From Bacillales bacterium UBA7476 (lineage in GTDB: Bacteria; Bacillota_I; Bacilli_A; RF39; UBA660): a stretch of DNA of 60,295 bases. Shown piece after piece: positions 1 to 60,295 of this stretch. The notes under the pieces are model-generated. The model was not told the origin of the DNA and made no database searches. It saw nothing but the letters and a program-made list of their open reading frames with translations. The position numbers and the translations under genes were made by a program. The DNA is taken from assembly GCA_002477275.1 (NCBI GenBank), contig DLOU01000046.1, positions 25,046-85,340 of the forward strand, given 5' to 3'. Each line of letters begins with the position of its first letter. Within the stretch, counting starts at the first letter, position 1.

Positions 1-79
1 GATGTCAAAGTGACCTCCATAGGTCATTTGTTTTTTCACTTAATTTTGCAAGTTCTCTTTTTATTTCACTTTTTTCCAT
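1..79 (-). CDS. prfB: peptide chain release factor 2, 5' end only (gene runs off the left edge); requires +1 frameshift
   Basis: Absent from the ORF track because it is under 60 aa. The minus strand reads GAGGA, 5 nt, then ATG, giving MEKSEIKRELAKLSEKTNDLWRSL followed by CTT TGA C. A 24-aa ORF0 ending Leu-stop-C after an internal GGAGG is the canonical RF2 recoding cassette. After a +1 shift the frame continues GAC ATC out of the window. Confidence 0.8.
5..18 (-). other. programmed +1 ribosomal frameshift signal of prfB (GGAGG, 3-nt spacer, CTT TGA C)
   Basis: The minus strand reads GGAGG TCA CTT TGA C. This has the same architecture as the E. coli and B. subtilis RF2 autoregulatory site. 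Confidence 0.8.
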
Positions 80-101
80 ACGCATCCTCATTTCCTTTAT
101 T

Positions 102-131
102 ATTATACACAATCTTTTTTATAATAATCAA
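102..131 (-). promoter_or_regulatory. candidate sigma-A promoter of prfB (TTGATT, 18 nt, TATAAT)
   Basis: On the minus strand the -35 TTGATT lies at 126-131 and the -10 TATAAT at 102-107, about 20 nt upstream of the prfB RBS. Confidence 0.45.
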
Positions 132-217
132 TAAAATAGGTATATTTATCAATTCTTTACATATTATATTATTGAGGAAGGTTCACTGTTAAGTGTGAAG
201 ATCCTCTGTATATAGAT

Positions 218-243
218 AGAGCACAATTTGTGCTCTTTTTTTA
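218..243 (+). terminator. stem-loop AGAGCACAA-TTTGTGCTCT followed by T7
   Basis: A perfect 8-9 bp inverted repeat is followed by a T-run on the plus strand and overlaps the stop codon of the SDR gene. There is no U-run in the minus direction, so it is a weak terminator for the minus-strand operon. Confidence 0.5.
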
Positions 244-1041
244 TTTGAAAAAATCTCTCTTGTTAAAACTAGCAGTCATAAATCTAAAAGCTGCTTTTCT
301 ATTTGTTAACCAAGAAAATTTAACGTTATTCTTTTTGTTATTAATTATTTTGTTTACCATAAAGTTTGCGATTGTTTCAGGATAGTCGCCTAAAATGTTA
401 TAAACTTTTTTGGTTTTTTCATCTAACTCGAACTTATCTCCATCTCCAAGTGATGTTGAAATAAAGTTAGTAATCATTATTCCAGGTGTTATTTTTCCAA
501 CTAATACGTTTGTATTTTTTTCTTCACATTCATGAGCTAATGATTCTGTAAAATAAGTAACAGCTCTTTTTGATGTTCCATATATAGATAATCCTGTTAT
601 AGTAGCATCATTACTTCCATGCCCTTCTACATTATATATTTGTCCACCTTTTTGTTTAATCATTATTGGCATTATTAATTTTGAACAAAGGATAGTTCCC
701 TTTAAGTCTATATCAATAAGTCTATTAATTACTTTTTCATCTGTTTCCCAAATAGTTTTATTATCTTGATTTACTCCAGCATTATTAATCCATATATCAA
801 TTGTTTTTACTTCTTTTAATGTTTTTTCAATTAGGTTGTTTATATCATCACTATTTGTAATATCTGTCTTAAATGACAATATTTTACCTTGTGAATCTAC
901 CTTTTCTAACTTTTCTTTTGCTGTTTTTAAACTTTCTTCATTAACATCACACAATACTACATTAAAGTTTTCTTTTCTAAATAGTTCAAGCATTGCATAA
1001 CCAAATCCTCTTGCACTACCTGTAATAACAACTGTCTTCAT
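241..1041 (-). CDS. SDR-family short-chain dehydrogenase/reductase
   Basis: 266 aa. It has the Rossmann motif ITGSARGFG, an NNAG motif and the catalytic YGTSK (YxxxK). It starts 15 nt after the upstream gene, so it is probably the last gene of the 5949->241 operon. Confidence 0.8.
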   Translation of the reverse strand: MKTVVITGSARGFGYAMLELFRKENFNVVLCDVNEESLKTAKEKLEKVDSQGKILSFKTDITNSDDINNLIEKTLKEVKTIDIWINNAGVNQDNKTIWETDEKVINRLIDIDLKGTILCSKLIMPIMIKQKGGQIYNVEGHGSNDATITGLSIYGTSKRAVTYFTESLAHECEEKNTNVLVGKITPGIMITNFISTSLGDGDKFELDEKTKKVYNILGDYPETIANFMVNKIINNKKNNVKFSWLTNRKAAFRFMTASFNKRDFFK

Positions 1042-1056
1042 ATTTTCCCTTCTTTT

Positions 1057-2070
1057 CTATCTTTCTAATATCCAATCTTGTAAATATTTAATTTTTGTTC
1101 CACAAAACTTACATTTACCAGTAGTTGCATCAATTGATGCTCCACAGTTTGGACACATAATAATATTCTTTCCTTCTTTTAATTCAAGTTTACCTTCTAT
1201 ATTTTTCTTCATAGTAAATGTATCTTTAATATATTTTGATTTTATTTTACCACTTTCGAAACTAATTATTCTTAACTCTATTTCAGTATCTACATATATA
1301 TTGTCATTTTTTTCATATTTGTTAAACGAATTATAATCAAGAATATCAAAATCAATTACATTTTCTTTTGTAAAATAGTACTTTTTAATTTCATAGTTTA
1401 AATTATTGAAAAATGTTTTTTTGTCTATTTGTGAAGTATCCCAAAATATTTTTTGTTTTTCATTTTCATTATCCTTATATCTTTTAATTGGTCCTAAAAT
1501 GATGTATGCATCAATAGTATAAAATAAATAGTATAAAATTAGTGAAAGAATAGCTCCATAAATAAATACTTTTGAAACATCATATGAATTAAATGTTCTA
1601 GATGTTGTTTTAATAAAAATAAAACTTATTATTAAACTTATTACTATATCTACTACTGCTGTTATTATTCTATAAGTAGTATTTCTTAATACTCTATCAT
1701 AGTGATATTTATTTCCTAATTCTTTATCTGTATAATCAATATTATAATATGTTCCACAATATGGGCATCCATCTAAAAAGTTTTCTATTTTAGCTTTTGC
1801 TCCACAGTTTGGACATATATTTTCTTTTTGTTCTTCTTCTTTTGATATAAAAGTATATTCTATTCTTGTATCAAAATCTTTTTCTTCGTGTTTTAATTGT
1901 CCATTTACATAGTACTTTTTTTCTAATCTTATACCTTTTTTAATATCATCGTTTTTTGAATTATCAGTGTTTCTTTCTAGAACTTCTCTATCAACAATAT
2001 ATTTGGTTTTAATGTTAATTTTATTTGAATCTAGTTTTTTCTTTTGATATTCTTCTGATATTAATGCCAT
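1057..2070 (-). CDS. membrane protein with two zinc ribbons flanking two TM helices; function unknown
   Basis: 337 aa. Zinc ribbons are CPNCGAKAKIENFLDGCPYCG and CPNCGASIDATTGKCKFCG. Hydrophobic segments are ITAVVDIVISLIISFIFI and VFIYGAILSLILYYLFY. Confidence 0.55.
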   Translation of the reverse strand: MALISEEYQKKKLDSNKINIKTKYIVDREVLERNTDNSKNDDIKKGIRLEKKYYVNGQLKHEEKDFDTRIEYTFISKEEEQKENICPNCGAKAKIENFLDGCPYCGTYYNIDYTDKELGNKYHYDRVLRNTTYRIITAVVDIVISLIISFIFIKTTSRTFNSYDVSKVFIYGAILSLILYYLFYTIDAYIILGPIKRYKDNENEKQKIFWDTSQIDKKTFFNNLNYEIKKYYFTKENVIDFDILDYNSFNKYEKNDNIYVDTEIELRIISFESGKIKSKYIKDTFTMKKNIEGKLELKEGKNIIMCPNCGASIDATTGKCKFCGTKIKYLQDWILER

Positions 2071-2081
2071 ACTACCACTTC

Positions 2082-2459
2082 CTATCTATTGTTGTTATTA
2101 TTGTTATTATTATTGTTATTATTATTGTTGTTGGAAGAACCACCTGAGTAACTGCTGTGGCTTCTACTTCCTCCCCCACTATAATGAATCGGTTCAATAT
2201 AGTGAGGATATACTTTTATTGAATCTTTTGTTAATAAAAGTCCATCAATACTAACAGATTTTCTTGTTAAAATGGTATCTTTTAAAATATCTCCATTATA
2301 TAAGGAAACACTAGTTGTTCCACCTTTTACTGTTCCATTATTTTTTACCCATTCATAGATTCTTTCTATTTCTTCTTTTGATAATTCATAGTACTTAGTT
2401 AGTTCTATACATCTTCTTTGTAAAATTAGTTCTTCATATGTTTCAGGTTCTTTATTCAT
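2082..2459 (-). CDS. small protein with a Gly/Ser/His/Tyr-rich tail ending in Asn15-Arg; translationally coupled to the radical SAM gene
   Basis: 125 aa. The tail is YPHYIEPIHYSGGGSRSHSSYSGGSS followed by N15 and R. Its start codon overlaps the radical SAM stop by 8 nt (ATGAATAA). Confidence 0.5.
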   Translation of the reverse strand: MNKEPETYEELILQRRCIELTKYYELSKEEIERIYEWVKNNGTVKGGTTSVSLYNGDILKDTILTRKSVSIDGLLLTKDSIKVYPHYIEPIHYSGGGSRSHSSYSGGSSNNNNNNNNNNNNNNNR

Positions 2460-4203
2460 TTTTTAACTCCTTATCTATATAATAAAATTCAATATTTTGA
2501 AATGGTAAATTAATCGCTTCTATATGATAATATGCATTGTTTTTTTGTTTTGTATAATGATAATCTCTTAATGCTGTTGTTGTGAAAAATAAATTGTTTG
2601 CTTTTTCTTTTGATATAAAATCTTTGTATTCTTTTATTTGATTAGTTATGTCATAGCAATAAAAATCTTTTTTATCTGATTTTGTATTATCTAGTACACC
2701 CTTATAAACTTGATGAGTCATTACATGTCTTTGCTTTGTTCTGTTCTCATCACCATATGTTACTAAATCTCCTGATAAAAGCATTATATATAATGCATTA
2801 TTCTCTGGATAATCACATTCTTCTTCTATTAAATTCTTTTTCATATATAATTTTACTTTTGAATTTGGTGTTATAAATACAAACTCTCTACTGTTTTTTA
2901 ATATTTGTGATTCAAGTTTATATTCTGTATTATCTACTTTTAATATAAATGAATCTTTATCATAGATGTATTTTAATTTAGGATCTTTATCTATTATTTC
3001 TTCAAGCGTCCCATTAATACTATCTTTCTTTTTTGGAACATATTTATCTAAATCTACTGTTCTCATTTTTGATAAATATTCGTATACAAATTCTTCATTG
3101 TATTCATCTTTTTGATAATTTCTATCTTTGTACATTTTTTGTTGAAGTAGACAAGTATAACTTTTATTTGTCTTGTATGTATTTTTTACAAACGGACAAC
3201 CTGTTTTACATAAGTATAAATATCCACATTTTGCACATTCTTCATTAAAACCTTCTTTATTATGATTCATAAATATCTTTTTTTGTGCTGTTTGTAAAAT
3301 CTTATCCACAGAATCTGTGTATATATTTCCATAATAATAGTCCTTTTGTTTCTGACCTCTAACGCAAGAATAAATATCCCCATTTTTTTCTAATAAGAAA
3401 AACTTTTCTCCACAGTTATCACAATTAGGACAATATCCTGGACCAAATTCATCAAACCATGCATTGTTTACTCCATAATCTAGGTCTGTTCCATCAAATT
3501 CTTTATGCATTCTATCATATAGTTCTAATTGTTCTTCTTCAGTAATATGATGAAGAATTCCACATGAATTATAGTCAAAACCTATCATAAAGTTGAAATC
3601 ATTCATATCAAGGCATGTATTTTTATTTAAATACTTTATATCTTCTACTATTTCATCTAATTTATTAAAATGTTCTTTAAATATAGTTGCAGATACTTTC
3701 TTTTTATTTGGTATATTCCTTAATAATTCAATATTTTTTAATATTCTATCAAGTGTTTTCTTATTACCTTTTGTAATCCTGTATTCATCATGAAGTGATA
3801 ATGGCAAATCTAGGCTTCCTGATATAGATACATTAAATTCTTTTATTGTATCTATATGTTTTTCTAAGTCATATAAATTTGTCTTTATGTGAGGATTTCC
3901 TATTTTGAAGCCACCTGATGTGATTATTTCTTTGTTTTTTTCGTAGTAATCACTTATAAATTTAATAATTTCTCTAAAATCATTTTTTGATAACGTTGTT
4001 ACTTCTCCACCATGTAGCGAAATATTAAATGGTATAACATTATTATCTTTTAGTTTATTTACTGCATATTCTAGTGTTTCTAGTGGACTATACTTTGTTT
4101 TTTCATCTTTTGTATTATCCTCTAAATAACAATATTTACAACACATATTACATGCCATTGTAGGTACATATAATAAATGAATATATTTATAATCTGTATT
4201 CAT
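2452..4203 (-). CDS. radical SAM / SPASM-domain enzyme with a ~230-aa C-terminal extension
   Basis: 583 aa. The CX3CX2C motif is at C18/C22/C25 (ACNMCCKYCY), with HGGEVT as the GGE-like motif. The SPASM signature is CGEKFFLLEKNGDIYSC (CX10GX4C) plus CAKCGYLYLCKTGC (CX2CX5CX3C) and a trailing Cys. Confidence 0.85.
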   Translation of the reverse strand: MNTDYKYIHLLYVPTMACNMCCKYCYLEDNTKDEKTKYSPLETLEYAVNKLKDNNVIPFNISLHGGEVTTLSKNDFREIIKFISDYYEKNKEIITSGGFKIGNPHIKTNLYDLEKHIDTIKEFNVSISGSLDLPLSLHDEYRITKGNKKTLDRILKNIELLRNIPNKKKVSATIFKEHFNKLDEIVEDIKYLNKNTCLDMNDFNFMIGFDYNSCGILHHITEEEQLELYDRMHKEFDGTDLDYGVNNAWFDEFGPGYCPNCDNCGEKFFLLEKNGDIYSCVRGQKQKDYYYGNIYTDSVDKILQTAQKKIFMNHNKEGFNEECAKCGYLYLCKTGCPFVKNTYKTNKSYTCLLQQKMYKDRNYQKDEYNEEFVYEYLSKMRTVDLDKYVPKKKDSINGTLEEIIDKDPKLKYIYDKDSFILKVDNTEYKLESQILKNSREFVFITPNSKVKLYMKKNLIEEECDYPENNALYIMLLSGDLVTYGDENRTKQRHVMTHQVYKGVLDNTKSDKKDFYCYDITNQIKEYKDFISKEKANNLFFTTTALRDYHYTKQKNNAYYHIEAINLPFQNIEFYYIDKELKNE

Positions 4204-4222
4204 AATCTCCCCCTAACCTTGT

Positions 4223-4984
4223 TTATGGATATATAATTCCTGCGCTAGTTATATTATTGTAGTTATATTCTCCAAATGTTCCATAATAATTAATATTTGT
4301 TGGGCTTTCCTTAAATGCTCTTTCATTAACTGATACTCCTTGTGGTAAATTAATATTATATAGACTTGTACATTGTCTAAATGCAGATGAACCAATTTCT
4401 TTTAATTTGCTATTTTCTGATATATAAACTGTAGATAGACTTGAATCTCCATAGAATGCATGTCCACCAATTCTTGTTACAGAATCAGGTATATTTATAC
4501 TTCTTAGTGATGTGCAATATTCAAATGTATCTCCCCTTATTTCTGTTAATTTATCTCCCAATTCAACTGTTTCAAGTGATTTTGCATTATAAAATGCTTC
4601 TCCTCCAAGATGAACTAAGTTATTTGGTAGTTTAATTGATTTTAATGATGTTGCATTGTAGAATGCTCCTCCATCTATATAAGTAACTGTTTCTGGAATA
4701 TCTATTTCTTCTAATGATGTACAATTTTTAAATGCACTTCCTCCAAGTGATTGTAATTTTTTTGGTAATTTAACTTTTTTTAGTTTTGTATCATTTTTAA
4801 AAGCTTGTCCTCTTATTTCTGTTATTGAATCAGGCAGCGTAGCTTCTTCTAAATTTTTCATATTTGAAAAAGCATTTCCTCTTAAACTAACTACTTTTTC
4901 TCCTTTATATGTTTCTGGGATTGTTACAGTTTTATTGTTTGTTAAACCATAAGCATAGAATCTTACCCCATAACCGTTTGGCAT
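4223..4984 (-). CDS. leucine-rich-repeat protein (BspA-like LRR)
   Basis: 253 aa with about 8 repeats of the pattern LP..(L/V)..I(G/R)..AF..C.SL..I.IP. There is no signal peptide of its own. The start overlaps the upstream membrane-protein gene by 22 nt. Confidence 0.7.
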   Translation of the reverse strand: MPNGYGVRFYAYGLTNNKTVTIPETYKGEKVVSLRGNAFSNMKNLEEATLPDSITEIRGQAFKNDTKLKKVKLPKKLQSLGGSAFKNCTSLEEIDIPETVTYIDGGAFYNATSLKSIKLPNNLVHLGGEAFYNAKSLETVELGDKLTEIRGDTFEYCTSLRSINIPDSVTRIGGHAFYGDSSLSTVYISENSKLKEIGSSAFRQCTSLYNINLPQGVSVNERAFKESPTNINYYGTFGEYNYNNITSAGIIYP

Positions 4985-5949
4985 TTTTCATAAAGTATTT
5001 TGGGTTCATAGAAAATAATAAGTGGTAAAACAATTGCAATCACCATAGTTAAAATTCCAAGTAATTTACTGTAATCTTTTATTAAATTTTCTTTTGTAGA
5101 CATTACAATATTACTTATTTTTTCGTTAGGCCTTGCTTTTATTTCTTTTGATATTATTGATAGTATATTTACTTTTCTAGATAATATAAAAACAACCATT
5201 AATATTATTATCCCTATTACATATGTAGTTTTTGGAAAATGGAAGAATATTAGTGATATAAATGTAAATATTAATAAACTCATTATTGTATTAATAATAA
5301 TTCTCTTTTTCTGAAGTTCTTTTGTAGTAAAACTTCTAAGTGAAGATAATCCTTCTTTCTTTAACTCTCTATTTACAAATTCTTCTATCATTTTTTCTTC
5401 TGATAAGCTATACATTGAATCATAATCTTTAATTGTTGATGGTAATCTAGATATTAATACTTTGATTTTTTGTGGTTCTACTGGTTTTCCACAAATTGGG
5501 CAAAATTTATCTGTTTCTTTGATTGCTGCTGAACAATTCTGACATTTTAATGCTTTTTCTGCTTCTGTTAGAGGTTTAATAGGAATTACTGATATACTTT
5601 CTCTTTCTTTTTCTCCTGCACCGGTTATTGCTTCTATCATTGAAATTATTGTTGGTACAACAAATATAGATATAAAATCAATAATTACAGCTGTATCTTC
5701 AATGATACTATACAATATCCATAACAAAACAAATTTTCCAATTAATATAAGACAGAATATACCTTTTTGATTTCCTCCATTACTTAAAATTCTTGAAAGT
5801 GGGATTATAACAAAGGGTATTTCTATAATTGTAATAACTATTTCCATGGCTATCATTCCAGAAATATCTGTTTGACCTGGGGCAGATTCTGCAAAAACTG
5901 TTAATGGTATTAATAATAACAAAAATAATAATAAACTTCTTTTTTTCAT
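4963..5949 (-). CDS. polytopic membrane protein with signal peptide and internal zinc ribbon
   Basis: 328 aa. The signal-like N-terminus is [20 protein letters not shown]. There are several hydrophobic helices and a zinc ribbon CQNCSAAIKETDKFCPICG. Confidence 0.5.
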   Translation of the reverse strand: MKKRSLLLFLLLLIPLTVFAESAPGQTDISGMIAMEIVITIIEIPFVIIPLSRILSNGGNQKGIFCLILIGKFVLLWILYSIIEDTAVIIDFISIFVVPTIISMIEAITGAGEKERESISVIPIKPLTEAEKALKCQNCSAAIKETDKFCPICGKPVEPQKIKVLISRLPSTIKDYDSMYSLSEEKMIEEFVNRELKKEGLSSLRSFTTKELQKKRIIINTIMSLLIFTFISLIFFHFPKTTYVIGIIILMVVFILSRKVNILSIISKEIKARPNEKISNIVMSTKENLIKDYSKLLGILTMVIAIVLPLIIFYEPKILYEKCQTVMG

Positions 5950-5987
5950 ATTCTTATCCTTTCAAATTATCATATTATTATATTTTG

Positions 5988-5996
5988 ATTATAACA
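5988..5996 (-). promoter_or_regulatory. extended -10 element TGTTATAAT upstream of the 5949->241 operon
   Basis: The minus strand reads TGTTATAAT about 40 nt upstream of the ATG at 5949, immediately after the terminator of the sigma gene. Confidence 0.4.
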
Positions 5997-6004
5997 TATT
6001 TTAA

Positions 6005-6031
6005 GATAAAAAAAGAGCTCTTTTAAGCTCT
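6005..6031 (-). terminator. rho-independent terminator of the giant sigma gene
   Basis: A 6-bp stem AGAGCT/AGCTCT starts right after the stop codon at 6032 and is followed by a U-run on the minus strand. Confidence 0.6.
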
Positions 6032-9000
6032 TTAATCATTATATTTATAAAACTTTTTTCTTCTAGTTATTTCTTTGATTATAGATTCTACTTTTCCTGT
6101 TTTGTTAGAACTATCCATTACTTCTTTTAAAAGTTTATCTCCTTGATCATAGTATTCCGATTTATATAAGTATTTACATAGTTTTAATTTTATAATTTGT
6201 TTTTCTGTTTCAGAAATATCTAACTCATCTAATTCATAATCTATATTTTTATTTTGAAGTATTAAACCAAAAAATTTATTATAATCAATTTGAACTTTAT
6301 TTTGCTTTTTTACTTCTATTTCTTCTTGTGGTTTAATTTTTTGAATTTCCTCTTGTATTTCTGTCTCTTTTGTTTCAGTAAAACTATCAAGTTTTTTCTT
6401 AATAAGTGTAATTAGGAAATCTAGTTCTATATTTTTCAAAAAGTCAAGGTCATTATATTTACTTAATTCATTAGAAATACTAATATAATCTTTTGCTTTT
6501 TCTCTTAAATTGTTATTCTCATCCATAAGTGATACATAACATACTCCAATCATGTAATAAACATCAGTATTATTTATGTATTTATCTTCTCTTAATGATA
6601 ATAGTTTTTTTAGTGCTTCACTAAAGTCATGATTATTATAATCTTCTTTTGCTCTTAAGAATAATTCATCTTCATTTTCAGATGGTTTTTCATTAAATTT
6701 TCTTACCACTAACTTCTTATCTTTATCACCAACAAAAATCACCTTAATATTATGATCTTTAACTAATTTTTCTTTTGCTTTTATTAAATTACTATTATTA
6801 TCATCTATAATTATAAGTTCATTATCAGTTAAATCATTATAATTACTGCTTTCAAGATTAACGTTTTCTAGAATGTTTTCAAATTCTAATAACCTGTTAT
6901 TTTTTAATTCATATCTTAATACTTTTTTTCTCTTATATATTTCTTCTATATTACCTTTTAATAAACATTCTTCGTTTAGAGAGTCTATATTTAGAATGAT
7001 ATTTAAACATATTTCACTTAGTTCTATATCGTTATCCATTAATGATTTATAAAATTTTTGAACAATTTCTGCAAGAAGTAAATTTAAATTTGGCTTTTGA
7101 ATGCTTGCTAAAAACATTAGTGGACTAGTATAATTATTGTCTTCTTCTAAAATTGATGTTCTAATCAAATTTAACGCTAAGTCAAAATATTCGTTTTTAT
7201 TATTTTGATTTAAATATCTTTTTATTTCTAATAAACCATTTTCTAGGTCATTATTAGATAGATAAATCGCTATATCTTGAAAGTTCGTATTATCTTTTAC
7301 TTCTTCCTCTTGACTTTTTTCTTTTATTTTTATTTCTCTTAGTAATATTTCTATTATATCCTTTTTGTTTTTTTGTTCTTTTAATGTATTTAAAGCTTCT
7401 AATATATTATTGTCATATATTAATAAACGTATATTATTATCATTATTATCTTCTAAACTTTTTATTTCATTTACATTAAATAATTTTACTTTTTCTTTAT
7501 ACTCTTTAGGGAGTTCATATACTTTTGAAATAAGTAAAAGTATTAAATTATAATAATGTTTTTCATTTTCTTCAGTATTGCCTATTAATAAATCTAAATA
7601 TTTTAGTGTTTGTTCATATTTTTTGTTCTTAATACTATCTTCTAATAAATAATCATTAACTTCTATATTTTTTGGATCTATTTTGTAGCATTTATCTAAT
7701 ATTTTACTTGCAAATACTTTTTGTCCTTCTCTTAGCATTCCATTATATAATTCTAAAAGAAGTTCTACTTTACTACTTGATATTTCGTAAATACCATTAT
7801 TTAGAGTAAGATAATTATTATTTATTAGATAGTCTAATGTTTCTTTTCCTACTTCAGACAAATCTTTTTCTGTTAAATTATCACCCATGCAGAATGCTAA
7901 AAAGATTTTCTTTATGGTTATTCTTTGTTTTATTTCTTCCTCTTTTTCTCTTGCTAAAATTAAATTGTTATTCTCTTCTCTTTGATTTTCTAGTCTTTTT
8001 TTAAGGGTTATTGATAACAGATTTCTAATATATTTTTTTTCATCTATAGATATATCTTTTTTTATAACTGGATTATGTAAGTCTTTTCCATAGTAATCAT
8101 GTAATTTAATAAACTGATTATTGTTAAGCCCTTTTATTACATAGTCAACTTCTTTTTCTGAATATCCATAAGCTTTGAAATAATCATAAATATTGTCTGT
8201 GTTAGAATATTTTTTTACTTTTTTATCTTGTTTTATTCTTTTTAATTTGTTCTTTATAGTTAACGTTACAAGATTTCTAAGTTGTAATTCTTCTTTATTA
8301 CTTTTTTTGATTACTTTAGTACTTTTGTAATCCTCTCCGTAATATGTTTTCAATATTTCTTTTTGGTTTCCTGTCAAACTATTTAGTACTTCTTTTATTT
8401 CATCTTCTGTAAAACCATATGCAAAACAATATTCATATAGGTTTTTTATTGAAATTCTTTGTCTTTCTTTAGCATTATTATGTTCTTTTGTATCAGGCTT
8501 TTTTTCTATATTTCTACTTTTTTCTAGTTTTTTCATTAAATTAACACATAAAAGATTTCTAACACGTATTTTGTCGTTTTTACTTATTTTATCATTTATA
8601 ATAGGATGCTCTAAATCTTTTCCATAGTATAAAATAAGTAATTCTCTTTGATTATCATTTAAATTATCTAATACTTTATTAACTTCTTCTTTTGTATATC
8701 CATGAAACTCAAAATATTCATATATATTATTTATAGATGCTCTCTTTTTAGTGCTTACAGTTTCACTATTTTCTTTTAAATGTTTTATTTTTTGCTTTAA
8801 AGTACCTGTTACTAAATTTTTAATATATTTTTTATCATTTGAATCTATTTGATCATTAATAATGGGATGTTCTAAATCTTTTCCATAATACAAATATAAT
8901 TTTTCTAATTGTTTTTCATTTAGACTATTTAATAAATTATTAATTTCTTCTTTTGTATATCCATAATTCATAAAATACTCATATATGTTATTTATATTAT

Positions 9001-11185
9001 TATAATGTCTCTTTTGTTTTTGCATATTTTTTTCCTTCTTTGATTTTGTTTTGTTTTGATTTTCTCCTATAATACTTATTTCTATTTTATATAATGAATT
9101 TATTATTGTTACATAACTTTGATTGTTTCTTTTAATTTTATCTTCATCACTTTGATTATAATATTTATTTATAATAAATCTAGTTTTATCGCTTAAAGTA
9201 TCTAATAATTTGTCTATTTCTTCTTTTGGATATTCATAACCTTTAAAAAAATCATATACACTTTTATCTAATAATTTAACAAATCTTTCTGTACTATAAT
9301 TTAATAGTATTTCTTTCATTTTTGGAAAGATTTCTTCATATACTCTCTTTTTAATTTTCTCATCACTTAATAATTCATCATTTGGATTATCTAATTCAAT
9401 GCCAAAACATTTATATATAAGTTTTTTTTCTTCTTCACTTAATAGTAAAAATGCATATTTAAATTTGAAATTTGAATATTCTTCTTCAGCAAAATATTCA
9501 TATATATTTTTATTTTGTTTTTCTACTAAATTTGGTATTGTATCTAACAATATCTTTCTAAGCATTTCTTTTTCTTCAGCTGTTATGTTTTTATTTTTTA
9601 TTTTTTGATAATTATCTATATATATTTTATCTAATAACTCTTTTTCTTCTTTTGGTAATAGTTTTAGTGCTCTCTCTATTTTATTTTTCTTATAACCATA
9701 TCTTTGATAAAATCTAAAAATTGAAAGAGGAATGGATGATTGTGGCAGTTTCAATTCTAGAGTAGTATTATTCCGTTTATTTTTATTTTTTAATCTTTCC
9801 TCTATCAATATTGGTTTAATTTTTTCTTCTATTATTTTAACAATCGTATCTCTTGAAATGTTTTTATTAATTATAGTAGGGCTGATTATTTCATTGTTGT
9901 AATAGCTATTTAATAATTCTATATCAGATTCTTCTAATTGTTCTAATACTTTTCTTAATTCTTTCTCATTTATGTGAAAATCTATTAAGTATTCTTTTAT
10001 ACTCTTTCCTTTTTCATTTTCTGATTTCTTTTTATCATTTACTTTACTTATAGATTTTGAATACATTTTTTTTAAGGCTCTCTTTTCAATCTGTCTAATT
10101 CTTTCTCTAGTACAATTAAATATTATTGATATTTTTTCTAATGATTTTTTTTCTTTTCCATTTATTCCAAATCTATACTCAATTACTTCTTTTTCCCTTT
10201 GTGTTAAAGAATCTAATAGGGCTGTAATCATTTTTATTTCATCATCCATAATTGCAGATTCTTCAGGGCTAGGTTTATCGTCACTAATTACATCTTTAAA
10301 TTCTTTATCACTATCAAGTTTCTCACTTGATATCTTTTCGTCTAAACTAATTGTATTTTCGGCATATTGTTTTATTTCCAATACTCTTTTTTCAGGTATA
10401 TTTAATTCTTTACCTATCTCATAATCTGTTGGTTCTCTTCCTAATTTTGATTCAAGTTCACTACTTTTTCTTCTGATATCAGATATTTTTTCTTGAATAT
10501 GAACAGGTATTCTAATATTTCTGCTATTATTTTGAATAGCTCTCATTATATTTTGTCTTATTTCCAAATATGCATAAGTTGTTAAAGAATATGATTTTGC
10601 TGGATCAAACTTATCAATTGCTTCCATTAATCCAATACTTCCTTCTTGAATTAACTCTAAAAATGAAATTCCTCTACCAATATATTTTTTTGCAATATTA
10701 ACTACTAATCTTAAATTATGTTCAGTTAACTTATCTTTTGTTTTTTTATTTCTTGTATTATAGTACTCTACTAACAATTCTCTTTGTTCTTCTTTTGGTA
10801 AGATAGGATATTTTGATATTTCTTGTAAATATATTTTAACAGAATCATATCCATTTTCTTTTATTGAATATGAGTCTTCTATTGATTCAACTGCTTCCAT
10901 TTCAGCTGTTTCTTCATTAAAGATTGAATTATATATATCAATCAATGATATAGCATATTCGCTTAGCCCTATGTTTTCTATATTCATTTTTCTTTCGTTT
11001 ACTTCATTTATAATTTTTTCAAGCAAACTATTTAAATTTTCATTTATCTTAATTAAATTATATATTTGATCAAAATTAAGATCCTTTTTTGATATGAGTG
11101 ATGAAATTTCATTAGCATATCTTACAAGGGTAGGTAATGAATTATCATTTATATCAAGTTGTTCTATTTCAGTTATTTCTTTCAT
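6032..11185 (-). CDS. giant (1717 aa) sigma-70 family protein: SigA-like regions 1.2-4, then eight tandem modules, then a TPR-like helical tail
   Basis: Residues ~115-375 align by eye with SigA. Matching segments are NLRLVVNIAKKYIGRGISFLELIQEGSIGLMEAIDKFD, IRIPVHIQEKI and REKEVIEYRFGINGKEKKSLEKISIIFNCTRERIRQIEKRALKKM. The remaining ~1340 aa have no parallel in ordinary sigma factors. Confidence 0.8.
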   Translation of the reverse strand: MKEITEIEQLDINDNSLPTLVRYANEISSLISKKDLNFDQIYNLIKINENLNSLLEKIINEVNERKMNIENIGLSEYAISLIDIYNSIFNEETAEMEAVESIEDSYSIKENGYDSVKIYLQEISKYPILPKEEQRELLVEYYNTRNKKTKDKLTEHNLRLVVNIAKKYIGRGISFLELIQEGSIGLMEAIDKFDPAKSYSLTTYAYLEIRQNIMRAIQNNSRNIRIPVHIQEKISDIRRKSSELESKLGREPTDYEIGKELNIPEKRVLEIKQYAENTISLDEKISSEKLDSDKEFKDVISDDKPSPEESAIMDDEIKMITALLDSLTQREKEVIEYRFGINGKEKKSLEKISIIFNCTRERIRQIEKRALKKMYSKSISKVNDKKKSENEKGKSIKEYLIDFHINEKELRKVLEQLEESDIELLNSYYNNEIISPTIINKNISRDTIVKIIEEKIKPILIEERLKNKNKRNNTTLELKLPQSSIPLSIFRFYQRYGYKKNKIERALKLLPKEEKELLDKIYIDNYQKIKNKNITAEEKEMLRKILLDTIPNLVEKQNKNIYEYFAEEEYSNFKFKYAFLLLSEEEKKLIYKCFGIELDNPNDELLSDEKIKKRVYEEIFPKMKEILLNYSTERFVKLLDKSVYDFFKGYEYPKEEIDKLLDTLSDKTRFIINKYYNQSDEDKIKRNNQSYVTIINSLYKIEISIIGENQNKTKSKKEKNMQKQKRHYNNINNIYEYFMNYGYTKEEINNLLNSLNEKQLEKLYLYYGKDLEHPIINDQIDSNDKKYIKNLVTGTLKQKIKHLKENSETVSTKKRASINNIYEYFEFHGYTKEEVNKVLDNLNDNQRELLILYYGKDLEHPIINDKISKNDKIRVRNLLCVNLMKKLEKSRNIEKKPDTKEHNNAKERQRISIKNLYEYCFAYGFTEDEIKEVLNSLTGNQKEILKTYYGEDYKSTKVIKKSNKEELQLRNLVTLTIKNKLKRIKQDKKVKKYSNTDNIYDYFKAYGYSEKEVDYVIKGLNNNQFIKLHDYYGKDLHNPVIKKDISIDEKKYIRNLLSITLKKRLENQREENNNLILAREKEEEIKQRITIKKIFLAFCMGDNLTEKDLSEVGKETLDYLINNNYLTLNNGIYEISSSKVELLLELYNGMLREGQKVFASKILDKCYKIDPKNIEVNDYLLEDSIKNKKYEQTLKYLDLLIGNTEENEKHYYNLILLLISKVYELPKEYKEKVKLFNVNEIKSLEDNNDNNIRLLIYDNNILEALNTLKEQKNKKDIIEILLREIKIKEKSQEEEVKDNTNFQDIAIYLSNNDLENGLLEIKRYLNQNNKNEYFDLALNLIRTSILEEDNNYTSPLMFLASIQKPNLNLLLAEIVQKFYKSLMDNDIELSEICLNIILNIDSLNEECLLKGNIEEIYKRKKVLRYELKNNRLLEFENILENVNLESSNYNDLTDNELIIIDDNNSNLIKAKEKLVKDHNIKVIFVGDKDKKLVVRKFNEKPSENEDELFLRAKEDYNNHDFSEALKKLLSLREDKYINNTDVYYMIGVCYVSLMDENNNLREKAKDYISISNELSKYNDLDFLKNIELDFLITLIKKKLDSFTETKETEIQEEIQKIKPQEEIEVKKQNKVQIDYNKFFGLILQNKNIDYELDELDISETEKQIIKLKLCKYLYKSEYYDQGDKLLKEVMDSSNKTGKVESIIKEITRRKKFYKYND
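7916..10000 (-). repeat. eight tandem in-frame coding repeats (~72-95 aa each) inside the giant sigma gene
   Basis: Unit starts lie near 10000, 9726, 9510, 9263, 8989, 8727, 8443 and 8194. The best-conserved units read NIYEYF..YGYTKEE(V/I)N..L..LN..Q.E.L.LYYGKDLEHPIIND.IS..DK..(I/V)RNLL...L.KKL. Confidence 0.75.
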
Positions 11186-11305
11186 ACCTTATCCCCCATG
11201 TATTAACTTATATTTATTTTAACATATTTAACTTTAAAATTATATTTTTTTATTAGTTCTTTATGTTTTTTTATTTTTATTTTATAATTATTTTAGGTGA
11301 TAATT

Positions 11306-12748
11306 ATGAGTAAAAAAGAAAAAGTATTTTATATTTCATCATTTTTATTTTATTTATTTATACTTTCTCTTTCTCCAATTTCAGGTGATGATTGGGGAAA
11401 CTACATTGCAGGAAGTAATGGTTTATATCATTGTATAGGTAATGCGGTTGGTATGTATTTTTCGTGGGAAGGAAGGTTTGTAAGTAGAGTACTTATTAAC
11501 ATACTTACTTATCATAAAATACTATGGAATATTGTTAATGCATTTTTAATTGTTTTATTTAATTACTTATGTATTAAAATTATAAAACCAAAAAATAATA
11601 AATTAAGCTATTTGTTTGTTTTTTTGATTATACCATTTATGAATCTGTATACATTCTCTCAAACTATAACATGGGTTGCTGGAAACATTACTTATTTCTT
11701 TGAAATACCACTTATTTTAATATACTATATGATGTTATCAAAGAAAAAATATGATTTTAAATTTAACTTTATTTTTCTATTATTGTTAAGTGCTTCTATA
11801 CCGATGTTTGCTGAACATATGGCTGCAATTCTTGTAATTGGTAACTTAATTATTCTTTTTTATAATTATTATAAAACAAAAAAAATTGATAAGAAAATCA
11901 TAATTTTTACTATAGTTGCAATAGTATTTACTTTACTAATGTATTTATCTCCAGGAACAAAATTAAGATCTGCAAGTGAAAATCTTGACTTTAATAAACT
12001 AAGTATACTTGGAAAAATAATATATAATATTCCAGCCTTTGTTTACTATACTTTTATGGATAATTACTATTTACTTGTGTTATTTATAATTACTAATTTT
12101 GTTATAATTAAAAAGAGATTTAAGAAAAAATGGATAAAAATTTTATTAACTTTATTTTTAACAGTTGTTCCTTTAATAACACTTATTATTTATCCACTTA
12201 GTGTAGTTAAAAATATTAATATTATTAATAATATATGGTTAATTATATATTATATAGTTTTCTTAATAATTTCTTTCTTTTTAAATATCTTTGAAAAAAA
12301 TAAAGAAAGTACGTTTTTATTTATTATTGGTATAATGGCGAATTGTGTTATGCTAATGTCTCCTACCTGGGGATATAGAACAACATTATTTACATATATG
12401 ATGTTGGCTCTTGCTAATATAATTTTAATAACAAAATACTTAAAGAATAACAAGTTTATAGAATATATTTTAAAGTTATTTAGTATTATAATTTGTATTA
12501 TGTTTATTGTTCTTTACATAAATATATTTAGATGTCAAAAAGATTTAGAAAAAGGTATTAAAAAACAGTTAAAAGAAAATAAAGATGTAATAGATGTTGT
12601 GATGTTCCCAAATTATGTTAATTGTAATATTAATCCTGATAATGACTTTCATCTAGTTAAATATAAAGAATACTATAGTATTCCACAAGATAAACAAATT
12701 AATTTTATTGATGGTAAATGGCATTACTTTGTTATTTATAAAAAATAA
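11306..12748 (+). CDS. polytopic membrane protein, GT-C-like / DUF6056-like (putative glycosyl- or lipid-linked sugar transferase)
   Basis: About 480 aa with at least 12 hydrophobic helices and an N-terminal SPISGDDWGNY motif. The ATG at 11306 with RBS AGGTGA is preferred over the track's GTG at 11297. It is divergent from the giant sigma gene. Confidence 0.5.
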   Translation: MSKKEKVFYISSFLFYLFILSLSPISGDDWGNYIAGSNGLYHCIGNAVGMYFSWEGRFVSRVLINILTYHKILWNIVNAFLIVLFNYLCIKIIKPKNNKLSYLFVFLIIPFMNLYTFSQTITWVAGNITYFFEIPLILIYYMMLSKKKYDFKFNFIFLLLLSASIPMFAEHMAAILVIGNLIILFYNYYKTKKIDKKIIIFTIVAIVFTLLMYLSPGTKLRSASENLDFNKLSILGKIIYNIPAFVYYTFMDNYYLLVLFIITNFVIIKKRFKKKWIKILLTLFLTVVPLITLIIYPLSVVKNINIINNIWLIIYYIVFLIISFFLNIFEKNKESTFLFIIGIMANCVMLMSPTWGYRTTLFTYMMLALANIILITKYLKNNKFIEYILKLFSIIICIMFIVLYINIFRCQKDLEKGIKKQLKENKDVIDVVMFPNYVNCNINPDNDFHLVKYKEYYSIPQDKQINFIDGKWHYFVIYKK

Positions 12749-12780
12749 ATAATCCACAATTATTGTGGATTATTTTTTTA
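12748..12780. terminator. bidirectional stem-loop AATAATCCACAAT/ATTGTGGATTATT followed by a T-run
   Basis: A near-perfect 13-nt inverted repeat sits between the convergent genes and overlaps the sirtuin stop codon. Confidence 0.65.
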
Positions 12781-13612
12781 GTTTTTCTATTAAATCTATT
12801 GTTTCATAAATACTATCAGATACAGAAATAGATTTGTTTTTTATTTCTTTTGGTACTTCTGAATATTTATCGTTAAATCTCACTAATTTAAAATTATCAT
12901 GTAAAAATGTTAATTCTTCAAAAGGGAATCTAATTATTCCTGGTGTATTAAATCCTATTCCAAATTCTAATAGCAATACTTTATTATCAATATTTTCTTC
13001 AATAAAATTATAATATTCTTCTTTCATTTTGTGCCAGTTATCATCTTCTACAAATGTATCATCACATCTTAAATTTACAGACATATTTTTTCCACACACA
13101 GGACATTTTGGTACTAATTCTGTCGGAATTTTCAAATTATCATCTATATTATTTAACATCTCATATACTTGTTCTTCATTATCGTATAGCTTGTTATGAC
13201 ATGGCTTACAGCATTGTAATTTAGAATAACTTCCTTGCACTTCAAATACCTTAGATTTATCAAAACCATTATTAATAAACTGACCATCAGTATTAGTTGT
13301 TATTACAAAATATGTTTTATCTTTTACTAGCTCAAATAACTTCTTATATAATTCGGTATGTTTTCTTTCATAATACGAAAAGAATATATGTTTTGCCCAA
13401 TATGCCCATTTTTCTTCTTCTGTTTTAAATGGATAAAACGATGAAGTATATAAATCAGTTATTTTATATTTATTAATAAAATCTTTAAAATCATTTTCAA
13501 ATTTTTCTCCACTATAATGAATACCGGCTGCATCTGATAGTCCTGCTCCTGCACCAATTATTATTACATCTGATTCATCTAACCATTCTTTAATTTTTAC
13601 TATATCTGTCAT
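12770..13612 (-). CDS. Sir2-family protein, macrodomain-linked (class M-like) sirtuin
   Basis: 280 aa. Motifs are IIGAGAGLS (GAGxS), TTNTDGQ (TQNxD-like) and two CxxC pairs (CKPC, CPVC). VQGS has Gln where canonical sirtuins have the catalytic His-Gly. The start lies 9 nt after the macro gene stop (TAAGGAGAAAATATG). Confidence 0.8.
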   Translation of the reverse strand: MTDIVKIKEWLDESDVIIIGAGAGLSDAAGIHYSGEKFENDFKDFINKYKITDLYTSSFYPFKTEEEKWAYWAKHIFFSYYERKHTELYKKLFELVKDKTYFVITTNTDGQFINNGFDKSKVFEVQGSYSKLQCCKPCHNKLYDNEEQVYEMLNNIDDNLKIPTELVPKCPVCGKNMSVNLRCDDTFVEDDNWHKMKEEYYNFIEENIDNKVLLLEFGIGFNTPGIIRFPFEELTFLHDNFKLVRFNDKYSEVPKEIKNKSISVSDSIYETIDLIEKLKK

Positions 13613-13621
13613 ATTTTCTCC

Positions 13622-15133
13622 TTAATTAATACTATTTTTATATAGCAAGTAATCTTCATCTTTAAAAACATTAAATATAATATGATTAAATGAATTATTA
13701 TTATCATTTAAATATTTGGTTACAGTATCTATTGCAATTTTGCATGCTTCTTCTTTTGGAAATCCATATAAACCTGTTGAAATGCATGGAAAAGCTATTG
13801 TTTTTATACCATTTTCTTGTGATAGCTTTAAGGCATTATAATAACATTTTTTCAAATCCTCTACATCTTGTTCTTTTAATCTGCCTCTTACAGCGGGACC
13901 TACTGTTTGTATAACATATTTACTTGGTAAGTTATAACCTTTAGTTAATATTACCTCTCCATTAGATAAAGTTTTTCCCTTCATTATTTCATTACATTCT
14001 TCCCTTAACTGTATACCAGCAAATGAATGAATTGCATTGTCTATACAATTATGACCTGGTACAAAGCATCCTAATAAATATTCATTGCAGGCATTTACTA
14101 TAGCGTCACATTTTAACGTTGTTATATCACCTTTCCAAACGGAAAGTATTCCTTTATCATAACTAATATCTTCTTCATCTATTATACCTTTATTCTCTAT
14201 TTCTTCTTGTAAATATTTATCCTGTTTTTTTAGATATTCACTACTAATTTTCTTTGGCTTTCTAATATTTCTTAAACCTCTATATAATGCTTTTTTATCT
14301 TCTAAATTATTTGGTATTTTTATCTTTGATAACGCTTTATCTTCGTCAATTAATTCTTGAATTAAATAATCGAGTTCTTTTATCTTTTTCTCTTCATTAT
14401 ACTTTTTTAGATAATCAAAACCTATTACAATTTTTTCATTTATTGGAGTTTCTTCACTATAAACATCTCTTAACTTATCAATAACTAGTTCTTCTCCATC
14501 ATACATTTTATAAAAACTATTATAGCCCTTTTCTTCAAAATCAAACAGCTTATTAAATGGTTTATTATTTAGTATTGGATCTGTTACTATTTCACTATAT
14601 TCCCACTCAATATATGGGGAATCATAATATCTTCTAGGAGTTTTTGGAAATAACTTTTTCCATTTTTCAAACCACAAGAAATGAAGTGTTTCATGAGCGC
14701 ATGTTTCAATTACTTTCCAGTCCTCTATTCCAGTTCCTACTGAAAAACTAAATTCATCTAGATATCTTGGAAATACTGGTATTAGTCCTACTTTTGCTTC
14801 TATTTCTTTTTTAGGCCATTCTATTTCTAAATAATCTGATAGCATCTCAAAATAGCTATCATTATATTCAATCCATAATTTATTATATCTTTCAGTTTCC
14901 TCTTGAAGCCTATTTGTGTATTTTTCATAATCTTTTTTTACTATGTCTTCTATTATTATGTACACTTCTTCTTTTGATAATTTTTCATCCAAATCTGCTA
15001 ATTCAGGGAAATATGATACTGTGTAATTATGAACGCTTAATAAACCATTATTCTCATAATATGCCCATTTAATTGTATCTATATTTTCTTCAAGACTCAT
15101 TTTTTTAAATAATAATTTTGGTACTTTTTTCAT
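13622..15133 (-). CDS. two-domain protein: N-terminal HExxH domain (~250 aa) fused to a protein-ADP-ribose hydrolase-type macrodomain
   Basis: 503 aa. The C-terminal half has LYRGLRNIRKP...SEYL, VWKGDITTLKCDAIVNACN, GHNCIDNAIH, VIQTVGP and IAFPCISTGLYGFP, typical of sirtuin-linked macrodomains. The N-terminal half has CAHETLHFLW (HExxH) at 14681-14695. Confidence 0.85.
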   Translation of the reverse strand: MKKVPKLLFKKMSLEENIDTIKWAYYENNGLLSVHNYTVSYFPELADLDEKLSKEEVYIIIEDIVKKDYEKYTNRLQEETERYNKLWIEYNDSYFEMLSDYLEIEWPKKEIEAKVGLIPVFPRYLDEFSFSVGTGIEDWKVIETCAHETLHFLWFEKWKKLFPKTPRRYYDSPYIEWEYSEIVTDPILNNKPFNKLFDFEEKGYNSFYKMYDGEELVIDKLRDVYSEETPINEKIVIGFDYLKKYNEEKKIKELDYLIQELIDEDKALSKIKIPNNLEDKKALYRGLRNIRKPKKISSEYLKKQDKYLQEEIENKGIIDEEDISYDKGILSVWKGDITTLKCDAIVNACNEYLLGCFVPGHNCIDNAIHSFAGIQLREECNEIMKGKTLSNGEVILTKGYNLPSKYVIQTVGPAVRGRLKEQDVEDLKKCYYNALKLSQENGIKTIAFPCISTGLYGFPKEEACKIAIDTVTKYLNDNNNSFNHIIFNVFKDEDYLLYKNSIN

Positions 15134-15149
15134 AAATACACCTCAATTT

Positions 15150-15158
15150 ATTATAACA
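15150..15158 (-). promoter_or_regulatory. extended -10 element TGTTATAAT upstream of the macro-sirtuin pair
   Basis: The minus strand reads TGTTATAAT about 17 nt upstream of RBS GAGGTG and the ATG at 15133. Confidence 0.4.
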
Positions 15159-15179
15159 TGATATAGATAATTCTTATAT

Positions 15180-15941
15180 TTATTTTTTTGCTGTTATTCC
15201 ATAATATCTTCTTATTAGTTTTATACCTTTTTCAGATGTATTTTCAGAAACATATTTTTCAAATAAATCATTTTCAATTGGTTTTCTTTCATACTCTTCA
15301 AAAGCTTCCTCTGAAAACTCATCTAATATAGGCGTTTTTATTAATAATGCATATAGGTCTTCTTTTGTCTTGTAATACTCTATTGTATGTAGTGGAATTA
15401 ATTCTACTTCTTTAAAACCAGCATCAATAATATTTTCATAATCAATTAGACTTATTGGTTTTACATCATGGTATCCTTGTCCTCTATTAAATAATCTTTT
15501 TAAAGACCAACAATCTAATTTATCAACCCCTCTTACTATTAATTTTCCATCCTCTTTTAATGTTTTGTAAATTTGCACTGGATCAATTATAGTGTGACGA
15601 GCTGTTACTAAATCAAAATAATTGTCTTGTGTATCCATTTTTAGGTTGTTCATTACCTTAAAAGAAATATTGTTTCTTCCACTTATTAACAGATTTTTTT
15701 TAGCTGTTTCTATCATTTGTTCTGAAAAATCTGTTCCTAATATTTCAGCACAATCAGGGTAATTTTTTAATAATTTTTCTCCTGCTGCTGTGCCTAAATC
15801 TAGTGCTCTAGTATTTTCATTAACACTTTTTTTTATTTCGTCTTCATAATTCCAATTTGTTTTTTCTTCTTCTGTATAATTGATATCATCAAAAGACCAA
15901 TTTGCTAGGTCATTGTAATAATCATATCCATTTGTTTTCAT
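15180..15941 (-). CDS. class I SAM-dependent methyltransferase
   Basis: Motif I is ALDLGTAAGEKL, followed by an acidic loop ILGTDFS. The second ATG (MKTNGYDY) is preferred because AAAGGA lies 8 nt upstream. The track start is 15950. Confidence 0.75.
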   Translation of the reverse strand: MKTNGYDYYNDLANWSFDDINYTEEEKTNWNYEDEIKKSVNENTRALDLGTAAGEKLLKNYPDCAEILGTDFSEQMIETAKKNLLISGRNNISFKVMNNLKMDTQDNYFDLVTARHTIIDPVQIYKTLKEDGKLIVRGVDKLDCWSLKRLFNRGQGYHDVKPISLIDYENIIDAGFKEVELIPLHTIEYYKTKEDLYALLIKTPILDEFSEEAFEEYERKPIENDLFEKYVSENTSEKGIKLIRRYYGITAKK

Positions 15942-16143
15942 ATTAATCATCCTTTCATTTTTTATTGTGTGATTGTAAATAAAAAGAACCTCCTTTCATG
16001 AATATACAACAAAAAACAATCACAAATTAATGTGTATATTTTTTGCCATTCATGAGGAGATTCTTAAGACTCTTCATTATTCCTTTAAACTTGCGTTTAT
16101 CTGGTAGTAAAACGCGAATGACTAATTGATTTACTACGGAATG
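15942..16143 (-). promoter_or_regulatory. ~190-nt structured 5' leader of the methyltransferase gene (class not recognised)
   Basis: The leader contains hairpin GCGTTT(11 nt)AAACGC. It also contains a 9-bp stem TGTGATTGT/ACAATCACA enclosing a GAAAGGAGG sequence, and CTCCTCATGAAT complementary to ATTCATGAAAGGAG. Confidence 0.3.
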
Positions 16144-16172
16144 AGTATAACATAATACTTTTAATTTGTCAA
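16144..16172 (-). promoter_or_regulatory. sigma-A promoter TTGACA, 17 nt, TATACT
   Basis: On the minus strand the -35 lies at 16167-16172 and the -10 at 16144-16149, just downstream of the stop of the 131-aa ORF. Confidence 0.55.
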
Positions 16173-16181
16173 AAAAATGGA

Positions 16182-16577
16182 TTATTCTTTGTTTATATCA
16201 CTAATACTTATAAACTTGCAATACTTGTTTGTCCAACTTTTATCAGAAGTTATGTGTTCTTCTTTTTGATCTGTTTTAAATATCTGAATATCTGAATTGC
16301 AGGCATCTTCCATTAATTTTAAATAGTTTTCTCTATCCTTATCAAAGAAAAAAGATCTTAAGAAGTAAATAGTATTCTTATTATTTTTTTCAAACATTAT
16401 TTTTCTTAATTCTTCTGCACTTGGTTGAGTATGGTGCTCATAATCTTCTCCTTGACCTGAAATAAAACATAAGTCAGTAATTTCATTTTCTATTAGATAA
16501 TTTTTTCTAATATATTCTAATAATAAAGCATCTTTATGACTTCCCGAATCAGCAACTAAATCAATTATTCTTTTCAT
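16182..16577 (-). CDS. hypothetical protein (131 aa), downstream of the ABC exporter
   Basis: Clean ORF 30 nt after the ABC gene. No motif recognised. Confidence 0.4.
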   Translation of the reverse strand: MKRIIDLVADSGSHKDALLLEYIRKNYLIENEITDLCFISGQGEDYEHHTQPSAEELRKIMFEKNNKNTIYFLRSFFFDKDRENYLKLMEDACNSDIQIFKTDQKEEHITSDKSWTNKYCKFISISDINKE

Positions 16578-16607
16578 TATATATTAACCTTTCTTTAAAA
16601 ATATTTA

Positions 16608-18374
16608 TTATTTTAATCTACCATAGTACATATCACTGAATATGCCTTCTTTTTCAATTAATTCATCAAACTTACCATCTTCTACAATCTTACCTTTATC
16701 TAGTACAATTATTTTATCGCAATTTTTTAATGTAGTTAATCTATGTGCAATTGCTATTATAGTTGTATTATTTTCCTTTTGTAATTTTTCTATTTCACTT
16801 TGAATATGTTTTTCTGAAGTATTATCTAATGCACTTGTTGCTTCATCTAAAATTAAAATTTTAGGTTTTCTTAAGAAGATACGAGCAATAGCTATTCTTT
16901 GTCTTTGTCCACCAGATAAGTTATTACCACCTTCAGATATTTGTGTATTAAATTTATCTGGAAGACTATCTATATAATCTAATATATATGCTTTTTTTGC
17001 GGCTTCTTCTACCTCTTCTATTGTTACATCTCTATTTATTCCATAAGTAATATTTTCATATATTGTTCCAGCTATTAAAAATGGACTTTGTGGAACTAGT
17101 GCAATGATATTAGATATGTCTTTTCTATTTAAATTATTTATATTTGTATCATCTAAAATAATTGTTCCGTCAGCTTTTTCTAGTTTGCAGATTGATTTTA
17201 TTAAAGAAGATTTACCGCATCCTGATGGACCAGCTATACCGAGATACATACCTTTTTCTATATCTATACTAAAGTTTTTAAGTATTATTTTATCTTCATC
17301 TTCTGAATAATTAAAATTTAAATTTTTAATATTAATTATTTCATCTGTTATTTCATTATTCATTTCTCTTTTTGTTTCTAAATATGAAAAATCGTTTGGT
17401 ATTTCTACCATCTCAAAGAAGTCTCCTGCAAGTACTTTGCATTCTGATACTTCGTCAAATATTCTGTGCAACTCTTCTAATGGTTTTATTAATTGGTTAA
17501 AACATAAATATGATGTTAAAACTGCTCCTACAGAAATGACCCCTTTTGTTGCTAAGTAAGTTGATAAGCCTATTATTAAAACTGAGAATACTGCTTGATT
17601 TATAAATTTTAAACAATCATATTTAGCCATTGCTTTGTGGTGTTTCATTTCTTTACTTCTTAAAAATTCTGATTTATTATCAAATCTTTCTATTTCGAAA
17701 TCTACACTATCGCATATTCTTATTACTTCAATACCATTTATTAATTCAACAATAGTTCCATCCATACCAGATTTACTTTCTAATAATTCAACACGTATTC
17801 CTCTTTGACTATTTATTTGAGCTAATACAATTATTATTCCAATTGGTATTACTAATAGCATTGGTAAAGCTAATGTTATAGGTAGTGTTATAAATATTGT
17901 TACTATTGCAGCAACACTATTAAATATAGCAGGAGCAAAGTCCATAAAAAGAAGTTTTTCAAGTTTTATTGTTCCATCTAAACATCTATTTAATCTTCCA
18001 TGTATATTTCCAGTCATATTTTTTCTAAAATATGATAATGGAGCCATTAATAATGATTTAATAACCATTCCTCTTGCTTTTTTCTCTGTTCTAGTTGCAA
18101 CATCTTCAACCATTACTCTTCTAGCTATCTTTATCACTTCATTTACCACATTAACTACTAAAATAAGAATTAAGAAAGGCACAACTTTTTTAAACGAAAC
18201 ACCACTAACATTTAATACATCATCAGTTAACCAACCAATTGCTTTTGGAGTTATCTGTGTTAATATAGCTGATGTTATCATTATAAAAATTATAAATATA
18301 AACTTTAATTTTTGTTTAAAATCTAATAGTTTGTATATTTTCCCTAATATTTTTTTTAAGTTTCTTTTTTTCAT
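16608..18374 (-). CDS. ABC transporter, fused permease/ATP-binding half-transporter (exporter type)
   Basis: 588 aa with an N-terminal 6-TM domain. Walker A is GPSGCGKSS, the signature is LSGGQRQR and Walker B is ILILDEATSALD. Confidence 0.85.
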   Translation of the reverse strand: MKKRNLKKILGKIYKLLDFKQKLKFIFIIFIMITSAILTQITPKAIGWLTDDVLNVSGVSFKKVVPFLILILVVNVVNEVIKIARRVMVEDVATRTEKKARGMVIKSLLMAPLSYFRKNMTGNIHGRLNRCLDGTIKLEKLLFMDFAPAIFNSVAAIVTIFITLPITLALPMLLVIPIGIIIVLAQINSQRGIRVELLESKSGMDGTIVELINGIEVIRICDSVDFEIERFDNKSEFLRSKEMKHHKAMAKYDCLKFINQAVFSVLIIGLSTYLATKGVISVGAVLTSYLCFNQLIKPLEELHRIFDEVSECKVLAGDFFEMVEIPNDFSYLETKREMNNEITDEIINIKNLNFNYSEDEDKIILKNFSIDIEKGMYLGIAGPSGCGKSSLIKSICKLEKADGTIILDDTNINNLNRKDISNIIALVPQSPFLIAGTIYENITYGINRDVTIEEVEEAAKKAYILDYIDSLPDKFNTQISEGGNNLSGGQRQRIAIARIFLRKPKILILDEATSALDNTSEKHIQSEIEKLQKENNTTIIAIAHRLTTLKNCDKIIVLDKGKIVEDGKFDELIEKEGIFSDMYYGRLK

Positions 18375-18484
18375 GGTATCACCTATTTTTAATTATATCA
18401 AAAAAAAAGAGTTTTTTTGATACTAACTTGATATTTTTTAAATTTTATAGTATAATTATGTTTTGTGTGTTAATGGAGGGGTAA

Positions 18485-19594
18485 ATGGAGAATATTAGCA
18501 AAAACTTTGAAAATATTGTTAATAGATTAAAAACTACTCTTGTTTCATGTTTAAATGAAACAGATAAGGTTTTTATTGTTCCACATAATAATATGGATTT
18601 TGATGCTTTAGCTAGTTCTATTGCAATAAGTGATACTTGTTCTTTCTATGGTATAGATAGTTGTATTGTTACAAACGATAATCCTAGTGATATGAAGCCA
18701 AGTTTTAGGGAACTTTACTTGGAATTAGAAAAAAAATATAAATTTATTGACACTGATGAATATGAAAGAAATAAAAAAGATAATAGTTTGGTTATTATTA
18801 CTGATTCTTGTGTTAAGAATTTAATTCCAATTTCAGATGTATCACTAAAAAAAGATAAAACTATAGTAATAGATCATCATATACCAGATACTAAAGTAAT
18901 AACATCTGGAAAACTATTTGTTTCTTCTGAAGCTAGTAGTGCTAGTGAGATATTATTTTATTTAATGAAGGATTTAGATATATATATAACTACTGAAACA
19001 GCACAATTATTACTTGCGGGAGTATATCTTGATACTAATGGTTTATACTTTGTAAATAATCCTTCTGGTTTTAAAACAATAGCTAAACTCTTACAATATG
19101 GAGCCAATTTACAAGATGTTCAAAACTTATTTACAATATCTAATTTTGAAGATGATATGAAACAAAAAGAATTGATTTTAAAATTATTAAAATGCACACA
19201 TTTCTATACTGATTCTAATTCTAGAAGATATGCAATTTGTTTTAATAAAAATAATTCAGATACTGTATATACTAACTATCAATTATCCGAAGCTTGTGAT
19301 TCTCTTCTTCAATATTCTTTAGATGCTGCTTTTGTAATTGGCTATGTTGATTCTGAAAAATTAGGGGAAGATCATTCAAATAAAATAGCAATTAAAGCAA
19401 GAAGTAAAATTAATGAAAATCAAGTTGATGTTTCTAGTATAATGCAATTATTTGATGGTGGTGGAGATTCTAATAGAGCTGCATCTACTATGGAGTTTAA
19501 TGATATTATTAAAATAAAAAATTGTTTAAAAAATATTATTAAAAGTACTAATAATGATAGAGAAAAGAAAGAATATCTAAAAATATTAAAATAA
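18485..19594 (+). CDS. stand-alone DHH/DHHA1 phosphoesterase
   Basis: 369 aa. Motifs are HNNMDFDALAS, VIDHHIP and GGGDSNRAA in place of GGGH. Confidence 0.7.
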   Translation: MENISKNFENIVNRLKTTLVSCLNETDKVFIVPHNNMDFDALASSIAISDTCSFYGIDSCIVTNDNPSDMKPSFRELYLELEKKYKFIDTDEYERNKKDNSLVIITDSCVKNLIPISDVSLKKDKTIVIDHHIPDTKVITSGKLFVSSEASSASEILFYLMKDLDIYITTETAQLLLAGVYLDTNGLYFVNNPSGFKTIAKLLQYGANLQDVQNLFTISNFEDDMKQKELILKLLKCTHFYTDSNSRRYAICFNKNNSDTVYTNYQLSEACDSLLQYSLDAAFVIGYVDSEKLGEDHSNKIAIKARSKINENQVDVSSIMQLFDGGGDSNRAASTMEFNDIIKIKNCLKNIIKSTNNDREKKEYLKILK

Positions 19595-19653
19595 AAAACT
19601 AGTCTATTTTTAAGTTATCTTCATTTAAGATATACTTAAGAAAACTAGTTTTT
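19594..19653. terminator. long imperfect hairpin between convergent genes (A-run on one side, T-run on the other)
   Basis: The outer stem is AAAAACTAGT/ACTAGTTTTT and the inner stem is TTAAGTTATCTT/AAGATATACTTAA. Confidence 0.6.
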
Positions 19654-19995
19654 TTATTTAAAGTATGACTCATCTATTAAAGGAATTATATCTATTGCTG
19701 GTTCTTCATAAGGATGAGTTTTTCTTAATTCACAAATAACACTTTTTACTTTGTCTATATCACATACAAATTCTAATTTTTCTTCTTCAACAAACTCCAA
19801 TTTATTTTTCTCTCCTATGTATGGATTAGCTGTATCACTTGGTATAAATGTCCCCATAGAATTAGTGGATGTAGTACAAAATGTGTATTCTCCAATAATA
19901 CCAGCTCCTGCATTGCAAACAGCATTTCTCACTTCATCTACATTTTCTCTTGGGATTGTAACAAATATTTTTACTTTATTAATATTAAAGTCCAT
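19654..19995 (-). CDS. small PII-like / Nif3-insert-domain-like protein (COG3323-like)
   Basis: 113 aa. The pattern KIFVTIPRENVDEVRNAVCNAGAG..G.Y..C...HPYEEPA resembles the ferredoxin-like insert of YqfO/Nif3 proteins. The call is from memory only. Confidence 0.45.
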   Translation of the reverse strand: MDFNINKVKIFVTIPRENVDEVRNAVCNAGAGIIGEYTFCTTSTNSMGTFIPSDTANPYIGEKNKLEFVEEEKLEFVCDIDKVKSVICELRKTHPYEEPAIDIIPLIDESYFK

Positions 19996-20254
19996 AATTT
20001 ATCTCCTTTTTAATTACTTAATTTAGTTCATATATATAGAATACTTTTTATTAACTAATCCAATAATGATATTGGGATTAATAACTCATTTGTAACTGTT
20101 GACATTTTTACTTCTTCTTTATATTAATTATTATAACATCTTAAAAAAATAATGTTTTAGTGTAGGTTATTACTTCAACTAAGGACATGATACCATGGTT
20201 AAAAAAAGAACAAAGATACTTGAAGATATTTAAATAATATTTAAAAATTAGTAT

Positions 20255-20884
20255 TTATCCTAATCTCATTTTTGGTTTTGTATCAACTTTAAAAAAAGGG
20301 ATTTCTTGATTATTCAAAAATACATTTATATTTGTAATCTTATACCAGCCATTATTTTCATCATAAAAAACAAAACTTATCTCATCAGTTTCATGAACAT
20401 TTTCAGGCCCTACTGTTAATAAGCCACCAAAAAAATATTTCTTTTCGCCATTTTCAGGTTGAAAATCTCGTTGAAGTGTTTGTATTGTTCTTAAATCTTG
20501 ATTTGAAAAAAATCTACAAGTTCCACCAATATATGGATGAGTATGAATATGTGCAATACAATTATATTTATTATCCTCAATTTTACTCATTAATTCTTTA
20601 TGCATCAAAAGTTCATTACCATTTTTATCAATATTTACTTCAAATTCTCTAAAACTTGGTTCGTAATCATCATATTTGCTAGGCATATCAAAATATATTA
20701 CATTTGGTTTTATTTCTTTACCATATAAAAATGTTCCATATTCTAATTCTTTAGTACCACTAAATGCACATAAATTAATATCTGCTGAAAGTCTTCTATA
20801 ACATTCTTCAGAGAGTATTATTCTACTATTAGGTAATTCATTAAATTCAAAATGATTGGTAGCTCCTGCTAAGACATTTGCCAT
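20255..20884 (-). CDS. JAB/MPN (JAMM-like) metalloprotease-domain protein, orphan
   Basis: 209 aa. It has ELEYGTFLYG (E..G.L.G) and AHIHTHPYIGGTCRFFSNQD, which is HxH...SxxD with a 10-residue spacer instead of the usual 7. Confidence 0.55.
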   Translation of the reverse strand: MANVLAGATNHFEFNELPNSRIILSEECYRRLSADINLCAFSGTKELEYGTFLYGKEIKPNVIYFDMPSKYDDYEPSFREFEVNIDKNGNELLMHKELMSKIEDNKYNCIAHIHTHPYIGGTCRFFSNQDLRTIQTLQRDFQPENGEKKYFFGGLLTVGPENVHETDEISFVFYDENNGWYKITNINVFLNNQEIPFFKVDTKPKMRLG

Positions 20885-21043
20885 ATTATCACATCTCCTT
20901 TGATATATATAGTATTATTGTTACTATAGATATTTAATTTTTTAGAAACAAAATGGAAACATTGTTTTTATTCATTTACTAATAAAATGTTATCACTTAT
21001 TTATACATTTATCAGTGCTAAAAATATTATTATCCAAATATTT

Positions 21044-21702
21044 TTAGGAAATTACTTTCCCATCTAAATTACATATATAACAGTTTGGCAATAGTTTTTT
21101 TATTTCATTTAATATTTCTTTATTATTTTCATAGTCTCTACCAACTAATATACCTTCTATAAAATTTGCAGTAATTCCAAACAAAATAGCGCTTTCTCTA
21201 TCAGTAAAGAAATCATCTTTTTCTTTTCTCTCAGTTATAAATCTATCATAATAATTTTCATTAACAAATTCTTTAACATCTTTATCATTAATAATTAAAG
21301 GATTTAGTATATCACCTTTTAAAAGAGCTTTTGTATACTTATTTGTTCCATTAAAAATAATTCCAATTTGAACTTGATTTTGAACTAAACTAGGCATAAA
21401 TCTTGCTTCTTTTGTCTGTTCCATATTCCAACACTACTAGGATACTTTGATAATCTTCCATCTATAAACCAACTGGATATCAAACCATCTTTTAATATTT
21501 CCTTTAAACCTTCAATATTTTTATAAATTCCATGTAATAAAGTTCCTTTATCTAGCTTTACTTCATCACCAATCTTATATTTATTATTTATAACTTGATA
21601 TTCTTTTGCAAAGTAATATCTATCTATTTGTTCTAACATTATCTTTTTAGAACAATCACTTAATTTATCATTAATTTTTTTTACATAATCGGATTTGTTC
21701 AT
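21044..21702 (-). pseudogene. two ORFs overlapping by 40 nt (105 aa + 126 aa): either a frameshifted single gene or a coupled pair; function unknown
   Basis: ORF 21385..21702 runs into ORF 21044..21424 in another frame. The second ATG has only a weak RBS. Confidence 0.35.
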
Positions 21703-21895
21703 CTATATCATCACCCTAAAATAATTATATCACGAATAACATTTGCTCTCACAAAAAAAGTTCTTTTCAGAACTTTTAAATATGTTTCCATTTAGAATTA
21801 TCTTATTTTATAAGGTTTTCCAGTCATTTTGGAAACATTTTGGCTTTTTTTACAATTTTTTGAATTTTTCAAATCCTCGCAAACCCTTGTATTTC

Positions 21896-21952
21896 TTACT
21901 TTTTACCACAATATTGTTTATATTTCTTACCACTTCCACATAGAGAAAACAT
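21896..21952 (-). repeat. SEC-C motif remnant D (decayed copy of the secA 3' end)
   Basis: The minus strand encodes (M)FSLCGSGKKYKQYCGKK-stop with an in-frame TAA a few codons upstream. The DNA core TGTGGAAGTGGTAAGAAATATAAACAAT matches the secA 3' end. Confidence 0.75.
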
Positions 21953-21997
21953 ATGGGGTTTTTGAGCACATTTGACAGCATTTTATGGCGTATAAAT

Positions 21998-22032
21998 GCA
22001 CTTTTTTGCACTTTATGGCACTCCTAAGCACT
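21998..22032. repeat. four GCACT words phased at exactly 10 nt
   Basis: The sequence reads GCACTTTTTT GCACTTTATG GCACTCCTAA GCACTCAAG. Confidence 0.7.
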
Positions 22033-22049
22033 CAAGAATTTACTTGGAA

Positions 22050-22072
22050 GGTATCTAAAAAGGTATCTAAAA
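22050..22072. repeat. tandem GGTATCTAAAA x2 (12-nt period); a third copy lies at 23576-23585
   Basis: Two copies sit about 45 nt downstream of the MFS pseudogene stop, and one copy sits about 270 nt upstream of its start. Confidence 0.7.
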
Positions 22073-22116
22073 TACTCTTTTAATACTTTTTCGAAATTAT
22101 TTAGCAGGTATCACTT

Positions 22117-23306
22117 TTAAATTTTATTATTCTTTAACTTCCATCGTCTTATTATTAAAGCACTTATACCAAGTATTATAGGAAAACCTATTCCTGAAAG
22201 TATTCCAATTTGTAAATTGTTCCCATTCATCTGAGATACACTTCCTACTATTACAGGGCCGACTGATCCACCTAAATCGCCAGCTAAAGCTAAAAATGCA
22301 AACATTATTGTTCCTCCTTTTGGAAGAATAGATGAAGAAATACTAATAGAACCAGGCCACATAATTCCAACAGAAAAGCCACATAACATACAGCCTATTA
22401 AACCTAAAATTGGAATATTAGTTATTCCTGCTAAAAGATAGCAACAAAAACACACAAATCCAGAAAATACCATAAATACAGTCAAGTCAATTTTGTTGGC
22501 AAATTTCACATATAAAACTCTGCTAAGACCCATAAAAAATGCAAATCCACAAGGTCCTGCTAAATCTCCTATAGTTTTTGAAATATTAAGAGCTGATTCT
22601 GCAAAAGCAGAAGACCATTGTGCAATTACAGCCTCAGATGATCCTGCACAAACCATTAAAATAATTAACATCCAAAAAATATTCGTCTTAAAAAGTTCTT
22701 TGATTGTCATGCCTTTTCCATCTTCTACAATAGGTTCAATAGGACAGGTTGCAAAATTATATATATTATATAACGGAATTAATGCCCATATACAAGACAA
22801 AATACGCCAATGTTCTAGCCCAAATGTTGTAAAGAATAATGTTGAAATTAATATAACTCCCACAGCTCCCCAACAATAAAACGAGTGTATAAACTCATCA
22901 TTCCCTCTTTATTTTCAAAAGGACAAGATTCAACAATTGGACTGCATAGAACTTCAATAAGTCCACTTCCAACAGCATAAACTATTGTACAAATAATAAT
23001 TCCAATAAATGGATATGGCAAAATATTAGGCAAAAATGCAAGGCCTATAAGTCCAATAGCAGAGGTTATCTCAGATAATATAATGCTTATTCTATACCCT
23101 ATTTTATCTACAAATTTTGTACAAGCAAAATCTATTAATATTTGTGTAACATAAAAACAAGTTGGTATAAGTGCAAGCTCACCAAATGATATATTATATG
23201 TTTTATAAAATGTGATAAATAATAGAGGTGCAAAATTTGCCGAAATCGCTTGTGTAATAAATCCTAAATAACATGCTAATAATGTTTTTTTATATTTATT
23301 TTTCAT
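22117..23306 (-). pseudogene. MFS-type transporter disrupted by a 1-nt frameshift near 22893-22900
   Basis: ORF 22848..23306 ends ...KEGMMSLYTRFIVGELWELY-stop. A different frame reads EFIHSFYCWGAVGVILISTLFF and continues seamlessly into ORF 22117..22863, which the track starts at a GTG. Confidence 0.7.
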
Positions 23307-23449
23307 ATCTATCTCACTTTCTATTTTTGCTGCATAACTTGTTTCTAAAATAATATTATATCACTTTTTTGCATATATTTTATAAACTTGTTAATAATAA
23401 TTGTTTCAAGAATGAAATATCAAATCTATTTTTAAAATATTGTTTACAC

Positions 23450-23462
23450 TGTCAATTTGACA
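23450..23462. promoter_or_regulatory. 13-bp palindrome TGTCAA-T-TTGACA upstream of the MFS pseudogene (candidate operator)
   Basis: Perfect inverted hexamers lie about 145 nt upstream of the ATG at 23306. Confidence 0.3.
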
Positions 23463-23639
23463 ATGGACACAATTCTATATTCATTTAAGCTAAAATTCTT
23501 CAAAATTCCTTATAAATAAAGGAAATATGGCATTTTAAGTTCTTGCTAAAAAATTGCGAATTTACTCTTAAAAAGGGTATCTAAAGCATATTCCGAAGTT
23601 CTCGTAGCATGAAAAAAGCCCGTAATTACTAGGCTTATA

Positions 23640-23792
23640 CTACTTTCCATGACATTGTTTATATTTTTTACCACTGCCACATGCGGCGCCATTTAGTATA
23701 TTATCCATACTTATATTATTATGCGTATTTCCTTTATTTGCAAAGGTTTGTGGACAGGTAACTTTTTGTATTTTAAGTACTATTTTTGTCAT
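23640..23792 (-). CDS. 50-aa ORF ending in a SEC-C-like tail (SEC-C remnant C); coding status doubtful
   Basis: The minus strand encodes MTKIVLKIQKVTCPQTFANKGNTHNNISMDNILNGAACGSGKKYKQCHGK-stop. No convincing RBS is present. The last ~45 nt match the secA 3' end. Confidence 0.3.
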   Translation of the reverse strand: MTKIVLKIQKVTCPQTFANKGNTHNNISMDNILNGAACGSGKKYKQCHGK

Positions 23793-23817
23793 TTTTTATA
23801 TAAAATATTCGTCTAAT

Positions 23818-23839
23818 GTGCACAAAAAGTGCACAAATA
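23818..23839. repeat. tandem GTGCACAAA(A/T)A x2 (11-nt period)
   Basis: The sequence reads GTGCACAAAAA GTGCACAAATA, and each unit contains the palindrome GTGCAC. Confidence 0.7.
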
Positions 23840-23971
23840 CTAGCATATCCTATATTTTCTTTGTCACTATTATTATACATAATATAAGAATATTAATCAA
23901 TTAATCATTTATCGTAATATCTTAATCTTTAGATATATTTCTTTTTTTAGAAAATTTTACGTATCATAATC

Positions 23972-24005
23972 ATAAAAAGCAAAAGGATTAAATCAATCCT
24001 TTTGC
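23972..24005 (-). terminator. rho-independent terminator of hsp20
   Basis: An 11-bp perfect stem GCAAAAGGATT/AATCCTTTTGC has a 5-nt loop and is followed by TTTTTAT on the minus strand. Confidence 0.8.
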
Positions 24006-24011
24006 AATTCA

Positions 24012-24434
24012 TTATTTGATTTCGATATACTTTTTATTTTTGATTTGTTTGTTTTCTTTTTTAGGAACTTCAATCTTTAATGTTCCATCTTCAAATTTAG
24101 CTTTGATATCTTCTTCTGTAACTTCATCTCCAACATAGAAACTACGGGATGCTTCACCATAATATCTTTCGCGTCTAATATACTTACCATGTTTATCCTT
24201 TTCATCATTTTTACTTTCTTGTTTAGCATGAATTGTTAAATACCCATCTTCTAAACTTATTTTAACATTGTCTTTATTCATTCCTGGTAAATCAATGGCA
24301 AGTTCATAGTTATTATCCTTTTCCTCAATATCTGTTCTCATCATCTTGTTGTCATTTTTTGGCATAAAGAATGAATCATCAAAGATATCATCAAACAAAT
24401 CAAAATTTCTTCTTGGTACTAACATCATATCCAT
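24012..24434 (-). CDS. small heat-shock protein, Hsp20/alpha-crystallin family
   Basis: About 140 aa. The alpha-crystallin core is TDIEEKDNNYELAIDLPGMNKDNVKISLEDGYLTIHAK...GEASRSFYVG...AKFEDGTLKIEVPK. The ATG at 24434 lies behind GGAAAGGAAG. The track starts at a TTG at 24437. Confidence 0.85.
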   Translation of the reverse strand: MDMMLVPRRNFDLFDDIFDDSFFMPKNDNKMMRTDIEEKDNNYELAIDLPGMNKDNVKISLEDGYLTIHAKQESKNDEKDKHGKYIRRERYYGEASRSFYVGDEVTEEDIKAKFEDGTLKIEVPKKENKQIKNKKYIEIK

Positions 24435-24534
24435 CAACTTCCTTTCCTAAATGTGTTGAGCCATTTGAGGTAAGCACATATCAAATATATAATTTTAATA
24501 CCATAGTGAGTATCTTTTTCTCACTACGATTATA

Positions 24535-24562
24535 ATTATACTCAAAAATTAGCACTTGTCAA
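24535..24562 (-). promoter_or_regulatory. sigma-A promoter of hsp20 (TTGACA, 16 nt, TATAAT) embedded in the CIRCE element
   Basis: On the minus strand the -35 at 24557-24562 lies in the CIRCE spacer, and the -10 is at 24535-24540. Confidence 0.6.
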
Positions 24563-24575
24563 TACAAAGTGCTAA
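24549..24575. promoter_or_regulatory. CIRCE operator (HrcA binding site)
   Basis: TTAGCACTT-N9-AAGTGCTAA compares with the consensus TTAGCACTC-N9-GAGTGCTAA, with one mismatch per arm. Confidence 0.8.
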
Positions 24576-24721
24576 TTATTATTCTTTTGGTTATAGATTT
24601 AGAAATATTTAAATCCTAATATCTTAAAATTCAAAGCAATGAAAAAGTCCAAAATCTTCATTCTAATATTACTATTTTACGATCTTAAATGGTAATATAG
24701 CCAAATATCTAAATCAAAGTA

Positions 24722-24739
24722 GCTCCAGAATGGCTCCAG
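24722..24739. repeat. tandem GCTCCAG x2 (11-nt period)
   Basis: The sequence reads GCTCCAGaatgGCTCCAG, between SEC-C remnant B and the hsp20 promoter. Confidence 0.6.
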
Positions 24740-24763
24740 CCCTTATTTTAGATATTTTTTAAT

Positions 24764-24854
24764 GAAAAGAAAAACTCGCGTTTTCCCTTATTTTATCAAG
24801 GTTTACGAGTTATTTACCATGACATTGTTTATATTTTTTGCCACTGCCACATGG
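24764..24854 (-). repeat. SEC-C motif remnant B: ~90-nt copy of the secA 3' end plus its downstream flank
   Basis: The minus strand reads TGA..GFKVPCGSGKKYKQCHGK-stop followed by AACTCG(27 nt)CGAGTT TTTC. By eye it is about 85% identical to 25817-25908. Confidence 0.8.
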
Positions 24855-24978
24855 CACTTTGAAACCTCAATTCCGATAACTTCAGGCAAGTTAAATAATA
24901 TATAAATCGTTTTAAATCATTATCAATTCTCGTTAATTCTAATTTTTTGATTTTTTTAATATTATAGTTTTTTCAATT

Positions 24979-25001
24979 AAAGTGTAGACAAATGTGTAGA
25001 T
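24979..25001. repeat. tandem AAAGTGTAGAC AAATGTGTAGAT, immediately downstream of the AlkD-like gene
   Basis: It uses the same word as the repeat at 25761-25791 upstream of that gene, in the same orientation. Confidence 0.75.
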
Positions 25002-25012
25002 TTTTTATTGTT

Positions 25013-25672
25013 TTAAATATATTTACATGCTTCTTTAATGCTTAAATCACTCATTTGATTTTTATACTTGTTTATAAAGTTTTTTACCCAATTTTGATCT
25101 GTTTTTGAATATTCTCTTAATGCCCAACCAATAGCTTTATTTATAAAAAATTCATCTGTTCCAAAATTATTTACTATTATCTTTTCCAATAATTCATAAT
25201 CTGTTTTATCTTTTAAATTCAATTGATGTTCTATTGCAGTTCTTTTAATCCAAATATTATCATTTTTTGACCATTCAAGCATTAGTTCTTTTACTCTTGA
25301 ATCACGAAGTTCCACATCACCAATTACCTTACATAAAAAATCTATTGTATCCCACCAAGATTTAGTGATGATATAATTTTTAATCTTAGTTATATCTTCA
25401 TAGGAAACATATTGTTTCATTGCAAGTAAATAATCATAAACCAAATATTGAAATTCTCTATGATTATCTTCATAGCATTTATCTAAAAATTTCCAATCTA
25501 TTTTTTTTATTTTCTTTTCAGCCTTTATAAAATAATTATATACTTCTTTTCTTTTTGGAGTTGGTAGACCATAAAAATCAAACATGTTTCTCATATATTT
25601 TGACATAGCAACAGCATTCTCTTTATCTTCTCTTGATTCAAATATTTTTTTTATTTCTAAATACTTATCCAT
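25013..25672 (-). CDS. DNA alkylation repair protein (AlkD/AlkC-like HEAT-repeat family)
   Basis: 219 aa. The pattern is ENAVAMSKYMRNMFDFYGLPTPKRKE ... WWDTIDFL ... WIKRTAIEHQL ... FINKAIGWALREYSK. Confidence 0.7.
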   Translation of the reverse strand: MDKYLEIKKIFESREDKENAVAMSKYMRNMFDFYGLPTPKRKEVYNYFIKAEKKIKKIDWKFLDKCYEDNHREFQYLVYDYLLAMKQYVSYEDITKIKNYIITKSWWDTIDFLCKVIGDVELRDSRVKELMLEWSKNDNIWIKRTAIEHQLNLKDKTDYELLEKIIVNNFGTDEFFINKAIGWALREYSKTDQNWVKNFINKYKNQMSDLSIKEACKYI

Positions 25673-25760
25673 AATGTCAACTCCTATATATTATTATATC
25701 ATACTTTTTATAATTCTAACTGTTTGTAAAACAATCTATATTCCAATTTTTCTCATCAAA

Positions 25761-25791
25761 AAAGTGTAGATAAAGTGTAGATAGTGTTGTA
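25761..25791. repeat. tandem AAAGTGTAGAT x2 plus a degenerate third unit (11-nt period)
   Basis: The sequence reads AAAGTGTAGAT AAAGTGTAGAT AGTGTTGTA, about 90 nt upstream of the AlkD-like start codon. Confidence 0.75.
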
Positions 25792-25816
25792 TTTTTTACA
25801 ATTTTTGCAATTTTTA

Positions 25817-25908
25817 GAAAAAGAAAAACTCGTGTTTTTCCTTATTTTATAAGAGTTTGCGAGTTACTTGCCACAGCATTGTTTATATTTTTTACCACTT
25901 CCACATGG
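25817..25908 (-). repeat. reference copy A: functional secA 3' end (SEC-C motif) plus its downstream flank
   Basis: The minus strand reads CPCGSGKKYKQCCGK-stop followed by AACTCG(27 nt)CGAGTT TTTC. It is the template for remnants B, C and D. Confidence 0.8.
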
Positions 25909-28359
25909 ACATGGATCATTTCTACCTACTTTTGCTACTTTTTTAGGTTTCTTTTTTGATTTACCTTCTGAGTCATCTTTATTAGTACTCATTTTTTTTG
26001 CTTGTGGTTTTCTTTCGATATTTTGTCTAATTTCTGCTTTAAGTAAGAATACTGTTGTGTCTTTATCGATATTTTGAAGCATTCTATCAAACATATCAAA
26101 ACCTTCCATAGTATATGCATGAAGTGGGTCTTCTTGGGCATATCCTCTTAGATAAATACCTTCTCTTAAATGAGACATTGTATTAATATGTTCCATCCAG
26201 TAGTTATCAATTACTTGAAGTGATATAGCTTTTTCAAATTCATTTGTAATTTCTTCTGGAAGAATTGATATTTTTTCTTCATATTCTTCTACTACTTGTT
26301 TATATATTTTATCAATTAATTGTTCTTCAGTTAATCTTTTTACAGATGATTTTTTAATATCCTTTACTAATAAATTCTCATTAGCAAACTCAACTATTTC
26401 TGTTAAATCATCATCATTTAATTCACTATCTATTACAACGTGTGATTTAATTAAATCTTCTATATGATGTCTAAATGCATTAAGTACATCTTCATGAATA
26501 GTTTCACTATCAAGAATTTTATTTCTTTTTTGATAAATTAATTCTCTTTGGCTGTTCATAACATCATCATATTCAAGAATATTTTTACGAATATCAAAGT
26601 TATTTCCTTCTACTCTTGATTGTGCTGTTGAAAGCGACTTTGTTATTACTTTACTTTGAATAGCGTTATCCCCAAATCCCATTGATTGCATCATTTGTTT
26701 GATTCTATCAGATCCAAATCTTACCATAAGATCGTCTTCCATTGAAACAAAGAATTGTGTATATCCTGGATCTCCTTGACGACCAGAACGTCCTCTTAAC
26801 TGATTATCAATACGGCGAGATTCATGTCTTTCTGTACCTACTACACAAAGTCCACCTAATTGTTTTATTTCATCAGATAATTTAATATCTGTTCCACGAC
26901 CTGCCATGTTTGTTGCAATTGTTACAGATTTATGTAAACCAATTTTTGAGATTATTTCTGCTTCACGAGCATGATTCTTAGCATTTAATATTTCATGTGG
27001 TATATGAGCCTTCTTTAGGAAGTCACTTATTAATTCACTTGTTTCAATTGCAATTGTACCAATAAGTACAGGTTGCCCTGCTTCATATTTTTCTTTAACA
27101 AATTTTACTATCGCTTTATATTTAGCTGCTTTAGTTGCATATACTAAGTCTGGTGCATCTATACGAATTACTTCTTTATTAGTTGGTATTGTAATAACAT
27201 ACATGTTATAAATATCTCTGAACTCTTCTTCTTCTGTTTTTGCAGTACCAGTCATACCAGCTAATTTTTGATACATTCTGAAGTAGTTTTGAATTGTTAT
27301 AGTAGCTAATGTCTTTGTTTCTTGATTAATAGTAACATTTTCTTTTGCTTCTATTGCTTGATGAAGTCCTTCACTATAGGCTCTTCCTTTCATCAAACGA
27401 CCAGTAAATTGATCAACAATTACTATTTCTCCATCTTGTACAACATAATCTACATCTTTAGTCATTGCATAATTTGCTCTTAATGCCTGATTAATGTAAT
27501 GTACTAGAGTTGCATTATCTATATCATACAAATTTTTAATATGGAATACTTTTTCTGCTTTTTCTGCTCCACTATCATTTAAGCTAACATTTCTTGTTTG
27601 TTCATCAAAGATATAGTCTTCTTCCTTTTTAAGACTTTTTACAAATCTATCTGCATCAATGTATAAATTTGCACTATTCATCTGTCCACCAGATATTATT
27701 AAAGGAGTACGTGCTTCATCTATTAATACAGAGTCAACCTCATCGATTATTGCATAATTTAGTGGTTTTTGTACTCTATCTTCTTTTCTTACAACCATGT
27801 TATCTCTTAAATAATCGAATCCTAACTCACTATTTGTAGAATACATGATATCACAGTTATATTGTTCTTTCTTTTCTGCTGGAGACATATCTCTTAAGTT
27901 AACACCAACTGTTAATCCTAAGAATCTATGAATTCCACCCATCCAGTTTGTATCACGTTCTGCTAGGTATTCATTGACTGTAATAATATGTACACCTTTT
28001 CCTGTTAAGGCATTTAAGTATGCAGGTAAAACACCAGTTAAAGTTTTTCCTTCACCAGTTTTCATTTCTGCTATATTACCAAAATGAATTGCACAAGCAC
28101 CTAATAACTGAACGTAGAATGGTTTTTCTCCTATTACACGGAAGCATGCCTCACGTGCTACAGCAAATGCTTCTACTAATAAATCATCTACAGTTTCACC
28201 ATCAGCAAGACGTTTTTTGAATTCTTCTGTTTTTCCTTGTAATTCTGTATCTGTTAATTTATGTGTTTCTTCATCTAAAGCTTCTATTTGATCAGCAAGT
28301 TTTTGAAATTTTTTTAATTGTTTATATTCATGATCGAATAATCTATTTAATATACTCAT
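25864..28359 (-). CDS. secA: preprotein translocase ATPase SecA
   Basis: 831 aa. It has Walker A MKTGEGKT, the DEVD box and the C-terminal zinc-binding tail CPCGSGKKYKQCCGK. Confidence 0.97.
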   Translation of the reverse strand: MSILNRLFDHEYKQLKKFQKLADQIEALDEETHKLTDTELQGKTEEFKKRLADGETVDDLLVEAFAVAREACFRVIGEKPFYVQLLGACAIHFGNIAEMKTGEGKTLTGVLPAYLNALTGKGVHIITVNEYLAERDTNWMGGIHRFLGLTVGVNLRDMSPAEKKEQYNCDIMYSTNSELGFDYLRDNMVVRKEDRVQKPLNYAIIDEVDSVLIDEARTPLIISGGQMNSANLYIDADRFVKSLKKEEDYIFDEQTRNVSLNDSGAEKAEKVFHIKNLYDIDNATLVHYINQALRANYAMTKDVDYVVQDGEIVIVDQFTGRLMKGRAYSEGLHQAIEAKENVTINQETKTLATITIQNYFRMYQKLAGMTGTAKTEEEEFRDIYNMYVITIPTNKEVIRIDAPDLVYATKAAKYKAIVKFVKEKYEAGQPVLIGTIAIETSELISDFLKKAHIPHEILNAKNHAREAEIISKIGLHKSVTIATNMAGRGTDIKLSDEIKQLGGLCVVGTERHESRRIDNQLRGRSGRQGDPGYTQFFVSMEDDLMVRFGSDRIKQMMQSMGFGDNAIQSKVITKSLSTAQSRVEGNNFDIRKNILEYDDVMNSQRELIYQKRNKILDSETIHEDVLNAFRHHIEDLIKSHVVIDSELNDDDLTEIVEFANENLLVKDIKKSSVKRLTEEQLIDKIYKQVVEEYEEKISILPEEITNEFEKAISLQVIDNYWMEHINTMSHLREGIYLRGYAQEDPLHAYTMEGFDMFDRMLQNIDKDTTVFLLKAEIRQNIERKPQAKKMSTNKDDSEGKSKKKPKKVAKVGRNDPCPCGSGKKYKQCCGK

Positions 28360-28390
28360 CTAAACATCTCCCTTAATTTATTATTTTACC

Positions 28391-28418
28391 AAAAAAAAAG
28401 CCTTTTTCATAGGCTTTT
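28391..28418 (-). terminator. stem-loop AAGCC(T)/AGGCTT with flanking A/T runs, after hpf
   Basis: The sequence reads AAAAAAAAAGCCTTTTTCATAGGCTTTTTT, between the hpf stop and the secA start. Confidence 0.6.
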
Positions 28419-28429
28419 TTATAAAACTT

Positions 28430-28951
28430 TTATGATTCTAGTACTCCGTAGCCTCCATCTTTTCTCTTATATACTACACAATACTTTTCTTTTTCACTAT
28501 CCATATACATATAGAATTCGTGTCCTAGAAGTTCCATTTGAAGTACAGCTTCTTCTTCGTTCATTGGTTTTACATCAATTTTTTTATGTTTAATTATTTT
28601 TTCTGGTTCTTCTTTCTCGTCTTCTATATCAGTTACTTTTATTTCTTTAAAAGTCTTATTATGTTTAGAAAGCTTAGTTTTATTTTTTCTAATTTGTCTT
28701 TCTAATTTATCAACAGTTTTATCTACTGCTTTGTAGAAGTCGTCTTGTGACTCTTCAGAACGTAGAATTATGGTTTTTAGTGGGATTGTAATTTCCACAA
28801 TTTGATTAATATTCTTAACTTTTACTACTACACTTGCTCTTACAGATTCGCTATCTTTTAGGTATTTATTTAATTTTCCTAACTTTTCTTCTATGTAGTC
28901 TTTCATTGCATCAGTTACTTTAATCTTATCTCCTCTGATAATAAATTCCAT
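28430..28951 (-). CDS. hpf: ribosome hibernation promoting factor, long form
   Basis: 173 aa. It has an N-terminal YfiA/HPF domain and a C-terminal dimerisation domain (KPMNEEEAVLQMELLGHEFYMY). It sits immediately upstream of secA, as in B. subtilis. Confidence 0.9.
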   Translation of the reverse strand: MEFIIRGDKIKVTDAMKDYIEEKLGKLNKYLKDSESVRASVVVKVKNINQIVEITIPLKTIILRSEESQDDFYKAVDKTVDKLERQIRKNKTKLSKHNKTFKEIKVTDIEDEKEEPEKIIKHKKIDVKPMNEEEAVLQMELLGHEFYMYMDSEKEKYCVVYKRKDGGYGVLES

Positions 28952-29004
28952 AATATCCTCCTCCTTATATATATAATACCATATTTTTTTTGGAATAAAA
29001 GTGT

Positions 29005-29376
29005 TTATTTTATTTTTTTTATGTATATTATTATACTACTAATAATAAGTCCTACTCCTACAATTAGATAAACCCAGATAAGTTTATTTGTTGTACCATA
29101 TATTTCTAGTACGCCTTGTAATATTGATCCTATTAGTAAAGTATAAATACCATTTGAATATAAACTGCTCTCTATATATCCTATCTTTTTGACTTTTAAT
29201 AAAATTACATATACAAATACTCCTAATATTAAAGGAATAAGTGGCGCTAAAATCATATATTTAGAAATGACTCCAAAACTGAAATGTTCATATATTATAC
29301 AAAATAGAAAAGTAATTATTGTTATTATAGTAAATACTTTAATTTTCTTTTTAATATCCAATGTAGACAATATCAC
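29005..29376 (-). CDS. small integral membrane protein (4 predicted helices)
   Basis: 123 aa, almost entirely hydrophobic. No motif recognised. Confidence 0.45.
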   Translation of the reverse strand: MILSTLDIKKKIKVFTIITIITFLFCIIYEHFSFGVISKYMILAPLIPLILGVFVYVILLKVKKIGYIESSLYSNGIYTLLIGSILQGVLEIYGTTNKLIWVYLIVGVGLIISSIIIYIKKIK

Positions 29377-30268
29377 TTACACTCCTTTCTGAAATATTTC
29401 TTCCACTTGTAGTCGGGTTATTAATTACTTTTCCATTAAAATACATTGTTGAAGATCCTCCACCATCTAAATTATATGCTGTCTTAATATTTAATTTTTG
29501 AGCTAATGTTGCTAGTTCATATAAAGATAAACCTTCACTTTCAGATGTTCTACCATCACTAACTATAAATACATAGTGTAAGTTGTCAATCATTCCAATT
29601 AAGGTACGAGGATTGCTTGCCATACTTTTTCCTACTTCATCATTTTTAGTTACTGATATATTATAATTTTCTATAAGTGCTGGTCCAAATGAAAGCACAT
29701 TATACGCTCCTTTCTCTAGTAAACTTTCTAGACTTACATCTTCTTCTTTTATTATTTCAAATGATCCATCTTCATATATTACTAAATCTTCTTGATTACT
29801 TCTTGCTGTATTTCTATAGATTACACCATTTCTTAATACGTAACCTCTTTCTTGAGCTCCATAAAAATCTCCATTTATTGCAAGAATTGCATTATTATTA
29901 CTTGCAATAGTACTAGTATTTTCTTTTACATTTTTACCATATGAATTTTTTGCTAAAGCTGTTTTTAGAAATGAGGCATCACTTAATGTAATATCTGCGA
30001 CATATATTTTAGTATTATATTCTTCGTATGTTTTCAATTCTATTTTTATATTATCATCTTCATAACTAGTTTCGTTTTTTGTTATTTCACCACTACTTTT
30101 AGTACTAGTTTGTGTAATACTACTACTTTTTTTAACATTTGAATAAGAATTTTCTAAAACAAATGTATCTAATAAAGTATATATAGTAAATGATGTTAAT
30201 ACTATTAAAAATCCTATATTAAACTTTCTCGTTTTTATCACTCCTAAATATATATATTTTTTGTACAA
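29351..30268 (-). CDS. phosphodiester glycosidase family protein (DUF2233/NAGPA-like), membrane-anchored
   Basis: 305 aa. It has an N-terminal TM helix, then INGDFYG, NPRTLIGM and AYNLDGGGSSTMYF. The TTG start overlaps the upstream gene by 50 nt, so the start is uncertain. Confidence 0.7.
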   Translation of the reverse strand: MYKKYIYLGVIKTRKFNIGFLIVLTSFTIYTLLDTFVLENSYSNVKKSSSITQTSTKSSGEITKNETSYEDDNIKIELKTYEEYNTKIYVADITLSDASFLKTALAKNSYGKNVKENTSTIASNNNAILAINGDFYGAQERGYVLRNGVIYRNTARSNQEDLVIYEDGSFEIIKEEDVSLESLLEKGAYNVLSFGPALIENYNISVTKNDEVGKSMASNPRTLIGMIDNLHYVFIVSDGRTSESEGLSLYELATLAQKLNIKTAYNLDGGGSSTMYFNGKVINNPTTSGRNISERSVSDIVYIGY

Positions 30269-31235
30269 TAAAACTTACAATAAAAAGTATTACTTCTGTT
30301 AATATTTTTGCTACAAATATATTAATACTTAACTTTTTAAATCCTGTTAAAATTAATGTATTTAGTATTAATATAGCTACTGCTAATAAAAAGTATTTTA
30401 CTACTGATTTATTCTTACTTTTAAAGACTAGTTTCTTATTTAAATTATAATTTACTGTTGCACTTATTATTCTTGCAAATATGTTTGATAAAATTATATT
30501 TTTTAATAATATAACAAATAATGTAAACATTAAATAATCAACTACAAAGCTTGTTATTGAAGATAGAGAAAACTTTATTATTTCCTTATAAATTTTATAA
30601 GAATCTTTTATAGTGTTAAAGTGTGATCCTTTGTTCTCATTTATATAAATCGTCTCTATTTCTACCTCCTTTATATTTATATTGTTATTATTTGCATTTA
30701 ATAACATATTCATTTCATATTCAAATCTTTCTCCATCTTGAGCTAACATATAATCCATTAGCTTATAACTAAATGCTCGTAATCCTGTTTGTGTATCATA
30801 TATATCTGCCTTTGATACTAGATTAAATACCATTCTTGTAATTCCATTTCCTAATTTACTTCTTAATGGTACACTCTTATTTCTAATTCTTTTTCCTAGT
30901 ATTAAGGTTTCTTTATTATTTTTTGAATACTCATAAAGATTATTTGCATCTTTTACTGTATGTTGACCATCACTATCTAGTGTAATAACTACATATTCTT
31001 TAAAATTATCTTTTACATAAGAAAAACCTGTTTTTAATGCGTGCCCTTTTCCTTTGTTTTCAGCATAACTAATTACTTTTGCATATTTTTTACATTCATC
31101 AAATATTTTTCTATATTTCTTACCACTCCCATCGTCTACGACTACTATATTATATTTATTTTCTTTTAATTCTTGTACAAGTGTGATTAATTTCTCATCC
31201 GGTTCATAAGCTGGTATTAATGCTATCTTTTCCAT
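30219..31235 (-). CDS. family-2 glycosyltransferase fused to a GtrA-like membrane domain
   Basis: 338 aa. The GT2 core has IPAYEPDE, VVVDDGS, TLDSDGQH and a QTGLRAF-type motif. The C-terminus has four TM helices. Confidence 0.8.
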   Translation of the reverse strand: MEKIALIPAYEPDEKLITLVQELKENKYNIVVVDDGSGKKYRKIFDECKKYAKVISYAENKGKGHALKTGFSYVKDNFKEYVVITLDSDGQHTVKDANNLYEYSKNNKETLILGKRIRNKSVPLRSKLGNGITRMVFNLVSKADIYDTQTGLRAFSYKLMDYMLAQDGERFEYEMNMLLNANNNNINIKEVEIETIYINENKGSHFNTIKDSYKIYKEIIKFSLSSITSFVVDYLMFTLFVILLKNIILSNIFARIISATVNYNLNKKLVFKSKNKSVVKYFLLAVAILILNTLILTGFKKLSINIFVAKILTEVILFIVSFIVQKIYIFRSDKNEKV

Positions 31236-31299
31236 ATTAAGCTCCTTTCTTCTTAATCACAAGTATAGCATATAATCTAAACATTAAAAAAAAATTAAA

Positions 31300-31326
31300 A
31301 AACAAAAAAACTACTAAAAAGTAGTT
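31300..31326 (-). terminator. candidate terminator after the cold-shock gene
   Basis: A 6-bp stem AACTAC/GTAGTT is followed by a long U-run on the minus strand. Confidence 0.5.
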
Positions 31327-31373
31327 CTAAAAGATCTTTTAAGGGGCTATAAACAATAGTCTATAGCAAATGG

Positions 31374-31592
31374 TTATTTAGTAGTAACCGGTTCTTTTAC
31401 AGGACAAACATGTATTGCTTGAAATCCCTTTGGTGTACTAATCAAATCATAACTTACATATTGACCTTCGCTTAATGTCTTGTAACCTTCGATTTGAATA
31501 GTACTATAATGAATGAATACATCTTCATTGTCTTTATATTCAACAAAGCCATATCCTTTTTCATTATTAAACCACTTTACGCGTCCTACCAT
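31374..31592 (-). CDS. cold-shock protein (CspA family)
   Basis: 72 aa. It has VKWFNNEKGYGFV (RNP-1) and VFIHYS (RNP-2). Confidence 0.9.
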   Translation of the reverse strand: MVGRVKWFNNEKGYGFVEYKDNEDVFIHYSTIQIEGYKTLSEGQYVSYDLISTPKGFQAIHVCPVKEPVTTK

Positions 31593-31747
31593 ACTGACAC
31601 CTCACCTTCTTTTACATCAGTTAACCAACTTTTTATTCTTGTTTGTGCGCATATCTAGTTTACCAAATTATATGTTTTTACTTATTTTCTTCCCTAAAAT
31701 GCTAGTTTAGGGGATTTTTTGGTAAATTTTTATTATATTTTTTTTAT

Positions 31748-31778
31748 TAATTACATATTGAGACTTTTCTAATTACAT
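31748..31778 (+). promoter_or_regulatory. pair of 9-bp direct repeats TAATTACAT separated by 13 nt: candidate LytTR (AgrA-like) binding site upstream of agrB
   Basis: The repeats lie at 31748-31756 and 31770-31778, about 65 nt upstream of the agrB ATG. This matches the 9-bp repeat and 12-13-bp spacer architecture of LytTR operators. Confidence 0.45.
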
Positions 31779-31841
31779 TAATTTCCTACTTCTTAGATGA
31801 TTATTTTTTGATGTTAGTATTTTTTTGATAGGGAGAATGTT

Positions 31842-32438
31842 ATGAAAGAGAAGTATTTAAATTTTACAACATCCTTTATTACAAAATATAACAATTATAA
31901 TGATGAACAAATAGAGGAAATTAGATATGGACTTGAAGGGTTATATTTAACTTTTACCAAGCTTGTTATAATTTTAATAATATCTTTAATATTACATATT
32001 ACTAAAGAATTAATTATTTTACTTGTATTATTTAATCTATTAAGATTTACTGGTTTTGGTTTTCATGCAAGAACAAGTTTAGAATGTTTAATATGTTCAA
32101 CTCTACTTTTTATTGGATTACCTTTTTTAATACTAAGTATAAATTTGAGTAAAAGCATATTATTAATTTTTGGTCTAATATCTTTAATTGTTCTCGGAAT
32201 ATATGCACCTGCCGATACTGTTAAAAGACCTCTTCCTAATAAAAAGAAAAGAATTATTAGAAAGATTTCAACAATTATTATTTCTTCAATCTATATTGTT
32301 ATGAGTTTATTAATAAAAAATTACAATATTTCTTCTTTATTTATAGTTGCTAATATGCTTGAAGCAATAATGGTTAGCCCTATTATTTATAAAATATTTA
32401 AGCAACCTTATAAGAATTACTTAAACTATAAGAAGTAG
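31842..32438 (+). CDS. agrB: AgrB-family accessory gene regulator protein (AgrD-processing membrane peptidase)
   Basis: 198 aa, polytopic. The conserved FGFHARTSLECLICS has His and Cys 7 residues apart. Confidence 0.8.
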   Translation: MKEKYLNFTTSFITKYNNYNDEQIEEIRYGLEGLYLTFTKLVIILIISLILHITKELIILLVLFNLLRFTGFGFHARTSLECLICSTLLFIGLPFLILSINLSKSILLIFGLISLIVLGIYAPADTVKRPLPNKKKRIIRKISTIIISSIYIVMSLLIKNYNISSLFIVANMLEAIMVSPIIYKIFKQPYKNYLNYKK

Positions 32439-32491
32439 GCTTTAATATTCGAAAGAATATTTTAGTAATAAAGAATAAAGGAGGTATTTTA

Positions 32492-32611
32492 ATGAAAAAA
32501 TTAGCTGGTGTTTTAGGAGCTTTAGCTTTAGCACTTACTAGTGCTGCTAGTGTGGGATGTGCATTCTTATTAGTTGATGAACCAACTGCTCCAAAAAGCT
32601 TAATAGATTAA
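32492..32611 (+). CDS. agrD: AgrD-like autoinducing peptide precursor (39 aa)
   Basis: Absent from the ORF track. RBS AAGGAGG lies 7 nt upstream. The peptide is MKKLAGVLGALALALTSAASVGCAFLLVDEPTAPKSLID: an amphipathic leader, a single Cys followed by 4-5 hydrophobic residues, then an acidic DEP..P tail. Confidence 0.75.
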   Translation: MKKLAGVLGALALALTSAASVGCAFLLVDEPTAPKSLID

Positions 32612-32617
32612 TAAAAA

Positions 32618-32639
32618 AGAAGTCATTTGGCTTCTTTTT
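32618..32639. terminator. stem-loop AGAAGTC/GGCTTCT followed by a T-run, between convergent agrD and the kinase gene
   Basis: It lies immediately after the agrD stop and overlaps the kinase stop codon. Confidence 0.55.
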
Positions 32640-33933
32640 CATTTAGGATTAATTTTTGTATGTAGTAATCATTTATTATTTGAGTTTCACTTTTTAGATA
32701 GTTAGTTTTTCTTATTTCTTTATTAGCAAGGTAAAGACCTTTGCCGTGACCTTTTCCTTTTGTTGAATATCCCTTTTTTCCAATTTTATTAAGATTAACT
32801 TTTTCTTTTTTAAATGAATTTGATATAACAAAAAACATTTCATTATTAATAGCATATATTTCTATATTTACTATTTTAATTTTTGATACTGTTGCTGCTT
32901 CTATAGCATTGTCTATGTATACACCCAATATTTTTGAAATAGTTCTATTTTGGTTTTTATTTAATTTTTTTAGATACTTATTTGAGGTTTTACTAACATC
33001 CAAAATTAATTCTACTTTTTTGTTTTTTGATGTAATTATTTTATAATAAAGTAAACCTTTAAGGCCTCCTTTTGGAATATTATTTAATTGAGAAATAATA
33101 TCTTTGTCTTCGATATTAATATCTTCAATTATATTGTTAATATAATTTAACGATTCTTCGGTATTATTATTTTCAATATATCCTTTTAAAACAGCTATTT
33201 GATTTTTATATTCATGATTTATAAATGATAGTTTATCTATATTATCTTCAATTTCATTTAGAAACTCAAATAATCCTTCATATTTATTAAATAAATTATT
33301 ATAATCTGTTCTATCTTTTATAAAAATAAATATTGTTATAAAATAACTAATTGCTATTATTACATTTATAAAAAATTTTGCACTCCAATTATAGTTTATA
33401 CTTATGTTATAAAGTAAAAAGAGCATTATAACTAAATATAATCCTAATAAAACTATTGATGAAAACTTACTTCTTTCATTTAAATTTGGTACTATACTTC
33501 GTATTTTTTTATTAATTATAGGTATATTAATTGTTATTATTGAAATAATAAATACCGTTATATTACATAGTAAAATAAAGTACCATACACCTCTCATTTG
33601 ATTTACAGTTATAAATAAGCTAAATATTAAACTAGAAAATAAATCAACTGCTGTTAATACTCCTATTGTTAAAATTGCACCCACAACTGTTTTAAACATA
33701 GTTTCTTTATAAGAAAATTTTAATACTATAATTGAAAGTATAACTTTTAGCATATTGCTTTCTGTCTTATATGTTACTTCATATAAAAAATAAGTTATTG
33801 TTCCAATTAATAAAATTGTAATTATATCTTTAATTCCACCAAATTTAGGATTATTAAAAATTACTTTTGATATTTTAAAGATTGTAAATCCGCATATCAT
33901 GCATCCTATAAAAATTGCTATTTCAGTTGACAA
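32623..33933 (-). CDS. AgrC/ComD-type (HPK10) sensor histidine kinase
   Basis: 436 aa. It has an N-terminal 6-7 TM sensor, an HEYKNQ H-box and a GKGHGKGLY G-box. It overlaps the LytTR regulator gene by 11 nt. Confidence 0.8.
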   Translation of the reverse strand: MSTEIAIFIGCMICGFTIFKISKVIFNNPKFGGIKDIITILLIGTITYFLYEVTYKTESNMLKVILSIIVLKFSYKETMFKTVVGAILTIGVLTAVDLFSSLIFSLFITVNQMRGVWYFILLCNITVFIISIITINIPIINKKIRSIVPNLNERSKFSSIVLLGLYLVIMLFLLYNISINYNWSAKFFINVIIAISYFITIFIFIKDRTDYNNLFNKYEGLFEFLNEIEDNIDKLSFINHEYKNQIAVLKGYIENNNTEESLNYINNIIEDINIEDKDIISQLNNIPKGGLKGLLYYKIITSKNKKVELILDVSKTSNKYLKKLNKNQNRTISKILGVYIDNAIEAATVSKIKIVNIEIYAINNEMFFVISNSFKKEKVNLNKIGKKGYSTKGKGHGKGLYLANKEIRKTNYLKSETQIINDYYIQKLILNEKEAK

Positions 33934-34645
33934 TCTGCATCAGCTCCTTCTTTTTGCCTCTTGCTACTTGGTTAGTTGTTGAGCCATCTATAAAACTAAG
34001 GATGTTAGTTTTTGAATCAAAGGAAGATATTTTATCTTTGTTAACTATTAAACTTCTATGTGTTTTTATAAATCTTTCATCTAATTTATCTAATAAATCA
34101 TTTAATGTCCCTGGAATATAATTTGTTCCATATGTTGTTTTAATAATACATCTTTTACTATCTTGTTCTTTTTCTATGCAAATAATATTTCTAAACTCTA
34201 TTTTATGGAGGATATGGTTATACTCGTAACTTAAGCTTTTATGTCTTTGATTGTAATTCTTTAATGCTTTTGTTATATTATCTCTTACCATTTCTTCACA
34301 ATTATCTAACTTATTAATAAAATCTAACAAATATAATCTATTGCCTAATGCTTCAAATTTAAATTCTGAATGCGAGGTGACCATAATAATAATTGATGCC
34401 CAGTCATTATATTTTTCTCTTATAATTCTTGCTGCATCTAGTCCTGAGCCATTACTAGTTTTTATATCTAAGAAATATATTTTGAATCCTATATCCTTAT
34501 TAACGAACTTTTCAAAATCATTTCCATAACCATCAAAGTGAAAAATCTTGTATTCAAATTCATAATTTAACATATAATTATCTATTGTTCTTTTCATTAA
34601 CTTTGAAAATGTCTTATTATCATCACAAACTACAAAATTTATCAT
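33923..34645 (-). CDS. LytTR-family response regulator (AgrA-like)
   Basis: The receiver domain has VVCDDN and YFLDIKT. The C-terminal LytTR domain has FIKTHRSLIVNKDKI. The ATG at 34645 (MINFVV) lies behind AGGATGGG. The track start is 34663. Confidence 0.85.
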   Translation of the reverse strand: MINFVVCDDNKTFSKLMKRTIDNYMLNYEFEYKIFHFDGYGNDFEKFVNKDIGFKIYFLDIKTSNGSGLDAARIIREKYNDWASIIIMVTSHSEFKFEALGNRLYLLDFINKLDNCEEMVRDNITKALKNYNQRHKSLSYEYNHILHKIEFRNIICIEKEQDSKRCIIKTTYGTNYIPGTLNDLLDKLDERFIKTHRSLIVNKDKISSFDSKTNILSFIDGSTTNQVARGKKKELMQIVN

Positions 34646-34728
34646 TTTATCCCATCCTAACATACATTATAGATTTTACCATAATTTTCCAATTTTAGGA
34701 TAATAAATTAACAAAAAGACAACTATTT

Positions 34729-35862
34729 TTAATTAGTTGTCTTTTCTTCTTTTTCTTTATCTTTTTTTATAGGTTTAACTTTTTTTATTTTATTACCGAT
34801 TAACTTCATTCTCTCCGGATTTTTATCTGAAATAATGCTTGTATGAAATACAAACCATAGTATTAATACAAATAAAATTATATAAATAATTATTCCAAGT
34901 TTTTGATCTTTTATCATAAATAAAAGTGTTGCTACTGAGAATAAAATGTCTATTAAATAAATTATCAAAACTGTATTTACTTGTGAGAAATTCATTCCTA
35001 ATAATTGATGATGTAGATGTTGTTTATCTGCTTTAAATATTGGTTGCTTCTTTAACATTCTTCGTATTATTGCAAATAAAGTATCTAATATTGGTATCGC
35101 TAAAATCGCTAGTGGAACAAAGAATGAAATTAAAGCTGGTCCTTTAAACTCTAATAATGAAATAATTGCAATTATAAATCCCAGGAATGTTGAACAATCT
35201 CCTGCAAATATTTTTGCTGGATGGAAGTTAAATAGTAGAAATCCAAGTGTAGAACCTAACATCGCAAATGTTAATATCATTACTAAGCTTCCTGATCTTC
35301 CTTGATATAAACCTATAATTCCAATCGTAATGAAGAAAATTGAACATATTCCTCCACTTAATCCATCCAAACCATCAATTAGATTAATTATGTTTGCACA
35401 TGCTACTATAAATAATATAGTAAGTGGATATGCAAAAATACCAAAATCTAAATTAATACCAAATGCGGTAATATTATTAAGTGTTATATCTCCATAAAAT
35501 GTAATAACTGCTGCTGCTATTAGATGACCAATTAGTTTCTGCCATGATTTAATTGGTGAAACATCATCAGTTATTCCTGTTAAAATCATTATAAAACTTC
35601 CAATAAGGATTGAATTCATTTTTATACTTGGACTACCAAATAACATATATCCCATTAGGAAGCTTAAGAATATTCCTAATCCACCGAAGAAAGGAACTTC
35701 TTTTTTATGTATATGCCTATTTCCTTCCTCTGATCTTGGTCTATCAATTGCGCCAACATGTTTTGCAATTCTAATCATTACTGGCATCAGTACTGAAGAA
35801 AATACAAAAGTTGTTATTACTATTTTTATGGCATCTATTATATCTCTAGTCATAAACATCAT
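34729..35862 (-). CDS. polyprenyl-phosphate N-acetylhexosamine-1-phosphate transferase (MraY/WecA/TagO family)
   Basis: 377 aa with about 10 TM helices and the motif NLIDGLDGLSGG. Confidence 0.8.
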   Translation of the reverse strand: MMFMTRDIIDAIKIVITTFVFSSVLMPVMIRIAKHVGAIDRPRSEEGNRHIHKKEVPFFGGLGIFLSFLMGYMLFGSPSIKMNSILIGSFIMILTGITDDVSPIKSWQKLIGHLIAAAVITFYGDITLNNITAFGINLDFGIFAYPLTILFIVACANIINLIDGLDGLSGGICSIFFITIGIIGLYQGRSGSLVMILTFAMLGSTLGFLLFNFHPAKIFAGDCSTFLGFIIAIISLLEFKGPALISFFVPLAILAIPILDTLFAIIRRMLKKQPIFKADKQHLHHQLLGMNFSQVNTVLIIYLIDILFSVATLLFMIKDQKLGIIIYIILFVLILWFVFHTSIISDKNPERMKLIGNKIKKVKPIKKDKEKEEKTTN

Positions 35863-35899
35863 CTCTTTAGATAATTATAACAAATAATATTAATTTAGC

Positions 35900-35925
35900 A
35901 AATAAAAAGAACTATATTAGTTCTT
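35900..35925 (-). terminator. rho-independent terminator of eno
   Basis: The stem AAGAACTA/TAGTTCTT lies directly after the stop codon and is followed by TTTTTATT on the minus strand. Confidence 0.7.
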
Positions 35926-37179
<1,254 letters not shown>

Positions 37180-37232
37180 CTATAGCAGAACCTAATATGA
37201 ATATACCACTTTTTTTGTTTAAAAAAAATAGT

Positions 37233-38228
37233 TTAGACAATACTATTCAATTTCTTTACATCATTTAATAATACTTTTGTACCTTCTATAACACATGTTA
37301 ATGGGGACTGTGCGATTAATACTGGTATACTTAATTCTTCTTTTAATTTATTTTGTAATCCTTTTAGTAATGAACCTCCTCCTGTAAGTACTAAACCTTT
37401 ATCCACAATATCTGCGGATAACTCCGGAGGTGTTTTATCTAAAATATTTATTATTTCTTTTACAACTTTATTAATACTTTCTGTTAATGCTCTTTCCGTA
37501 TCTTTTTCTGTTATTCTTATAGTTGTTGGCAATCCTGTTATTAAGTTTCTTCCTTTTACTTTGTATTCTTTTTTTGCACTTGCTCTATAGCAATTAGCAA
37601 AGTTACATTTAATATCTTCTGCTGTTTTTTCTCCTATTAATGTTTCATATTTTTCTTTAATAAACTTTATTATATCTTCAGTAAATTTATTTCCAGCTAT
37701 ATTTATTGATTCGGAAATTACAATATCATTTAAGGATAGTACTGCTATATCAGTTGTTCCTCCTCCTATATCTACAACCATATTTCCTATTGCTTTATTT
37801 ATTTTAATACCTGCACCTAAAGCTGCCATTTTAGGTTCTTCCTCTAAAAATACTTTTCTTGCTCCTGTTTTTTCAGCCATCTCAACTATTGCATTTTTTT
37901 CTACTTCTGTTACACTTGATGGACAACATATTAGAACTCTCGGTTTAAAGAAAGTGCGTGATGCTTTTACTTTTTTTATAAATCTATCTATCATTATTTC
38001 TGTTAATTCAAAGTCAGCAATTACTCCATTTTTCATTGGCCTTACAATTTTAATATCTCTAGGTGTTTTTCCTATCATTTCTTTAGCACCTTTTCCTACT
38101 TCTAATACACTATTATCTTTTGTATCAATCATTACAACACTTGGTTCATTTAATACAATACCTTCTCCTTTTACATATATGAGTACATTAGCTGTTCCTA
38201 AATCTATTCCTATATCTTTATATAACAA
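37233..38228 (-). CDS. mreB: rod-shape-determining actin homologue MreB/Mbl
   Basis: 331 aa. It has GIDLGTANVLIY, DIGGGTTDIAV and LTGGGSLLKGL. Confidence 0.93.
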   Translation of the reverse strand: MLYKDIGIDLGTANVLIYVKGEGIVLNEPSVVMIDTKDNSVLEVGKGAKEMIGKTPRDIKIVRPMKNGVIADFELTEIMIDRFIKKVKASRTFFKPRVLICCPSSVTEVEKNAIVEMAEKTGARKVFLEEEPKMAALGAGIKINKAIGNMVVDIGGGTTDIAVLSLNDIVISESINIAGNKFTEDIIKFIKEKYETLIGEKTAEDIKCNFANCYRASAKKEYKVKGRNLITGLPTTIRITEKDTERALTESINKVVKEIINILDKTPPELSADIVDKGLVLTGGGSLLKGLQNKLKEELSIPVLIAQSPLTCVIEGTKVLLNDVKKLNSIV

Positions 38229-38299
38229 TTTTTACCCTCCATTCAATTTATTTATACTTAAATATATATGAAAATATTTAATTTTATGAAAAAAGAAGA

Positions 38300-38968
38300 T
38301 TATTCTTGTGCTTGATTTGAATTATCTTCTTTTTTTACTTCTTTATCAATATATTCAAGTGGATCAACTATTTGTCCTTTTATATATAGCTCAAAATGTA
38401 AGTGGTTACCCATGTCTTTATCTATTTTATTTTCTCCACTTTTTCCGATTAGTTGACCTCTTAAAACTGAATCGCCTTTTTTAACATTTACTTCTGATAA
38501 ACTTTGGTAAATACTTGTATAATTGTTATCATGTTTAATTTCTACACATTTTCCTAGTAATTCATCTTCTTTTACATTTATTACTGTTCCATCTAATATA
38601 CTTACTACATTAAATACTTCATCTTTAGTATAATCTACCCCTGAGTTTTGCATATATGTATTATCATGATAAATAAGTGAACTTTCTTGTTTTGTTTCAT
38701 CGCCTTTATAATCATAATAATATTTACTAATTTTTATATCAGTGTCGGTATATGGTTTTAAGATTGTTTCAATCTGCTGTATAACGGGTGTTTCTTCATC
38801 TATTATAGAGTCTGATACATAATTAATACTTTCACTTTCATTTTCCTGCTCTCTACTACTCTTTTCTAATAATACATTTGATACTCCTACAGTAACTAAG
38901 AAAATTCCTATAAAGAAACATGCATAAATAGTTGGTAATACCCATCCCTTCAATTTTTTTGTTTTCAT
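38300..38968 (-). CDS. membrane-anchored M23/LytM-family metallopeptidase (SpoIIQ-like architecture)
   Basis: 222 aa. It has an N-terminal TM helix and a C-terminal LytM domain with GNHLHFELY. Confidence 0.7.
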   Translation of the reverse strand: MKTKKLKGWVLPTIYACFFIGIFLVTVGVSNVLLEKSSREQENESESINYVSDSIIDEETPVIQQIETILKPYTDTDIKISKYYYDYKGDETKQESSLIYHDNTYMQNSGVDYTKDEVFNVVSILDGTVINVKEDELLGKCVEIKHDNNYTSIYQSLSEVNVKKGDSVLRGQLIGKSGENKIDKDMGNHLHFELYIKGQIVDPLEYIDKEVKKEDNSNQAQE

Positions 38969-39020
38969 TTTTTCACCTCATTATAAGTTTTCTCAACTTT
39001 GAGGTTTTTATTCATTTTTT

Positions 39021-39215
39021 TTAAATTTTTGTACTAAGGAAAAAATCCCATAAAAAATTGGTTACTGGATATATAATTGAAAGAGCAATTAATAAATACA
39101 TTACTCTTGCCTGTACTACTCGATTTTTTTTAAATATTTGATTTATATTAATTGATTCTAAACACCATACCACTAGAACTGTTACTAAAACATATAATAT
39201 TGCTTTAGCACTCAT
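39021..39215 (-). CDS. DUF1146 (YwzB-like) small membrane protein
   Basis: 64 aa with two TM helices. It overlaps the rpiB stop by 11 nt. Confidence 0.55.
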   Translation of the reverse strand: MSAKAILYVLVTVLVVWCLESININQIFKKNRVVQARVMYLLIALSIIYPVTNFLWDFFLSTKI

Positions 39216-39648
39216 GTTCTTCCTCGTATTTTGTAATTTTATTTATTCTTCTTTGATGTCTTTCATCATTAGAGAATGGTGTTTCTAAAAATGTTCTTAC
39301 TATTTCTAGTGCTTCTTCTTGTGGTACTTCTGCTGATAAAGCAACTACATTTGAATCATTATCATTTCTTGTGTATTTTGCTTCTTCTTTGTTTGATACT
39401 TTTGCACATCTTATTCCTTTTACTTTATTGCACGCAATTGATATACCTATTCCTGATCCACATATTGCAATTCCTTTTTCCACATCTTTTGTGGATACTT
39501 TTTCTGAAAGAGCTATTCCATAATCTGGATAGTCTGCACTTTCTTCACTGTTTGTTCCAAAATCAATTATTTCATATTCTTTTAAATTTTCTTTTAAATA
39601 TTCTTTTAATTTGTAACCTCTATGGTCTGAAGCTATTCCTATTTTCAT
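39205..39648 (-). CDS. rpiB: ribose-5-phosphate isomerase B
   Basis: 147 aa. It has MKIGIASDHRGYKLKEYL and ICGSGIGISIACNKVKGIRCA. Confidence 0.9.
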   Translation of the reverse strand: MKIGIASDHRGYKLKEYLKENLKEYEIIDFGTNSEESADYPDYGIALSEKVSTKDVEKGIAICGSGIGISIACNKVKGIRCAKVSNKEEAKYTRNDNDSNVVALSAEVPQEEALEIVRTFLETPFSNDERHQRRINKITKYEEEHEC

Positions 39649-39681
39649 TTTTTACCTTCTTTCTAATATTAGTATAACAAA

Positions 39682-39732
39682 ATATCCACAAAAATTGTGG
39701 ATATTTATTTTTTGTTGACATTTTTATCCACA
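39682..39732. promoter_or_regulatory. cluster of three DnaA-box-like 9-mers
   Basis: ATATCCACA lies at 39682-39690. Its inverted partner TGTGGATAT lies at 39696-39704. A perfect TTATCCACA lies at 39724-39732. The first two together form a 23-bp palindrome over the rpiB promoter region, where TGTTATACT is at 39671-39679 on the minus strand. Confidence 0.4.
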
Positions 39733-39788
39733 AAAGTTGTTGATTTTTATTTCTTATTATAATAATATTAGAATGAGGTGGCATATAT

Positions 39789-39956
39789 ATGGAATTATTT
39801 ATACAAGGTGAGTTATTTTTAAGAAAAAGAAGAGATGCTCTTAAAACTATTAAAATTACTCCTGAAATGTTTGAAAATTTTGATCCTGATAACATAAATG
39901 ATTTTTTTACTCATGCAATTAATTTTGGTGAAACTACATATATATATATCAATTAG
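39789..39956 (+). CDS. 55-aa ORF, probably the 5' part of a gene split from the next ORF at an (AT)6 tract
   Basis: Absent from the ORF track. RBS GAGGTGG lies 7 nt upstream. The peptide is MELFIQGELFLRKRRDALKTIKITPEMFENFDPDNINDFFTHAINFGETTYIYIN. The stop is 2 nt before the next ATG. Confidence 0.45.
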   Translation: MELFIQGELFLRKRRDALKTIKITPEMFENFDPDNINDFFTHAINFGETTYIYIN

Positions 39957-39958
39957 TT

Positions 39959-40408
39959 ATGACAGAAACTGGACCTAAAATGAGATATAGAAATATTGAT
40001 GGTAGAATGAGTCCTCTTACTTCTGTTACTTTTGAGGAGATTGAAAATAATTATATTTCCCTTTCTGATTTTTTCAAAGAGAGTAATTTTATTGGTAGAC
40101 AGGCAAAAATAACAACTAATTATCATGATCCTGGTAAGTATGATGATAGATTGTTATTATATAAAGGTTATGGTCATGTTTTAACTTATGATTATACTAG
40201 AACTGATGCTTTATTTAAAAAGAAGATTCCAATACAAATATATGATGCTGATCATATTTCAAAAATTGAACTTTCAAATAATAAAATGGATTTATATAGT
40301 AATCCGGGTGATTTATATTTTAAACTATATAAAGAAATAATAAATGAAACTAAAGAAATGAAAAAGAAACAAGATAAGGAAAATGGTAATAATAATGCAA
40401 AAAAATAA
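39959..40408 (+). CDS. hypothetical protein (149 aa), Lys/Asn-rich tail
   Basis: Clean ORF. No motif recognised. Confidence 0.45.
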   Translation: MTETGPKMRYRNIDGRMSPLTSVTFEEIENNYISLSDFFKESNFIGRQAKITTNYHDPGKYDDRLLLYKGYGHVLTYDYTRTDALFKKKIPIQIYDADHISKIELSNNKMDLYSNPGDLYFKLYKEIINETKEMKKKQDKENGNNNAKK

Positions 40409-40436
40409 CTAGTTTATTATAACTAGTTATTTTTTT
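40401..40436. terminator. bidirectional terminator AACTAGTT-tattat-AACTAGTT with flanking A and T runs
   Basis: An 8-bp self-complementary stem lies between the convergent 149-aa ORF and rpmE. Confidence 0.7.
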
Positions 40437-40437
40437 A

Positions 40438-40653
40438 TTAAGCTTCTTCTTTTGTAGTGAATCCGTATTTTTTGTTGAATTTATCAACACGTCCTGCACG
40501 TGATGCTCTTCCTTGTTTTCCAGTATAGAATGGATGACATTTTGAACAAACTTCAACTACTATTTCTTCTTTTGTTGATTTAGTTGTAAAAGTTTCTCCA
40601 CAAGCGCAAGTAACTTTTGATTCTTTATAATCTGGATGTATTCCCTTTTTCAT
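40438..40653 (-). CDS. rpmE: 50S ribosomal protein L31 (zinc-binding type)
   Basis: [22 protein letters not shown]...[13 protein letters not shown]. The start at 40653 lies behind GGAGAG. The track ORF extends 7 codons further upstream. Confidence 0.93.
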
Positions 40654-40758
40654 TTCTGTCTCTCCTTCCGCCATGACTCAATTTAAGTCATAGTAATTAA
40701 TAGCGAATTTATTATAACAAGTATTTTTAGATATATCAAGCTTTTTTTTATATTTTAC

Positions 40759-41487
40759 CTATTTTGATTGTGTAAAATTATAATCTTCTATTATTATTTT
40801 TGATATTTTTTTATATCCATTAGTATTTGGATATAAACTATTTTTTAATTCAAAGTCTTCAGAAGAAAATATATTATTTGTATTTATAAAAACTATATTT
40901 TCTATAGGAATTTCTTTATATTTATTATTAAGTTTTCTTATTAAAGAGTTATATTTATTACTATTTTCTGGATATCCAATTATATATATTTTTCTTTTTG
41001 TATATAGTCTAATATTATTAAGTAATTCTAAAAAATTATTGTATACATAGTCTACTATTTTATTTTCTTCATACTCTGATATATTGTCATTATTAATAAT
41101 ATTATATTCGTAGATTATATCATTTAGTCCTACAGATATTGTTATTATATCTGCATCTTGAAGTGACTTTTTTATATTTAAACTATTTCTGTCTAATATA
41201 TATGTATTATTTTCAAGTATATCATTTTTTATTGTTTTTATATCTTTATTCTTACTTGTATAAAAATCTATAAAGTTTACTTCACCTTTTTTTTCTAAAT
41301 AATCTTTAAAGTAGTCTTCATATCCATAACCTACTCCTCCATATGAATTTATTCCCATTGAAAAAGAATCACCAAGAGTTAGGTATGTAACCTTATTGTT
41401 GTTTTCTGTTTTATAAACAATTATTACGGATAAAGATATTATTATTAATACTAATAACTTAGTAAGTTTTTTCACATGTTCCTCCAA
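40759..41487 (-). CDS. SGNH/GDSL-family hydrolase, membrane-anchored
   Basis: 242 aa. It has an N-terminal TM helix, LTLGDSFS (block I) and SVGLNDI (block III). Confidence 0.7.
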   Translation of the reverse strand: MEEHVKKLTKLLVLIIISLSVIIVYKTENNNKVTYLTLGDSFSMGINSYGGVGYGYEDYFKDYLEKKGEVNFIDFYTSKNKDIKTIKNDILENNTYILDRNSLNIKKSLQDADIITISVGLNDIIYEYNIINNDNISEYEENKIVDYVYNNFLELLNNIRLYTKRKIYIIGYPENSNKYNSLIRKLNNKYKEIPIENIVFINTNNIFSSEDFELKNSLYPNTNGYKKISKIIIEDYNFTQSK

Positions 41488-41508
41488 AATAAAAAGAGTC
41501 TTTATTTA

Positions 41509-42762
41509 TTATATTTCTCGACTCTCTATTTTAGCACCTACATCTGTTAACTTCTGAACAATATTTTCATATCCTCTTAAAATATGTTCAACATTTGTTA
41601 TCATTGTTTTTCCTTCTGCTGATAGAGCTGCTGCAACCATTGCTGCTCCTGCTCTTAAATCTGTTGCAACTACTTCTGTTCCAGTTAATTTTGTTGGACC
41701 TAATACTGTTGCTGTTTGATTTTTTATTGTAATATCTGCTCCCATTTGTACAAGATATGGTATATGCATAAATCTATTTTCCCATATTGTCTCGGTTACT
41801 TTTGATTTTCCTGGACACTTTGTTAATAAAACTGTAAATGGTTGTTGAAGATCTGTTGGAAAACCTGGGTATACAGCTGTTTTTATTGATGTATTTCTAT
41901 ATTTATCTTTTTTACTTACAATTATATAATCTGTTCCTATTTCAAGATTTGCTCCCATTTCAAGCATTTTAGAAGTTAATGATTCTATATGCTCTGGAAT
42001 TATATTATCAATCTTTAAGTTTTCTCCACATAAAGCACCAATTATTAAGTATGTGCCTGCTTCAATTCTATCTGGTATTACTTCATGGAAACATCCTTTT
42101 AATCTTTGAACTCCTGTTATTTTAATTGTGGAAGTTCCTGCTCCAGTAATTCTAGCACCCATATTATTTAGGAATGTTGCTATGTTAACTATTTCTGGTT
42201 CTTTTGCAGCATTTTCTATTACAGTTTTTCCTTCTGCTTTTACTGCAGCAAGCATAATATTTATTGTTGCTCCAACTGATGCTATGTCTAGATATATATG
42301 TGAGCCTTTTAATCTTTCTGCTTCAATTATATATTTATTTCCTTCTACAGAAACAGTTGCTCCTAATGCTTCAAATCCCTTAAGGTGTTGATCAATTGGT
42401 CTTGTTCCTATTGAACATCCTCCTGGGAAATACATTACTGCTTTTTTATATTTTCCTAATAATGCACCCATAAAATAATATGATGCTCTTAGTTTCTTAG
42501 AAAATTCTTCACTAATTTCTTTATTTTCTAGGTTCTTTGGATTTATTACTATGCTTTCGCTTGCTCTTTTATTTTCAACATTTAAATAATTAAGGATTTC
42601 ACATAAATTATCTGTATCTGATATTTCTGGAACATTACAAATTGTTACTTCTTCATCAGAAAGAATAGCTGCAGGTATTAGTGCAACACAACTATTTTTT
42701 GCTCCTCCGATTCTTATTGTACCTGATAATGTAGAGCCTCCTACTATTTCTAAAATCTTCAT
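41509..42762 (-). CDS. murA: UDP-N-acetylglucosamine 1-carboxyvinyltransferase
   Basis: 417 aa. It has RIGGAKNS, the active-site Cys in PGGCSIGTRPID, and FPTDLQ. Confidence 0.95.
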   Translation of the reverse strand: MKILEIVGGSTLSGTIRIGGAKNSCVALIPAAILSDEEVTICNVPEISDTDNLCEILNYLNVENKRASESIVINPKNLENKEISEEFSKKLRASYYFMGALLGKYKKAVMYFPGGCSIGTRPIDQHLKGFEALGATVSVEGNKYIIEAERLKGSHIYLDIASVGATINIMLAAVKAEGKTVIENAAKEPEIVNIATFLNNMGARITGAGTSTIKITGVQRLKGCFHEVIPDRIEAGTYLIIGALCGENLKIDNIIPEHIESLTSKMLEMGANLEIGTDYIIVSKKDKYRNTSIKTAVYPGFPTDLQQPFTVLLTKCPGKSKVTETIWENRFMHIPYLVQMGADITIKNQTATVLGPTKLTGTEVVATDLRAGAAMVAAALSAEGKTMITNVEHILRGYENIVQKLTDVGAKIESREI

Positions 42763-42808
42763 AACTTCACCATCTTTTATTATATTCTATTATTAAATCT
42801 TAAAATAG

Positions 42809-43642
42809 TCACATCTTTGTATTAAACAAATTTACTAATTCTTCGATTTTTTTATTCATTTCTTCTTTTCCACTTAGAATTATTTTTCTCGGATCATATA
42901 CTTCTTTGTTATTTTCTAGAAAGTTTGTTAATCCTTTTTTCCAAGCTATTTGTAAATCAGTATTAATATTTACTTTGGATATTCCATGTTTTATTAACTT
43001 CTCAAAGTCCTCGTGTGATATCCCACTTCCTCCATGTAATACTAAAGGAATACTAATTTCTCTTTTTATTTCATCTAATAGTTCATAATTTAGTCTTGGT
43101 TTTTCTAAATATATTCCATGCGCATTTCCTATAGCAGGAGCTAATGCATCAATACCAGTTTCCTTGTATAACCTTATACAATCATTAATATCTGCATAAA
43201 TATTCTCGCTATCAGTAGTTAATCCAATACTTCCTACTTCTGCTTCAACACTTATACCTCTTTGATGAGCATATTCTACTACTTCTTTTGTTATTTTTAT
43301 ATTCTCATCTATTTTATATTTTGAAGCATCTATCATTACTGATGTAAAACCATTATTAATAGCATTAATACAATCTTCTTTTGTACCATGGTCAACATGT
43401 AAACATACTGGTATTGTTATATTCATTTCTTTTATTAAAGATCCTACCATATTTGAGCAAACAAACCATCCACCCATGTATTTGGATGCTGAACTACTAA
43501 CTCCTAAAATAACGGGTATTTTTAAATCTTCACACTTTTCTAAGATTATCTTTGTCCATTCTAAATTATTTATATTAAAATGTGGGATAGCATAGTTTCC
43601 TTCTTTTGCCTTATTTAACATATCTATAAAGTTAACTAACAT
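42809..43642 (-). CDS. fba: class II fructose-1,6-bisphosphate aldolase
   Basis: 277 aa. It has CLHVDHG, LVLHGGSG and NINTDLQ. Confidence 0.9.
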   Translation of the reverse strand: MLVNFIDMLNKAKEGNYAIPHFNINNLEWTKIILEKCEDLKIPVILGVSSSASKYMGGWFVCSNMVGSLIKEMNITIPVCLHVDHGTKEDCINAINNGFTSVMIDASKYKIDENIKITKEVVEYAHQRGISVEAEVGSIGLTTDSENIYADINDCIRLYKETGIDALAPAIGNAHGIYLEKPRLNYELLDEIKREISIPLVLHGGSGISHEDFEKLIKHGISKVNINTDLQIAWKKGLTNFLENNKEVYDPRKIILSGKEEMNKKIEELVNLFNTKM

Positions 43643-43708
43643 CTATATCACCTAATTTATCGTATTATATTAAAACCTTTTTGTCAATAATTCTTAGATT
43701 TTATGGTG

Positions 43709-44233
43709 TCAAAAGTGATATTTCTGTAAAATTTCTTTTACTAAAAATTTATATTCAACTTCTTCATCTTTTTCTTTTTCTAAATTACATAGTGGTGGAA
43801 ATAATACACACCAAAAATTTTTTCCATTTCCTTCTCCTAAAGTTACTACTAATGACTCATAATTTCCACTTTTATAAACAACATCTTTATATTCTTTTTC
43901 AGGGAAATAATTGTTACCATAATTAATTGTGTAGGAAATGTTCTTGTTTTCTTTGTCTAATGTCTTTTTTATACTATTTTCAAATGTTGGAATATTTTTA
44001 TTAAGAGCTAGTCTTGAATCATTTATATTATTTTTTCCTTTTAATACCTTTTGTAAATCTTTTTCTAAAGATTCTTTTACTTTCATTTTAATTTCCTGAT
44101 CTTCTTTACTATTACTGCTCGCTATTACTCTAAATCTAATTGCTTCTTTTGGTATTTCTATTTTTTCACTTTTATAGTCATTTAATATTGATATAGTTGT
44201 AAGTATTGTTATTAACGCTAGAATTTTTTTCAT
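43709..44233 (-). CDS. spoIIR: stage II sporulation protein R
   Basis: IRFRVIASSNSKEDQEIKMKVK and NFWCVLFPPLC. The start MKKILAL lies behind AAAGGTGGA. The track start is 44251. Confidence 0.8.
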   Translation of the reverse strand: MKKILALITILTTISILNDYKSEKIEIPKEAIRFRVIASSNSKEDQEIKMKVKESLEKDLQKVLKGKNNINDSRLALNKNIPTFENSIKKTLDKENKNISYTINYGNNYFPEKEYKDVVYKSGNYESLVVTLGEGNGKNFWCVLFPPLCNLEKEKDEEVEYKFLVKEILQKYHF

Positions 44234-44277
44234 AAAAAATCCACCTTTCATCTTTATAAAGGGTGGATTATATTTTT

Positions 44278-45102
44278 TTATTCAACTTTTGTTATAAAAA
44301 CCATTCTATCTCTTCCTTGAAGATCTTTTTCTACTTCTATAATATTATTTCCAAGAAAGTAATTAGACATATTAATAATACTTGGAGCTTGATACATACC
44401 TATTTCAAGAGATATTAAGTATGCGTTATTTAGATGTCTTTTTATATCTTTAAATATCTTTTTATAACAATCAAGCCCATCTTTTCCAGCATATAATGCT
44501 AGATGTGGTTCATTGTTTTTTACAATATCTTCTATTTCTTCATTTTCCATGATATATGGTGGATTACTAATTATTACATCATATGTATCATATACATTTT
44601 CAAATACATCACTTTCTATGAATTTAACATCTACATTTAAGTTTTCAGCATTTTCTTTTGCGACTTCTAAAGCCTCTTTTGATATATCTAAAAGTGTTAC
44701 CTCACTATTTGGTAAATGTTTCTTTAATGTAATACCAATTACTCCACTACCACAACCAATATCAAGAATTTTAAGATTGTCTTTCTTAAAAGTTTTTCTT
44801 ATTCTTTCAAGTGTTTTCTCTACTAATTCTTCTGTTTCAAATCTTGGAATTAAGACATTTTTATTTACTTTAAATTCATTTTTATAAAAGTTTACTTTTC
44901 CTAATACATATTGTAATGGTTCATTGTTTTTTAATGCTTCTACTTCTTCTAAAAATAGTTTTCTTTTACCTTCTTCTACTTCTTCATCTAAATATAGAAA
45001 TAGTTCTAATGGATTTTTATTTAGTAAATCAGCTAATAATAGTTTTGCGTGATCTGAATGAATTTTGGATTTAGCTTCTACTAGAAGTTCTTCAACTGTC
45101 AT
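44278..45102 (-). CDS. prmC: release-factor glutamine N5-methyltransferase
   Basis: 274 aa. It has LDIGCGSGVIG and ISNPPYI. The start overlaps the prfA stop. Confidence 0.92.
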   Translation of the reverse strand: MTVEELLVEAKSKIHSDHAKLLLADLLNKNPLELFLYLDEEVEEGKRKLFLEEVEALKNNEPLQYVLGKVNFYKNEFKVNKNVLIPRFETEELVEKTLERIRKTFKKDNLKILDIGCGSGVIGITLKKHLPNSEVTLLDISKEALEVAKENAENLNVDVKFIESDVFENVYDTYDVIISNPPYIMENEEIEDIVKNNEPHLALYAGKDGLDCYKKIFKDIKRHLNNAYLISLEIGMYQAPSIINMSNYFLGNNIIEVEKDLQGRDRMVFITKVE

Positions 45103-46160
45103 TATTCTTCTCCAGCTAGTTTTCTTTTTTGATCTTCTGTAATTAATGCTTCAATTATATCGTCTAAGTCACCATTCATAACTCTATCAAGATTTTTTGT
45201 TGTAAATCCTATTCTATGATCAGTTACTCTGTTTTGAGGATAGTTATAAGTACGGATTTTTTCTGCTCTATCTCCTGTACCTATCTTACTTTTTCTCATA
45301 TTTCCGTCTTCTTCTTCTTTTTTTCTTACTTCAAGCTCATAAAGTCTACTTCTTAATACTTTCATAGCTTGTTCTTTATTTTGAATTTGACTTCTTTCAT
45401 TTTGACAAGTAACAACTGTATTTGTTGGTAAGTGAGTTATTCTTACTGCTGAATCTGTTGTATTTACTCCTTGTCCACCACATCCACTTGATCTATAGAT
45501 ATCAATACGTAAATCTTGTGGTCTTATTTCAATATCAACTTCTTCTTGTTCTGGCATGACAAGTACTGTTGCTGTAGAAGTTTGTAAGCGTCCATTTGAT
45601 TCTGTTACAGGAACTCTTTGTACTCTATGTGATCCACTTTCGTATTTGAATTTACTATAGGCACCTTCTCCTTTTATCATAAATTCAATTTGACTAAATC
45701 CTCCAGCTTCACCATCTACTGAGTTATATACTTCATACTTAAATCCTTGTTTTTCTGCATATCTTGTATACATTCTAAATAAGTCTCCAGCAAAAATATT
45801 AGCTTCGTCTCCTCCAGCAGCTCCTCTTATTTCTACGATTACATCTTTTGAATCGTTAGGATCCTTTGGTATCAATAATATTTCTATTTTTTCTTCTAAA
45901 GCTATTTTTTCTTCTTCTAAACTTGTTAATTCTTCTCTTGCCATTTCTTCCATTTCTGGATCTTTAATCATTTCTTTTGTATCTTCTATATCTGTTAATA
46001 CTTTTTTATATTGTTTATAGCAATTTACTGTTTCTTCTAAGTCTCTTATTTCTTTTGAAAGTGAAGTTGTTTTCTTTATATCGCTTAGTACTTCTGGTTT
46101 AGTTAGTTCTTCATTTAACTCATTATATTTACTTTCAATTGCTTCTAATCGTTCTAACAT
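45102..46160 (-). CDS. prfA: peptide chain release factor 1
   Basis: 352 aa. It has the GGQ motif in [16 protein letters not shown] and a PVT-type anticodon loop (RVPVTES). Confidence 0.96.
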
Positions 46161-46229
46161 AGGAATCTCCTTTCATTAACTTATTGTATTATATCATATT
46201 ACTTGTTTTTTTTAAATATTAAAAAGGAA

Positions 46230-46676
46230 CTATTGTTCTAGTTCCAATTCATCTTCATCCATTACTACCAAATCTTTATAATCATCATCAGTATCATCAC
46301 CGAACGAATCATCATTATCTGAATAATCATCTTCTTCTGGTTCATCAGAAATATCTTCTTCTTCTATTTCTTCTTCAAACTCTTCATCGTCATCTTCTTC
46401 TGTTGTTGATTTTATTACTTTATCTGATGTATAACGACTTCTTAAATCCCAGCAACCATCTTCTAATAGAATAAATCTCTTATCTGTTGCTAGTGATGTA
46501 TAATAATCACCTATTTTATTTTCTAATGTCTTTGCTGGTAAATCTAGCAATTTTATTATTTTTTCAAATAAATTCTTTGTGTTAATTGGTTTTTTACTTT
46601 CTTCTAATATTAAATTTGTAATATCTTTATTTGATAAAAGCTCTAATTCATCTTTGCTCATTTTATCTACTTTCAT
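46230..46676 (-). CDS. rpoE: RNA polymerase delta subunit
   Basis: 148 aa. It has an N-terminal HARE-HTH-like domain followed by a long Asp/Glu tail. Confidence 0.8.
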   Translation of the reverse strand: MKVDKMSKDELELLSNKDITNLILEESKKPINTKNLFEKIIKLLDLPAKTLENKIGDYYTSLATDKRFILLEDGCWDLRSRYTSDKVIKSTTEEDDDEEFEEEIEEEDISDEPEEDDYSDNDDSFGDDTDDDYKDLVVMDEDELELEQ

Positions 46677-46784
46677 AGTATCCTCCGTTTAAAGCATTAT
46701 ATGCAAAGCACTGCTTGTTATTTCTTAATAATAAATCATCAGTTAACTTTATATCATATATTCTATTTATATGCAATATATTTT

Positions 46785-48530
46785 TTACATTTTTTCTGGA
46801 ATATTTAATCCTAATATATCTAATAGTTCTATATTTATATTATAAACTAAGGATGTTAGAGCTATCCATGTTGTTTTTAATTCTTCATTTTCTTCTGTTA
46901 ATACTTTATTTTCATTATAGAAAGTATTATATGAACTAGTTAGTCTATAAATATAATCTGTTAATTCATTAAGTGATTTTTCTTCTAAACTCTTACTTAG
47001 TGCTCTAGGCATCTTTAATATCTCTAGAGCTACTTTTCTGTCTTCTTTATTATTTAATTTTATAAACTTATAATTTTTTTCTTCTGCCTTATTTAATAGT
47101 GATTTCATTCTTATTGTTGAATAAAGTAGATATGGGCCTGTTTTTCCTTCTAAACTTGTAAATTTTTCTGGATCAAATATATAATCTGTTTCTCTATATG
47201 GAATTAAGTCTGCATATTTTAAAGCAGCTATTCCTATCATTTTAGATGTTTCATCTTGCTTTTCTTCTTCTACTATATCTGTATTTAATCTCTTCTTAGT
47301 TTCTTCAGTAATGATTTTAATTAATTCTTTTAAACTCATTACTCCACCATCTCTTGTTTTAAATGGTTTTCCATCTTTTCCATTCATAGTTCCAAATCCA
47401 TAGTGATTTAGTTTTGTATCTTCACTTACTATTTTTGTTTTTCTAGCTGCTCTAAATACTTGTTCAAAGTATAAAGATTGTCTTATATCAGTAAAATACC
47501 AAAATTCATCTGGATTAAATCTTTTTACTCTTGAATATAGTGTTGCTATCTCTCTTGTTCCATAAAGTGTTCCTTCATTACTTTTTATGAATACTAAAGG
47601 TGGCATTGGAGCACTATCTTCTGGACTTATGACATCTATAACCTTTGCATCTTCACTTACTCTTAAGTAGTTGTTTTTTTCAAAGTTTTCTACTAGTTCA
47701 GGAATATACTCATAACACTCTGTTTCTCCCTCGTATAAATCAAAAGTTGTATTGATATCTTTATATACTTTCTTAATATCTTTTATTGATATTTCTTTTA
47801 TTTTATTCCAAAGTGAAACATATGCTTTATTACCTTCTTCTAATTCTTTTGTTATTTGAACTACTTCAGCCATTCTTTCTTCATCATTTTTTGCGGCAAT
47901 TGATGCAGTAGGATATATTTCTCCTAGTTCTTCTTCTGTAATATTTAATTCTATATCATCATAGTTTCCAGTAAACTCAACATTAAAGAAATCTAAATCA
48001 GGATATCTTCTTTTTATTTCTGATATTACCATTCCTGATTGTCTTCCAATATCACCAAAATGTACATCACTTATAACTTCTAGACCTAAATATTTAGCTA
48101 AACGTTTAACAGCTTCACCAATATTTGCTGATCTTAAATGTCCAACATGTAGTGTTTTAGCGATATTTGCTCCACCATAATCCATGAATATCTTTTTCTT
48201 TTCTACCATATCTACGTTGTTTTTTATGTTTTCTTTTATTTTGTTTAAAGACTCTTCTATAAACTTATCACTTAAGCTTATATTTATAAAACCAGGACCA
48301 GCTACATTAATATTTGTTAAATTATCATTTTCTTTTAATTTCTCTACTATTTTATTTGCAATAGAAACGGGAGACTCATGGTATACTTTTGCAAGTTTCA
48401 TTGCGTCATTTATTTGATAATCACCTAATTCTGGTCTTGAAGACGGAGTTAGAATAAAATTTTCAATACTATATCCAACTTCTTCTATTTCTTTTTTTAA
48501 TTCTTCTTCCAGACTTTTAATTATACTCAT
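46785..48530 (-). CDS. argS: arginine--tRNA ligase
   Basis: 581 aa. It has the HIGH-type motif LHVGHLRS, a class I Rossmann core and a DALR-like C-terminus. Confidence 0.93.
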   Translation of the reverse strand: MSIIKSLEEELKKEIEEVGYSIENFILTPSSRPELGDYQINDAMKLAKVYHESPVSIANKIVEKLKENDNLTNINVAGPGFINISLSDKFIEESLNKIKENIKNNVDMVEKKKIFMDYGGANIAKTLHVGHLRSANIGEAVKRLAKYLGLEVISDVHFGDIGRQSGMVISEIKRRYPDLDFFNVEFTGNYDDIELNITEEELGEIYPTASIAAKNDEERMAEVVQITKELEEGNKAYVSLWNKIKEISIKDIKKVYKDINTTFDLYEGETECYEYIPELVENFEKNNYLRVSEDAKVIDVISPEDSAPMPPLVFIKSNEGTLYGTREIATLYSRVKRFNPDEFWYFTDIRQSLYFEQVFRAARKTKIVSEDTKLNHYGFGTMNGKDGKPFKTRDGGVMSLKELIKIITEETKKRLNTDIVEEEKQDETSKMIGIAALKYADLIPYRETDYIFDPEKFTSLEGKTGPYLLYSTIRMKSLLNKAEEKNYKFIKLNNKEDRKVALEILKMPRALSKSLEEKSLNELTDYIYRLTSSYNTFYNENKVLTEENEELKTTWIALTSLVYNINIELLDILGLNIPEKM

Positions 48531-48889
48531 ATTTTCATCTCCTTTTCTATTCTGTATGTAAATTTATTATTATCTATTTCATATACTACTTCTATATAGT
48601 TATCTGTTTTTTCTAATTTTCTTGTTATAACTTCTACTTCTACTTCATTATTTAAATCTTTTATAAAAATTTTATTTTTTGTTTTGTAGTTTAAAAGAAA
48701 GTAATATGTTAATTTCATCTTTTCATTATCTCTTGTTAATATATTATTTTTGTAGTCAAAAGAAGTTATTGTTTTATCTTCTTCTTTATAAAATAGAGTT
48801 TCTTTTTCTTTATCATCATGAACTTCTACTTTATAATTATCTTTTGAGTCGATACTTTCTATTGAAATAGTGCATTCATAATTTTCCAT
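48527..48889 (-). CDS. DUF1934 (YwiB-like) protein
   Basis: 120 aa. It overlaps the argS start by 4 nt. This is the conserved Firmicute ywiB-argS arrangement. Confidence 0.65.
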   Translation of the reverse strand: MENYECTISIESIDSKDNYKVEVHDDKEKETLFYKEEDKTITSFDYKNNILTRDNEKMKLTYYFLLNYKTKNKIFIKDLNNEVEVEVITRKLEKTDNYIEVVYEIDNNKFTYRIEKEMKI

Positions 48890-49023
48890 ATAAAGATCTC
48901 CCTTCTTTTCTATCTGTGATTATAACATATCTTTAATTTTTTTTATACATATTTTACTTGTTTTAGAAAATACTATACTTAGATAATTTTATAGTAGTCT
49001 TTTGATTTGAAAGGATTGGTTTT

Positions 49024-50988
49024 ATGAAATTTAGAAAATTTATTGTAAGAAGTTTTTTTCTTTTATTAATTTTTTCTTTTTTACTAGTTGGAAGTGCTAC
49101 TATATATGCTAAAGTGATGCCAAAACCTCAGATAAATGTCGCTAATAGAATAGTTTTTTATGATAATAATAATGAAGTTTTTTCTATGGGTGCAAGCAAC
49201 AGCAATTGGGTTAAGTTAAATGACATTTCAAGCTATGTGGTTGATGCGACCATTTCAGTTGAGGATAAAAATTTTTATAAACATTATGGATTTGATTTTT
49301 TAAGAATATTAAAGGCTGGATATATTAATATCAAAAGTCATAAAACTAAACAAGGTGCATCTACTATTACACAGCAGTATGCAAAAAACTTATTTTTAGA
49401 TTTTGATAAAACTTGGAAAAGAAAATGGAACGAAGCTTTATATACTATTAGACTTGAGGAAAACTATGATAAAGATGAGATACTAGAAGGATATTTAAAT
49501 ACTATTAATTATGGACATGGAGTATATGGTATAGAGAATGCTAGTCATTTTTACTTTAATAAAAGTGCAAGTGAACTTTCTCTTTCTGAATCTTCTATGC
49601 TTGTTGGTATTCCTAAAGCTCCAAGTAATTATTCACCAATTGTTAATCCTGAACTAGCTAAAGAAAGGCAGAAGACTATTTTAGAGGCTATGGTTAAAAA
49701 TAATAAAATAACTGAAGAGGAAATGAATTCTGCTTTAGATGAAAAGCTTGAATATTATGGAAAAAAAGAAACTAATGATTTAAAAACAGTAATGTATTAT
49801 CAAGATGCTGTACTAAACGAACTTAAGACTATTAAAAGTATTCCTTCTTCTTATATAGAAACAAAGGGTATAAAAATTTATACTAATTTAGATATAAAAG
49901 CGCAAACTAATTTAGAAAAGGCAATTGATGAGGAATTACCAGAAGATTCTGATATACAGGTTGCTAGTGTTATGATGAATCCTAAAAATGGTAGAATTAT
50001 TGCTCTTGTTGGAGGAAAAGATTATAATTATTCTCAGTTTAATAGAGCAATTAGTGCTAAGAGACAAGTTGGTTCAACTATGAAACCTTATCTTTATTAT
50101 GCTGCTCTTGAGAATGGATTTACTTCTAGTAGTGCTTTTACAAGTGAGGCAACTACTTTTACTTTTTCGGAAAGTGAAGATTATAGTCCTAAAAATTATA
50201 ATGATAAATATGCTAATAAACCTATTTCAATGGCAACTGCTATTAGTTATTCTGACAATATATATGCTGTAAAAACAAATCTTTTTTTGGGAAGTGAAGC
50301 TATGATTAATGTTGTTAAACGAGTTGGTATAAATGAAAAGATGCCTAATGTTCCTTCTCTTCCTCTTGGGACTAAAGAAATAGGTATTATTGATATGACA
50401 AAGGGTTATTCTTGTTTTGCTAATCTTGGTGAAAAGGTTAATCCTCATTTTATTCAAAAAGTGGAAGATAATAATGGTAATGTTTTATATGAGGCTAATG
50501 AAGATAATGAAGTTGTTTTAAATAGTAGTTTAACTTTTATATTAAACAATATGCTTACTTCTACTTATGATCCTCTTTATATTGATTATAACTATCCTAC
50601 AGCTATTTCTCTTTCTTCTAAATTAAAACATAAATATGCTTTAAAAAGTGGTACTACTGAAGGAGATAATTGGCATATTGGATTTAATAGAGATATAATT
50701 ACATCTGTTTGGATTGGATATGATAATAACCAAACTCTAAAGACAACTGAATATAAATATGGCCAAAATATTTGGTATAAAGCTATAGAAGCTTATGAAG
50801 AAGGAAAAGAAGATGCTTGGTATGATATTCCTAAAAATGTTAATGGTGTATTTGTTGATCCTATCTCTGGCAAAGCTGCAAGTGATGAAACTAAAAATAA
50901 AAAACTAATGTATTTTATAAAAGGAACAGAACCAGCTGATACAGAAGAAGTATTTGATGAAAAAATAGATACTATTAAAAAAAGTTAA
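49024..50988 (+). CDS. class A penicillin-binding protein (PBP1A family, glycosyltransferase + transpeptidase)
   Basis: 654 aa. It has the GT51 motif EDKNFYKHYGFD, then STMKP (SxxK), YSDN (SxN) and KSGTT (KTG). Confidence 0.92.
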   Translation: MKFRKFIVRSFFLLLIFSFLLVGSATIYAKVMPKPQINVANRIVFYDNNNEVFSMGASNSNWVKLNDISSYVVDATISVEDKNFYKHYGFDFLRILKAGYINIKSHKTKQGASTITQQYAKNLFLDFDKTWKRKWNEALYTIRLEENYDKDEILEGYLNTINYGHGVYGIENASHFYFNKSASELSLSESSMLVGIPKAPSNYSPIVNPELAKERQKTILEAMVKNNKITEEEMNSALDEKLEYYGKKETNDLKTVMYYQDAVLNELKTIKSIPSSYIETKGIKIYTNLDIKAQTNLEKAIDEELPEDSDIQVASVMMNPKNGRIIALVGGKDYNYSQFNRAISAKRQVGSTMKPYLYYAALENGFTSSSAFTSEATTFTFSESEDYSPKNYNDKYANKPISMATAISYSDNIYAVKTNLFLGSEAMINVVKRVGINEKMPNVPSLPLGTKEIGIIDMTKGYSCFANLGEKVNPHFIQKVEDNNGNVLYEANEDNEVVLNSSLTFILNNMLTSTYDPLYIDYNYPTAISLSSKLKHKYALKSGTTEGDNWHIGFNRDIITSVWIGYDNNQTLKTTEYKYGQNIWYKAIEAYEEGKEDAWYDIPKNVNGVFVDPISGKAASDETKNKKLMYFIKGTEPADTEEVFDEKIDTIKKS

Positions 50989-51059
50989 CTAATTTTTAGT
51001 ATATACAATTGAATACTTGCCTTTATTTTGATATACTTATTCATGATAGAGGTGGTTTT

Positions 51060-51596
51060 ATGAAGTATCTTATAATACTTGCTGTTGCTATTATACTAGT
51101 TGTTATATTTATTGTTGTATTATCTAATTGTAAATATAGATTTAAGATATTAAATATTAAAATAGATGAAGCTAATAGTAATATTAACTTATTTTTACAG
51201 AAGAAAAAGAGTTTACTTGATAATATAATTAAAGAATTAGTTGAAAAAGAAAAAGATGAAGGTAGATTTGGAGACTTCATCGATAATATAAATAATGAAA
51301 AAGATTCATTTAGGCTTCATTCTAAATTAAGTAAAACTTATTCAAATGTATCAAAGATACTTTTTGATAATGATAAACTTGCTAAAGATGAAAATATTGT
51401 TAAATATCTTACTGAGTTAAAAGCAAATGATGAAGATTTAATTGGTTCAATTAAGTTTTATAATGATACTATAGTAGATTATAATGGTTTAATAAAAATG
51501 TTTCCATATAAAATTGTAGCAAGTATGTCTAAATATACTGAAAAAACTTTCTATAATAATGAGAAAGAAGAATTATTTGAAATATTAAAACAATAA
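51060..51596 (+). CDS. LemA-family membrane protein
   Basis: It has an N-terminal TM helix and FYNDTIVDYNGLIKMFPYKIVA. The start at 51060 lies behind GAGGTGG. The track start is 51009. Confidence 0.6.
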   Translation: MKYLIILAVAIILVVIFIVVLSNCKYRFKILNIKIDEANSNINLFLQKKKSLLDNIIKELVEKEKDEGRFGDFIDNINNEKDSFRLHSKLSKTYSNVSKILFDNDKLAKDENIVKYLTELKANDEDLIGSIKFYNDTIVDYNGLIKMFPYKIVASMSKYTEKTFYNNEKEELFEILKQ

Positions 51597-51617
51597 GAGT
51601 ATGTAATACATACTCTT

Positions 51618-52277
51618 TTATATTTGCCAATTTATTGGTTTAATTCCTTTTGATTCTAAAAAGTTATTTGTTTTTGAAAAAGGTTTACTTCCAAAGAAAC
51701 CATTATAAGCTGAAAATGGTGATGGATGAGGAGACTCTATTATGAAGTGGTTTGGATTAGTAATTAGTTTCTTTTTATTTCTTGCAAAGTTTCCCCATAG
51801 TATAAATACTACTGGTTCTTCTTTTTCATTAATTACTTTTATTACTTCATCAGTAAATGTTTCCCAACCTATCATTTGATGTGATGCTGGTTTCTTTTCT
51901 TCTACAGTAAGAACTGCATTTAAGAGTAATACTCCTTCTTTTGCCCATGGGATAAGTGAGTTATTATTGGATACTTTTATTCCTAAATCACTTTCTAATT
52001 CTTTAAATATGTTTTGAAGTGATGGCGGCCTTGATACTGTATTTTTTACTGAGAATGATAATCCTTCAGCTTGATTTTCTCCATGATATGGATCTTGACC
52101 AATAATAACTACTTTTAAATTTTCATATGTTGTATATCTAAATGCATTAAATATCTCATTTTTAGGTGGATAACAAGTCTTTTCTTTGTACTCTTTTTCT
52201 ACTTGTTTTAATATTTCTTTAAAATAATCTTTATTAAATTCATCCTTTAAATACGTATCCCAGCTGTTTCCTATCAT
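51618..52277 (-). CDS. ung: uracil-DNA glycosylase
   Basis: 219 aa. It has VIIGQDPYHG and SPHPSPFSA. Confidence 0.95.
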   Translation of the reverse strand: MIGNSWDTYLKDEFNKDYFKEILKQVEKEYKEKTCYPPKNEIFNAFRYTTYENLKVVIIGQDPYHGENQAEGLSFSVKNTVSRPPSLQNIFKELESDLGIKVSNNNSLIPWAKEGVLLLNAVLTVEEKKPASHQMIGWETFTDEVIKVINEKEEPVVFILWGNFARNKKKLITNPNHFIIESPHPSPFSAYNGFFGSKPFSKTNNFLESKGIKPINWQI

Positions 52278-52334
52278 TATTTCACCTCTTTTTCTTTATT
52301 ATAACAATAAAAAAGTAAATCATAAAGACTTGAT

Positions 52335-52790
52335 TTACTTGTGATAACTTTCATTATTATTTATTTTATACGCTCTATATATTTGTTCTAAAAGAAGTAC
52401 TCTAAATAGTTGATGTGGAAAAGTCATTTTTGAGAAGGATAATTTGTAGTTAGAAAGACTTCTTACTTCTTCTGATAAGCCATAACTACCACCTATTATA
52501 AAAGTAATATTACTATACTCTATTTGTTTTTTATCTATTAGTGATGCAAGTTCTACTGAGTCTATCATATTTCCTTTTATTTCTAGTGTTACTATATAGT
52601 CTTTCTGATTTAGGCATTTTAGTATTTTTTCTCCTTCTGTTTTCATAGCTTTTACTGGTTCAGCTAATCCTTCATCAGGTATTTCTACTATTTCCAATTT
52701 TGTATATTTAGATAGTCTTTTTTTATACTCTTCTATAGCTTCTCTTAGATAGTTTTCTTTTATTTTTCCTACACATATTATCTTTATCAT
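52335..52790 (-). CDS. rlmH: 23S rRNA (pseudouridine1915-N3)-methyltransferase
   Basis: 151 aa SPOUT fold. It has FIIGGSYGLS and MTFPHQLFRVLLLEQIYRA. Confidence 0.92.
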   Translation of the reverse strand: MIKIICVGKIKENYLREAIEEYKKRLSKYTKLEIVEIPDEGLAEPVKAMKTEGEKILKCLNQKDYIVTLEIKGNMIDSVELASLIDKKQIEYSNITFIIGGSYGLSEEVRSLSNYKLSFSKMTFPHQLFRVLLLEQIYRAYKINNNESYHK

Positions 52791-52820
52791 ATTAATCCTT
52801 TCTCTACTAAAAAGAGGTAT

Positions 52821-53585
52821 CTATACCTCTACTAGTTTACTTTCTTCATCTTGGGTCGCTATTACTATTTCTACGTCCTTTTTTAGAACCTTTTCTGCTT
52901 CTTTTAATACAAGTTCATGTGTATTATTTTTCTCACTTATATGAGCTAAAAATACATATTTAGTATTCTTTCCTACTATTTGTTTTAAGTATTCACATGT
53001 TTGTCTATTTGATAAATGGCCCTCATCTCCAACAACTCTTTGTTTTAAGAATGGTGGATATGGTCCATTCATAAGCATTTCTTCATCGTGATTACTTTCT
53101 ATTAAATATAAATCTTTATCTGTAATTTTAGGTAGTATCTTTTTATTTATATATCCAGTATCTGTTATATGAACAAGAGTTTTTCCATCATATGTAATCA
53201 TAAAACCTACTGAACAAGGAACATCATGTGATGTATGAATTAATTCTATATTAACATTTGTTAACTTATTTTTATCTTTTATAAATATTACTCTGTTTTT
53301 TGGTACTATATTTTGAAGTTCTTCATACATCTTTTCAGGTATCAATATTTTTAAATTTGTTTTCTTTATTATACTTTGTAATCCTTTTATATGGTCGCTA
53401 TGACTGTGGGAAATAAGTATTCCTGTTAAATCATTTATTGAAATATCTATTTTCTCTAATCTTGCTTTTAATGTTGGAAAGGAAATTCCAATATCGATTA
53501 GTAATTTTATATTATTACATATTACGATAGAGCAATTTCCTTTTGATCCACTTGCTAAAGTTTCAAATTTCATTTTAGTATGCAC
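52821..53585 (-). CDS. MBL-fold metallo-hydrolase (YycJ/WalJ-like)
   Basis: 254 aa. It has ISHSHSDHIKG. Its position upstream of rlmH matches B. subtilis yycJ. Confidence 0.8.
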   Translation of the reverse strand: MHTKMKFETLASGSKGNCSIVICNNIKLLIDIGISFPTLKARLEKIDISINDLTGILISHSHSDHIKGLQSIIKKTNLKILIPEKMYEELQNIVPKNRVIFIKDKNKLTNVNIELIHTSHDVPCSVGFMITYDGKTLVHITDTGYINKKILPKITDKDLYLIESNHDEEMLMNGPYPPFLKQRVVGDEGHLSNRQTCEYLKQIVGKNTKYVFLAHISEKNNTHELVLKEAEKVLKKDVEIVIATQDEESKLVEV

Positions 53586-55092
53586 TTAATGGGTTAAGTG
53601 AACGTCCTCCATAATAAGGGAATCCTGACCATAAACCAAAGTGTAAGTGTGTACCTGTTGCTGCTCCTGTATGTCCCATACCACCAATTACTTGTCCTTT
53701 TGTAACATTGTCTCCTTTTGATACATATCTACATCCTGGACAAAGGTGTGCATATATTGTGTAGAATCCATTATGGTGATCGATAATTATATATTCTCCA
53801 TTATCACCATATCCTCCAGCATATCCACCTGTTTTCTTCTGAGACGCAACTACTGTTCCTGATTGAGCTGCAAAAATATTAGAACCATATCCACAACCAG
53901 CTATATCTACACCATCATGTAAATATCCCCAACGATAGCCATATCCACTTGATACTGATGAACATGATGCTGGCCAGCCCCAGTCTCCTGCTGTAGCAAC
54001 GACTGTTCCATAACCACCACCACTATAGTTAGATTGTTTTCCACCTTTGATAATTATTTCATTTGTAACTGGTTTTACTTCTTCAGTACTAACTGTTACG
54101 ATATTTGTTGTCTCACCATTTATTTTTCTTATCTTTTGAGTAACTTTATTAACTCCATTAACTCCTTGCTGTTCAACATGTATGTATCCAACTAATTGTG
54201 AGTTATCATATCTTGTTTCTGTTGAATACTTCTTTTCTTCTAAAGATACTTCTTCATTTTCTTGTACTATATTAAATTGTGGACGAAGTATACCAATATT
54301 TACTGTTTCACCTTCATATAAAAGTGAATTTGCATTTTTAAACGTTGGATTAATAAGTAAGAATTCGTCCGTTGACATCTTATTATTATAAGCAACAGTT
54401 TCTATTGTGTCTCCATTTTTTACAGTATAAGGTTGCTCTGCATCTCCAGAACCAAATAATAAGTATTTTGTTAATTCATCTGTTGTTAAATATATTTTTT
54501 CATTTGCTGATATATTTTGCTGTTTTATTTTTATTTCATTTTCAATATATATTTTTTCTATTATTTTTCCTGTATCTACTATTTCTTGTTTTTTATTTTC
54601 ACTATAAGTAGCATAATCATCTTTACTAATAAACGCTCTTACTGTTTTATCCACAGCTTCTGTGAATATTTTTTTATCAAGAACATATATTTTTTGTGTC
54701 TTTTTGGATGAAGCTTCAACAGTGGATGAAGTTGTACTTACACCTTTTACTGTTATAACATATCCTTTAATAGTAAAATCACTTTTATCTTCTATCATTG
54801 AATAAATTTCTTGTGTTGAATAAATCTTTTCATTATATGTTATTTCTTTTTGAATATGTAAATTATCTGGAGCATATACTTTTTTAACATTATATTTCTT
54901 TTTTATTTCTTCCTGTTTATTATCTATGTACTTTTCTAAAGCGCTTTTTGATTTAATTAAACCTAATGGCTGTCCTCCTAAATATACTCTGTATACTTCT
55001 TGAGGAGTCGTATTAAATTTTTTTAATCCCATAGATAAGGTTGATATTACTAAAATCATCAAGAACAATGATATTTTCTTTATTTTATTCAT
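53575..55092 (-). CDS. secreted M23 peptidase with LysM and G5-like domains
   Basis: 505 aa. It has a signal or TM anchor, a LysM domain (YTVKNGDTIETVAYNNKMSTDEFLLINP), a G5-like segment, and an M23 core with GTHLHFGLW. Confidence 0.8.
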   Translation of the reverse strand: MNKIKKISLFLMILVISTLSMGLKKFNTTPQEVYRVYLGGQPLGLIKSKSALEKYIDNKQEEIKKKYNVKKVYAPDNLHIQKEITYNEKIYSTQEIYSMIEDKSDFTIKGYVITVKGVSTTSSTVEASSKKTQKIYVLDKKIFTEAVDKTVRAFISKDDYATYSENKKQEIVDTGKIIEKIYIENEIKIKQQNISANEKIYLTTDELTKYLLFGSGDAEQPYTVKNGDTIETVAYNNKMSTDEFLLINPTFKNANSLLYEGETVNIGILRPQFNIVQENEEVSLEEKKYSTETRYDNSQLVGYIHVEQQGVNGVNKVTQKIRKINGETTNIVTVSTEEVKPVTNEIIIKGGKQSNYSGGGYGTVVATAGDWGWPASCSSVSSGYGYRWGYLHDGVDIAGCGYGSNIFAAQSGTVVASQKKTGGYAGGYGDNGEYIIIDHHNGFYTIYAHLCPGCRYVSKGDNVTKGQVIGGMGHTGAATGTHLHFGLWSGFPYYGGRSLNPLSAY

Positions 55093-55104
55093 ATTTTTAC
55101 CTCT

Positions 55105-56460
55105 TTATCCCTCGTTATTCACTATATCTTCTTTTCTTAAATTTAAGAATGTACTTGTGTTTTTCTTAAATAATAATTGTATTGTATCTGTTGGTCCATT
55201 ACGATGTTTTGCAATAATAAATTCACTTATACTTGTATTATCTTCGTTTCTTGCTTCTTTATTATAATAATCATCTCTATATAAGAAAGAAACAATATCT
55301 GCATCTTGCTCGATTGATCCAGATTCACGAAGATCACTCATTAATGGTCTTTTGTCTTCACGACTTTCAACAGCACGTGATAACTGAGCAAGTGCTATTA
55401 CTGGGCAATGTAATTCCATCGCCATGGTTTTTAATGCTCTTGATACATCAGATACTTCTTGTTGTCTGTTTGTACCATAGTTTTTTCCACCAGAAATTAG
55501 CTGTAAGTAGTCAATTATTACTAATCCTAATCCTTTTTCAGAACTAGCTAATCTTCTACATTTGGCTCTTATTTCACCTATTGTTATACCTGGAGTATCA
55601 TCTATGAAGATGTTTGTATCTTCTAGTTGACTTACAGCCTCATTAACTCTTTTCCAGTCTTCATTCATTAATCTTCCTGTTTGAAGTTTATATCCTTCTA
55701 TTTGTCCAAGAGATGAAATAATACGCATTGCAAGTTGTTCAGCACCCATCTCTAAATTGAATAAGGCAACTGTTTTTCCTGAGTTTATTGCAACATTTGT
55801 TGCTAGGTTTAATGCAAATGCAGTTTTACCCATTGCAGGACGCGCAGCTATTATTATAAGTTGATTTTCATGAAGTCCAGCTGTTAATTTATCAAAATCA
55901 TACCATCCAGTTGCAAGGCCTGTAATTTCACCTTTTGATTCGGCTAATTGTTCAAGATTTGCTTCTGCTCTTGACATTACTTCTTGGATTGATTTAAATT
56001 CTGAAGTTTTTCTGTTTTTTATAATATTTAATATTTTTCTTTCAGCATTATCTAACGTTTCATTAACATCATCAGTTTGCTCATATCCTTCTGTTGCAAT
56101 CGATGTAGCTGTTTCTATTAGATTTCTTAGTATAGCTGTTTCTTCTACACCTTTTATATAATAATCTATGTTAGTAGCTGTAGGAACAAAAGTTAATATT
56201 TCTGTTAAATACTCTACCCCACCTACTTCTGATAACATCTTTTGATTTTGTAATTCACTAGTAACCGTAGTTAAATCTAGTGGTATTTTATTATCATATA
56301 ATTTTTTTACTGCAGAAAATATCTTTCCGTTTTTTTCATCGAAAAATTTTTCAGATGTTAAACTATCACAAGCTTTTTCTAATGCATATTTTGATAAAAA
56401 GCATGCACCTAAAACAGATTTTTCTGCTTCTATATTATTTGGCATTGTTCTAAGTGCCAT
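55105..56460 (-). CDS. dnaB: replicative DNA helicase
   Basis: 451 aa. It has PNNIEAEKSVLG, Walker A ARPAMGKTAF and RESGSIEQDAD. Confidence 0.96.
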   Translation of the reverse strand: MALRTMPNNIEAEKSVLGACFLSKYALEKACDSLTSEKFFDEKNGKIFSAVKKLYDNKIPLDLTTVTSELQNQKMLSEVGGVEYLTEILTFVPTATNIDYYIKGVEETAILRNLIETATSIATEGYEQTDDVNETLDNAERKILNIIKNRKTSEFKSIQEVMSRAEANLEQLAESKGEITGLATGWYDFDKLTAGLHENQLIIIAARPAMGKTAFALNLATNVAINSGKTVALFNLEMGAEQLAMRIISSLGQIEGYKLQTGRLMNEDWKRVNEAVSQLEDTNIFIDDTPGITIGEIRAKCRRLASSEKGLGLVIIDYLQLISGGKNYGTNRQQEVSDVSRALKTMAMELHCPVIALAQLSRAVESREDKRPLMSDLRESGSIEQDADIVSFLYRDDYYNKEARNEDNTSISEFIIAKHRNGPTDTIQLLFKKNTSTFLNLRKEDIVNNEG

Positions 56461-56470
56461 ATTACCACCT

Positions 56471-56911
56471 CTATTTTATTACGTGTACTTTTACTTTTGC
56501 TGTTATTTTTTGATATAACTCAATAGTAATATAATGGAACCCTAATGATGATATTGGGCTATCTATTATTATTTGATTTTTATCAATTTTATATTTTTTC
56601 TTTGAAAGTTCATCTTTTATCTGTTTAACACTTACACTTCCAAATACTTTATCGCCTTCACCAGTTCTTACTTTAAATTCTAGTGTCTCTTTTTCTAATT
56701 TTTCTTTTAGTATTTTAGCTTCTTCTGTGTTCTTTTCATCTAAGTCTTTTTCGTTTTTCTTTTCACGTTCTAAGGCTTTTAGATTTCTATCATTTACTGG
56801 TATTGCATATCCATTTTTTATTAAAAAGTTTTCTGCATAACCATCTTTAACAGTTTTAATTTCTCCTTTTTTACCTTGTTTTTTTAAGTCTTTTATAAAT
56901 ATTACTTGCAT
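56471..56911 (-). CDS. rplI: 50S ribosomal protein L9
   Basis: 146 aa. It begins [30 protein letters not shown]. Confidence 0.95.
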
Positions 56912-57894
56912 TATTTACCCTCCTCTTTTAGAAGTTTTTTTATGTCAGTTACTATTTCACTTATTTTTTTATTAGTTATAGTAGCAGCACCATTATTTTC
57001 GTTTCCACCACCGCCTAATTTGGTCATTAGTGGTTCTATATTTCTTTCAATACTTCTTGCAGAAACTCCAACTTCTTCTTTACCTATTTTACCTATAACT
57101 ATAGAAATTTCAATATCATTAAAGAAAAGAAGTGTATCTGCTATTCTAGCTAAGTCTTGCCTTCTATATATTGCATTAGGTGAAGATTTAGCAATTGCTA
57201 TATTACCATCTACTATATCAATATTAGTAAGTAACTTTTGTTCTTCTGAATAACTATTTAAATCTTGTTTTAATAAGTATTGAACTTTCTTTGTACTAGC
57301 TCCATAAACTGATAAATAGTATGCTGTATAAAATGTTTCAGCATGAGTATTTAACATAAAGTTGTTAGTATCAAGTGTTATTCCTGCTAGTAATAGAGTT
57401 GCAACATATGATGTAAATTTAATGTTGTATAAATCAGATACTCTTACAATTAGTTCACATGCACTTGATGCTTTTGTATCAATTAGTATTAATCCTTCTT
57501 TTATTGAGGTTTTTCCTAATTCATGATGATCTAATACTACTCTTTTTTGCATTAAATCTAATGCTTTTTTTGATTGAACTAATTCTTTCTTGTTAGTATC
57601 TAATATAATAAGTAAATTTTTCTTATTTCTCTTGTGCATATTTTCTTCAATTTCATTTGAAGTTATTATATTATAACATCCTTCTATTTCATGTAATACT
57701 TTTTTTACACCCATTTCATGTTCTGTATCATCAATAATGATATAACATTTCTTGTTTAATTTTTGAAGAATGTAGCACATTCCAATATTACTTGAGATTG
57801 CATCTAAATCGAGATTCTTGTGTCCCATGATGAATATATTATCAGATGTTTTGATTAATTTTTTTATCTTTTTTAGTTCATCTTTTTCTTTCAC
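56911..57894 (-). CDS. DHH/DHHA1 phosphoesterase in the GdpP (yybT) position but lacking TM/PAS/GGDEF-like domains
   Basis: 327 aa. It has [18 protein letters not shown] and [11 protein letters not shown]. It lies immediately upstream of rplI-dnaB. Confidence 0.75.
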
Positions 57895-58003
57895 ATTATC
57901 CTCCTTATGCCAGATGTCTCCAATATAATTATATAATATTTTTTACTTATTTTAAAGGAAAAAGTAACACTTCTTTAATATTATCCTCTTGATTATTTTT
58001 TTC

Positions 58004-58030
58004 ACAAAAAAAATAGGAATTATTCCTATT
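58004..58030 (-). terminator. rho-independent terminator of the rpsF-ssb-rpsR operon
   Basis: The stem AATAGGAAT/ATTCCTATT overlaps the rpsR stop and is followed by a U8 run on the minus strand. Confidence 0.8.
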
Positions 58031-58244
58031 ATTTTGTATATGGTAATAAAGCTATTGCACGAGCTCTTTTAATCTCTTTTGCAATTACTCTTTGATGTTT
58101 AGCACAAGTTCCTGTAATTCTTCTTGATACTATTTTTCCCTTTTCATTAACATATCTTTTTAATGTTTCAGGATCTTTATAATCTACAGTTTTTCCTGTA
58201 CATAACATACAAACTTTTTTTCTTTTACGATAAAGTTCTGCCAT
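58029..58244 (-). CDS. rpsR: 30S ribosomal protein S18
   Basis: 71 aa. It has [26 protein letters not shown]. Confidence 0.95.
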
Positions 58245-58259
58245 GACTAATCCTCCTTT

Positions 58260-58745
58260 TTAAAATGGTAATTCATCATCATTTATTTCAATTGTTGACC
58301 CAAAATCAGCAAAAGGATTATTATCTACAGCTGTTGTTTGTGGTTCTTCTCCGCCAAAATCATATGGTGTTGGTTCTTGAGAAGATTGTGATGAACCATT
58401 ATTATTTGAAGATTGGCTTCCTTGTGAATTTTTACTTCCTAAAAATTCTACATTATCCGCTACTACTTCTGTAACATATCTCTTGTTACCATTTTGATCA
58501 TCATAACTTCTTGTTTGAATTCTACCATCTATTGCAACTTGGCTTCCTTGTGATAAATAATTTTTAACATTTTCAGCCTGTTTTCTCCAAACAACTATAT
58601 TTATAAAATCTGCTTCTCTTACACCATCTTGATTAGAAAAATTTCTATTAACAGCTATTGAGAATGTAGCTACTGCTGTATTACTTCCTGTATATCTTAA
58701 TTCTGGATCTCTAGTTAAGCGACCTATTAAAAATACTTTATTCAT
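58260..58745 (-). CDS. ssb: single-stranded DNA-binding protein
   Basis: 161 aa. It has the OB fold MNKVFLIGRLTRDPELRYT, a Gly/Ser/Gln-rich linker and the acidic tip DDELPF. Confidence 0.95.
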   Translation of the reverse strand: MNKVFLIGRLTRDPELRYTGSNTAVATFSIAVNRNFSNQDGVREADFINIVVWRKQAENVKNYLSQGSQVAIDGRIQTRSYDDQNGNKRYVTEVVADNVEFLGSKNSQGSQSSNNNGSSQSSQEPTPYDFGGEEPQTTAVDNNPFADFGSTIEINDDELPF

Positions 58746-58761
58746 ATTTATTTCCTCACTC

Positions 58762-59049
58762 TTAATCTTCTACTTTAACAATTAAATGACGAAGTATATT
58801 TTCGTTTATTCCTGATACACGATCAAATTCACTAACTGCATCGCTCTCTGCTTCTACTATATAAAGAAAATAATAACCAGTCTTCATTTTTTGTATTTCG
58901 TACGCTAATTCTCTTTGTCCCATAGCTTTTTCTTCTAATAGTTTAGCTCCTTTGTCAGTTAATACTTTTTTCATAGCTTCTGCAGTATTTTTAATTTCTG
59001 CTTCTTCCATGTCTGACTTTACGATAAACATTATTTCATATTTATTCAT
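58762..59049 (-). CDS. rpsF: 30S ribosomal protein S6
   Basis: MNKYEIMFIVKSDMEE... The start lies behind GAGGAGGTG, 7 nt upstream. The track ORF starts 8 codons earlier, inside the RBS. Confidence 0.93.
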   Translation of the reverse strand: MNKYEIMFIVKSDMEEAEIKNTAEAMKKVLTDKGAKLLEEKAMGQRELAYEIQKMKTGYYFLYIVEAESDAVSEFDRVSGINENILRHLIVKVED

Positions 59050-59169
59050 CTTTTTACACCTCCTCTTGGACATAAGGCCTTATCACTTAGGATAAAGCAA
59101 GGAGTATTAATTAATACTCGCATGTATTATAACATATTTTTTTGTTTTGTAAAATATTTTTTGTTATTT

Positions 59170-60267
59170 TTATACATTAAATCTAAATAAACAGATGTCT
59201 CCATCTTGCATTAGATAGTCTTTTCCTTCTAATCTTTGTTTTCCAGCTTCTTTTACTTTTAATTCACTACCATATTTAACTAAATCTTCATAACTTGTTA
59301 CTTCTGCTTTAATGAATCCTTTTTCAAAATCTGTATGAATAATTCCAGCACATTTTTTTGCATTCATTCCTTTTTTAAATGTCCAAGCTCTTACTTCATC
59401 TTTTCCTACAGTAAAATATGTAGCTAGTCCTAAAAGATCATATGTTGCTTTAATTAGTTTATCTAATCCACTAGCCTCTATTCCTAAGCCTTCTAACATT
59501 TCTTTTTTATCTTCATCATCAAGTTCACTTAATTCTTCTTCTACTTTTGCACAAAGTGTTACTACTGGTGCATTTTCTTTTGCTGCATATTCTTTTACTT
59601 GTTTAACAAATTCATTATCTTCAGTTAATTCATCTTCTGAAACATTTGCTAAGTAAATAATAGGTTTAATTGTTAAGAAACTATAGTTTTTTAATATTAA
59701 TTTATCTTCATCTGAATAATCTACTAATCTTAATGGAATATTTTTTTCTAGATTTTCTTTTGCTTTTTCTAATAATTCTACTTCTTTTAAATCATCTTTA
59801 TTTTTAGTAGTTCTTGCTTTTTTAGATACTTTTTCTAATCTGTTATTAATTATATCTAAATCTGCTATGGCAAGCTCTAGATTAATTGTTTCTATATCTC
59901 TAATTGGGTCTATACTTCCATCTACATGAATTATTTTTCCTCCATCAAAACATCTTACTACTTCACATATAGCATCTGTTTCTCTTATATGTGAAAGAAA
60001 TTTATTTCCTAATCCTTCACCTTTGCTTGCTCCTTTTACAAGTCCTGCTATATCTGTAAATTCATATGCTGTTGGAATTAATCTTGCTGGTTGATACATT
60101 TCATTAAGTTTATCTATTCTTTCATCTGGTACAGTTACCACACCTACATTTGGGTCTATTGTTGCAAAAGGATAATTCTCTGCTAAAATATGTTTTTTTG
60201 TTATTGCATTAAATAATGTTGATTTTCCTACATTTGGAAGTCCTACTATTCCTGCTGTTAAACTCAT
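59170..60267 (-). CDS. ychF: ribosome-binding ATPase YchF (OLA1 family)
   Basis: 365 aa. It has the G1 motif GLPNVGKSTLFNA and a C-terminal TGS-like domain ending MQDGDICLFRFNV. Confidence 0.95.
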   Translation of the reverse strand: MSLTAGIVGLPNVGKSTLFNAITKKHILAENYPFATIDPNVGVVTVPDERIDKLNEMYQPARLIPTAYEFTDIAGLVKGASKGEGLGNKFLSHIRETDAICEVVRCFDGGKIIHVDGSIDPIRDIETINLELAIADLDIINNRLEKVSKKARTTKNKDDLKEVELLEKAKENLEKNIPLRLVDYSDEDKLILKNYSFLTIKPIIYLANVSEDELTEDNEFVKQVKEYAAKENAPVVTLCAKVEEELSELDDEDKKEMLEGLGIEASGLDKLIKATYDLLGLATYFTVGKDEVRAWTFKKGMNAKKCAGIIHTDFEKGFIKAEVTSYEDLVKYGSELKVKEAGKQRLEGKDYLMQDGDICLFRFNV

Positions 60268-60295
60268 AAATACTCTTGTATGATATATATAGTCA

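Follow-up and report, generated by a model that had tools for sequence, protein, structure and literature searches.

Much new peptide and protein chemistry comes from radical SAM/SPASM maturases and, to our knowledge, every new substrate class so far has brought a new reaction with it. The enzyme considered here is encoded in a 60,295-nucleotide stretch of DNA from Bacillales bacterium UBA7476 (GCA_002477275.1 DLOU01000046.1:25046-85340; the window). Its best match, both by structure and by sequence to PDB entries, is anSME (AtsB/anSMEcpe; TIGR03942; PDB 4K36-4K39). The likeness extends to the radical SAM core, a complete SPASM domain in which all eight cysteines recur, and the lack of an RRE; moreover, anSME modifies a protein and not a short peptide with a leader, as the window enzyme would also do. 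However, the window enzyme is not a member of the anSME family, scoring 90.9 bits against a cut-off of 349.45 (TIGR03942 / PRK13745). After the third SPASM cysteine, at the position that we take to be the catalytic Asp277 of anSMEcpe, the window family has V, H or P, followed by an invariant Arg and Gln; the window enzyme also carries an additional 190-aa C-terminal domain, and its partner ends in a run of asparagines. Neither the cassette proteins nor their recurrent neighbours at 80 related loci contain a sulfatase domain, and the C/S-x-P/A-x-R motif is absent too.

The top NCBIfam match is DynA, at 92 bits far under the cut-offs of 450 and 650 that define DynA and DarE (NF041298, NF038005). 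The dynobactin and darobactin maturases are radical SAM/SPASM enzymes that form beta-carbon cross-links, including at Asn in dynobactin. They act on short peptides in which the aromatic residues are fixed, whereas no conserved aromatic residue at a fixed spacing from the Asn run was found in the window-family partners. Three-residue cyclophane enzymes and GrrM/OscB (TIGR04261, NF041718, NF041707, TIGR04269) give partial, N-terminal matches and share Gly-rich repetitive precursors. The cyclophane motif is aromatic-X-N, Asn often being the third residue, and two partners have W-T-N or F-S-N where the run starts; nonetheless, the match is confined to the radical SAM core and lies beneath the cut-offs, and most tails have no aromatic beside the run. 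QhpD (TIGR03906), a radical SAM/SPASM enzyme that cross-links residues inside a protein subunit of quinohemoprotein amine dehydrogenase and not a natural-product peptide, is a weak match (49 bits, cut-off 453); its chemistry requires Cys, which most Asn tails do not contain. Lastly, an uncharacterised family of phage 'radical SAM domain-containing proteins', phrog_1802, exemplified by that of phage CAM-P21, has the same length, the C-terminal domain and an Asn-run partner. Its members share 30-34% identity with the window enzyme, but are accompanied by tail-fibre or small structural proteins and phrog_10241 rather than by Zn-ribbon membrane proteins.

A conserved cassette of radical SAM, Asn-tailed and membrane proteins

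The preliminary description of the window proposed a six-gene operon, tightly packed on the minus strand behind one promoter. The ORF coordinates and a consensus match bear out this layout (Table 1): neighbouring ORFs are separated by 15, 11 and 19 nt or, in two cases, overlap by 8 and 22 nt. The domain assignments hold as well, namely an SDR, two Zn-ribbon/TM proteins, BspA-type LRR_5 repeats, Radical_SAM plus SPASM, and a 125-aa protein ending N15-R. The extended -10 of the promoter-like site reads TGTTATAAT (5996-5988), with TTAAAA 5′ of it, and an AAAGGA ribosome-binding site lies between this site and the ATG of ORF 1 (5949). The terminator-like hairpin sits between the giant sigma gene and the cassette. 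There is no terminator between the genes for the second Zn-ribbon membrane protein (ZnTM2) and the SDR, and the latter is probably co-transcribed with the cassette in the window.

Table 1. Features of the cassette region in the window (all on the minus strand).
Feature	Position	Length	Remarks
Terminator-like hairpin and T-run	6012..6033		directly 3′ of the sigma gene stop
Promoter-like site	5988..6004		TTAAAA, 16 nt, then TATAAT with extended -10; consensus match only
ORF 1, Zn-ribbon/TM protein	4963..5949	328 aa	
A5 run	4984..4988		point of frame change ORF 1/ORF 2
ORF 2, BspA-type LRR_5 protein	4223..4984	253 aa	
Radical SAM/SPASM enzyme	2452..4203	583 aa	
Family-specific C-terminal domain of the enzyme	2455..3021		aa ~395-583
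Partner protein, Asn-tailed	2082..2459	125 aa	
Asn codons of the partner tail	2088..2132	15 codons	mixed AAC/AAT, then AGA (Arg) and TAG
ZnTM2, Zn-ribbon membrane protein	1057..2070	337 aa	
SDR-family oxidoreductase	241..1041	266 aa	15 nt downstream of the ZnTM2 gene

Comparison with 80 related loci from species-level genomes defines the conserved unit. The order Zn-ribbon/TM protein, LRR, radical SAM enzyme, small protein, Zn-ribbon/TM protein is colinear in essentially all 80 genomes, and the flanking genes are unrelated and differ between loci. The proposed operon therefore stands in part: the enzyme, the Asn-tailed protein, the LRR protein and both Zn-ribbon proteins are co-conserved in fixed order across species, but the SDR, present at just one of the 80 loci, is lineage-specific and lies outside the cassette, and at least 72 of 78 other species have ORF 1 and ORF 2 as a single gene. 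The link drawn to the sigma gene falls away, this gene adjoining the cassette at none of the 80 loci. The enzyme is the best-conserved cassette gene (median identity 75% across the 80 species), and conservation at ∼75% identity holds for at least 222 species-level genomes from a gut lineage that is uncultured yet abundant. Loci at 41-47% GC keep the complete cassette, with tails of N8-15.

ORF 1 has a signal-peptide-like N-terminus, seven hydrophobic segments and a zinc ribbon (aa 135-157) predicted to be cytoplasmic. Where ORF 1 and ORF 2 form one ORF, its length is ∼580 aa; by this comparison ORF 1 corresponds to the N-terminal portion of a membrane protein that in most species also carries the LRR domain, and the 22-nt overlap is a frameshift in one gene. 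In-frame fusion at the A5 run of the window needs one extra base, and the closest relative (L001) has an uninterrupted frame across the junction (…IYEKMDNGYGVRFYAYGL…). ORF 2 matches LRR_5 with an E value of 7e-54; the LRR domain of the fused protein, which follows the seventh TM segment, is predicted to be extracellular, and in some species another domain takes its place. ZnTM2 (median identity 60%) has zinc ribbons at aa ∼86-107 and 306-327 and a two-TM hairpin at aa ∼135-193, its large domains both being predicted on the cytoplasmic side of the membrane. No transporter domains were found in either membrane protein, and the zinc ribbons of both are plain CxxC...CxxC with generic Zn-ribbon Pfam matches only.

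The enzyme and the asparagine tail of its partner

The radical SAM motif of the enzyme is C18-x3-C22-x2-C25, the CxxxCxxC of anSME, and since it begins at residue 18 there is no room for an N-terminal RRE; nor did the enzyme or its neighbours give a PF05402-type match to an RRE/PqqD-like domain. The N-terminal 360 aa match anSMEcpe by fold (Foldseek E 2e-13) and by profile (E 4e-18). Eight SPASM cysteines are invariant (C258, C264, C280, C323, C326, C332, C336 and C351): seven fall inside the stretch aligned to anSMEcpe and the last, C351, at the alignment edge, is presumably the eighth anSME ligand. Allocated to two auxiliary clusters by this alignment and by what we take to be the arrangement in the anSMEcpe structure (4K36), these residues would leave both clusters fully Cys-ligated, as in anSME. 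The C-terminal domain (alpha+beta, ∼190 residues, pLDDT 90) has twelve invariant residues (N469, Y483, G484, K490, H493, T542, H549, N556, Y559, H560, N565 and P567); its sequence matches nothing in Pfam or PDB, and its fold nothing significant in PDB or BFVD.

That the enzyme falls outside characterised families, as the preliminary description had it, is upheld by NCBIfam, where membership is a bit score at or above each curated cut-off. Besides DynA and QhpD, the scores and cut-offs are PapB 71.5/340, DarW 68/650, DarE 65/650, AmcB 64/425, HxsB 61/370, GrrM/OscB 56/310, YhhB 55.5/445, CbpB 54/375, ScfB-related 42/855, MftC 32/265 and FxsB 32/370, each far beneath its threshold. Nor do the cassette proteins resemble anti-phage defence systems: against PADLOC-DB models the radical SAM core gives just a weak pVip match (29 bits) and the other cassette proteins none.

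The partner consists of a conserved body of ∼90 aa followed by …PHY…SGGSS, N15, R and stop, the PHY motif being invariant in the RF39 partner proteins, and has no signal peptide. Its start overlaps the enzyme stop by 8 nt. Wherever an RF39-type locus has sequence at this point, the partner gene lies immediately 3′ of the enzyme gene and the tail is GGSSS-N(5-17)-R; this includes two loci with divergent Asn-tailed partners missed by tblastn (L029 and L036). At one locus (L067) the partner carries internal stops. None of the other ORFs in the window (64 in all) has an N6+ run, and of the 1361 ORFs at the 80 loci only the partner genes encode N6+ tails, 70 in total; the tail is therefore not a by-product of an AT-rich genome. 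The Asn codons are mixed AAC/AAT at 25% as well as at 64% GC.

Pairing of enzyme and Asn tail recurs outside RF39-type loci. At 57-64% GC the run is N10-18 followed by G: the minimal locus L081 (57% GC) has the enzyme and then a protein ending …GTWT-N10-G, three others (L083, L127 and L128; 60-64% GC) have the enzyme followed by …S-N16-18-G. In L084 an upstream ORF ends N14+-G. In phages, the match to phrog_1802 is full-length (E 1.3e-42; protein 13-582 to profile 49-555 of 556), PHROGs having no curated cut-off, and its members come after a C-terminal Asn-run protein and a 140-211-aa protein (phrog_10241). The tail fibre beside the enzyme in Campylobacter phage CAM-P21 ends …STNNNNY, a collagen-like phage fibre beside another homologue ends …GYNNNNNGNNH, and further phage partners end NNNNN, NNNNNNRG, NNNNNNLAGNV or PNNNF. 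Two fibres have a mere NN (…STGNNF and …MGNNS), which could be chance, and the family member that diverges most (P0144, L207/L208) is not accompanied by an Asn-run protein. Phage loci are related by descent, so that ∼20 loci represent ∼8-10 independent lineages. When partner groups are compared by profile, the tails alone align, the bodies being unrelated between lineages; the tail, not the body, is therefore the common element. Far from being a curiosity of one small protein, it is the defining trait of the family, GC-rich and phage members included.

Proposed function and its alternatives

The above analyses point to the core of the cassette as a protein-maturation pair: we think it likely that an anSME-like radical SAM/SPASM enzyme acts here with an Asn-run-tailed substrate protein. 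Judged from sequence, the best reading is a new family of protein-maturing radical SAM enzymes acting on the C-terminal tail. Because the enzyme has no RRE, its extra C-terminal domain may be what binds the flexible Gly/Ser-rich Asn-run tail. SAM would then be cleaved to a 5′-deoxyadenosyl radical, which would take a hydrogen from a residue of the run or one immediately preceding it. Since Cys residues appear to supply every ligand of the two auxiliary clusters, as they do in anSME, the likeliest outcome would be a net oxidation (a cross-link or a dehydrogenation), possibly repeated along the run; the chemistry is thus probably oxidative, redox-neutral epimerisation being less likely. It could also be that the tail is a recognition tag and that the modified residue lies elsewhere, for instance in the PHY motif.

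In RF39-type gut bacteria the pair seems locked to two zinc-ribbon membrane proteins, one of which would display a variable LRR ectodomain. Once matured, the small protein probably works on the cytoplasmic side of this envelope complex or passes through it; with no signal peptide, protease or transporter, the link between partner and membrane proteins is purely genomic. The position of the enzyme gene behind Asn-run tail-fibre genes in phages suggests maturation of fibre tips. More tentatively, the Asn run may be a portable tag for an unrecognised radical SAM modification read by a new substrate-binding domain, in receptor-binding tips of phage fibres as in the small protein of the gut clade with its LRR envelope complex, possibly with processive cross-links or epimerisations that yield a rigid, protease-resistant tail; we would put this somewhat short of an even chance. 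We know of no earlier case of an enzyme acting chemically on an Asn homopolymer. Modification of the tail, if it occurs, would be the first, and for phage receptor-binding proteins a new kind of post-translational maturation. The family signature, an enzyme with a unique C-terminal domain and a partner ending in an Asn run, is clean and searchable. The family spans a gut lineage, GC-rich bacteria and a phage isolated on a cultured host, CAM-P21, whose system would allow a direct test of tail modification.

Of the alternatives, a classical RiPP deserves most weight, although we regard it as unlikely: the 125-aa protein would be a precursor with a leader of ∼90 aa, its Gly/Ser/Asn-rich core modified, cleaved and secreted as a bacteriocin or signal, and the Zn-ribbon proteins would serve as exporter or immunity proteins. 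Long leaders do occur in RiPP precursors (Nif11, NHLP), the nearest curated relatives of the enzyme are peptide maturases (DynA, PapB, DarE, AmcB, HxsB), and the putative substrate gene is translationally coupled to the enzyme gene and co-conserved beside it, being adjacent or near in other lineages too. However, no RRE, leader protease or exporter occurs among the conserved or recurrent neighbours at the 80 loci (ABC transporters included), the membrane proteins lack transporter domains, and the enzyme is highly conserved across the species sampled, with no sign of the patchiness typical of bacteriocins. The phage partners, structural proteins of 284-1000 aa, likewise fit the maturation of a protein better than the release of a small peptide. 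Somewhat less probable still is that the Asn-tailed protein is a chaperone-like accessory or adaptor, the true substrate being either a small molecule or a different protein, such as the fibre body or the membrane protein with the LRR domain. The well-conserved, folded body of the RF39 partner, the extra conserved phrog_10241 protein and an architecture like that of anSME, which acts on large proteins, would fit; but the bodies differ between lineages, L081 consists of enzyme and tailed protein only, and the phage tail belongs to the fibre itself.

Two further readings are contradicted by the data and seem to us very improbable. The preliminary description likened the Zn-ribbon/TM proteins to membrane anti-sigma factors, many of which do bind zinc, and the cassette adjoins a 1717-aa sigma gene in the window; the radical SAM enzyme would then be the sensor of a module controlling this factor. 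Synteny speaks against it, as do the hairpin and separate promoter that intervene and the plain zinc ribbons, which give no zf-HC2, RsgI or RskA-type match in Pfam or NCBIfam. Equally remote is the notion that the Asn run is without function, as compositional noise or a repeat prone to slippage, and that the cassette is an orphan anSME-like enzyme among unrelated neighbours. Asn codons are AT-rich, the GC content of the window is 26%, and species differ in run length (5 to 17); yet the tail is kept at 57-64% GC, is unique among the ORFs of the loci, is written in mixed codons and is always C-terminal, with small residues before it and R or G after.

Conservation of the cassette

With each GTDB species represented by a single genome, a relative of the rSAM enzyme was found in at least 222 species. 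Synteny was analyzed in the best 80 of these, in which the enzyme is 68–89% identical to that of the window. The 80 genomes are MAGs from gut or rumen under labels such as Bacilli, Tenericutes, 'Mycoplasma sp. CAG:877' and 'Clostridium sp. CAG:465', and we take them to belong to the RF39 lineage. Comparison of seven window proteins with these loci (tblastn) showed that ZnTM1, LRR, rSAM, small partner protein and ZnTM2 occur in fixed order and spacing in virtually all loci of sufficient length for the five genes. Other window genes within 30 kb recur in just 0–7 of the 80 loci: the cassette thus stays intact while its surroundings change. Clustering of all neighbouring ORFs from the 80 loci added no recurrent partner to these five; after them, the most common family is present in 10.

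The preliminary description had recognized six tightly packed minus-strand ORFs downstream of a giant sigma gene. All six are present, with gaps of 15, 11 and 19 nt and overlaps of 8 and 22 nt in two pairs, and the domain calls were upheld by Pfam and NCBIfam searches. The proposed six-gene boundary was not upheld: the SDR, found in one of the 80 loci, is rejected as a pathway member, and ORFs 1 and 2 are a single gene elsewhere. The suspected connection with the sigma gene fared no better, since that gene adjoins the cassette in none of the 80 loci; synteny rules out an anti-sigma or other regulatory link, and the analogy with anti-sigma factors was not borne out. No cassette protein matched a PADLOC defence model, and neither ZnTM2 nor the partner had a significant sequence match in the PDB.

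Features of the window and median identity to the window protein
Feature	Position	Strand	Size	Domains or details	Median identity
Palindromic hairpin	218–236		 	AGAGCACAAATTGTGCTCT on minus strand	
SDR	241–1041	−		adh_short (Pfam/NCBIfam)	
ZnTM2	1057–2070	−	337 aa	Zn ribbons and TM	60%
Small partner protein	2082–2459	−	125 aa	no Pfam/NCBIfam match	44%
rSAM enzyme	2452–4203	−	583 aa	Radical_SAM, Fer4_12, SPASM	75%
LRR protein (ORF 2)	4223–4984	−	253 aa	LRR_5, BspA type, E 7e-54	57%
Run of five A's	4984–4988	−		ORF 1/2 junction	
ZnTM1 (ORF 1)	4963–5949	−	328 aa	Zn ribbon and TM	37%
Candidate promoter	5996–5988 (extended −10)	−		TTAAAA, 16 nt, TATAAT with extended −10 TGTTATAAT	
Hairpin and T-run	6033–6012	−		after sigma gene	
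Giant sigma gene	6032–11185	−	1717 aa	sigma-70 family; gene end at 6032	
L31-Firmicutes ribosomal protein leader	40662–40693	−		Rfam RF03156, 37.7 bits (gathering score 33.3)	

The ZnTM1 and LRR parts are encoded together by one ORF (median 581 aa) directly upstream of the enzyme gene in at least 72 of 78 loci. At the junction the closest relative (L001) reads …EPVIIYEKMDNGYGVRFYAYGL… and the window TATGAAAAATGCC; one extra base in the run of five A's would restore the frame. The split may be a genuine mutation or frameshift, a product of slippage, or a fault of the assembly. An ATG lies exactly at the junction in the window, and the LRR part could therefore still be translated on its own. Hydropathy and charge distribution define seven hydrophobic segments in the ZnTM1–LRR protein, with the LRR domain beyond the seventh and the zinc ribbon in the long K/R-rich loop that follows the fourth; from this arrangement the ribbon is predicted to be cytoplasmic and the LRR domain extracellular. 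In a few species a non-LRR or additional C-terminal domain stands at the LRR position, a variability to be expected of a part exposed at the surface. ZnTM2 forms a two-TM hairpin with both zinc-ribbon-bearing domains on the same side, presumably facing the cytoplasm.

The Asn-run tail in bacteria and phages

In RF39-type loci with sequence at this position, the enzyme gene is followed by that of a 105–129-aa protein with a conserved body and the ending …(I)PHY(T)PSS…(Y)SGGSSS-N(n)-R. The Asn run comprises 5–17 residues (median 13) and the terminal R is present in 64 of 76. Two partners that tblastn missed (L029 and L036) carry the same tail on a divergent body; one partner gene (L067) has internal stops.

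The possibility that the tail is an artefact of AT bias was rejected. Runs of this kind are rare in other ORFs: the window has a single run of six or more Asn among 64 ORFs, and in the 80 loci all 70 such tails, among 1361 ORFs, come from the partner gene. They are also present at high GC, and are coded by mixed AAC and AAT at both GC extremes. Distant homologues of the enzyme in unrelated genomes retain the pairing with an Asn tail. Profile–profile comparison of partner groups aligned the tails alone. Homology of partner bodies between lineages, and of the RF39 partner with the phage protein phrog_10241, was rejected, since hhalign returned the poly-Asn stretch alone or nothing. Unrelated proteins thus carry the same C-terminal element.

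Asn-run endings of proteins encoded beside distant relatives of the enzyme
Locus	GC	Ending	Remarks
L081	57%	GTWT-N10-G	120-aa partner; no membrane genes of the cassette nearby
L083	64%	GQS-N18-G	partner
L127	60%	RSS-N18-G	partner
L128	62%	RNS-N16-G	partner
L084	38%	N14+-G	upstream ORF, cut by contig end
L074, L077, L098, L137, L142	41–47%	N8–15	full cassette
L092		ATNNNNY	upstream protein
L093		SCNNNNN	upstream protein
L082		GSGPNNNF	upstream protein; Mu-like prophage
L086		HSGNNNSKCSG	upstream protein
L096		HGNNNS; FSNNNNNNLAGNV	two upstream proteins
L097/L126		NNNGNNNNSCSGGW	upstream protein
L121		SSNNNNNNRG	upstream protein
L206		GYNNNNNGNNH	upstream collagen-like fibre
L094, L095		STGNNF; MGNNS	upstream proteins; weak cases

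In the GC-rich lineage the rSAM gene overlaps at its start with a gene (L083, 753–1259; L127, 4468–4938) for a ∼160-aa two-TM protein, unrelated in sequence to the RF39 zinc-ribbon proteins; a membrane partner therefore recurs there. Many otherwise unrelated partners share a strand-like motif, (I/V)(N/D)G(K/x)x(V/L), located 12–36 residues upstream of the Asn run (for example SIDG, INGKAVTNW, INNKVVLDW, VNGVASNT and AIDGPAF). Found in the window partner (2082–2459) and at L082, L086, L093–L097, L121, L127 and L206, it is of low information content and may be a candidate recognition strand.

The window enzyme is a member of phrog_1802, an uncharacterised phage radical SAM family whose profile it matches along its entire length (E 1.3e-42); 13 full-length relatives were found in IMG/VR. 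The Campylobacter phage CAM-P21 (MW462221.2) has the order baseplate genes, tail fibre (ending …STNNNNY), 211-aa phrog_10241 protein, 585-aa rSAM, DUF1353 chaperone, fibre-like protein and sheath. The phrog_10241 gene spans 27418–28053 and the rSAM gene 28053–29810. In other CJIE1-like phages the fibre gene resembles that of CAM-P21 just over its first 485 nt; the C-terminal part of the fibre, phrog_10241 and the rSAM thus move together as an exchangeable module. The triad recurs in other lineages with differing ends of the upstream protein (table, L092 and the rows below it). We use 'fibre' where annotation or profiles support it: in CAM-P21-like loci, at L206 and, weakly, at L082. The term is not used for L096 and L121, both large viral contigs, because PHROGs gave no match for the big proteins encoded next to the enzyme.

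Three phage-type tails have a Cys beside the run: YSC-NNNNN (L093, 2587–3441), NNNN-SC-SGGW (L097, 5275–5529) and NNN-SKC-SG (L086, 247–477). Two of the three read N-x-x-C, recalling the NxxC beta-thioether motif; most Asn tails have no Cys. The most divergent member of the family, P0144 (L207 and L208), has no Asn-run neighbour. Its loci encode an upstream protein ending AHLNKF, with a second radical SAM gene three genes downstream, and P0144 may represent a sub-family with a different substrate.

The radical SAM enzyme and its putative reaction

That the system is unassigned, as first supposed, was borne out: all 31 NCBIfam matches to the enzyme fall far under their cut-offs, the best being DynA (92 bits, cut-off 450) and anSME (91, cut-off 349), and the enzyme is in none of the curated rSAM families. 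Searched exhaustively, 1.84 billion cluster representatives yielded just 69 relatives at E < 1e-30, a good many of which are fragments. Full-length relatives (580–616 aa, identity down to 28–51%) all retain C18/C22/C25 and eight SPASM cysteines, together with N469, Y483, G484, K490, H493, T542, H549, N556, Y559, H560, N565 and P567 in the C-terminal part, where they have in common the motifs YGDExRTKQxH and TTxALRDYHYxKxKxNAYYHIQAINLPF.

The whole enzyme was modelled by AlphaFold2 with pLDDT 85. Residues 1–360 best match anSMEcpe (Foldseek E 2e-13; profile E 4e-18): seven of the eight SPASM cysteines lie inside the aligned stretch and C351, which we take to correspond to the eighth anSME ligand, is at its edge. 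The catalytic core is thus anSME-like, with two complete auxiliary-cluster sites. By comparison with the anSMEcpe structure, both auxiliary clusters of the window enzyme appear to be fully Cys-ligated, an arrangement typical of enzymes that take two electrons from the substrate. Directly after the third SPASM Cys, where anSMEcpe has its catalytic Asp, the window enzyme has another residue, and next to it come an Arg and a Gln that are both invariant. A separate model of the C-terminal domain has pLDDT 90 and pTM 0.85. This domain is new and rich in invariant residues: it has no significant Foldseek match in the PDB (best E 0.011, TM < 0.4) or BFVD (best E 0.003, TM 0.33), and no match in a PDB profile search. 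No RRE, the leader-recognition domain of RiPP maturases, was found anywhere in the cassette.

The enzyme and its partner are kept together where all else varies, and the C-terminal Asn run is the sole feature common to the partners. We envisage the tail as the substrate, or its handle, bound by the C-terminal domain of the enzyme. The 5′-deoxyadenosyl radical would take a hydrogen from a residue within the run or immediately preceding it, and the auxiliary clusters would carry off an electron, giving a cross-link or dehydrogenation that might be repeated along the run. Epimerisation ranks second. The conserved reaction is unlikely to yield a cyclophane or thioether of the kind made by known families, because among the partner tails no aromatic or Cys stands at a constant distance from the run. 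An aromatic-X-Asn cyclophane motif of fixed form was rejected as the conserved chemistry, many tails being without an aromatic near the run.

In RF39-type bacteria both zinc-ribbon membrane proteins are linked as strictly as the enzyme–partner pair. The matured partner might dock to their cytoplasmic zinc-ribbon domains, or pass through them to the LRR-bearing surface; this is the simplest reading and the weakest part of the model. The closest functional analogues are anSME and QhpD, and by analogy the cassette would work like these protein-maturing rSAM/SPASM systems. In the literature searched, neither poly-Asn tails nor tail fibres are described in connection with an rSAM enzyme.

Flanking elements and the giant sigma gene

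The candidate cassette promoter is rated as only plausible because promoter-like matches are no more common in this AT-rich window than in shuffled DNA (45 observed, 50 expected). The perfect palindromic hairpin directly after the SDR stop is followed by a T-run on the plus strand, whereas the one on the minus strand is weak; the hairpin may terminate a convergent plus-strand gene, or be bidirectional.

The giant sigma protein is not a member of MzaA, its best named relative (225 bits, cut-off 800). Regions 1.2–4 occupy aa 114–380, followed by at least five tandem repeats of ∼85–95 aa (starting at aa 561, 734, 821, 916 and 999) with the motif NIYEYF..GYTKEE.N..L..L...Q.E.L..YYGKDL.HP, and a partial Sigma70_r4_2 match lies at aa 833–861. 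The L31 leader is consistent with a chromosomal Firmicutes/Bacilli origin of the window.

Follow-up and report, generated by a model that had tools for sequence, protein, structure and literature searches.

Directly behind the gene for a radical SAM (rSAM) enzyme, the locus considered here encodes a 125-aa protein that ends in fifteen consecutive Asn residues and one Arg, which raises the question of what such a protein is to its neighbour. An earlier note, made from the letters of the window (the whole stretch of 60,295 nucleotides that was analysed), had offered two answers, namely: that the small protein is a candidate substrate of the enzyme, or that it is a discrete recognition subunit. 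The features on which the analysis draws are the following:

1057-2070, minus strand: gene for a membrane protein of 337 aa that carries two zinc ribbons, the fourth gene of a cassette described below (present in 76 of 80 loci).
2082-2459, minus strand: gene for the 125-aa Asn-tailed protein, taken from the open reading frame list, with an ATG start and a TAG stop at 2082-2084.
2085-2087, minus strand: terminal Arg of the 125-aa protein, from the translation.
2088-2132, minus strand: 15 Asn codons, AAT and AAC mixed (codon counts and genome ORF scan), the proposed site of recognition and modification.
2085-2189, minus strand: residues 91-125, a Ser/Gly/Tyr-rich tail predicted to be disordered (pLDDT 47-56), with the end SGGSS-N15-R.
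2190-2459, minus strand: residues 1-90, a putative carrier domain with an alpha2-beta5 fold in the AF2 model.
2452-4203, minus strand: gene for a 583-aa radical SAM/SPASM enzyme (Pfam Radical_SAM, Fer4_12 and SPASM above their cut-offs).
2455-3150, minus strand: rSAM residues 352-583, a helical linker and a family-specific beta-sandwich (AF2 mean pLDDT 82.6).
4223-5949, minus strand: first gene of the cassette, for a polytopic membrane protein in which a zinc ribbon is combined with BspA-type leucine-rich repeats (LRRs), present here as two overlapping ORFs at 4963-5949 and 4223-4984.

The translation agrees exactly with the tail as first described (Tyr/His/Ser/Gly, N15, R): the C-terminus reads ...VYPHYIEPIHYSGGGSRSHSSYSGGSS, followed by 15 Asn and then Arg. 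The overlap of the ATG with the rSAM stop codon is likewise real. It spans 8 nt on the minus strand, where the coding strand reads AAA AAT GAA TAA at the end of the rSAM gene and ATG AAT AAA at the start of the small one; the strand itself was absent from the earlier note. An AAGGAG Shine-Dalgarno sequence for the small gene lies at 2467-2472, 7 nt 5′ of the ATG and within the end of the rSAM gene. At the other end, the Shine-Dalgarno sequence of the 337-aa gene overlaps the small gene's TAG, the junction taking the form AGR-TAG-GAG/GTG with gaps of 8-12 nt, and the near-universal TAG stop of the small gene is explained by its belonging to the next gene's Shine-Dalgarno sequence. The 125-aa gene is translationally coupled on both sides.

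The Asn tail has no counterpart elsewhere in the genome. The 1.74-Mb assembly, whose GC content is 25.8%, contains 4744 stop-to-stop ORFs with a length of 60 aa or more; of these, the 125-aa gene is the sole one to end in a run of at least four Asn, and N15 is the longest Asn run in the genome. Since no other ORF is Asn-terminated, chance in an AT-rich genome does not account for the tail.

Homologues of the 125-aa protein comprise 99 close proteins and, across public genomes and metagenomes, 113 clusters at 50% identity. With few exceptions they are 105-135 aa long and come from uncultured gut and rumen Bacilli carrying source labels such as 'Tenericutes', 'Mycoplasma sp. CAG' and 'Clostridium sp. 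CAG', and some are from cultured Waltera (Lachnospiraceae). No real family match for the protein came from Pfam, NCBIfam, PHROGs or PADLOC, the ESM Atlas gave no usable one, and matches to PRC2_EED_ins are low-complexity artefacts of the tail. About 130 homologues retain the ending [G/S]-S-S-N(7-20)-X, even at 30% identity and at 50% GC, and the reading of the protein as a candidate substrate thus came through a comparison in which the tail is not lost. In a 131-sequence alignment whose columns average 28% identity, G107, S109, S110 and N111-117 are at least 90% conserved; no other part of this fast-diverging family is conserved as well as the tail. The N-terminal region is recognizable by the motif (M)NKEPETYEELI..KRC..LTKYY, and in the same alignment T7, Y8, E10, Y35 and L38 are nearly invariant.

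A distant branch (23-42% identity) is devoid of the Cys, the PHY motif and most of the tail aromatics. Its members end in GG(S)SS-N(7-12)-X, with H, G, N, S or A as the last residue; two examples are ...IERPIRTSGDGDGGASG-N11-A and ...ASHYSSSSSGSSS-N11-H. PHY and [YWFH]SGG are frequent in the close relatives and gone or substituted in this branch, while GxSS-N(n) is kept throughout. As regards the tail motifs singled out in the earlier note, the GxSS-Asn run is therefore retained among homologues, but the aromatic-x-small triplets (HYS, HSS, YSG) are lost in the distant members.

The nucleotide sequence of the run carries its own information. In 78 loci from genomes of 21-50% GC, runs of 10-20 Asn are written with 631 AAT and 397 AAC codons, interspersed, and the terminal Arg is encoded by AGA, AGG, CGA, CGT, CGG or CGC. 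The mixing of AAT and AAC, the occurrence of the run across this range of GC content and the use of all six Arg codons show selection at the protein level and not replication slippage. The small protein as a whole changes quickly: its identity between relatives is 35-58%, versus 66-89% for the rSAM enzyme. At one locus (L047), a second, orphan copy of the small gene lies 4.7 kb from the cassette. Multiple precursor copies are typical of substrates, and the orphan copy fits a precursor better than an enzyme subunit.

The genes around the small gene form a unit of constant order, namely: the transmembrane, zinc-ribbon and LRR protein, the rSAM enzyme, the small protein and the zinc-ribbon membrane protein. 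We collected 80 genome loci by searching with the small protein. In 78 of them the gene immediately upstream of the small gene is the rSAM gene; the membrane/zinc-ribbon/BspA-LRR gene lies upstream of the rSAM gene in 76, and a protein of the 337-aa type is encoded downstream in 76. For the reverse test, 80 metagenome loci were collected through the C-terminal domain of the enzyme, and in all 74 that carried enough downstream DNA the rSAM gene is directly followed by an ORF of about 120 aa with an Asn tail. The association of the small protein with an adjacent rSAM gene, on which its proposed role leaned from the outset, is accordingly found from either direction. No other flanking gene family is common to more than 11 of the 80 loci, and the absence of a conserved flank outside the four genes indicates a self-contained four-gene cassette. 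A short-chain dehydrogenase/reductase (SDR) gene at 241-1041 was considered as a further member and set aside as a local passenger, being absent from the 80 related loci bar one weak, distant match. The first cassette gene is a single ORF of 530-650 aa in relatives; here it is broken by the loss of one base from an A-run near 4975-4985.

The cassette is unevenly distributed. Of the four other genomes of the genus that were searched, three have it; 24 genomes of the same family add one more genus that carries it, and in a class sample of 399 genomes it was found in 2 of 49 family members and nowhere else. It also occurs in Lachnospiraceae. This patchiness, together with the crossing into Lachnospiraceae, means that the cassette behaves as a mobile accessory module. 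PADLOC returned no defence match for the small protein or the LRR protein and only a weak generic rSAM match to pVip (29 bits), and the cassette does not qualify as an anti-phage defence system of a kind known to that resource. A protease or exporter of the type found with peptides that ribosomes make and that are modified after translation (RiPPs) is not encoded within the four genes.

The enzyme belongs to the radical SAM/SPASM superfamily. It exceeds the cut-offs of PF04055 (43.3 versus 29.5 bits), PF13186 (25.3 versus 21.5) and TIGR04085 (46.2 versus 27), and has the cluster motif C18-x3-C22-x2-C25 and a complete SPASM domain whose elements are C-x15-C (containing GDIYSC), CAKCGYLYLCKTGC and a later Cys. 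This is the full two-auxiliary-cluster architecture, typical of peptide and protein maturases. The claim that its CX3CX2C motif begins at residue 18, with no N-terminal RRE, proved correct, as C18, C22 and C25 are in place and neither an extension nor a domain precedes them. Behind the SPASM domain, the C-terminal region carries the invariant motifs YGDE.R.K and TT..LR..HY.KQ..NA.YH...NLPF; about 1636 proteins match this domain, of which the analysis covered the best 120. Residues 352-583 were folded with AF2 using 53 homologues, and a structure search with the model gave only generic beta-sandwich matches (UNC119/RhoGDI/TEAD-like proteins and the phage Chi tail tip; best Z 7.1). Judged from this model, the extra C-terminal domain is not an RRE.

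None of the named maturase families includes the enzyme. Among the profile matches DynA (92 bits) and anSME (91 bits) score highest; PapB and further peptide and protein maturases come next, and every one of these scores falls far short of its family cut-off. Against PDB sequences, phmmer found nothing, and the family profile found only the rSAM domain of ChlB (E 0.0017); anSME was not retrieved at E ≤ 0.01. The one family to which the enzyme does belong over its full length, including the post-SPASM region, is phrog_1802: residues 13-582 align with positions 49-555 of the 556-position profile at E 1.3e-42, a value that stands without a threshold because PHROGs has no curated cut-off, and in a BLASTP alignment spanning residues 10-578 the enzyme is 34% identical to a Campylobacter member (E 7e-102). 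A search of 400 genomes with the phrog_1802 profile yielded mostly generic rSAM/SPASM enzymes that span only positions ~40-410 of the profile.

The nature of the small protein's N-terminal part bears directly on the second of the two original answers, according to which residues 1-85 might be a stand-alone RRE/PqqD-like domain. Using the 131-sequence alignment, AF2 models residues 11-80 with a pLDDT of about 93 (blocks 93-95) as two helices followed by five strands, and leaves the tail from about residue 91 disordered (pLDDT 47-56). The RRE fold is a winged helix with a three-stranded sheet followed by three helices, and the order of secondary structure elements in the modelled N-domain differs from that of a PqqD-type RRE. 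The model was compared with the PDB by Foldseek, exhaustively by VIA-align (best Z 3.7) and with BFVD, and nothing matched it meaningfully. No RRE appears among the Foldseek PDB, wide VIA-align or BFVD matches, although absence from such lists does not exclude a fold. The PqqD profile (PF05402) matches neither the 125-aa protein at E ≤ 1 nor any of the 131 family members at E ≤ 0.1. The comparison of residues 1-90 with PqqD/RRE folds thus returned a confident alpha2-beta5 model without resemblance to an RRE, and the idea of a stand-alone RRE/PqqD-like domain is not supported, given this order of elements and the lack of a PqqD match in 131 members.

An independent view of the enzyme comes from phages. 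With tblastn, the plasmid and the phage collections each contain one full-length relative, in a Mu-like prophage on a Campylobacter coli megaplasmid and in Campylobacter phage CAM-P21, respectively. Both Campylobacter enzymes are 34% identical over all domains, C-terminal motifs included. Outside the enzyme family, the plasmid tblastn matches are mostly annotated as anSME. The gene order in both elements is tail fibre, 211-aa chaperone, rSAM enzyme, 128-aa DUF1353 protein, 334-aa fibre-like protein and tail sheath. The tail fibre is the H-fibre, the receptor-binding protein of CJIE1-type prophages (320-435 aa), and its translations in the prophage and in CAM-P21 end in ...YAPSGSTNNNNY. In nine further IMG/VR loci, the C-terminal bodies of the fibres differ, and their ends read LGSSNNNNY, SGATNNNNY or S[NSG]STNNNNY wherever the rSAM gene is intact. 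There are at least three kinds of C-terminal body, all of which end in [S/T]-NNNN-Y, e.g. ...SGSTNNNNY. In the two loci whose fibres end in ...MGNNF and ...MGNNS, the rSAM gene is frameshifted, at residue ~140 in one and ~545 in the other. The co-occurrence of intact enzyme and Asn run matches what is predicted for a substrate-enzyme pair; the independent lineages behind it are few.

It should be noted that the gene directly after the phage rSAM gene encodes the DUF1353 protein, which is annotated as a tail assembly chaperone and has no Asn tail, so that gene order alone does not identify the substrate. BLASTP found no similarity between the small protein and the DUF1353 protein, nor between the 337-aa protein and the 334-aa fibre-like protein. 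Published work on the H-fibre, whose receptor is the protein MOMP, contains no mention of an rSAM enzyme, and pyocins retargeted with CJIE1 H-fibre C-terminal domains are active without one, with at most the chaperone co-expressed (PMC11464564). Any modification of the fibre is therefore not essential for binding MOMP. In the literature that we searched, no function has been published for the phage phrog_1802 enzyme, and searches on poly-Asn with radical SAM, on rSAM with tail fibres and on the CJIE1 H-fibre found no description of this system.

A cytoplasmic-looking protein of about 120 aa and a phage tail fibre have only two things in common, a [S/T]-Asn-run end and this enzyme family, and it is most economical to read the tail as the site of recognition and modification. 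Adjacency, conservation and the phage parallel argue strongly, at the level of sequence, for a substrate role of the 125-aa protein. We consider it fairly likely that this protein is the dedicated substrate of the rSAM enzyme, with its Ser-oligoAsn C-terminus as the target. The tail is probably subject to a protein modification not yet described; that this modification is covalent we infer solely from gene linkage.

On this proposal, the 125-aa protein and the enzyme would be made together through translational coupling. Residues 1-90 would form a small folded carrier domain, which possibly serves in docking, and residues 91-125 would remain flexible, so that the extreme end (Gly/Ser, Ser-Ser, 7-20 Asn and at most one further residue) could be recognized and modified. 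The free C-terminal tail may thread into the rSAM active site, where the beta-sandwich domain, with its invariant Arg/Lys/His/Tyr/Asn motifs, might help to hold it in place of an RRE. The 5′-deoxyadenosyl radical would then abstract a hydrogen from C-alpha or C-beta of the tail, and the outcome could be epimerization to D-Asn or a cross-link with the conserved Ser/Thr before the run. As to the chemistry, abstraction from Asn C-alpha or C-beta is the option we favour as a guess; it is also a guess that the product may contact the cassette's pair of zinc-ribbon membrane proteins. Given that run length varies, chemistry that is repeated or directed at the end is a better fit than a single fixed macrocycle. 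A run of 7-20 Asn, or of 4 in the phages, is odd for a site-specific cross-link and in this respect speaks against the substrate model. So do the cassette's lack of a protease or exporter and a common gut allele (CAG:465, P0080; 49 contigs) that has an in-frame TAA just before the run and an intact rSAM gene.

Several characterized systems share individual traits with this pair. Like the enzyme described here, the anaerobic sulfatase maturase anSME (TIGR03942) has an rSAM domain, a full SPASM domain and no N-terminal RRE, and it acts on a protein, as is proposed here; its profile aligns end to end (enzyme residues 15-359 with 8-351 of 363; 90.9 bits). In contrast to anSME, the present enzyme has an extra linker and beta-sandwich of 230 aa and no sulfatase gene nearby, the cut-off of 349.45 bits is far from reached, and the 125-aa tail lacks the C/S-x-P/A-x-R sulfatase motif. 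An assignment as a sulfatase maturase was rejected on the score and the missing motif.

DynA (NF041298) is the best NCBIfam match (92 bits, residues 14-358). Dynobactin chemistry includes a C-C bond to the beta-carbon of Asn, which means that rSAM/SPASM enzymes can attack this residue. However, DynA and DarE act on short secreted peptides that contain Trp, whereas the candidate substrates here are a 125-aa protein and a tail fibre, in which Trp is not conserved and the C-terminus is homopolymeric. The scores also argue against a dynobactin or darobactin maturase (92 versus 450 bits for NF041298; 64.7 versus 650 for NF038005).

The earlier note had further pointed to the aromatic-x-small triplets as motifs of the kind cross-linked by three-residue cyclophane-forming enzymes. 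The cyclophane families score 63.6 bits against a cut-off of 425 (AmcB), 56.1 against 310 (GrrM/OscB), 55.5 against 445 (YhhB), 31.6 against 370 (FxsB) and 61 against 370 (HxsB). Because the triplets are not conserved and the enzyme falls outside these families, the cyclophane reading finds no support. Nitrilobacillin, which has a C-terminal nitrile made by an AS-like enzyme, is unrelated.

MftC with MftA and PqqE with PqqA resemble the present pair in that the gene of a SPASM enzyme lies next to that of a dedicated ribosomal product, and mycofactocin modification takes place at the extreme C-terminus of the precursor. These systems, unlike ours, need a PqqD-type RRE (MftB or PqqD) and have precursors of 20-30 aa, whereas here no RRE is detectable and the putative precursor contains a folded domain of 90 aa; the mycofactocin profile TIGR03962 scores 32 bits against a cut-off of 265. 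Proteusin (NHLP) precursors with PoyD-type epimerases, and YydG, provide a likeness in their large conserved N-terminal region and C-terminal core. PoyD-type enzymes and YydG modify their substrates repeatedly, Asn residues included, and by analogy PoyD-type action is a plausible model for how an enzyme might act along a homopolymer. In contrast to proteusins, the N-domain resembles NHLP or Nif11 leaders neither in sequence nor in fold, and the enzyme gives no epimerase-family signal.

Precedent for SPASM modification of folded, whole proteins is offered by QhpD and by a methanogen protein thioether cross-linker (PMC13692751). Both form Cys thioethers, unlike anything that could occur in the present tail, which is devoid of Cys, and Cys17 of the N-domain is lost in distant members; QhpD itself (TIGR03906) is a weak match of 49 bits. 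The closest relatives are the phrog_1802 proteins of CJIE1-type prophages and CAM-P21, with the same family, the same full-length architecture and the shared invariant C-terminal motifs, and with a neighbouring protein that ends in [S/T]-Asn-run-X. They differ from the cassette in that the carrier is a tail fibre, the run is four Asn followed by Tyr, and the surrounding genes belong to a tail module instead of encoding zinc-ribbon membrane proteins.

Three other explanations have to be weighed against a modified Ser-oligoAsn end. In the first, the tail is functional but unmodified, as a prion-like or self-assembling segment or as a sorting or degradation tag, and the rSAM enzyme acts on a small molecule or a lipid. 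Its composition of Ser, Gly, Tyr and Asn does resemble that of self-associating low-complexity domains, and a run length that ranges from 7 to 20 would suit such a role, as would the cassette's lack of a RiPP-style protease or exporter and the fact that H-fibre constructs work without the rSAM enzyme (PMC11464564). We nevertheless think this explanation unlikely: it does not account for [S/T]-Asn(n) ends on two unrelated carriers of the same enzyme family or for decay of the enzyme where the run is lost, and the enzyme has the full architecture of a SPASM maturase, with best profile matches that are all peptide or protein maturases.

According to the second explanation, the 125-aa protein is an accessory subunit, i.e. 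a chaperone, adaptor or recognition partner comparable to PqqD or MftB, whose Asn tail merely docks it onto the beta-sandwich domain, and the real substrate is the LRR protein or the 337-aa protein. The well-folded 90-aa domain and the translational coupling on both sides are compatible with this, and the phage has positional counterparts (the 128-aa DUF1353 protein and the 334-aa fibre-like protein) with sizes near 125 and 337 aa. These counterparts show no sequence similarity to the cassette proteins, however, and the N-domain has neither a PqqD/RRE signal nor the order of elements found in an RRE. In the phages the Asn tail sits on the fibre itself, which is a structural protein and not an adaptor, and no other protein of the cassette or the genome has such a tail. 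In addition, divergence is far quicker in the small protein than in the enzyme, which is usual for substrates and precursors. On balance we regard an accessory subunit as quite improbable. The third explanation, that the run is non-functional slippage debris and the rSAM adjacency mere operon packing, draws on the 25.8% GC genome, in which AAT homopolymers can expand, and on the variation in run length between relatives, but it is effectively refuted by a run that occurs up to 50% GC, is interrupted by AAC, is unique among 4744 ORFs and persists in some 130 homologues, at identities as low as 30%, and in a host with an alternative genetic code (see below).

If the tail is indeed modified, a wider proposal follows in outline: an undescribed system in which a SPASM enzyme with a beta-sandwich docking domain alters a portable [Ser/Thr]-oligoAsn-COOH tag, used by phage fibres and by a mobile cassette in gut Firmicutes and code-25 bacteria. 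We find the arguments for and against this wider proposal evenly balanced. The change to the tag, D-Asn or Ser/Thr-to-Asn cross-links, might harden the protein end or make it sticky. rSAM/SPASM maturases are a major source of new peptide chemistry, and the substrates known for them are either short peptides that depend on a leader or particular enzymes. The C-terminal tag described here is compact, is defined by its sequence and accompanies one enzyme family on unrelated carriers, which gives a directly testable substrate-enzyme pair. It may reveal new Asn chemistry, possibly with use as a portable tag for protein engineering, and may explain both a widespread accessory cassette of uncultured bacteria of the human and animal gut and a Campylobacter prophage gene that has never been explained.

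Finally, three of the metagenome loci (L213-L215) extend the cassette to a host with a different genetic code. Their cassette genes contain in-frame TGA and can be read only if TGA stands for an amino acid. Of 16 such codons, 13 align to Gly, including invariant Gly residues of the rSAM enzyme and the invariant IDG of the small protein, and the occurrence of TGA at Gly positions indicates that the host reads TGA as Gly (genetic code 25). This code occurs in Absconditabacteria and Gracilibacteria. In all three loci, the small protein has an intact N17-R tail.

In about 90% of loci, including genomes of ~25% GC, the small gene that encodes the Asn-tailed protein ends in TAG (window positions 2075-2087 and the equivalent junctions of related loci L011-L089). 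This TAG lies 8-12 nt upstream of the zinc-ribbon gene and within its Shine-Dalgarno sequence (AGR TAG GAG/GTG), so that three cassette genes are translationally chained. The SDR gene (window 241-1041), found at the end of the apparent six-gene operon, was sought in the cassettes of related loci and was absent from all 80 of them. It was thus rejected as a component of the system and is a local neighbour only.

The Asn tail is also intact, as N17-R, in a cassette that carries in-frame TGA codons, namely on the following metagenome contigs:

L213: JAEEGI010021369.1, cassette with in-frame TGA codons
L214: Ga0247608_10002278, same
L215: Ga0247609_10002036, same

In the whole cassette, there are 6 such codons in the rSAM gene, 17 in the LRR gene and 2 in the small-protein gene. 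Since the TGA codons align with Gly in 13 of 16 cases, the host uses TGA as Gly (code 25, as in Absconditabacteria/Gracilibacteria). In the genome from which the window derives (G000), the sole other long Asn run is found within a 533-aa ORF (...SSPGS-N14-DNSKEE...) and is not C-terminal:

Contig C39, around base 13435, + strand: N14 run, outside the window

Variant forms of the Asn-tailed gene were found at two loci:

L054 (Clostridium sp. CAG:465, FR891236.1), 5939-6256: small gene, protein P0080
L047 (CAKPRZ010000001.1), 2-244 and 6001-6366: two Asn-tailed gene copies, about 4.7 kb apart

The L054 gene has an in-frame TAA directly 5′ of an otherwise intact S-N13-R-TAG ending, while the adjoining rSAM gene appears intact. 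The shortened product, of 105 aa, is on record for 49 contigs. The TAA could mark a recent nonsense allele or a site of stop-codon readthrough, or it could stem from an assembly error that recurs. At L047, the tail of the copy at the canonical site, before the zinc-ribbon gene, is long and GGS/F-rich and carries no more than N5-R. The second copy, an orphan, has N12-R and is followed by a gene for a secreted repeat protein.

The first cassette gene is split in the window, whereas relatives have it as one ORF of 530-650 aa:

4223-5949, minus strand: TM/zinc-ribbon/LRR gene, two overlapping ORFs, junction near 4975-4985

The split results from one base missing from an A-run that reads GAAAAATGCC, where six A are required for in-frame reading. 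Either the frameshift is real, in which case the LRR part would lack its membrane anchor, or the assembly is in error at this homopolymer.

Phage and putative viral contexts were represented by the following IMG/VR entries:

L098/L131: UViG_3300029664_000120, 44.9 kb, GC 0.46, complete cassette near the contig end
L138: UViG_647000224_000001, Campylobacter-type prophage
L140: UViG_2885591908_000002, Campylobacter-type prophage

The L098/L131 contig is classed as viral by IMG/VR, and the only matches of the ORFs close to its cassette are a phage-type repressor and PHROGs of unknown function. The LRR part of this cassette is encoded on its own 385-aa ORF. In both prophages, the tail fibre ends in ...MGNNF or ...MGNNS, and not in [S/T]NNNNY, and the rSAM gene is frameshifted, at about residue 140 in L138 and about residue 545 in L140.

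Follow-up and report, generated by a model that had tools for sequence, protein, structure and literature searches.

What does a sirtuin-macrodomain pair modify when its usual partners are missing? In the extended operon of Staphylococcus aureus and Streptococcus pyogenes, a class-M sirtuin (SirTM, the writer) and a Zn-type macrodomain protein (Zn-Macro, the eraser) are encoded with GcvH-L, LplA2 and an OYE/LLM oxidoreductase (PMC4518038). Lipoylated GcvH-L, in Staphylococcus and Streptococcus, is the sole substrate on which SirTM activity has been demonstrated (PMC4518038; PMC11490716), and in the literature since 2023 that was consulted we found no new SirTM targets beyond it. What pairs without GcvH-L modify is recognised as an open question in the field (Ariza et al. 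2024), which the present locus does not answer. A 60,295-nt stretch of contig DLOU01000046.1 from Bacillales bacterium UBA7476 (the window) carries a Sir2 gene and a macrodomain-containing gene on its minus strand, in DNA of 25% GC (Table 1). Judging from sequence, the locus is very probably a stand-alone SirTM/Zn-Macro module for reversible mono-ADP-ribosylation, whose eraser is fused to an HExxH...E domain. The initial annotation had described the two genes as 9 nt apart, and its coordinates hold.

Table 1. Features of the SirTM/Zn-Macro locus, in window positions.
Feature	Position	Strand	Remark
Bidirectional terminator-like hairpin, 13 bp stem	12747..12775		Overlaps SirTM stop codon; terminator scan
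SirTM (class-M sirtuin), 280 aa	12770..13612	-	Putative NAD+-dependent protein mono-ADP-ribosyltransferase (writer)
Intergenic spacer, 9 nt	13613..13621	-	GGAG Shine-Dalgarno for SirTM; minus-strand TAA-GGAGAAAAT-ATG
Two-domain fusion gene, 503 aa, macrodomain at C-terminal end	13622-15133	-	Upstream of SirTM
Zn-Macro half of fusion, residues 251-503, three-alpha-helix bundle + MacroD-type macrodomain	13625..14383	-	Putative protein-ADP-ribose hydrolase (eraser)
Fusion junction, ...GFDYLKKYNEEKK / IKELDYLIQ...	14375..14395	-	Alignment and codon listing
N-terminal domain of fusion, residues 1-250	14384..15133	-	Complete copy of an uncharacterised ~254-aa family
Extended -10-like box TGTTATAAT	15158-15150	-	In 46-nt methyltransferase/fusion gap; read from sequence
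Class-I SAM methyltransferase, 256 aa	15180..15950	-	Pfam Methyltransf_31/25/11
Promoter-like site + 190-nt structured leader, long hairpin + U-run	15951..16172	-	Upstream of methyltransferase
Near-consensus promoter-like site TTGACA-17-TGTTATACT	16172-16144	-	11/12 match, with TG

The Sir2 protein had been proposed to be class-M-like, with Gln for the catalytic His, from GAGxS, TQNxD-like and VQGS motifs and a zinc ribbon. All of these were located: GAGAGLS (residues 20-26), TTNTD (residues 105-109), VQGS with Gln126 (codon 13235-13237), and cysteines C134/C135, C138, C170 and C173. A phmmer search of the PDB returned SpySirTM (5a3a; E 7.3e-54, 32.8% identity over 268 aligned residues) and the fungal Mfs1 (8rsn, Foc1Mfs1; E 3.2e-29) as the sole significant solved relatives, the next best being SIRT6 at E 0.23. 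The HMMER alignment placed N107 (TTN), Q126 and R182 (VNLR) on Asn118, Gln137 and Arg192 of SpySirTM, with FEVQ126GSY opposite FHIQ137GEY, HG being replaced by QG. Mutation of each of these SpySirTM residues abolishes activity, as even Q137H does, and QG in place of the catalytic HG is the motif by which class-M sirtuins are defined (PMC4518038). The protein scored 28.8 bits with Pfam SIR2 (threshold 24) and 20-37 bits with the CobB NCBIfam equivalog models, whose cut-offs are 221-395. The gene is also linked to that of a Zn-type macrodomain, whose ORF has the same orientation and stops 9 nt before it. By similarity and profile searches the Sir2 protein is a class-M sirtuin, set apart from classes I-IV and U; the SpySirTM match and CobB scores far below cut-off support the earlier assignment.

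The upstream gene does end in a macrodomain, as first described, but its N-terminal 250 residues, which had passed without remark, form a separate conserved domain and are no macrodomain lead-in. Residues 249-502 of the fusion matched NCBIfam NF003163 (protein-ADP-ribose hydrolase) at 304.9 bits against a cut-off of 272, and residues 346-467 matched Pfam Macro (E 1.9e-37). Among solved structures the eraser half was closest to MorMacro (8rsi; E 2.8e-76, 51% identity, 260.6 bits), followed by SauMacro (5kiv; 44% identity, 217 bits) and SpyMacro (159 bits). In Zn-Macros a Cx4HxC Zn-loop stands for the glycine-rich catalytic loop and is followed by Dx3H (PMC11490716). Both elements are present here, C356-x4-H361-x-C363 (14045-14068) and D365-x3-H369, and the motif C356-FVPG-H361-N-C363-I-D365-NAI-H369 recurs at aligned positions in MorMacro and SauMacro. 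Residues 252-330, a predicted three-helix bundle, align without large gaps to MorMacro 7-80 and SauMacro 16-95. The LYRGL...EYL helical lead-in that had been recognised as typical of the partner hydrolase falls in this region: LYRGLxNxR and EYL align to both proteins, and the lead-in ALYRGLRNIRKPKKISSEYL to the corresponding SauMacro stretch. From these matches the macrodomain is a SirTM-linked Zn-Macro, a predicted ADP-ribose hydrolase.

By homology, the SirTM would use NAD+ to ADP-ribosylate a protein side chain by a class-M mechanism dependent on Gln126, Asn107 and Arg182, and the Zn-Macro would remove the ADP-ribose via a Zn2+ held by Cys356, His361 and Cys363. The GGAG Shine-Dalgarno in the 9-nt spacer suggests translational coupling of SirTM to the fusion gene. 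A single minus-strand transcription unit may comprise the two genes, possibly with the methyltransferase gene as well, and would end at the hairpin (12747-12775), a type of boundary pattern not statistically enriched in such AT-rich DNA. The methyltransferase gene, 46 nt upstream of the fusion gene and in the same orientation, is not separated from it by a terminator and is possibly co-transcribed with the pair; it is beside the pair also in a second strain (see below) and absent from the pair loci of the relatives examined.

The initial annotation had placed the pair behind its own promoter. The TGTTATAAT box is indeed present, ending 16 nt before the fusion-gene ATG, but its promoter role is doubtful because promoter-like matches in the window are at chance level (67 found against 66.7 expected from shuffles), and because a start ~7 nt downstream of the -10 would sit inside the Shine-Dalgarno (GAGGTG, -11 to -6). 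The leader upstream of the methyltransferase folds with an MFE of -44.5 kcal/mol (z = -4.68; 0/200 shuffles fold as well) and gave no Rfam or riboswitch match; it may act as an attenuator, or else terminate the upstream ABC/orf131 unit. Elsewhere in the window an MFS gene is split by a frameshift, and no DNA tandem repeats were found in the giant sigma-factor gene.

We searched the window for the partners of the extended operon. Pfam scans of essentially all ORFs of at least 90 aa in the 60 kb gave no GCV_H or BPL_LplA_LipB match, E. coli GcvH and LplA as phmmer queries returned nothing at E 10 or better from ORFs of at least 50 aa, and Pfam families of OYE-type and luciferase-like (LLM) oxidoreductases were absent from the same Pfam scans. 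These results rule out a GcvH-L carrier encoded in cis as the SirTM substrate, and show that the pair has no dedicated lipoate ligase, OYE or luciferase-like oxidoreductase in its vicinity. The absence of GcvH-L and LplA2, first stated for several kb, is borne out by both searches for the whole 60-kb window, where no such pair turned up just outside the region originally judged either. The lack of partners is thus true, but it is not unusual, and its implied novelty was overstated because lone SirTM/Zn-Macro pairs with unknown targets had already been described (Rack 2015, PMC4518038; Ariza 2024, PMC11490716) and all of the ~70 related loci examined are partner-less. SirTM adjoins in most of 72 Zn-Macro loci, which gave no GcvH/LplA match (E. 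coli queries, no positive control), and the 8 related loci with precomputed Pfam hold Macro + SIR2 only, with variable flanks. No third gene beside the pair is common to the window and its close relatives; DUF1848 follows SirTM in only 2/6 of the latter.

The arrangement is therefore of the already described stand-alone type, and ordinary save for the eraser fusion. Lone ('minimal operon') pairs are known from Methanobrevibacter oralis (MorMacro, PDB 8RSI-8RSK), Enterococcus faecalis and Treponema pedis (PMC11490716). The present locus shares with them a Zn-Macro gene directly upstream of SirTM on one strand and the absence of GcvH-L, LplA, OYE and LLM; with MorMacro, it also shares the Cx4HxC/Dx3H active site and three-alpha-helix bundle. 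The erasers of lone pairs and of all relatives examined are stand-alone proteins of ~250-290 aa, whereas this one carries an additional N-terminal 250-aa HExxH domain and has no start of its own. Because the eraser makes up the C-terminal half of a 503-aa two-domain protein, we regard the locus as a variant and not as a plain lone pair. With the extended operon it has in common a homologous writer (33% identical to SpySirTM) and eraser, including the QG, Asn, Arg and Zn-loop residues, but no lipoyl carrier, ligase or oxidoreductase is found in the 60 kb, and its eraser resembles the lone-pair type, inactive on GcvH-L, more than the extended-operon type. Domain fusion is recurrent in SirTM/Zn-Macro systems: fungal Mfs1 (PDB 8RSN) and single-chain SirTM-Zn-Macro proteins of bacteria (P0258, P0413, P0503) unite the same writer and eraser domains in one polypeptide. 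Here these two are separate and the eraser is joined to a third, unrelated domain.

For this N-terminal domain 417 homologues were collected; almost all are stand-alone proteins, 242-265 aa long, that carry no Pfam domain. Sequence searches of Pfam, NCBIfam and the PDB gave no match (no recurrent Pfam, no PDB profile match). H147, E148, H151 and E181 are invariant across family members at 38-70% identity, the HExxH being HETLH at 14681-14695 and S180-E181 likewise invariant. The fusion protein keeps all family-invariant residues, so its N-terminal domain is intact. In the AF2 model (mean pLDDT 92.1), HExxH (147-151) lies on helix 138-161 and E181 on helix 175-188. Foldseek with this model gave weak matches (best E 0.16, TM <= 0.31), nearly all to zincin metallopeptidases. 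From the invariant motif and these weak matches (E 0.16 or worse), the domain is putatively zincin/gluzincin-like. Its nearest analogues are the zincins/gluzincins (M1 aminopeptidase catalytic domain, selecase-type minigluzincins, SprT-like, M78), with which it shares an invariant HExxH on a long helix after a small beta-sheet and an invariant Glu ~30 residues further on, on the next long helix; unlike the known zincin families, it has no significant Pfam, NCBIfam or PDB match, and peptidase activity is hypothetical.

The family is normally unlinked to the SirTM/Zn-Macro pair. No macro or Sir2 gene lies within 8 kb of the ~20 stand-alone loci, the domain occurs in none of the ~70 pair loci, and no MAG was common to the N-domain and closely related Zn-Macro results among the GTDB matches listed. 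Stand-alone genes have no consistent neighbours; 2 of the first 3 loci have a GNAT gene upstream, and one copy has a NUDIX gene two genes upstream. Other fusions of the domain are to NUDIX (P0402), DUF3781, CAP, GNAT (one) and an unknown 140-aa domain.

A complete HExxH...E gene and an eraser gene are joined in frame, end to start, to give a predicted 503-aa two-domain protein. Ile251 (ATA, 14381-14383) occupies the position of the initiator Met of stand-alone Zn-Macros and no in-frame ATG, GTG or TTG lies between Met209 and Met385; the eraser half therefore has no start codon of its own. The exact fusion protein was re-assembled from SRR5325268, and a variant strain from ERR1278105/ERZ842401 (protein 99%, DNA 99.64% identical) has identical junction DNA and the same synteny. 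The two strains differ at 46 positions over 13.5 kb, and the same junction came from two assemblers in two independent projects. Since two strains from independent datasets have it, we consider the fusion to be real. Their 3 synonymous and 5 non-synonymous codon differences gave dN/dS no statistical power. Searches of 5.8 billion protein clusters and of 185,579 GTDB species representatives found the fusion in one species-level lineage only, and no synteny was found between the window flanks and pair loci or N-domain loci by which its route could be traced. An A6 homopolymer lies 8 codons upstream of the junction; in the +1 frame at this run, a TAA end overlaps the ATA codon, resembling an ATGA start/stop overlap. 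We do not claim a frameshift origin at the run, as the in-frame C-terminus KKYNEEKK fits the C-termini of the family (KNYEQHRK, for example) at least as well.

Several other readings of the pair's chemistry were weighed. Pfam SIR2 was just over threshold and relatives are publicly annotated 'NAD-dependent deacetylase', as would suit a conventional NAD+-dependent deacylase (CobB-like, class III/U) with a macrodomain that only clears the O-acetyl-ADP-ribose by-product; the defining His to Gln change, whose reversal kills SpySirTM activity, together with the CobB scores and the E 0.23 of the best non-class-M sirtuin structure, makes this extremely unlikely. Barely credible, too, is a role of the Sir2 protein as NADase effector against phages (Thoeris, DSR or SIR2-HerA-like) in a defence island. 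Sir2 domains are frequent among defence effectors and a 209-aa ORF in the neighbourhood weakly resembles BilC, but neither pair protein matched a PADLOC model at E 0.01 or better. The Sir2 protein is also homologous to SirTM specifically and over its full length, and is partnered by a Zn-Macro; the genes that recur beside related pairs are of redox and stress type, none of them defence genes. The pair might instead act on a lipoylated GcvH-type carrier, as in Staphylococcus/Streptococcus, that is encoded with its ligase elsewhere in the genome, given that GcvH-L is the sole known substrate and that the sequence inspected is 60 kb of the genome. We think this quite improbable: Zn-Macros of lone pairs (MorMacro) and of fusions failed to remove the modification from SpyGcvH-L, and the Macro:GcvH-L interaction was specific to extended-operon proteins (PMC11490716), while the present eraser is nearest MorMacro by bit score and its ~70 related loci yielded no GcvH/LplA.

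The fusion itself admits further readings. Its singleton lineage, the A6 run before the junction and the split MFS gene would each suit an assembly or sequencing artefact, or a decaying pseudogene, rather than an expressed fusion. Such an origin is very unlikely in view of the junction's recovery from two diverged strains, the retention of all invariant and catalytic residues in both halves, and the change of initiator Met to Ile with no alternative start, as expected of an established fusion. If the fusion is functional, the zincin-like domain may be the target or effector of the lone pair, or may recruit the eraser to its true substrate; for example, SirTM could turn off a metallohydrolase by ADP-ribosylating it, while the eraser, tethered in cis, would keep it active or reset it. 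Rosetta-stone logic favours this, a complete enzyme-like domain being joined to a complete eraser and kept in two strains, as do an eraser not translatable by itself, the joining of the N-domain family to NUDIX, another ADP-ribose/nucleotide-handling fold, and the NUDIX gene near one stand-alone copy. We nevertheless judge a functional fusion unlikely, given its discovery in one lineage only, the separate occurrence of the two systems at the ~20 N-domain and ~70 pair loci examined and the lack of a shared MAG among the listed matches. The promiscuity of the domain's partners (DUF3781, CAP, GNAT, the 140-aa domain) also argues against a specific tie to ADP-ribosylation. We hold a lineage-specific accident that tethered two enzymes working independently to be somewhat more likely than the N-domain being the pair's dedicated target or effector. 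That the HExxH...E family, perhaps with its NUDIX-, GNAT- and DUF3781-fused relatives, serves lone SirTM/Zn-Macro signalling as a reversibly ADP-ribosylated metallohydrolase is distinctly unlikely.

The stand-alone module with a fused eraser adds a well-documented example of a lone pair, from uncultured gut/bioreactor Bacilli of very high AT content, and its partner-less state is ordinary whether or not the SirTM modifies the N-domain. The N-domain family has over 400 members and a confident AF2 model but is absent from Pfam, and merits its own family definition. The fusion provides a testable lead, a natural link between the eraser and an HExxH enzyme family that is conserved and lacks annotation. 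If the SirTM does not modify the N-domain, the locus is one more member of a known system; if it does, the domain would represent a new target class and offer the first experimental handle on the modification targets of lone SirTM pairs.

The initial annotation had described a class M, macrodomain-linked Sir2 protein encoded beside a macrodomain gene, and both open reading frames and all the sequence motifs it listed are present. The frames are separated by a 9-nt spacer, GGAGAAAAT, which runs up to the Sir2 ATG. The SIR2 Pfam match of the 280-aa protein was barely over threshold (28.8 bits). Comparison with all PDB chains by phmmer returned two significant matches only, SpySirTM (5a3a) at E 7.3e-54 and, at E 3.2e-29, Foc1Mfs1 (8rsn), a fungal protein in which a macrodomain and a SirTM are fused, with the remaining sirtuin structures at E >= 0.23. 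In the alignment to SpySirTM (32.8% identity, 268 columns), N107, Q126 and R182 line up with Asn118, Gln137 and Arg192; mutating any of these in SpySirTM abolishes ADP-ribosylation, and class M is defined by QG in place of HG (PMC4518038). Placed by profile among sirtuin classes, the protein reached only 20-37 bits against CobB/deacylase NCBIfam equivalogs with cut-offs of 221-395, and it matched none of the PADLOC defence models. On the basis of the PDB matches, the catalytic columns, the sub-threshold CobB scores and the lack of a PADLOC match, the protein is, by all sequence criteria at hand, a class M sirtuin (SirTM), as had been proposed.

The upstream gene was likewise correctly read as ending in the partner macrodomain of a SirTM. 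Pfam placed the Macro domain at residues 346-467 of the 503-aa protein (E 1.9e-37), and residues 249-502 passed the NCBIfam model for protein-ADP-ribose hydrolases, NF003163 (304.9 bits versus a cut-off of 272). The C-terminal, Zn-Macro half is 51% identical to MorMacro (8rsi, E 2.8e-76), which comes from a lone pair, and 44% identical to SauMacro (5kiv/8rsl, 217 bits), which, like SpyMacro (8rsm, 159 bits), comes from an extended operon. The family motifs Cx4HxC and Dx3H are represented by the Zn-loop C356-x4-H361-x-C363 and by D365-x3-H369, and the three-helix bundle N-terminal of the macrodomain also aligns, including the LYRGLxNxR…EYL lead-in.

In the 60-kb window, a Pfam scan of essentially all ORFs >= 90 aa turned up no gene for GcvH, a lipoate ligase, OYE or a luciferase-like protein, nor did phmmer with E. 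coli GcvH and LplA against all stop-to-stop ORFs >= 50 aa (E <= 10) yield a match. The initial annotation was right that GcvH-L and LplA2 are missing nearby; its view of this state as unusual does not stand. SirTM/Zn-Macro pairs are known in three settings, alone, in the extended operon and fused; GcvH-L is the sole known target, none being known for the other systems, and it is not demodified by Zn-Macros from lone pairs or fusions (Ariza et al. 2024, PMC11490716). In close relatives whose Sir2 is 66-80% identical, eight loci with precomputed Pfam annotation carry only Macro (252-258 aa) and SIR2 genes, with unrelated flanks. A wider survey took in 72 Zn-Macro loci, the majority belonging to GTDB species representatives; SirTM adjoins Zn-Macro in most, and E. 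coli queries, used without a positive control, found no GcvH or LplA homologue within ~8 kb. The absence of GcvH-L and LplA2 is thus a published configuration and universal among the relatives examined.

Recurrent neighbours of clostridial lone pairs include Rrf2 and HxlR regulators, PNPOx-like/4Fe-4S and SnoaL-like proteins, flavodoxins and aldo-keto reductases, which fits the link to oxidative/electrophile stress proposed in the literature. Among the Lachnospiraceae/Ruminococcus loci (L038-L093), an Rrf2-family regulator recurrently precedes the pair (26 loci; e.g., 7174-7887 of L073), accompanied by PNPOx-like/4Fe-4S (16), SnoaL-like (13) and HxlR (12) genes; these four are candidate pathway partners of lone pairs. 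Two proteins, P0251 and P0479, are single-chain PNPOx-Zn-Macro fusions. In two close relatives (L001, 10837-11721; L003, 10836-11726), the 3' end of SirTM is overlapped or adjoined on the same strand by a DUF1848 gene; this gene is missing from the window and may be a third member of the operon in some of the lone-pair clade.

The 503-aa protein is twice the usual length. Its residues 1-250 (the N-domain) are a full copy of a separate family with 417 homologues, nearly all of them stand-alone, 242-265 aa long and devoid of Pfam domains. The N-domain sequence matched nothing in Pfam, NCBIfam or PDB; the family is modelled in neither Pfam nor NCBIfam although its AF2 fold is confident (44 sequences, pLDDT 92.1, pTM 0.87). 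Among the residues invariant in members 38-70% identical are H147-E148-x-x-H151 and S180-E181, and the model orders a three-stranded sheet, a long helix with HExxH and then a helix with E181. Foldseek found no significant match to the model (best E 0.16); the weak matches were almost all zincins (M1 aminopeptidase catalytic domains, selecase, lugdulysin and SprT-like proteins). The invariant HExxH and E181, the modelled layout and these mostly zincin matches suggest that the N-domain is probably zincin/gluzincin-like.

The fusion runs end to start. The N-domain lacks just its last few residues, and the start of the Zn-Macro part coincides with that of stand-alone Zn-Macros, Ile251 (ATA) replacing the initiator Met. 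Because no in-frame ATG, GTG or TTG lies between Met209 and Met385, canonical initiation is predicted to be unable to yield a separate eraser. An identical protein was assembled independently from SRR5325268, on a contig 100% identical to the window over 6.8 kb. A second 503-aa protein in the same 90% cluster, from a different project (ERR1278105/ERZ842401), has five substitutions and the same junction, on a contig 99.64% identical over 13.5 kb. Window and second strain share the gene order ABC, orf131, methyltransferase, fusion, SirTM, DUF6056 and giant sigma factor. The fusion is therefore a genuine trait of one species-level lineage. In the second strain (contig L098, 7522-8403) the SirTM stop codon is mutated, adding 13 codons into the terminator hairpin (293 versus 280 aa).

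Across 5.8e9 protein clusters, both halves were covered by the fusion's own cluster only; no such fusion appeared among the matches listed for GTDB species representatives, and 50%-cluster representatives gave no two-domain match, single-domain clusters there being able to hide fusions. Neither a macro nor a Sir2 gene lay near the stand-alone N-domain loci, about 20 in number, and the N-domain was absent from the pair loci examined. The N-domain is moreover a promiscuous partner, joined elsewhere to NUDIX (P0402), DUF3781 (P0186), CAP (P0449), a 140-aa unknown domain (P0246 group, a cluster of 230 members) and an N-terminal GNAT (P0283). That it is a target or effector of the SirTM/Zn-Macro pair is consequently unlikely in our estimation. 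Since its association with the eraser is confined to a single lineage and its partners are many and unrelated, we assign the larger share to an incidental, lineage-specific joining of neighbouring genes in which both activities were kept. Fusion partners of Zn-Macros elsewhere are SirTM, ASCH, PNPOx-like and HAD domains. P0258, P0413 and P0503 are bacterial single-chain SirTM-Zn-Macro proteins of 539-585 aa with the sirtuin N-terminal, a domain order reversed relative to fungal Mfs1.

The pair had also been assigned its own TGTTATAAT promoter. The sequence is there, ending 16 nt from the fusion ATG with a Shine-Dalgarno at -11 to -6; as a promoter it fared less well, promoter-like matches in the region being at chance (67 versus 66.7 expected from shuffles). 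Ahead of the methyltransferase gene, which is on the same strand, stands a near-consensus promoter-like site, TTGACA-17-TGTTATACT. It is followed by a 190-nt leader that folds significantly better than shuffles (z = -4.68) into a long hairpin with a U-run after it. The leader has no Rfam match and may act as an attenuator or as the terminator of the preceding ABC/orf131 unit. A terminator scan found none between the methyltransferase and fusion genes, and a strong hairpin follows SirTM, which suggests a transcription unit probably comprising fusion and SirTM and possibly the methyltransferase.

Elsewhere in the window, the giant sigma protein is an unusually large fusion: residues 114-374 make up a complete sigma-70 (regions 1.2, 2, 3 and 4), and ~1,300 further residues comprise many diverged ~65-aa modules (NIYEYF..YGY[TS]KEE[IV]…L…Q…L..YYGKDL..P) and a TPR-like tail. 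Its gene showed no tandem repeats at the DNA level, and the protein's length is kept in the second strain. The split of the MFS gene reflects either a frameshift that made it a pseudogene or an error in the local sequence. A protein with a JAMM-like motif (HIHTHP…S..D; weak PADLOC BilC match, E 1.2e-4) adjoins two small ORFs without Pfam matches and may be left over from a defence system of the Bil type (ubiquitin-like conjugation). The radical SAM/SPASM group may be a peptide-modification cluster. The L31 leader was the only Rfam family over threshold in the window.

Positions and strands of features in the window
Feature	Position	Strand	Remark
Radical SAM/SPASM group	1057-5949	-	583-aa enzyme flanked by 125-aa ORF, two zinc-ribbon proteins, BspA-type LRR protein
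Sigma-factor fusion	6032-11185	-	1717 aa
Hairpin after SirTM	12747-12775		bidirectional
SirTM (Sir2 ORF)	12770-13612	-	280 aa
Fusion (Macro-containing ORF)	13622-15133	-	503 aa, upstream of Sir2
TGTTATAAT box	15158-15150	-	
Leader region	15951-16172	-	
Promoter-like site	16172-16144	-	
JAMM-like locus	20255-20884, with 21044-21702	-	209-aa protein
MFS transporter	22117-23306	-	two overlapping ORFs (MFS_1 positions 4-126, 195-347)
agr-like quorum-sensing set	31842-34663	+/-	AgrB (+); SpoOB-type sensor kinase and LytTR response regulator (-)
L31-Firmicutes ribosomal-protein leader	40662-40693	-	RF03156, 37.7 bits

Taken with the characterised homologues, whose writer/eraser chemistry it would share, the locus is very probably a lone SirTM/Zn-Macro module for reversible mono-ADP-ribosylation. 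SirTM would mono-ADP-ribosylate a substrate other than GcvH-L, and the Zn-Macro would reverse the modification. What is new here is the zincin-like/Zn-Macro fusion, an architectural variant of a known system, which offers a cheap, testable lead on the targets of lone pairs.
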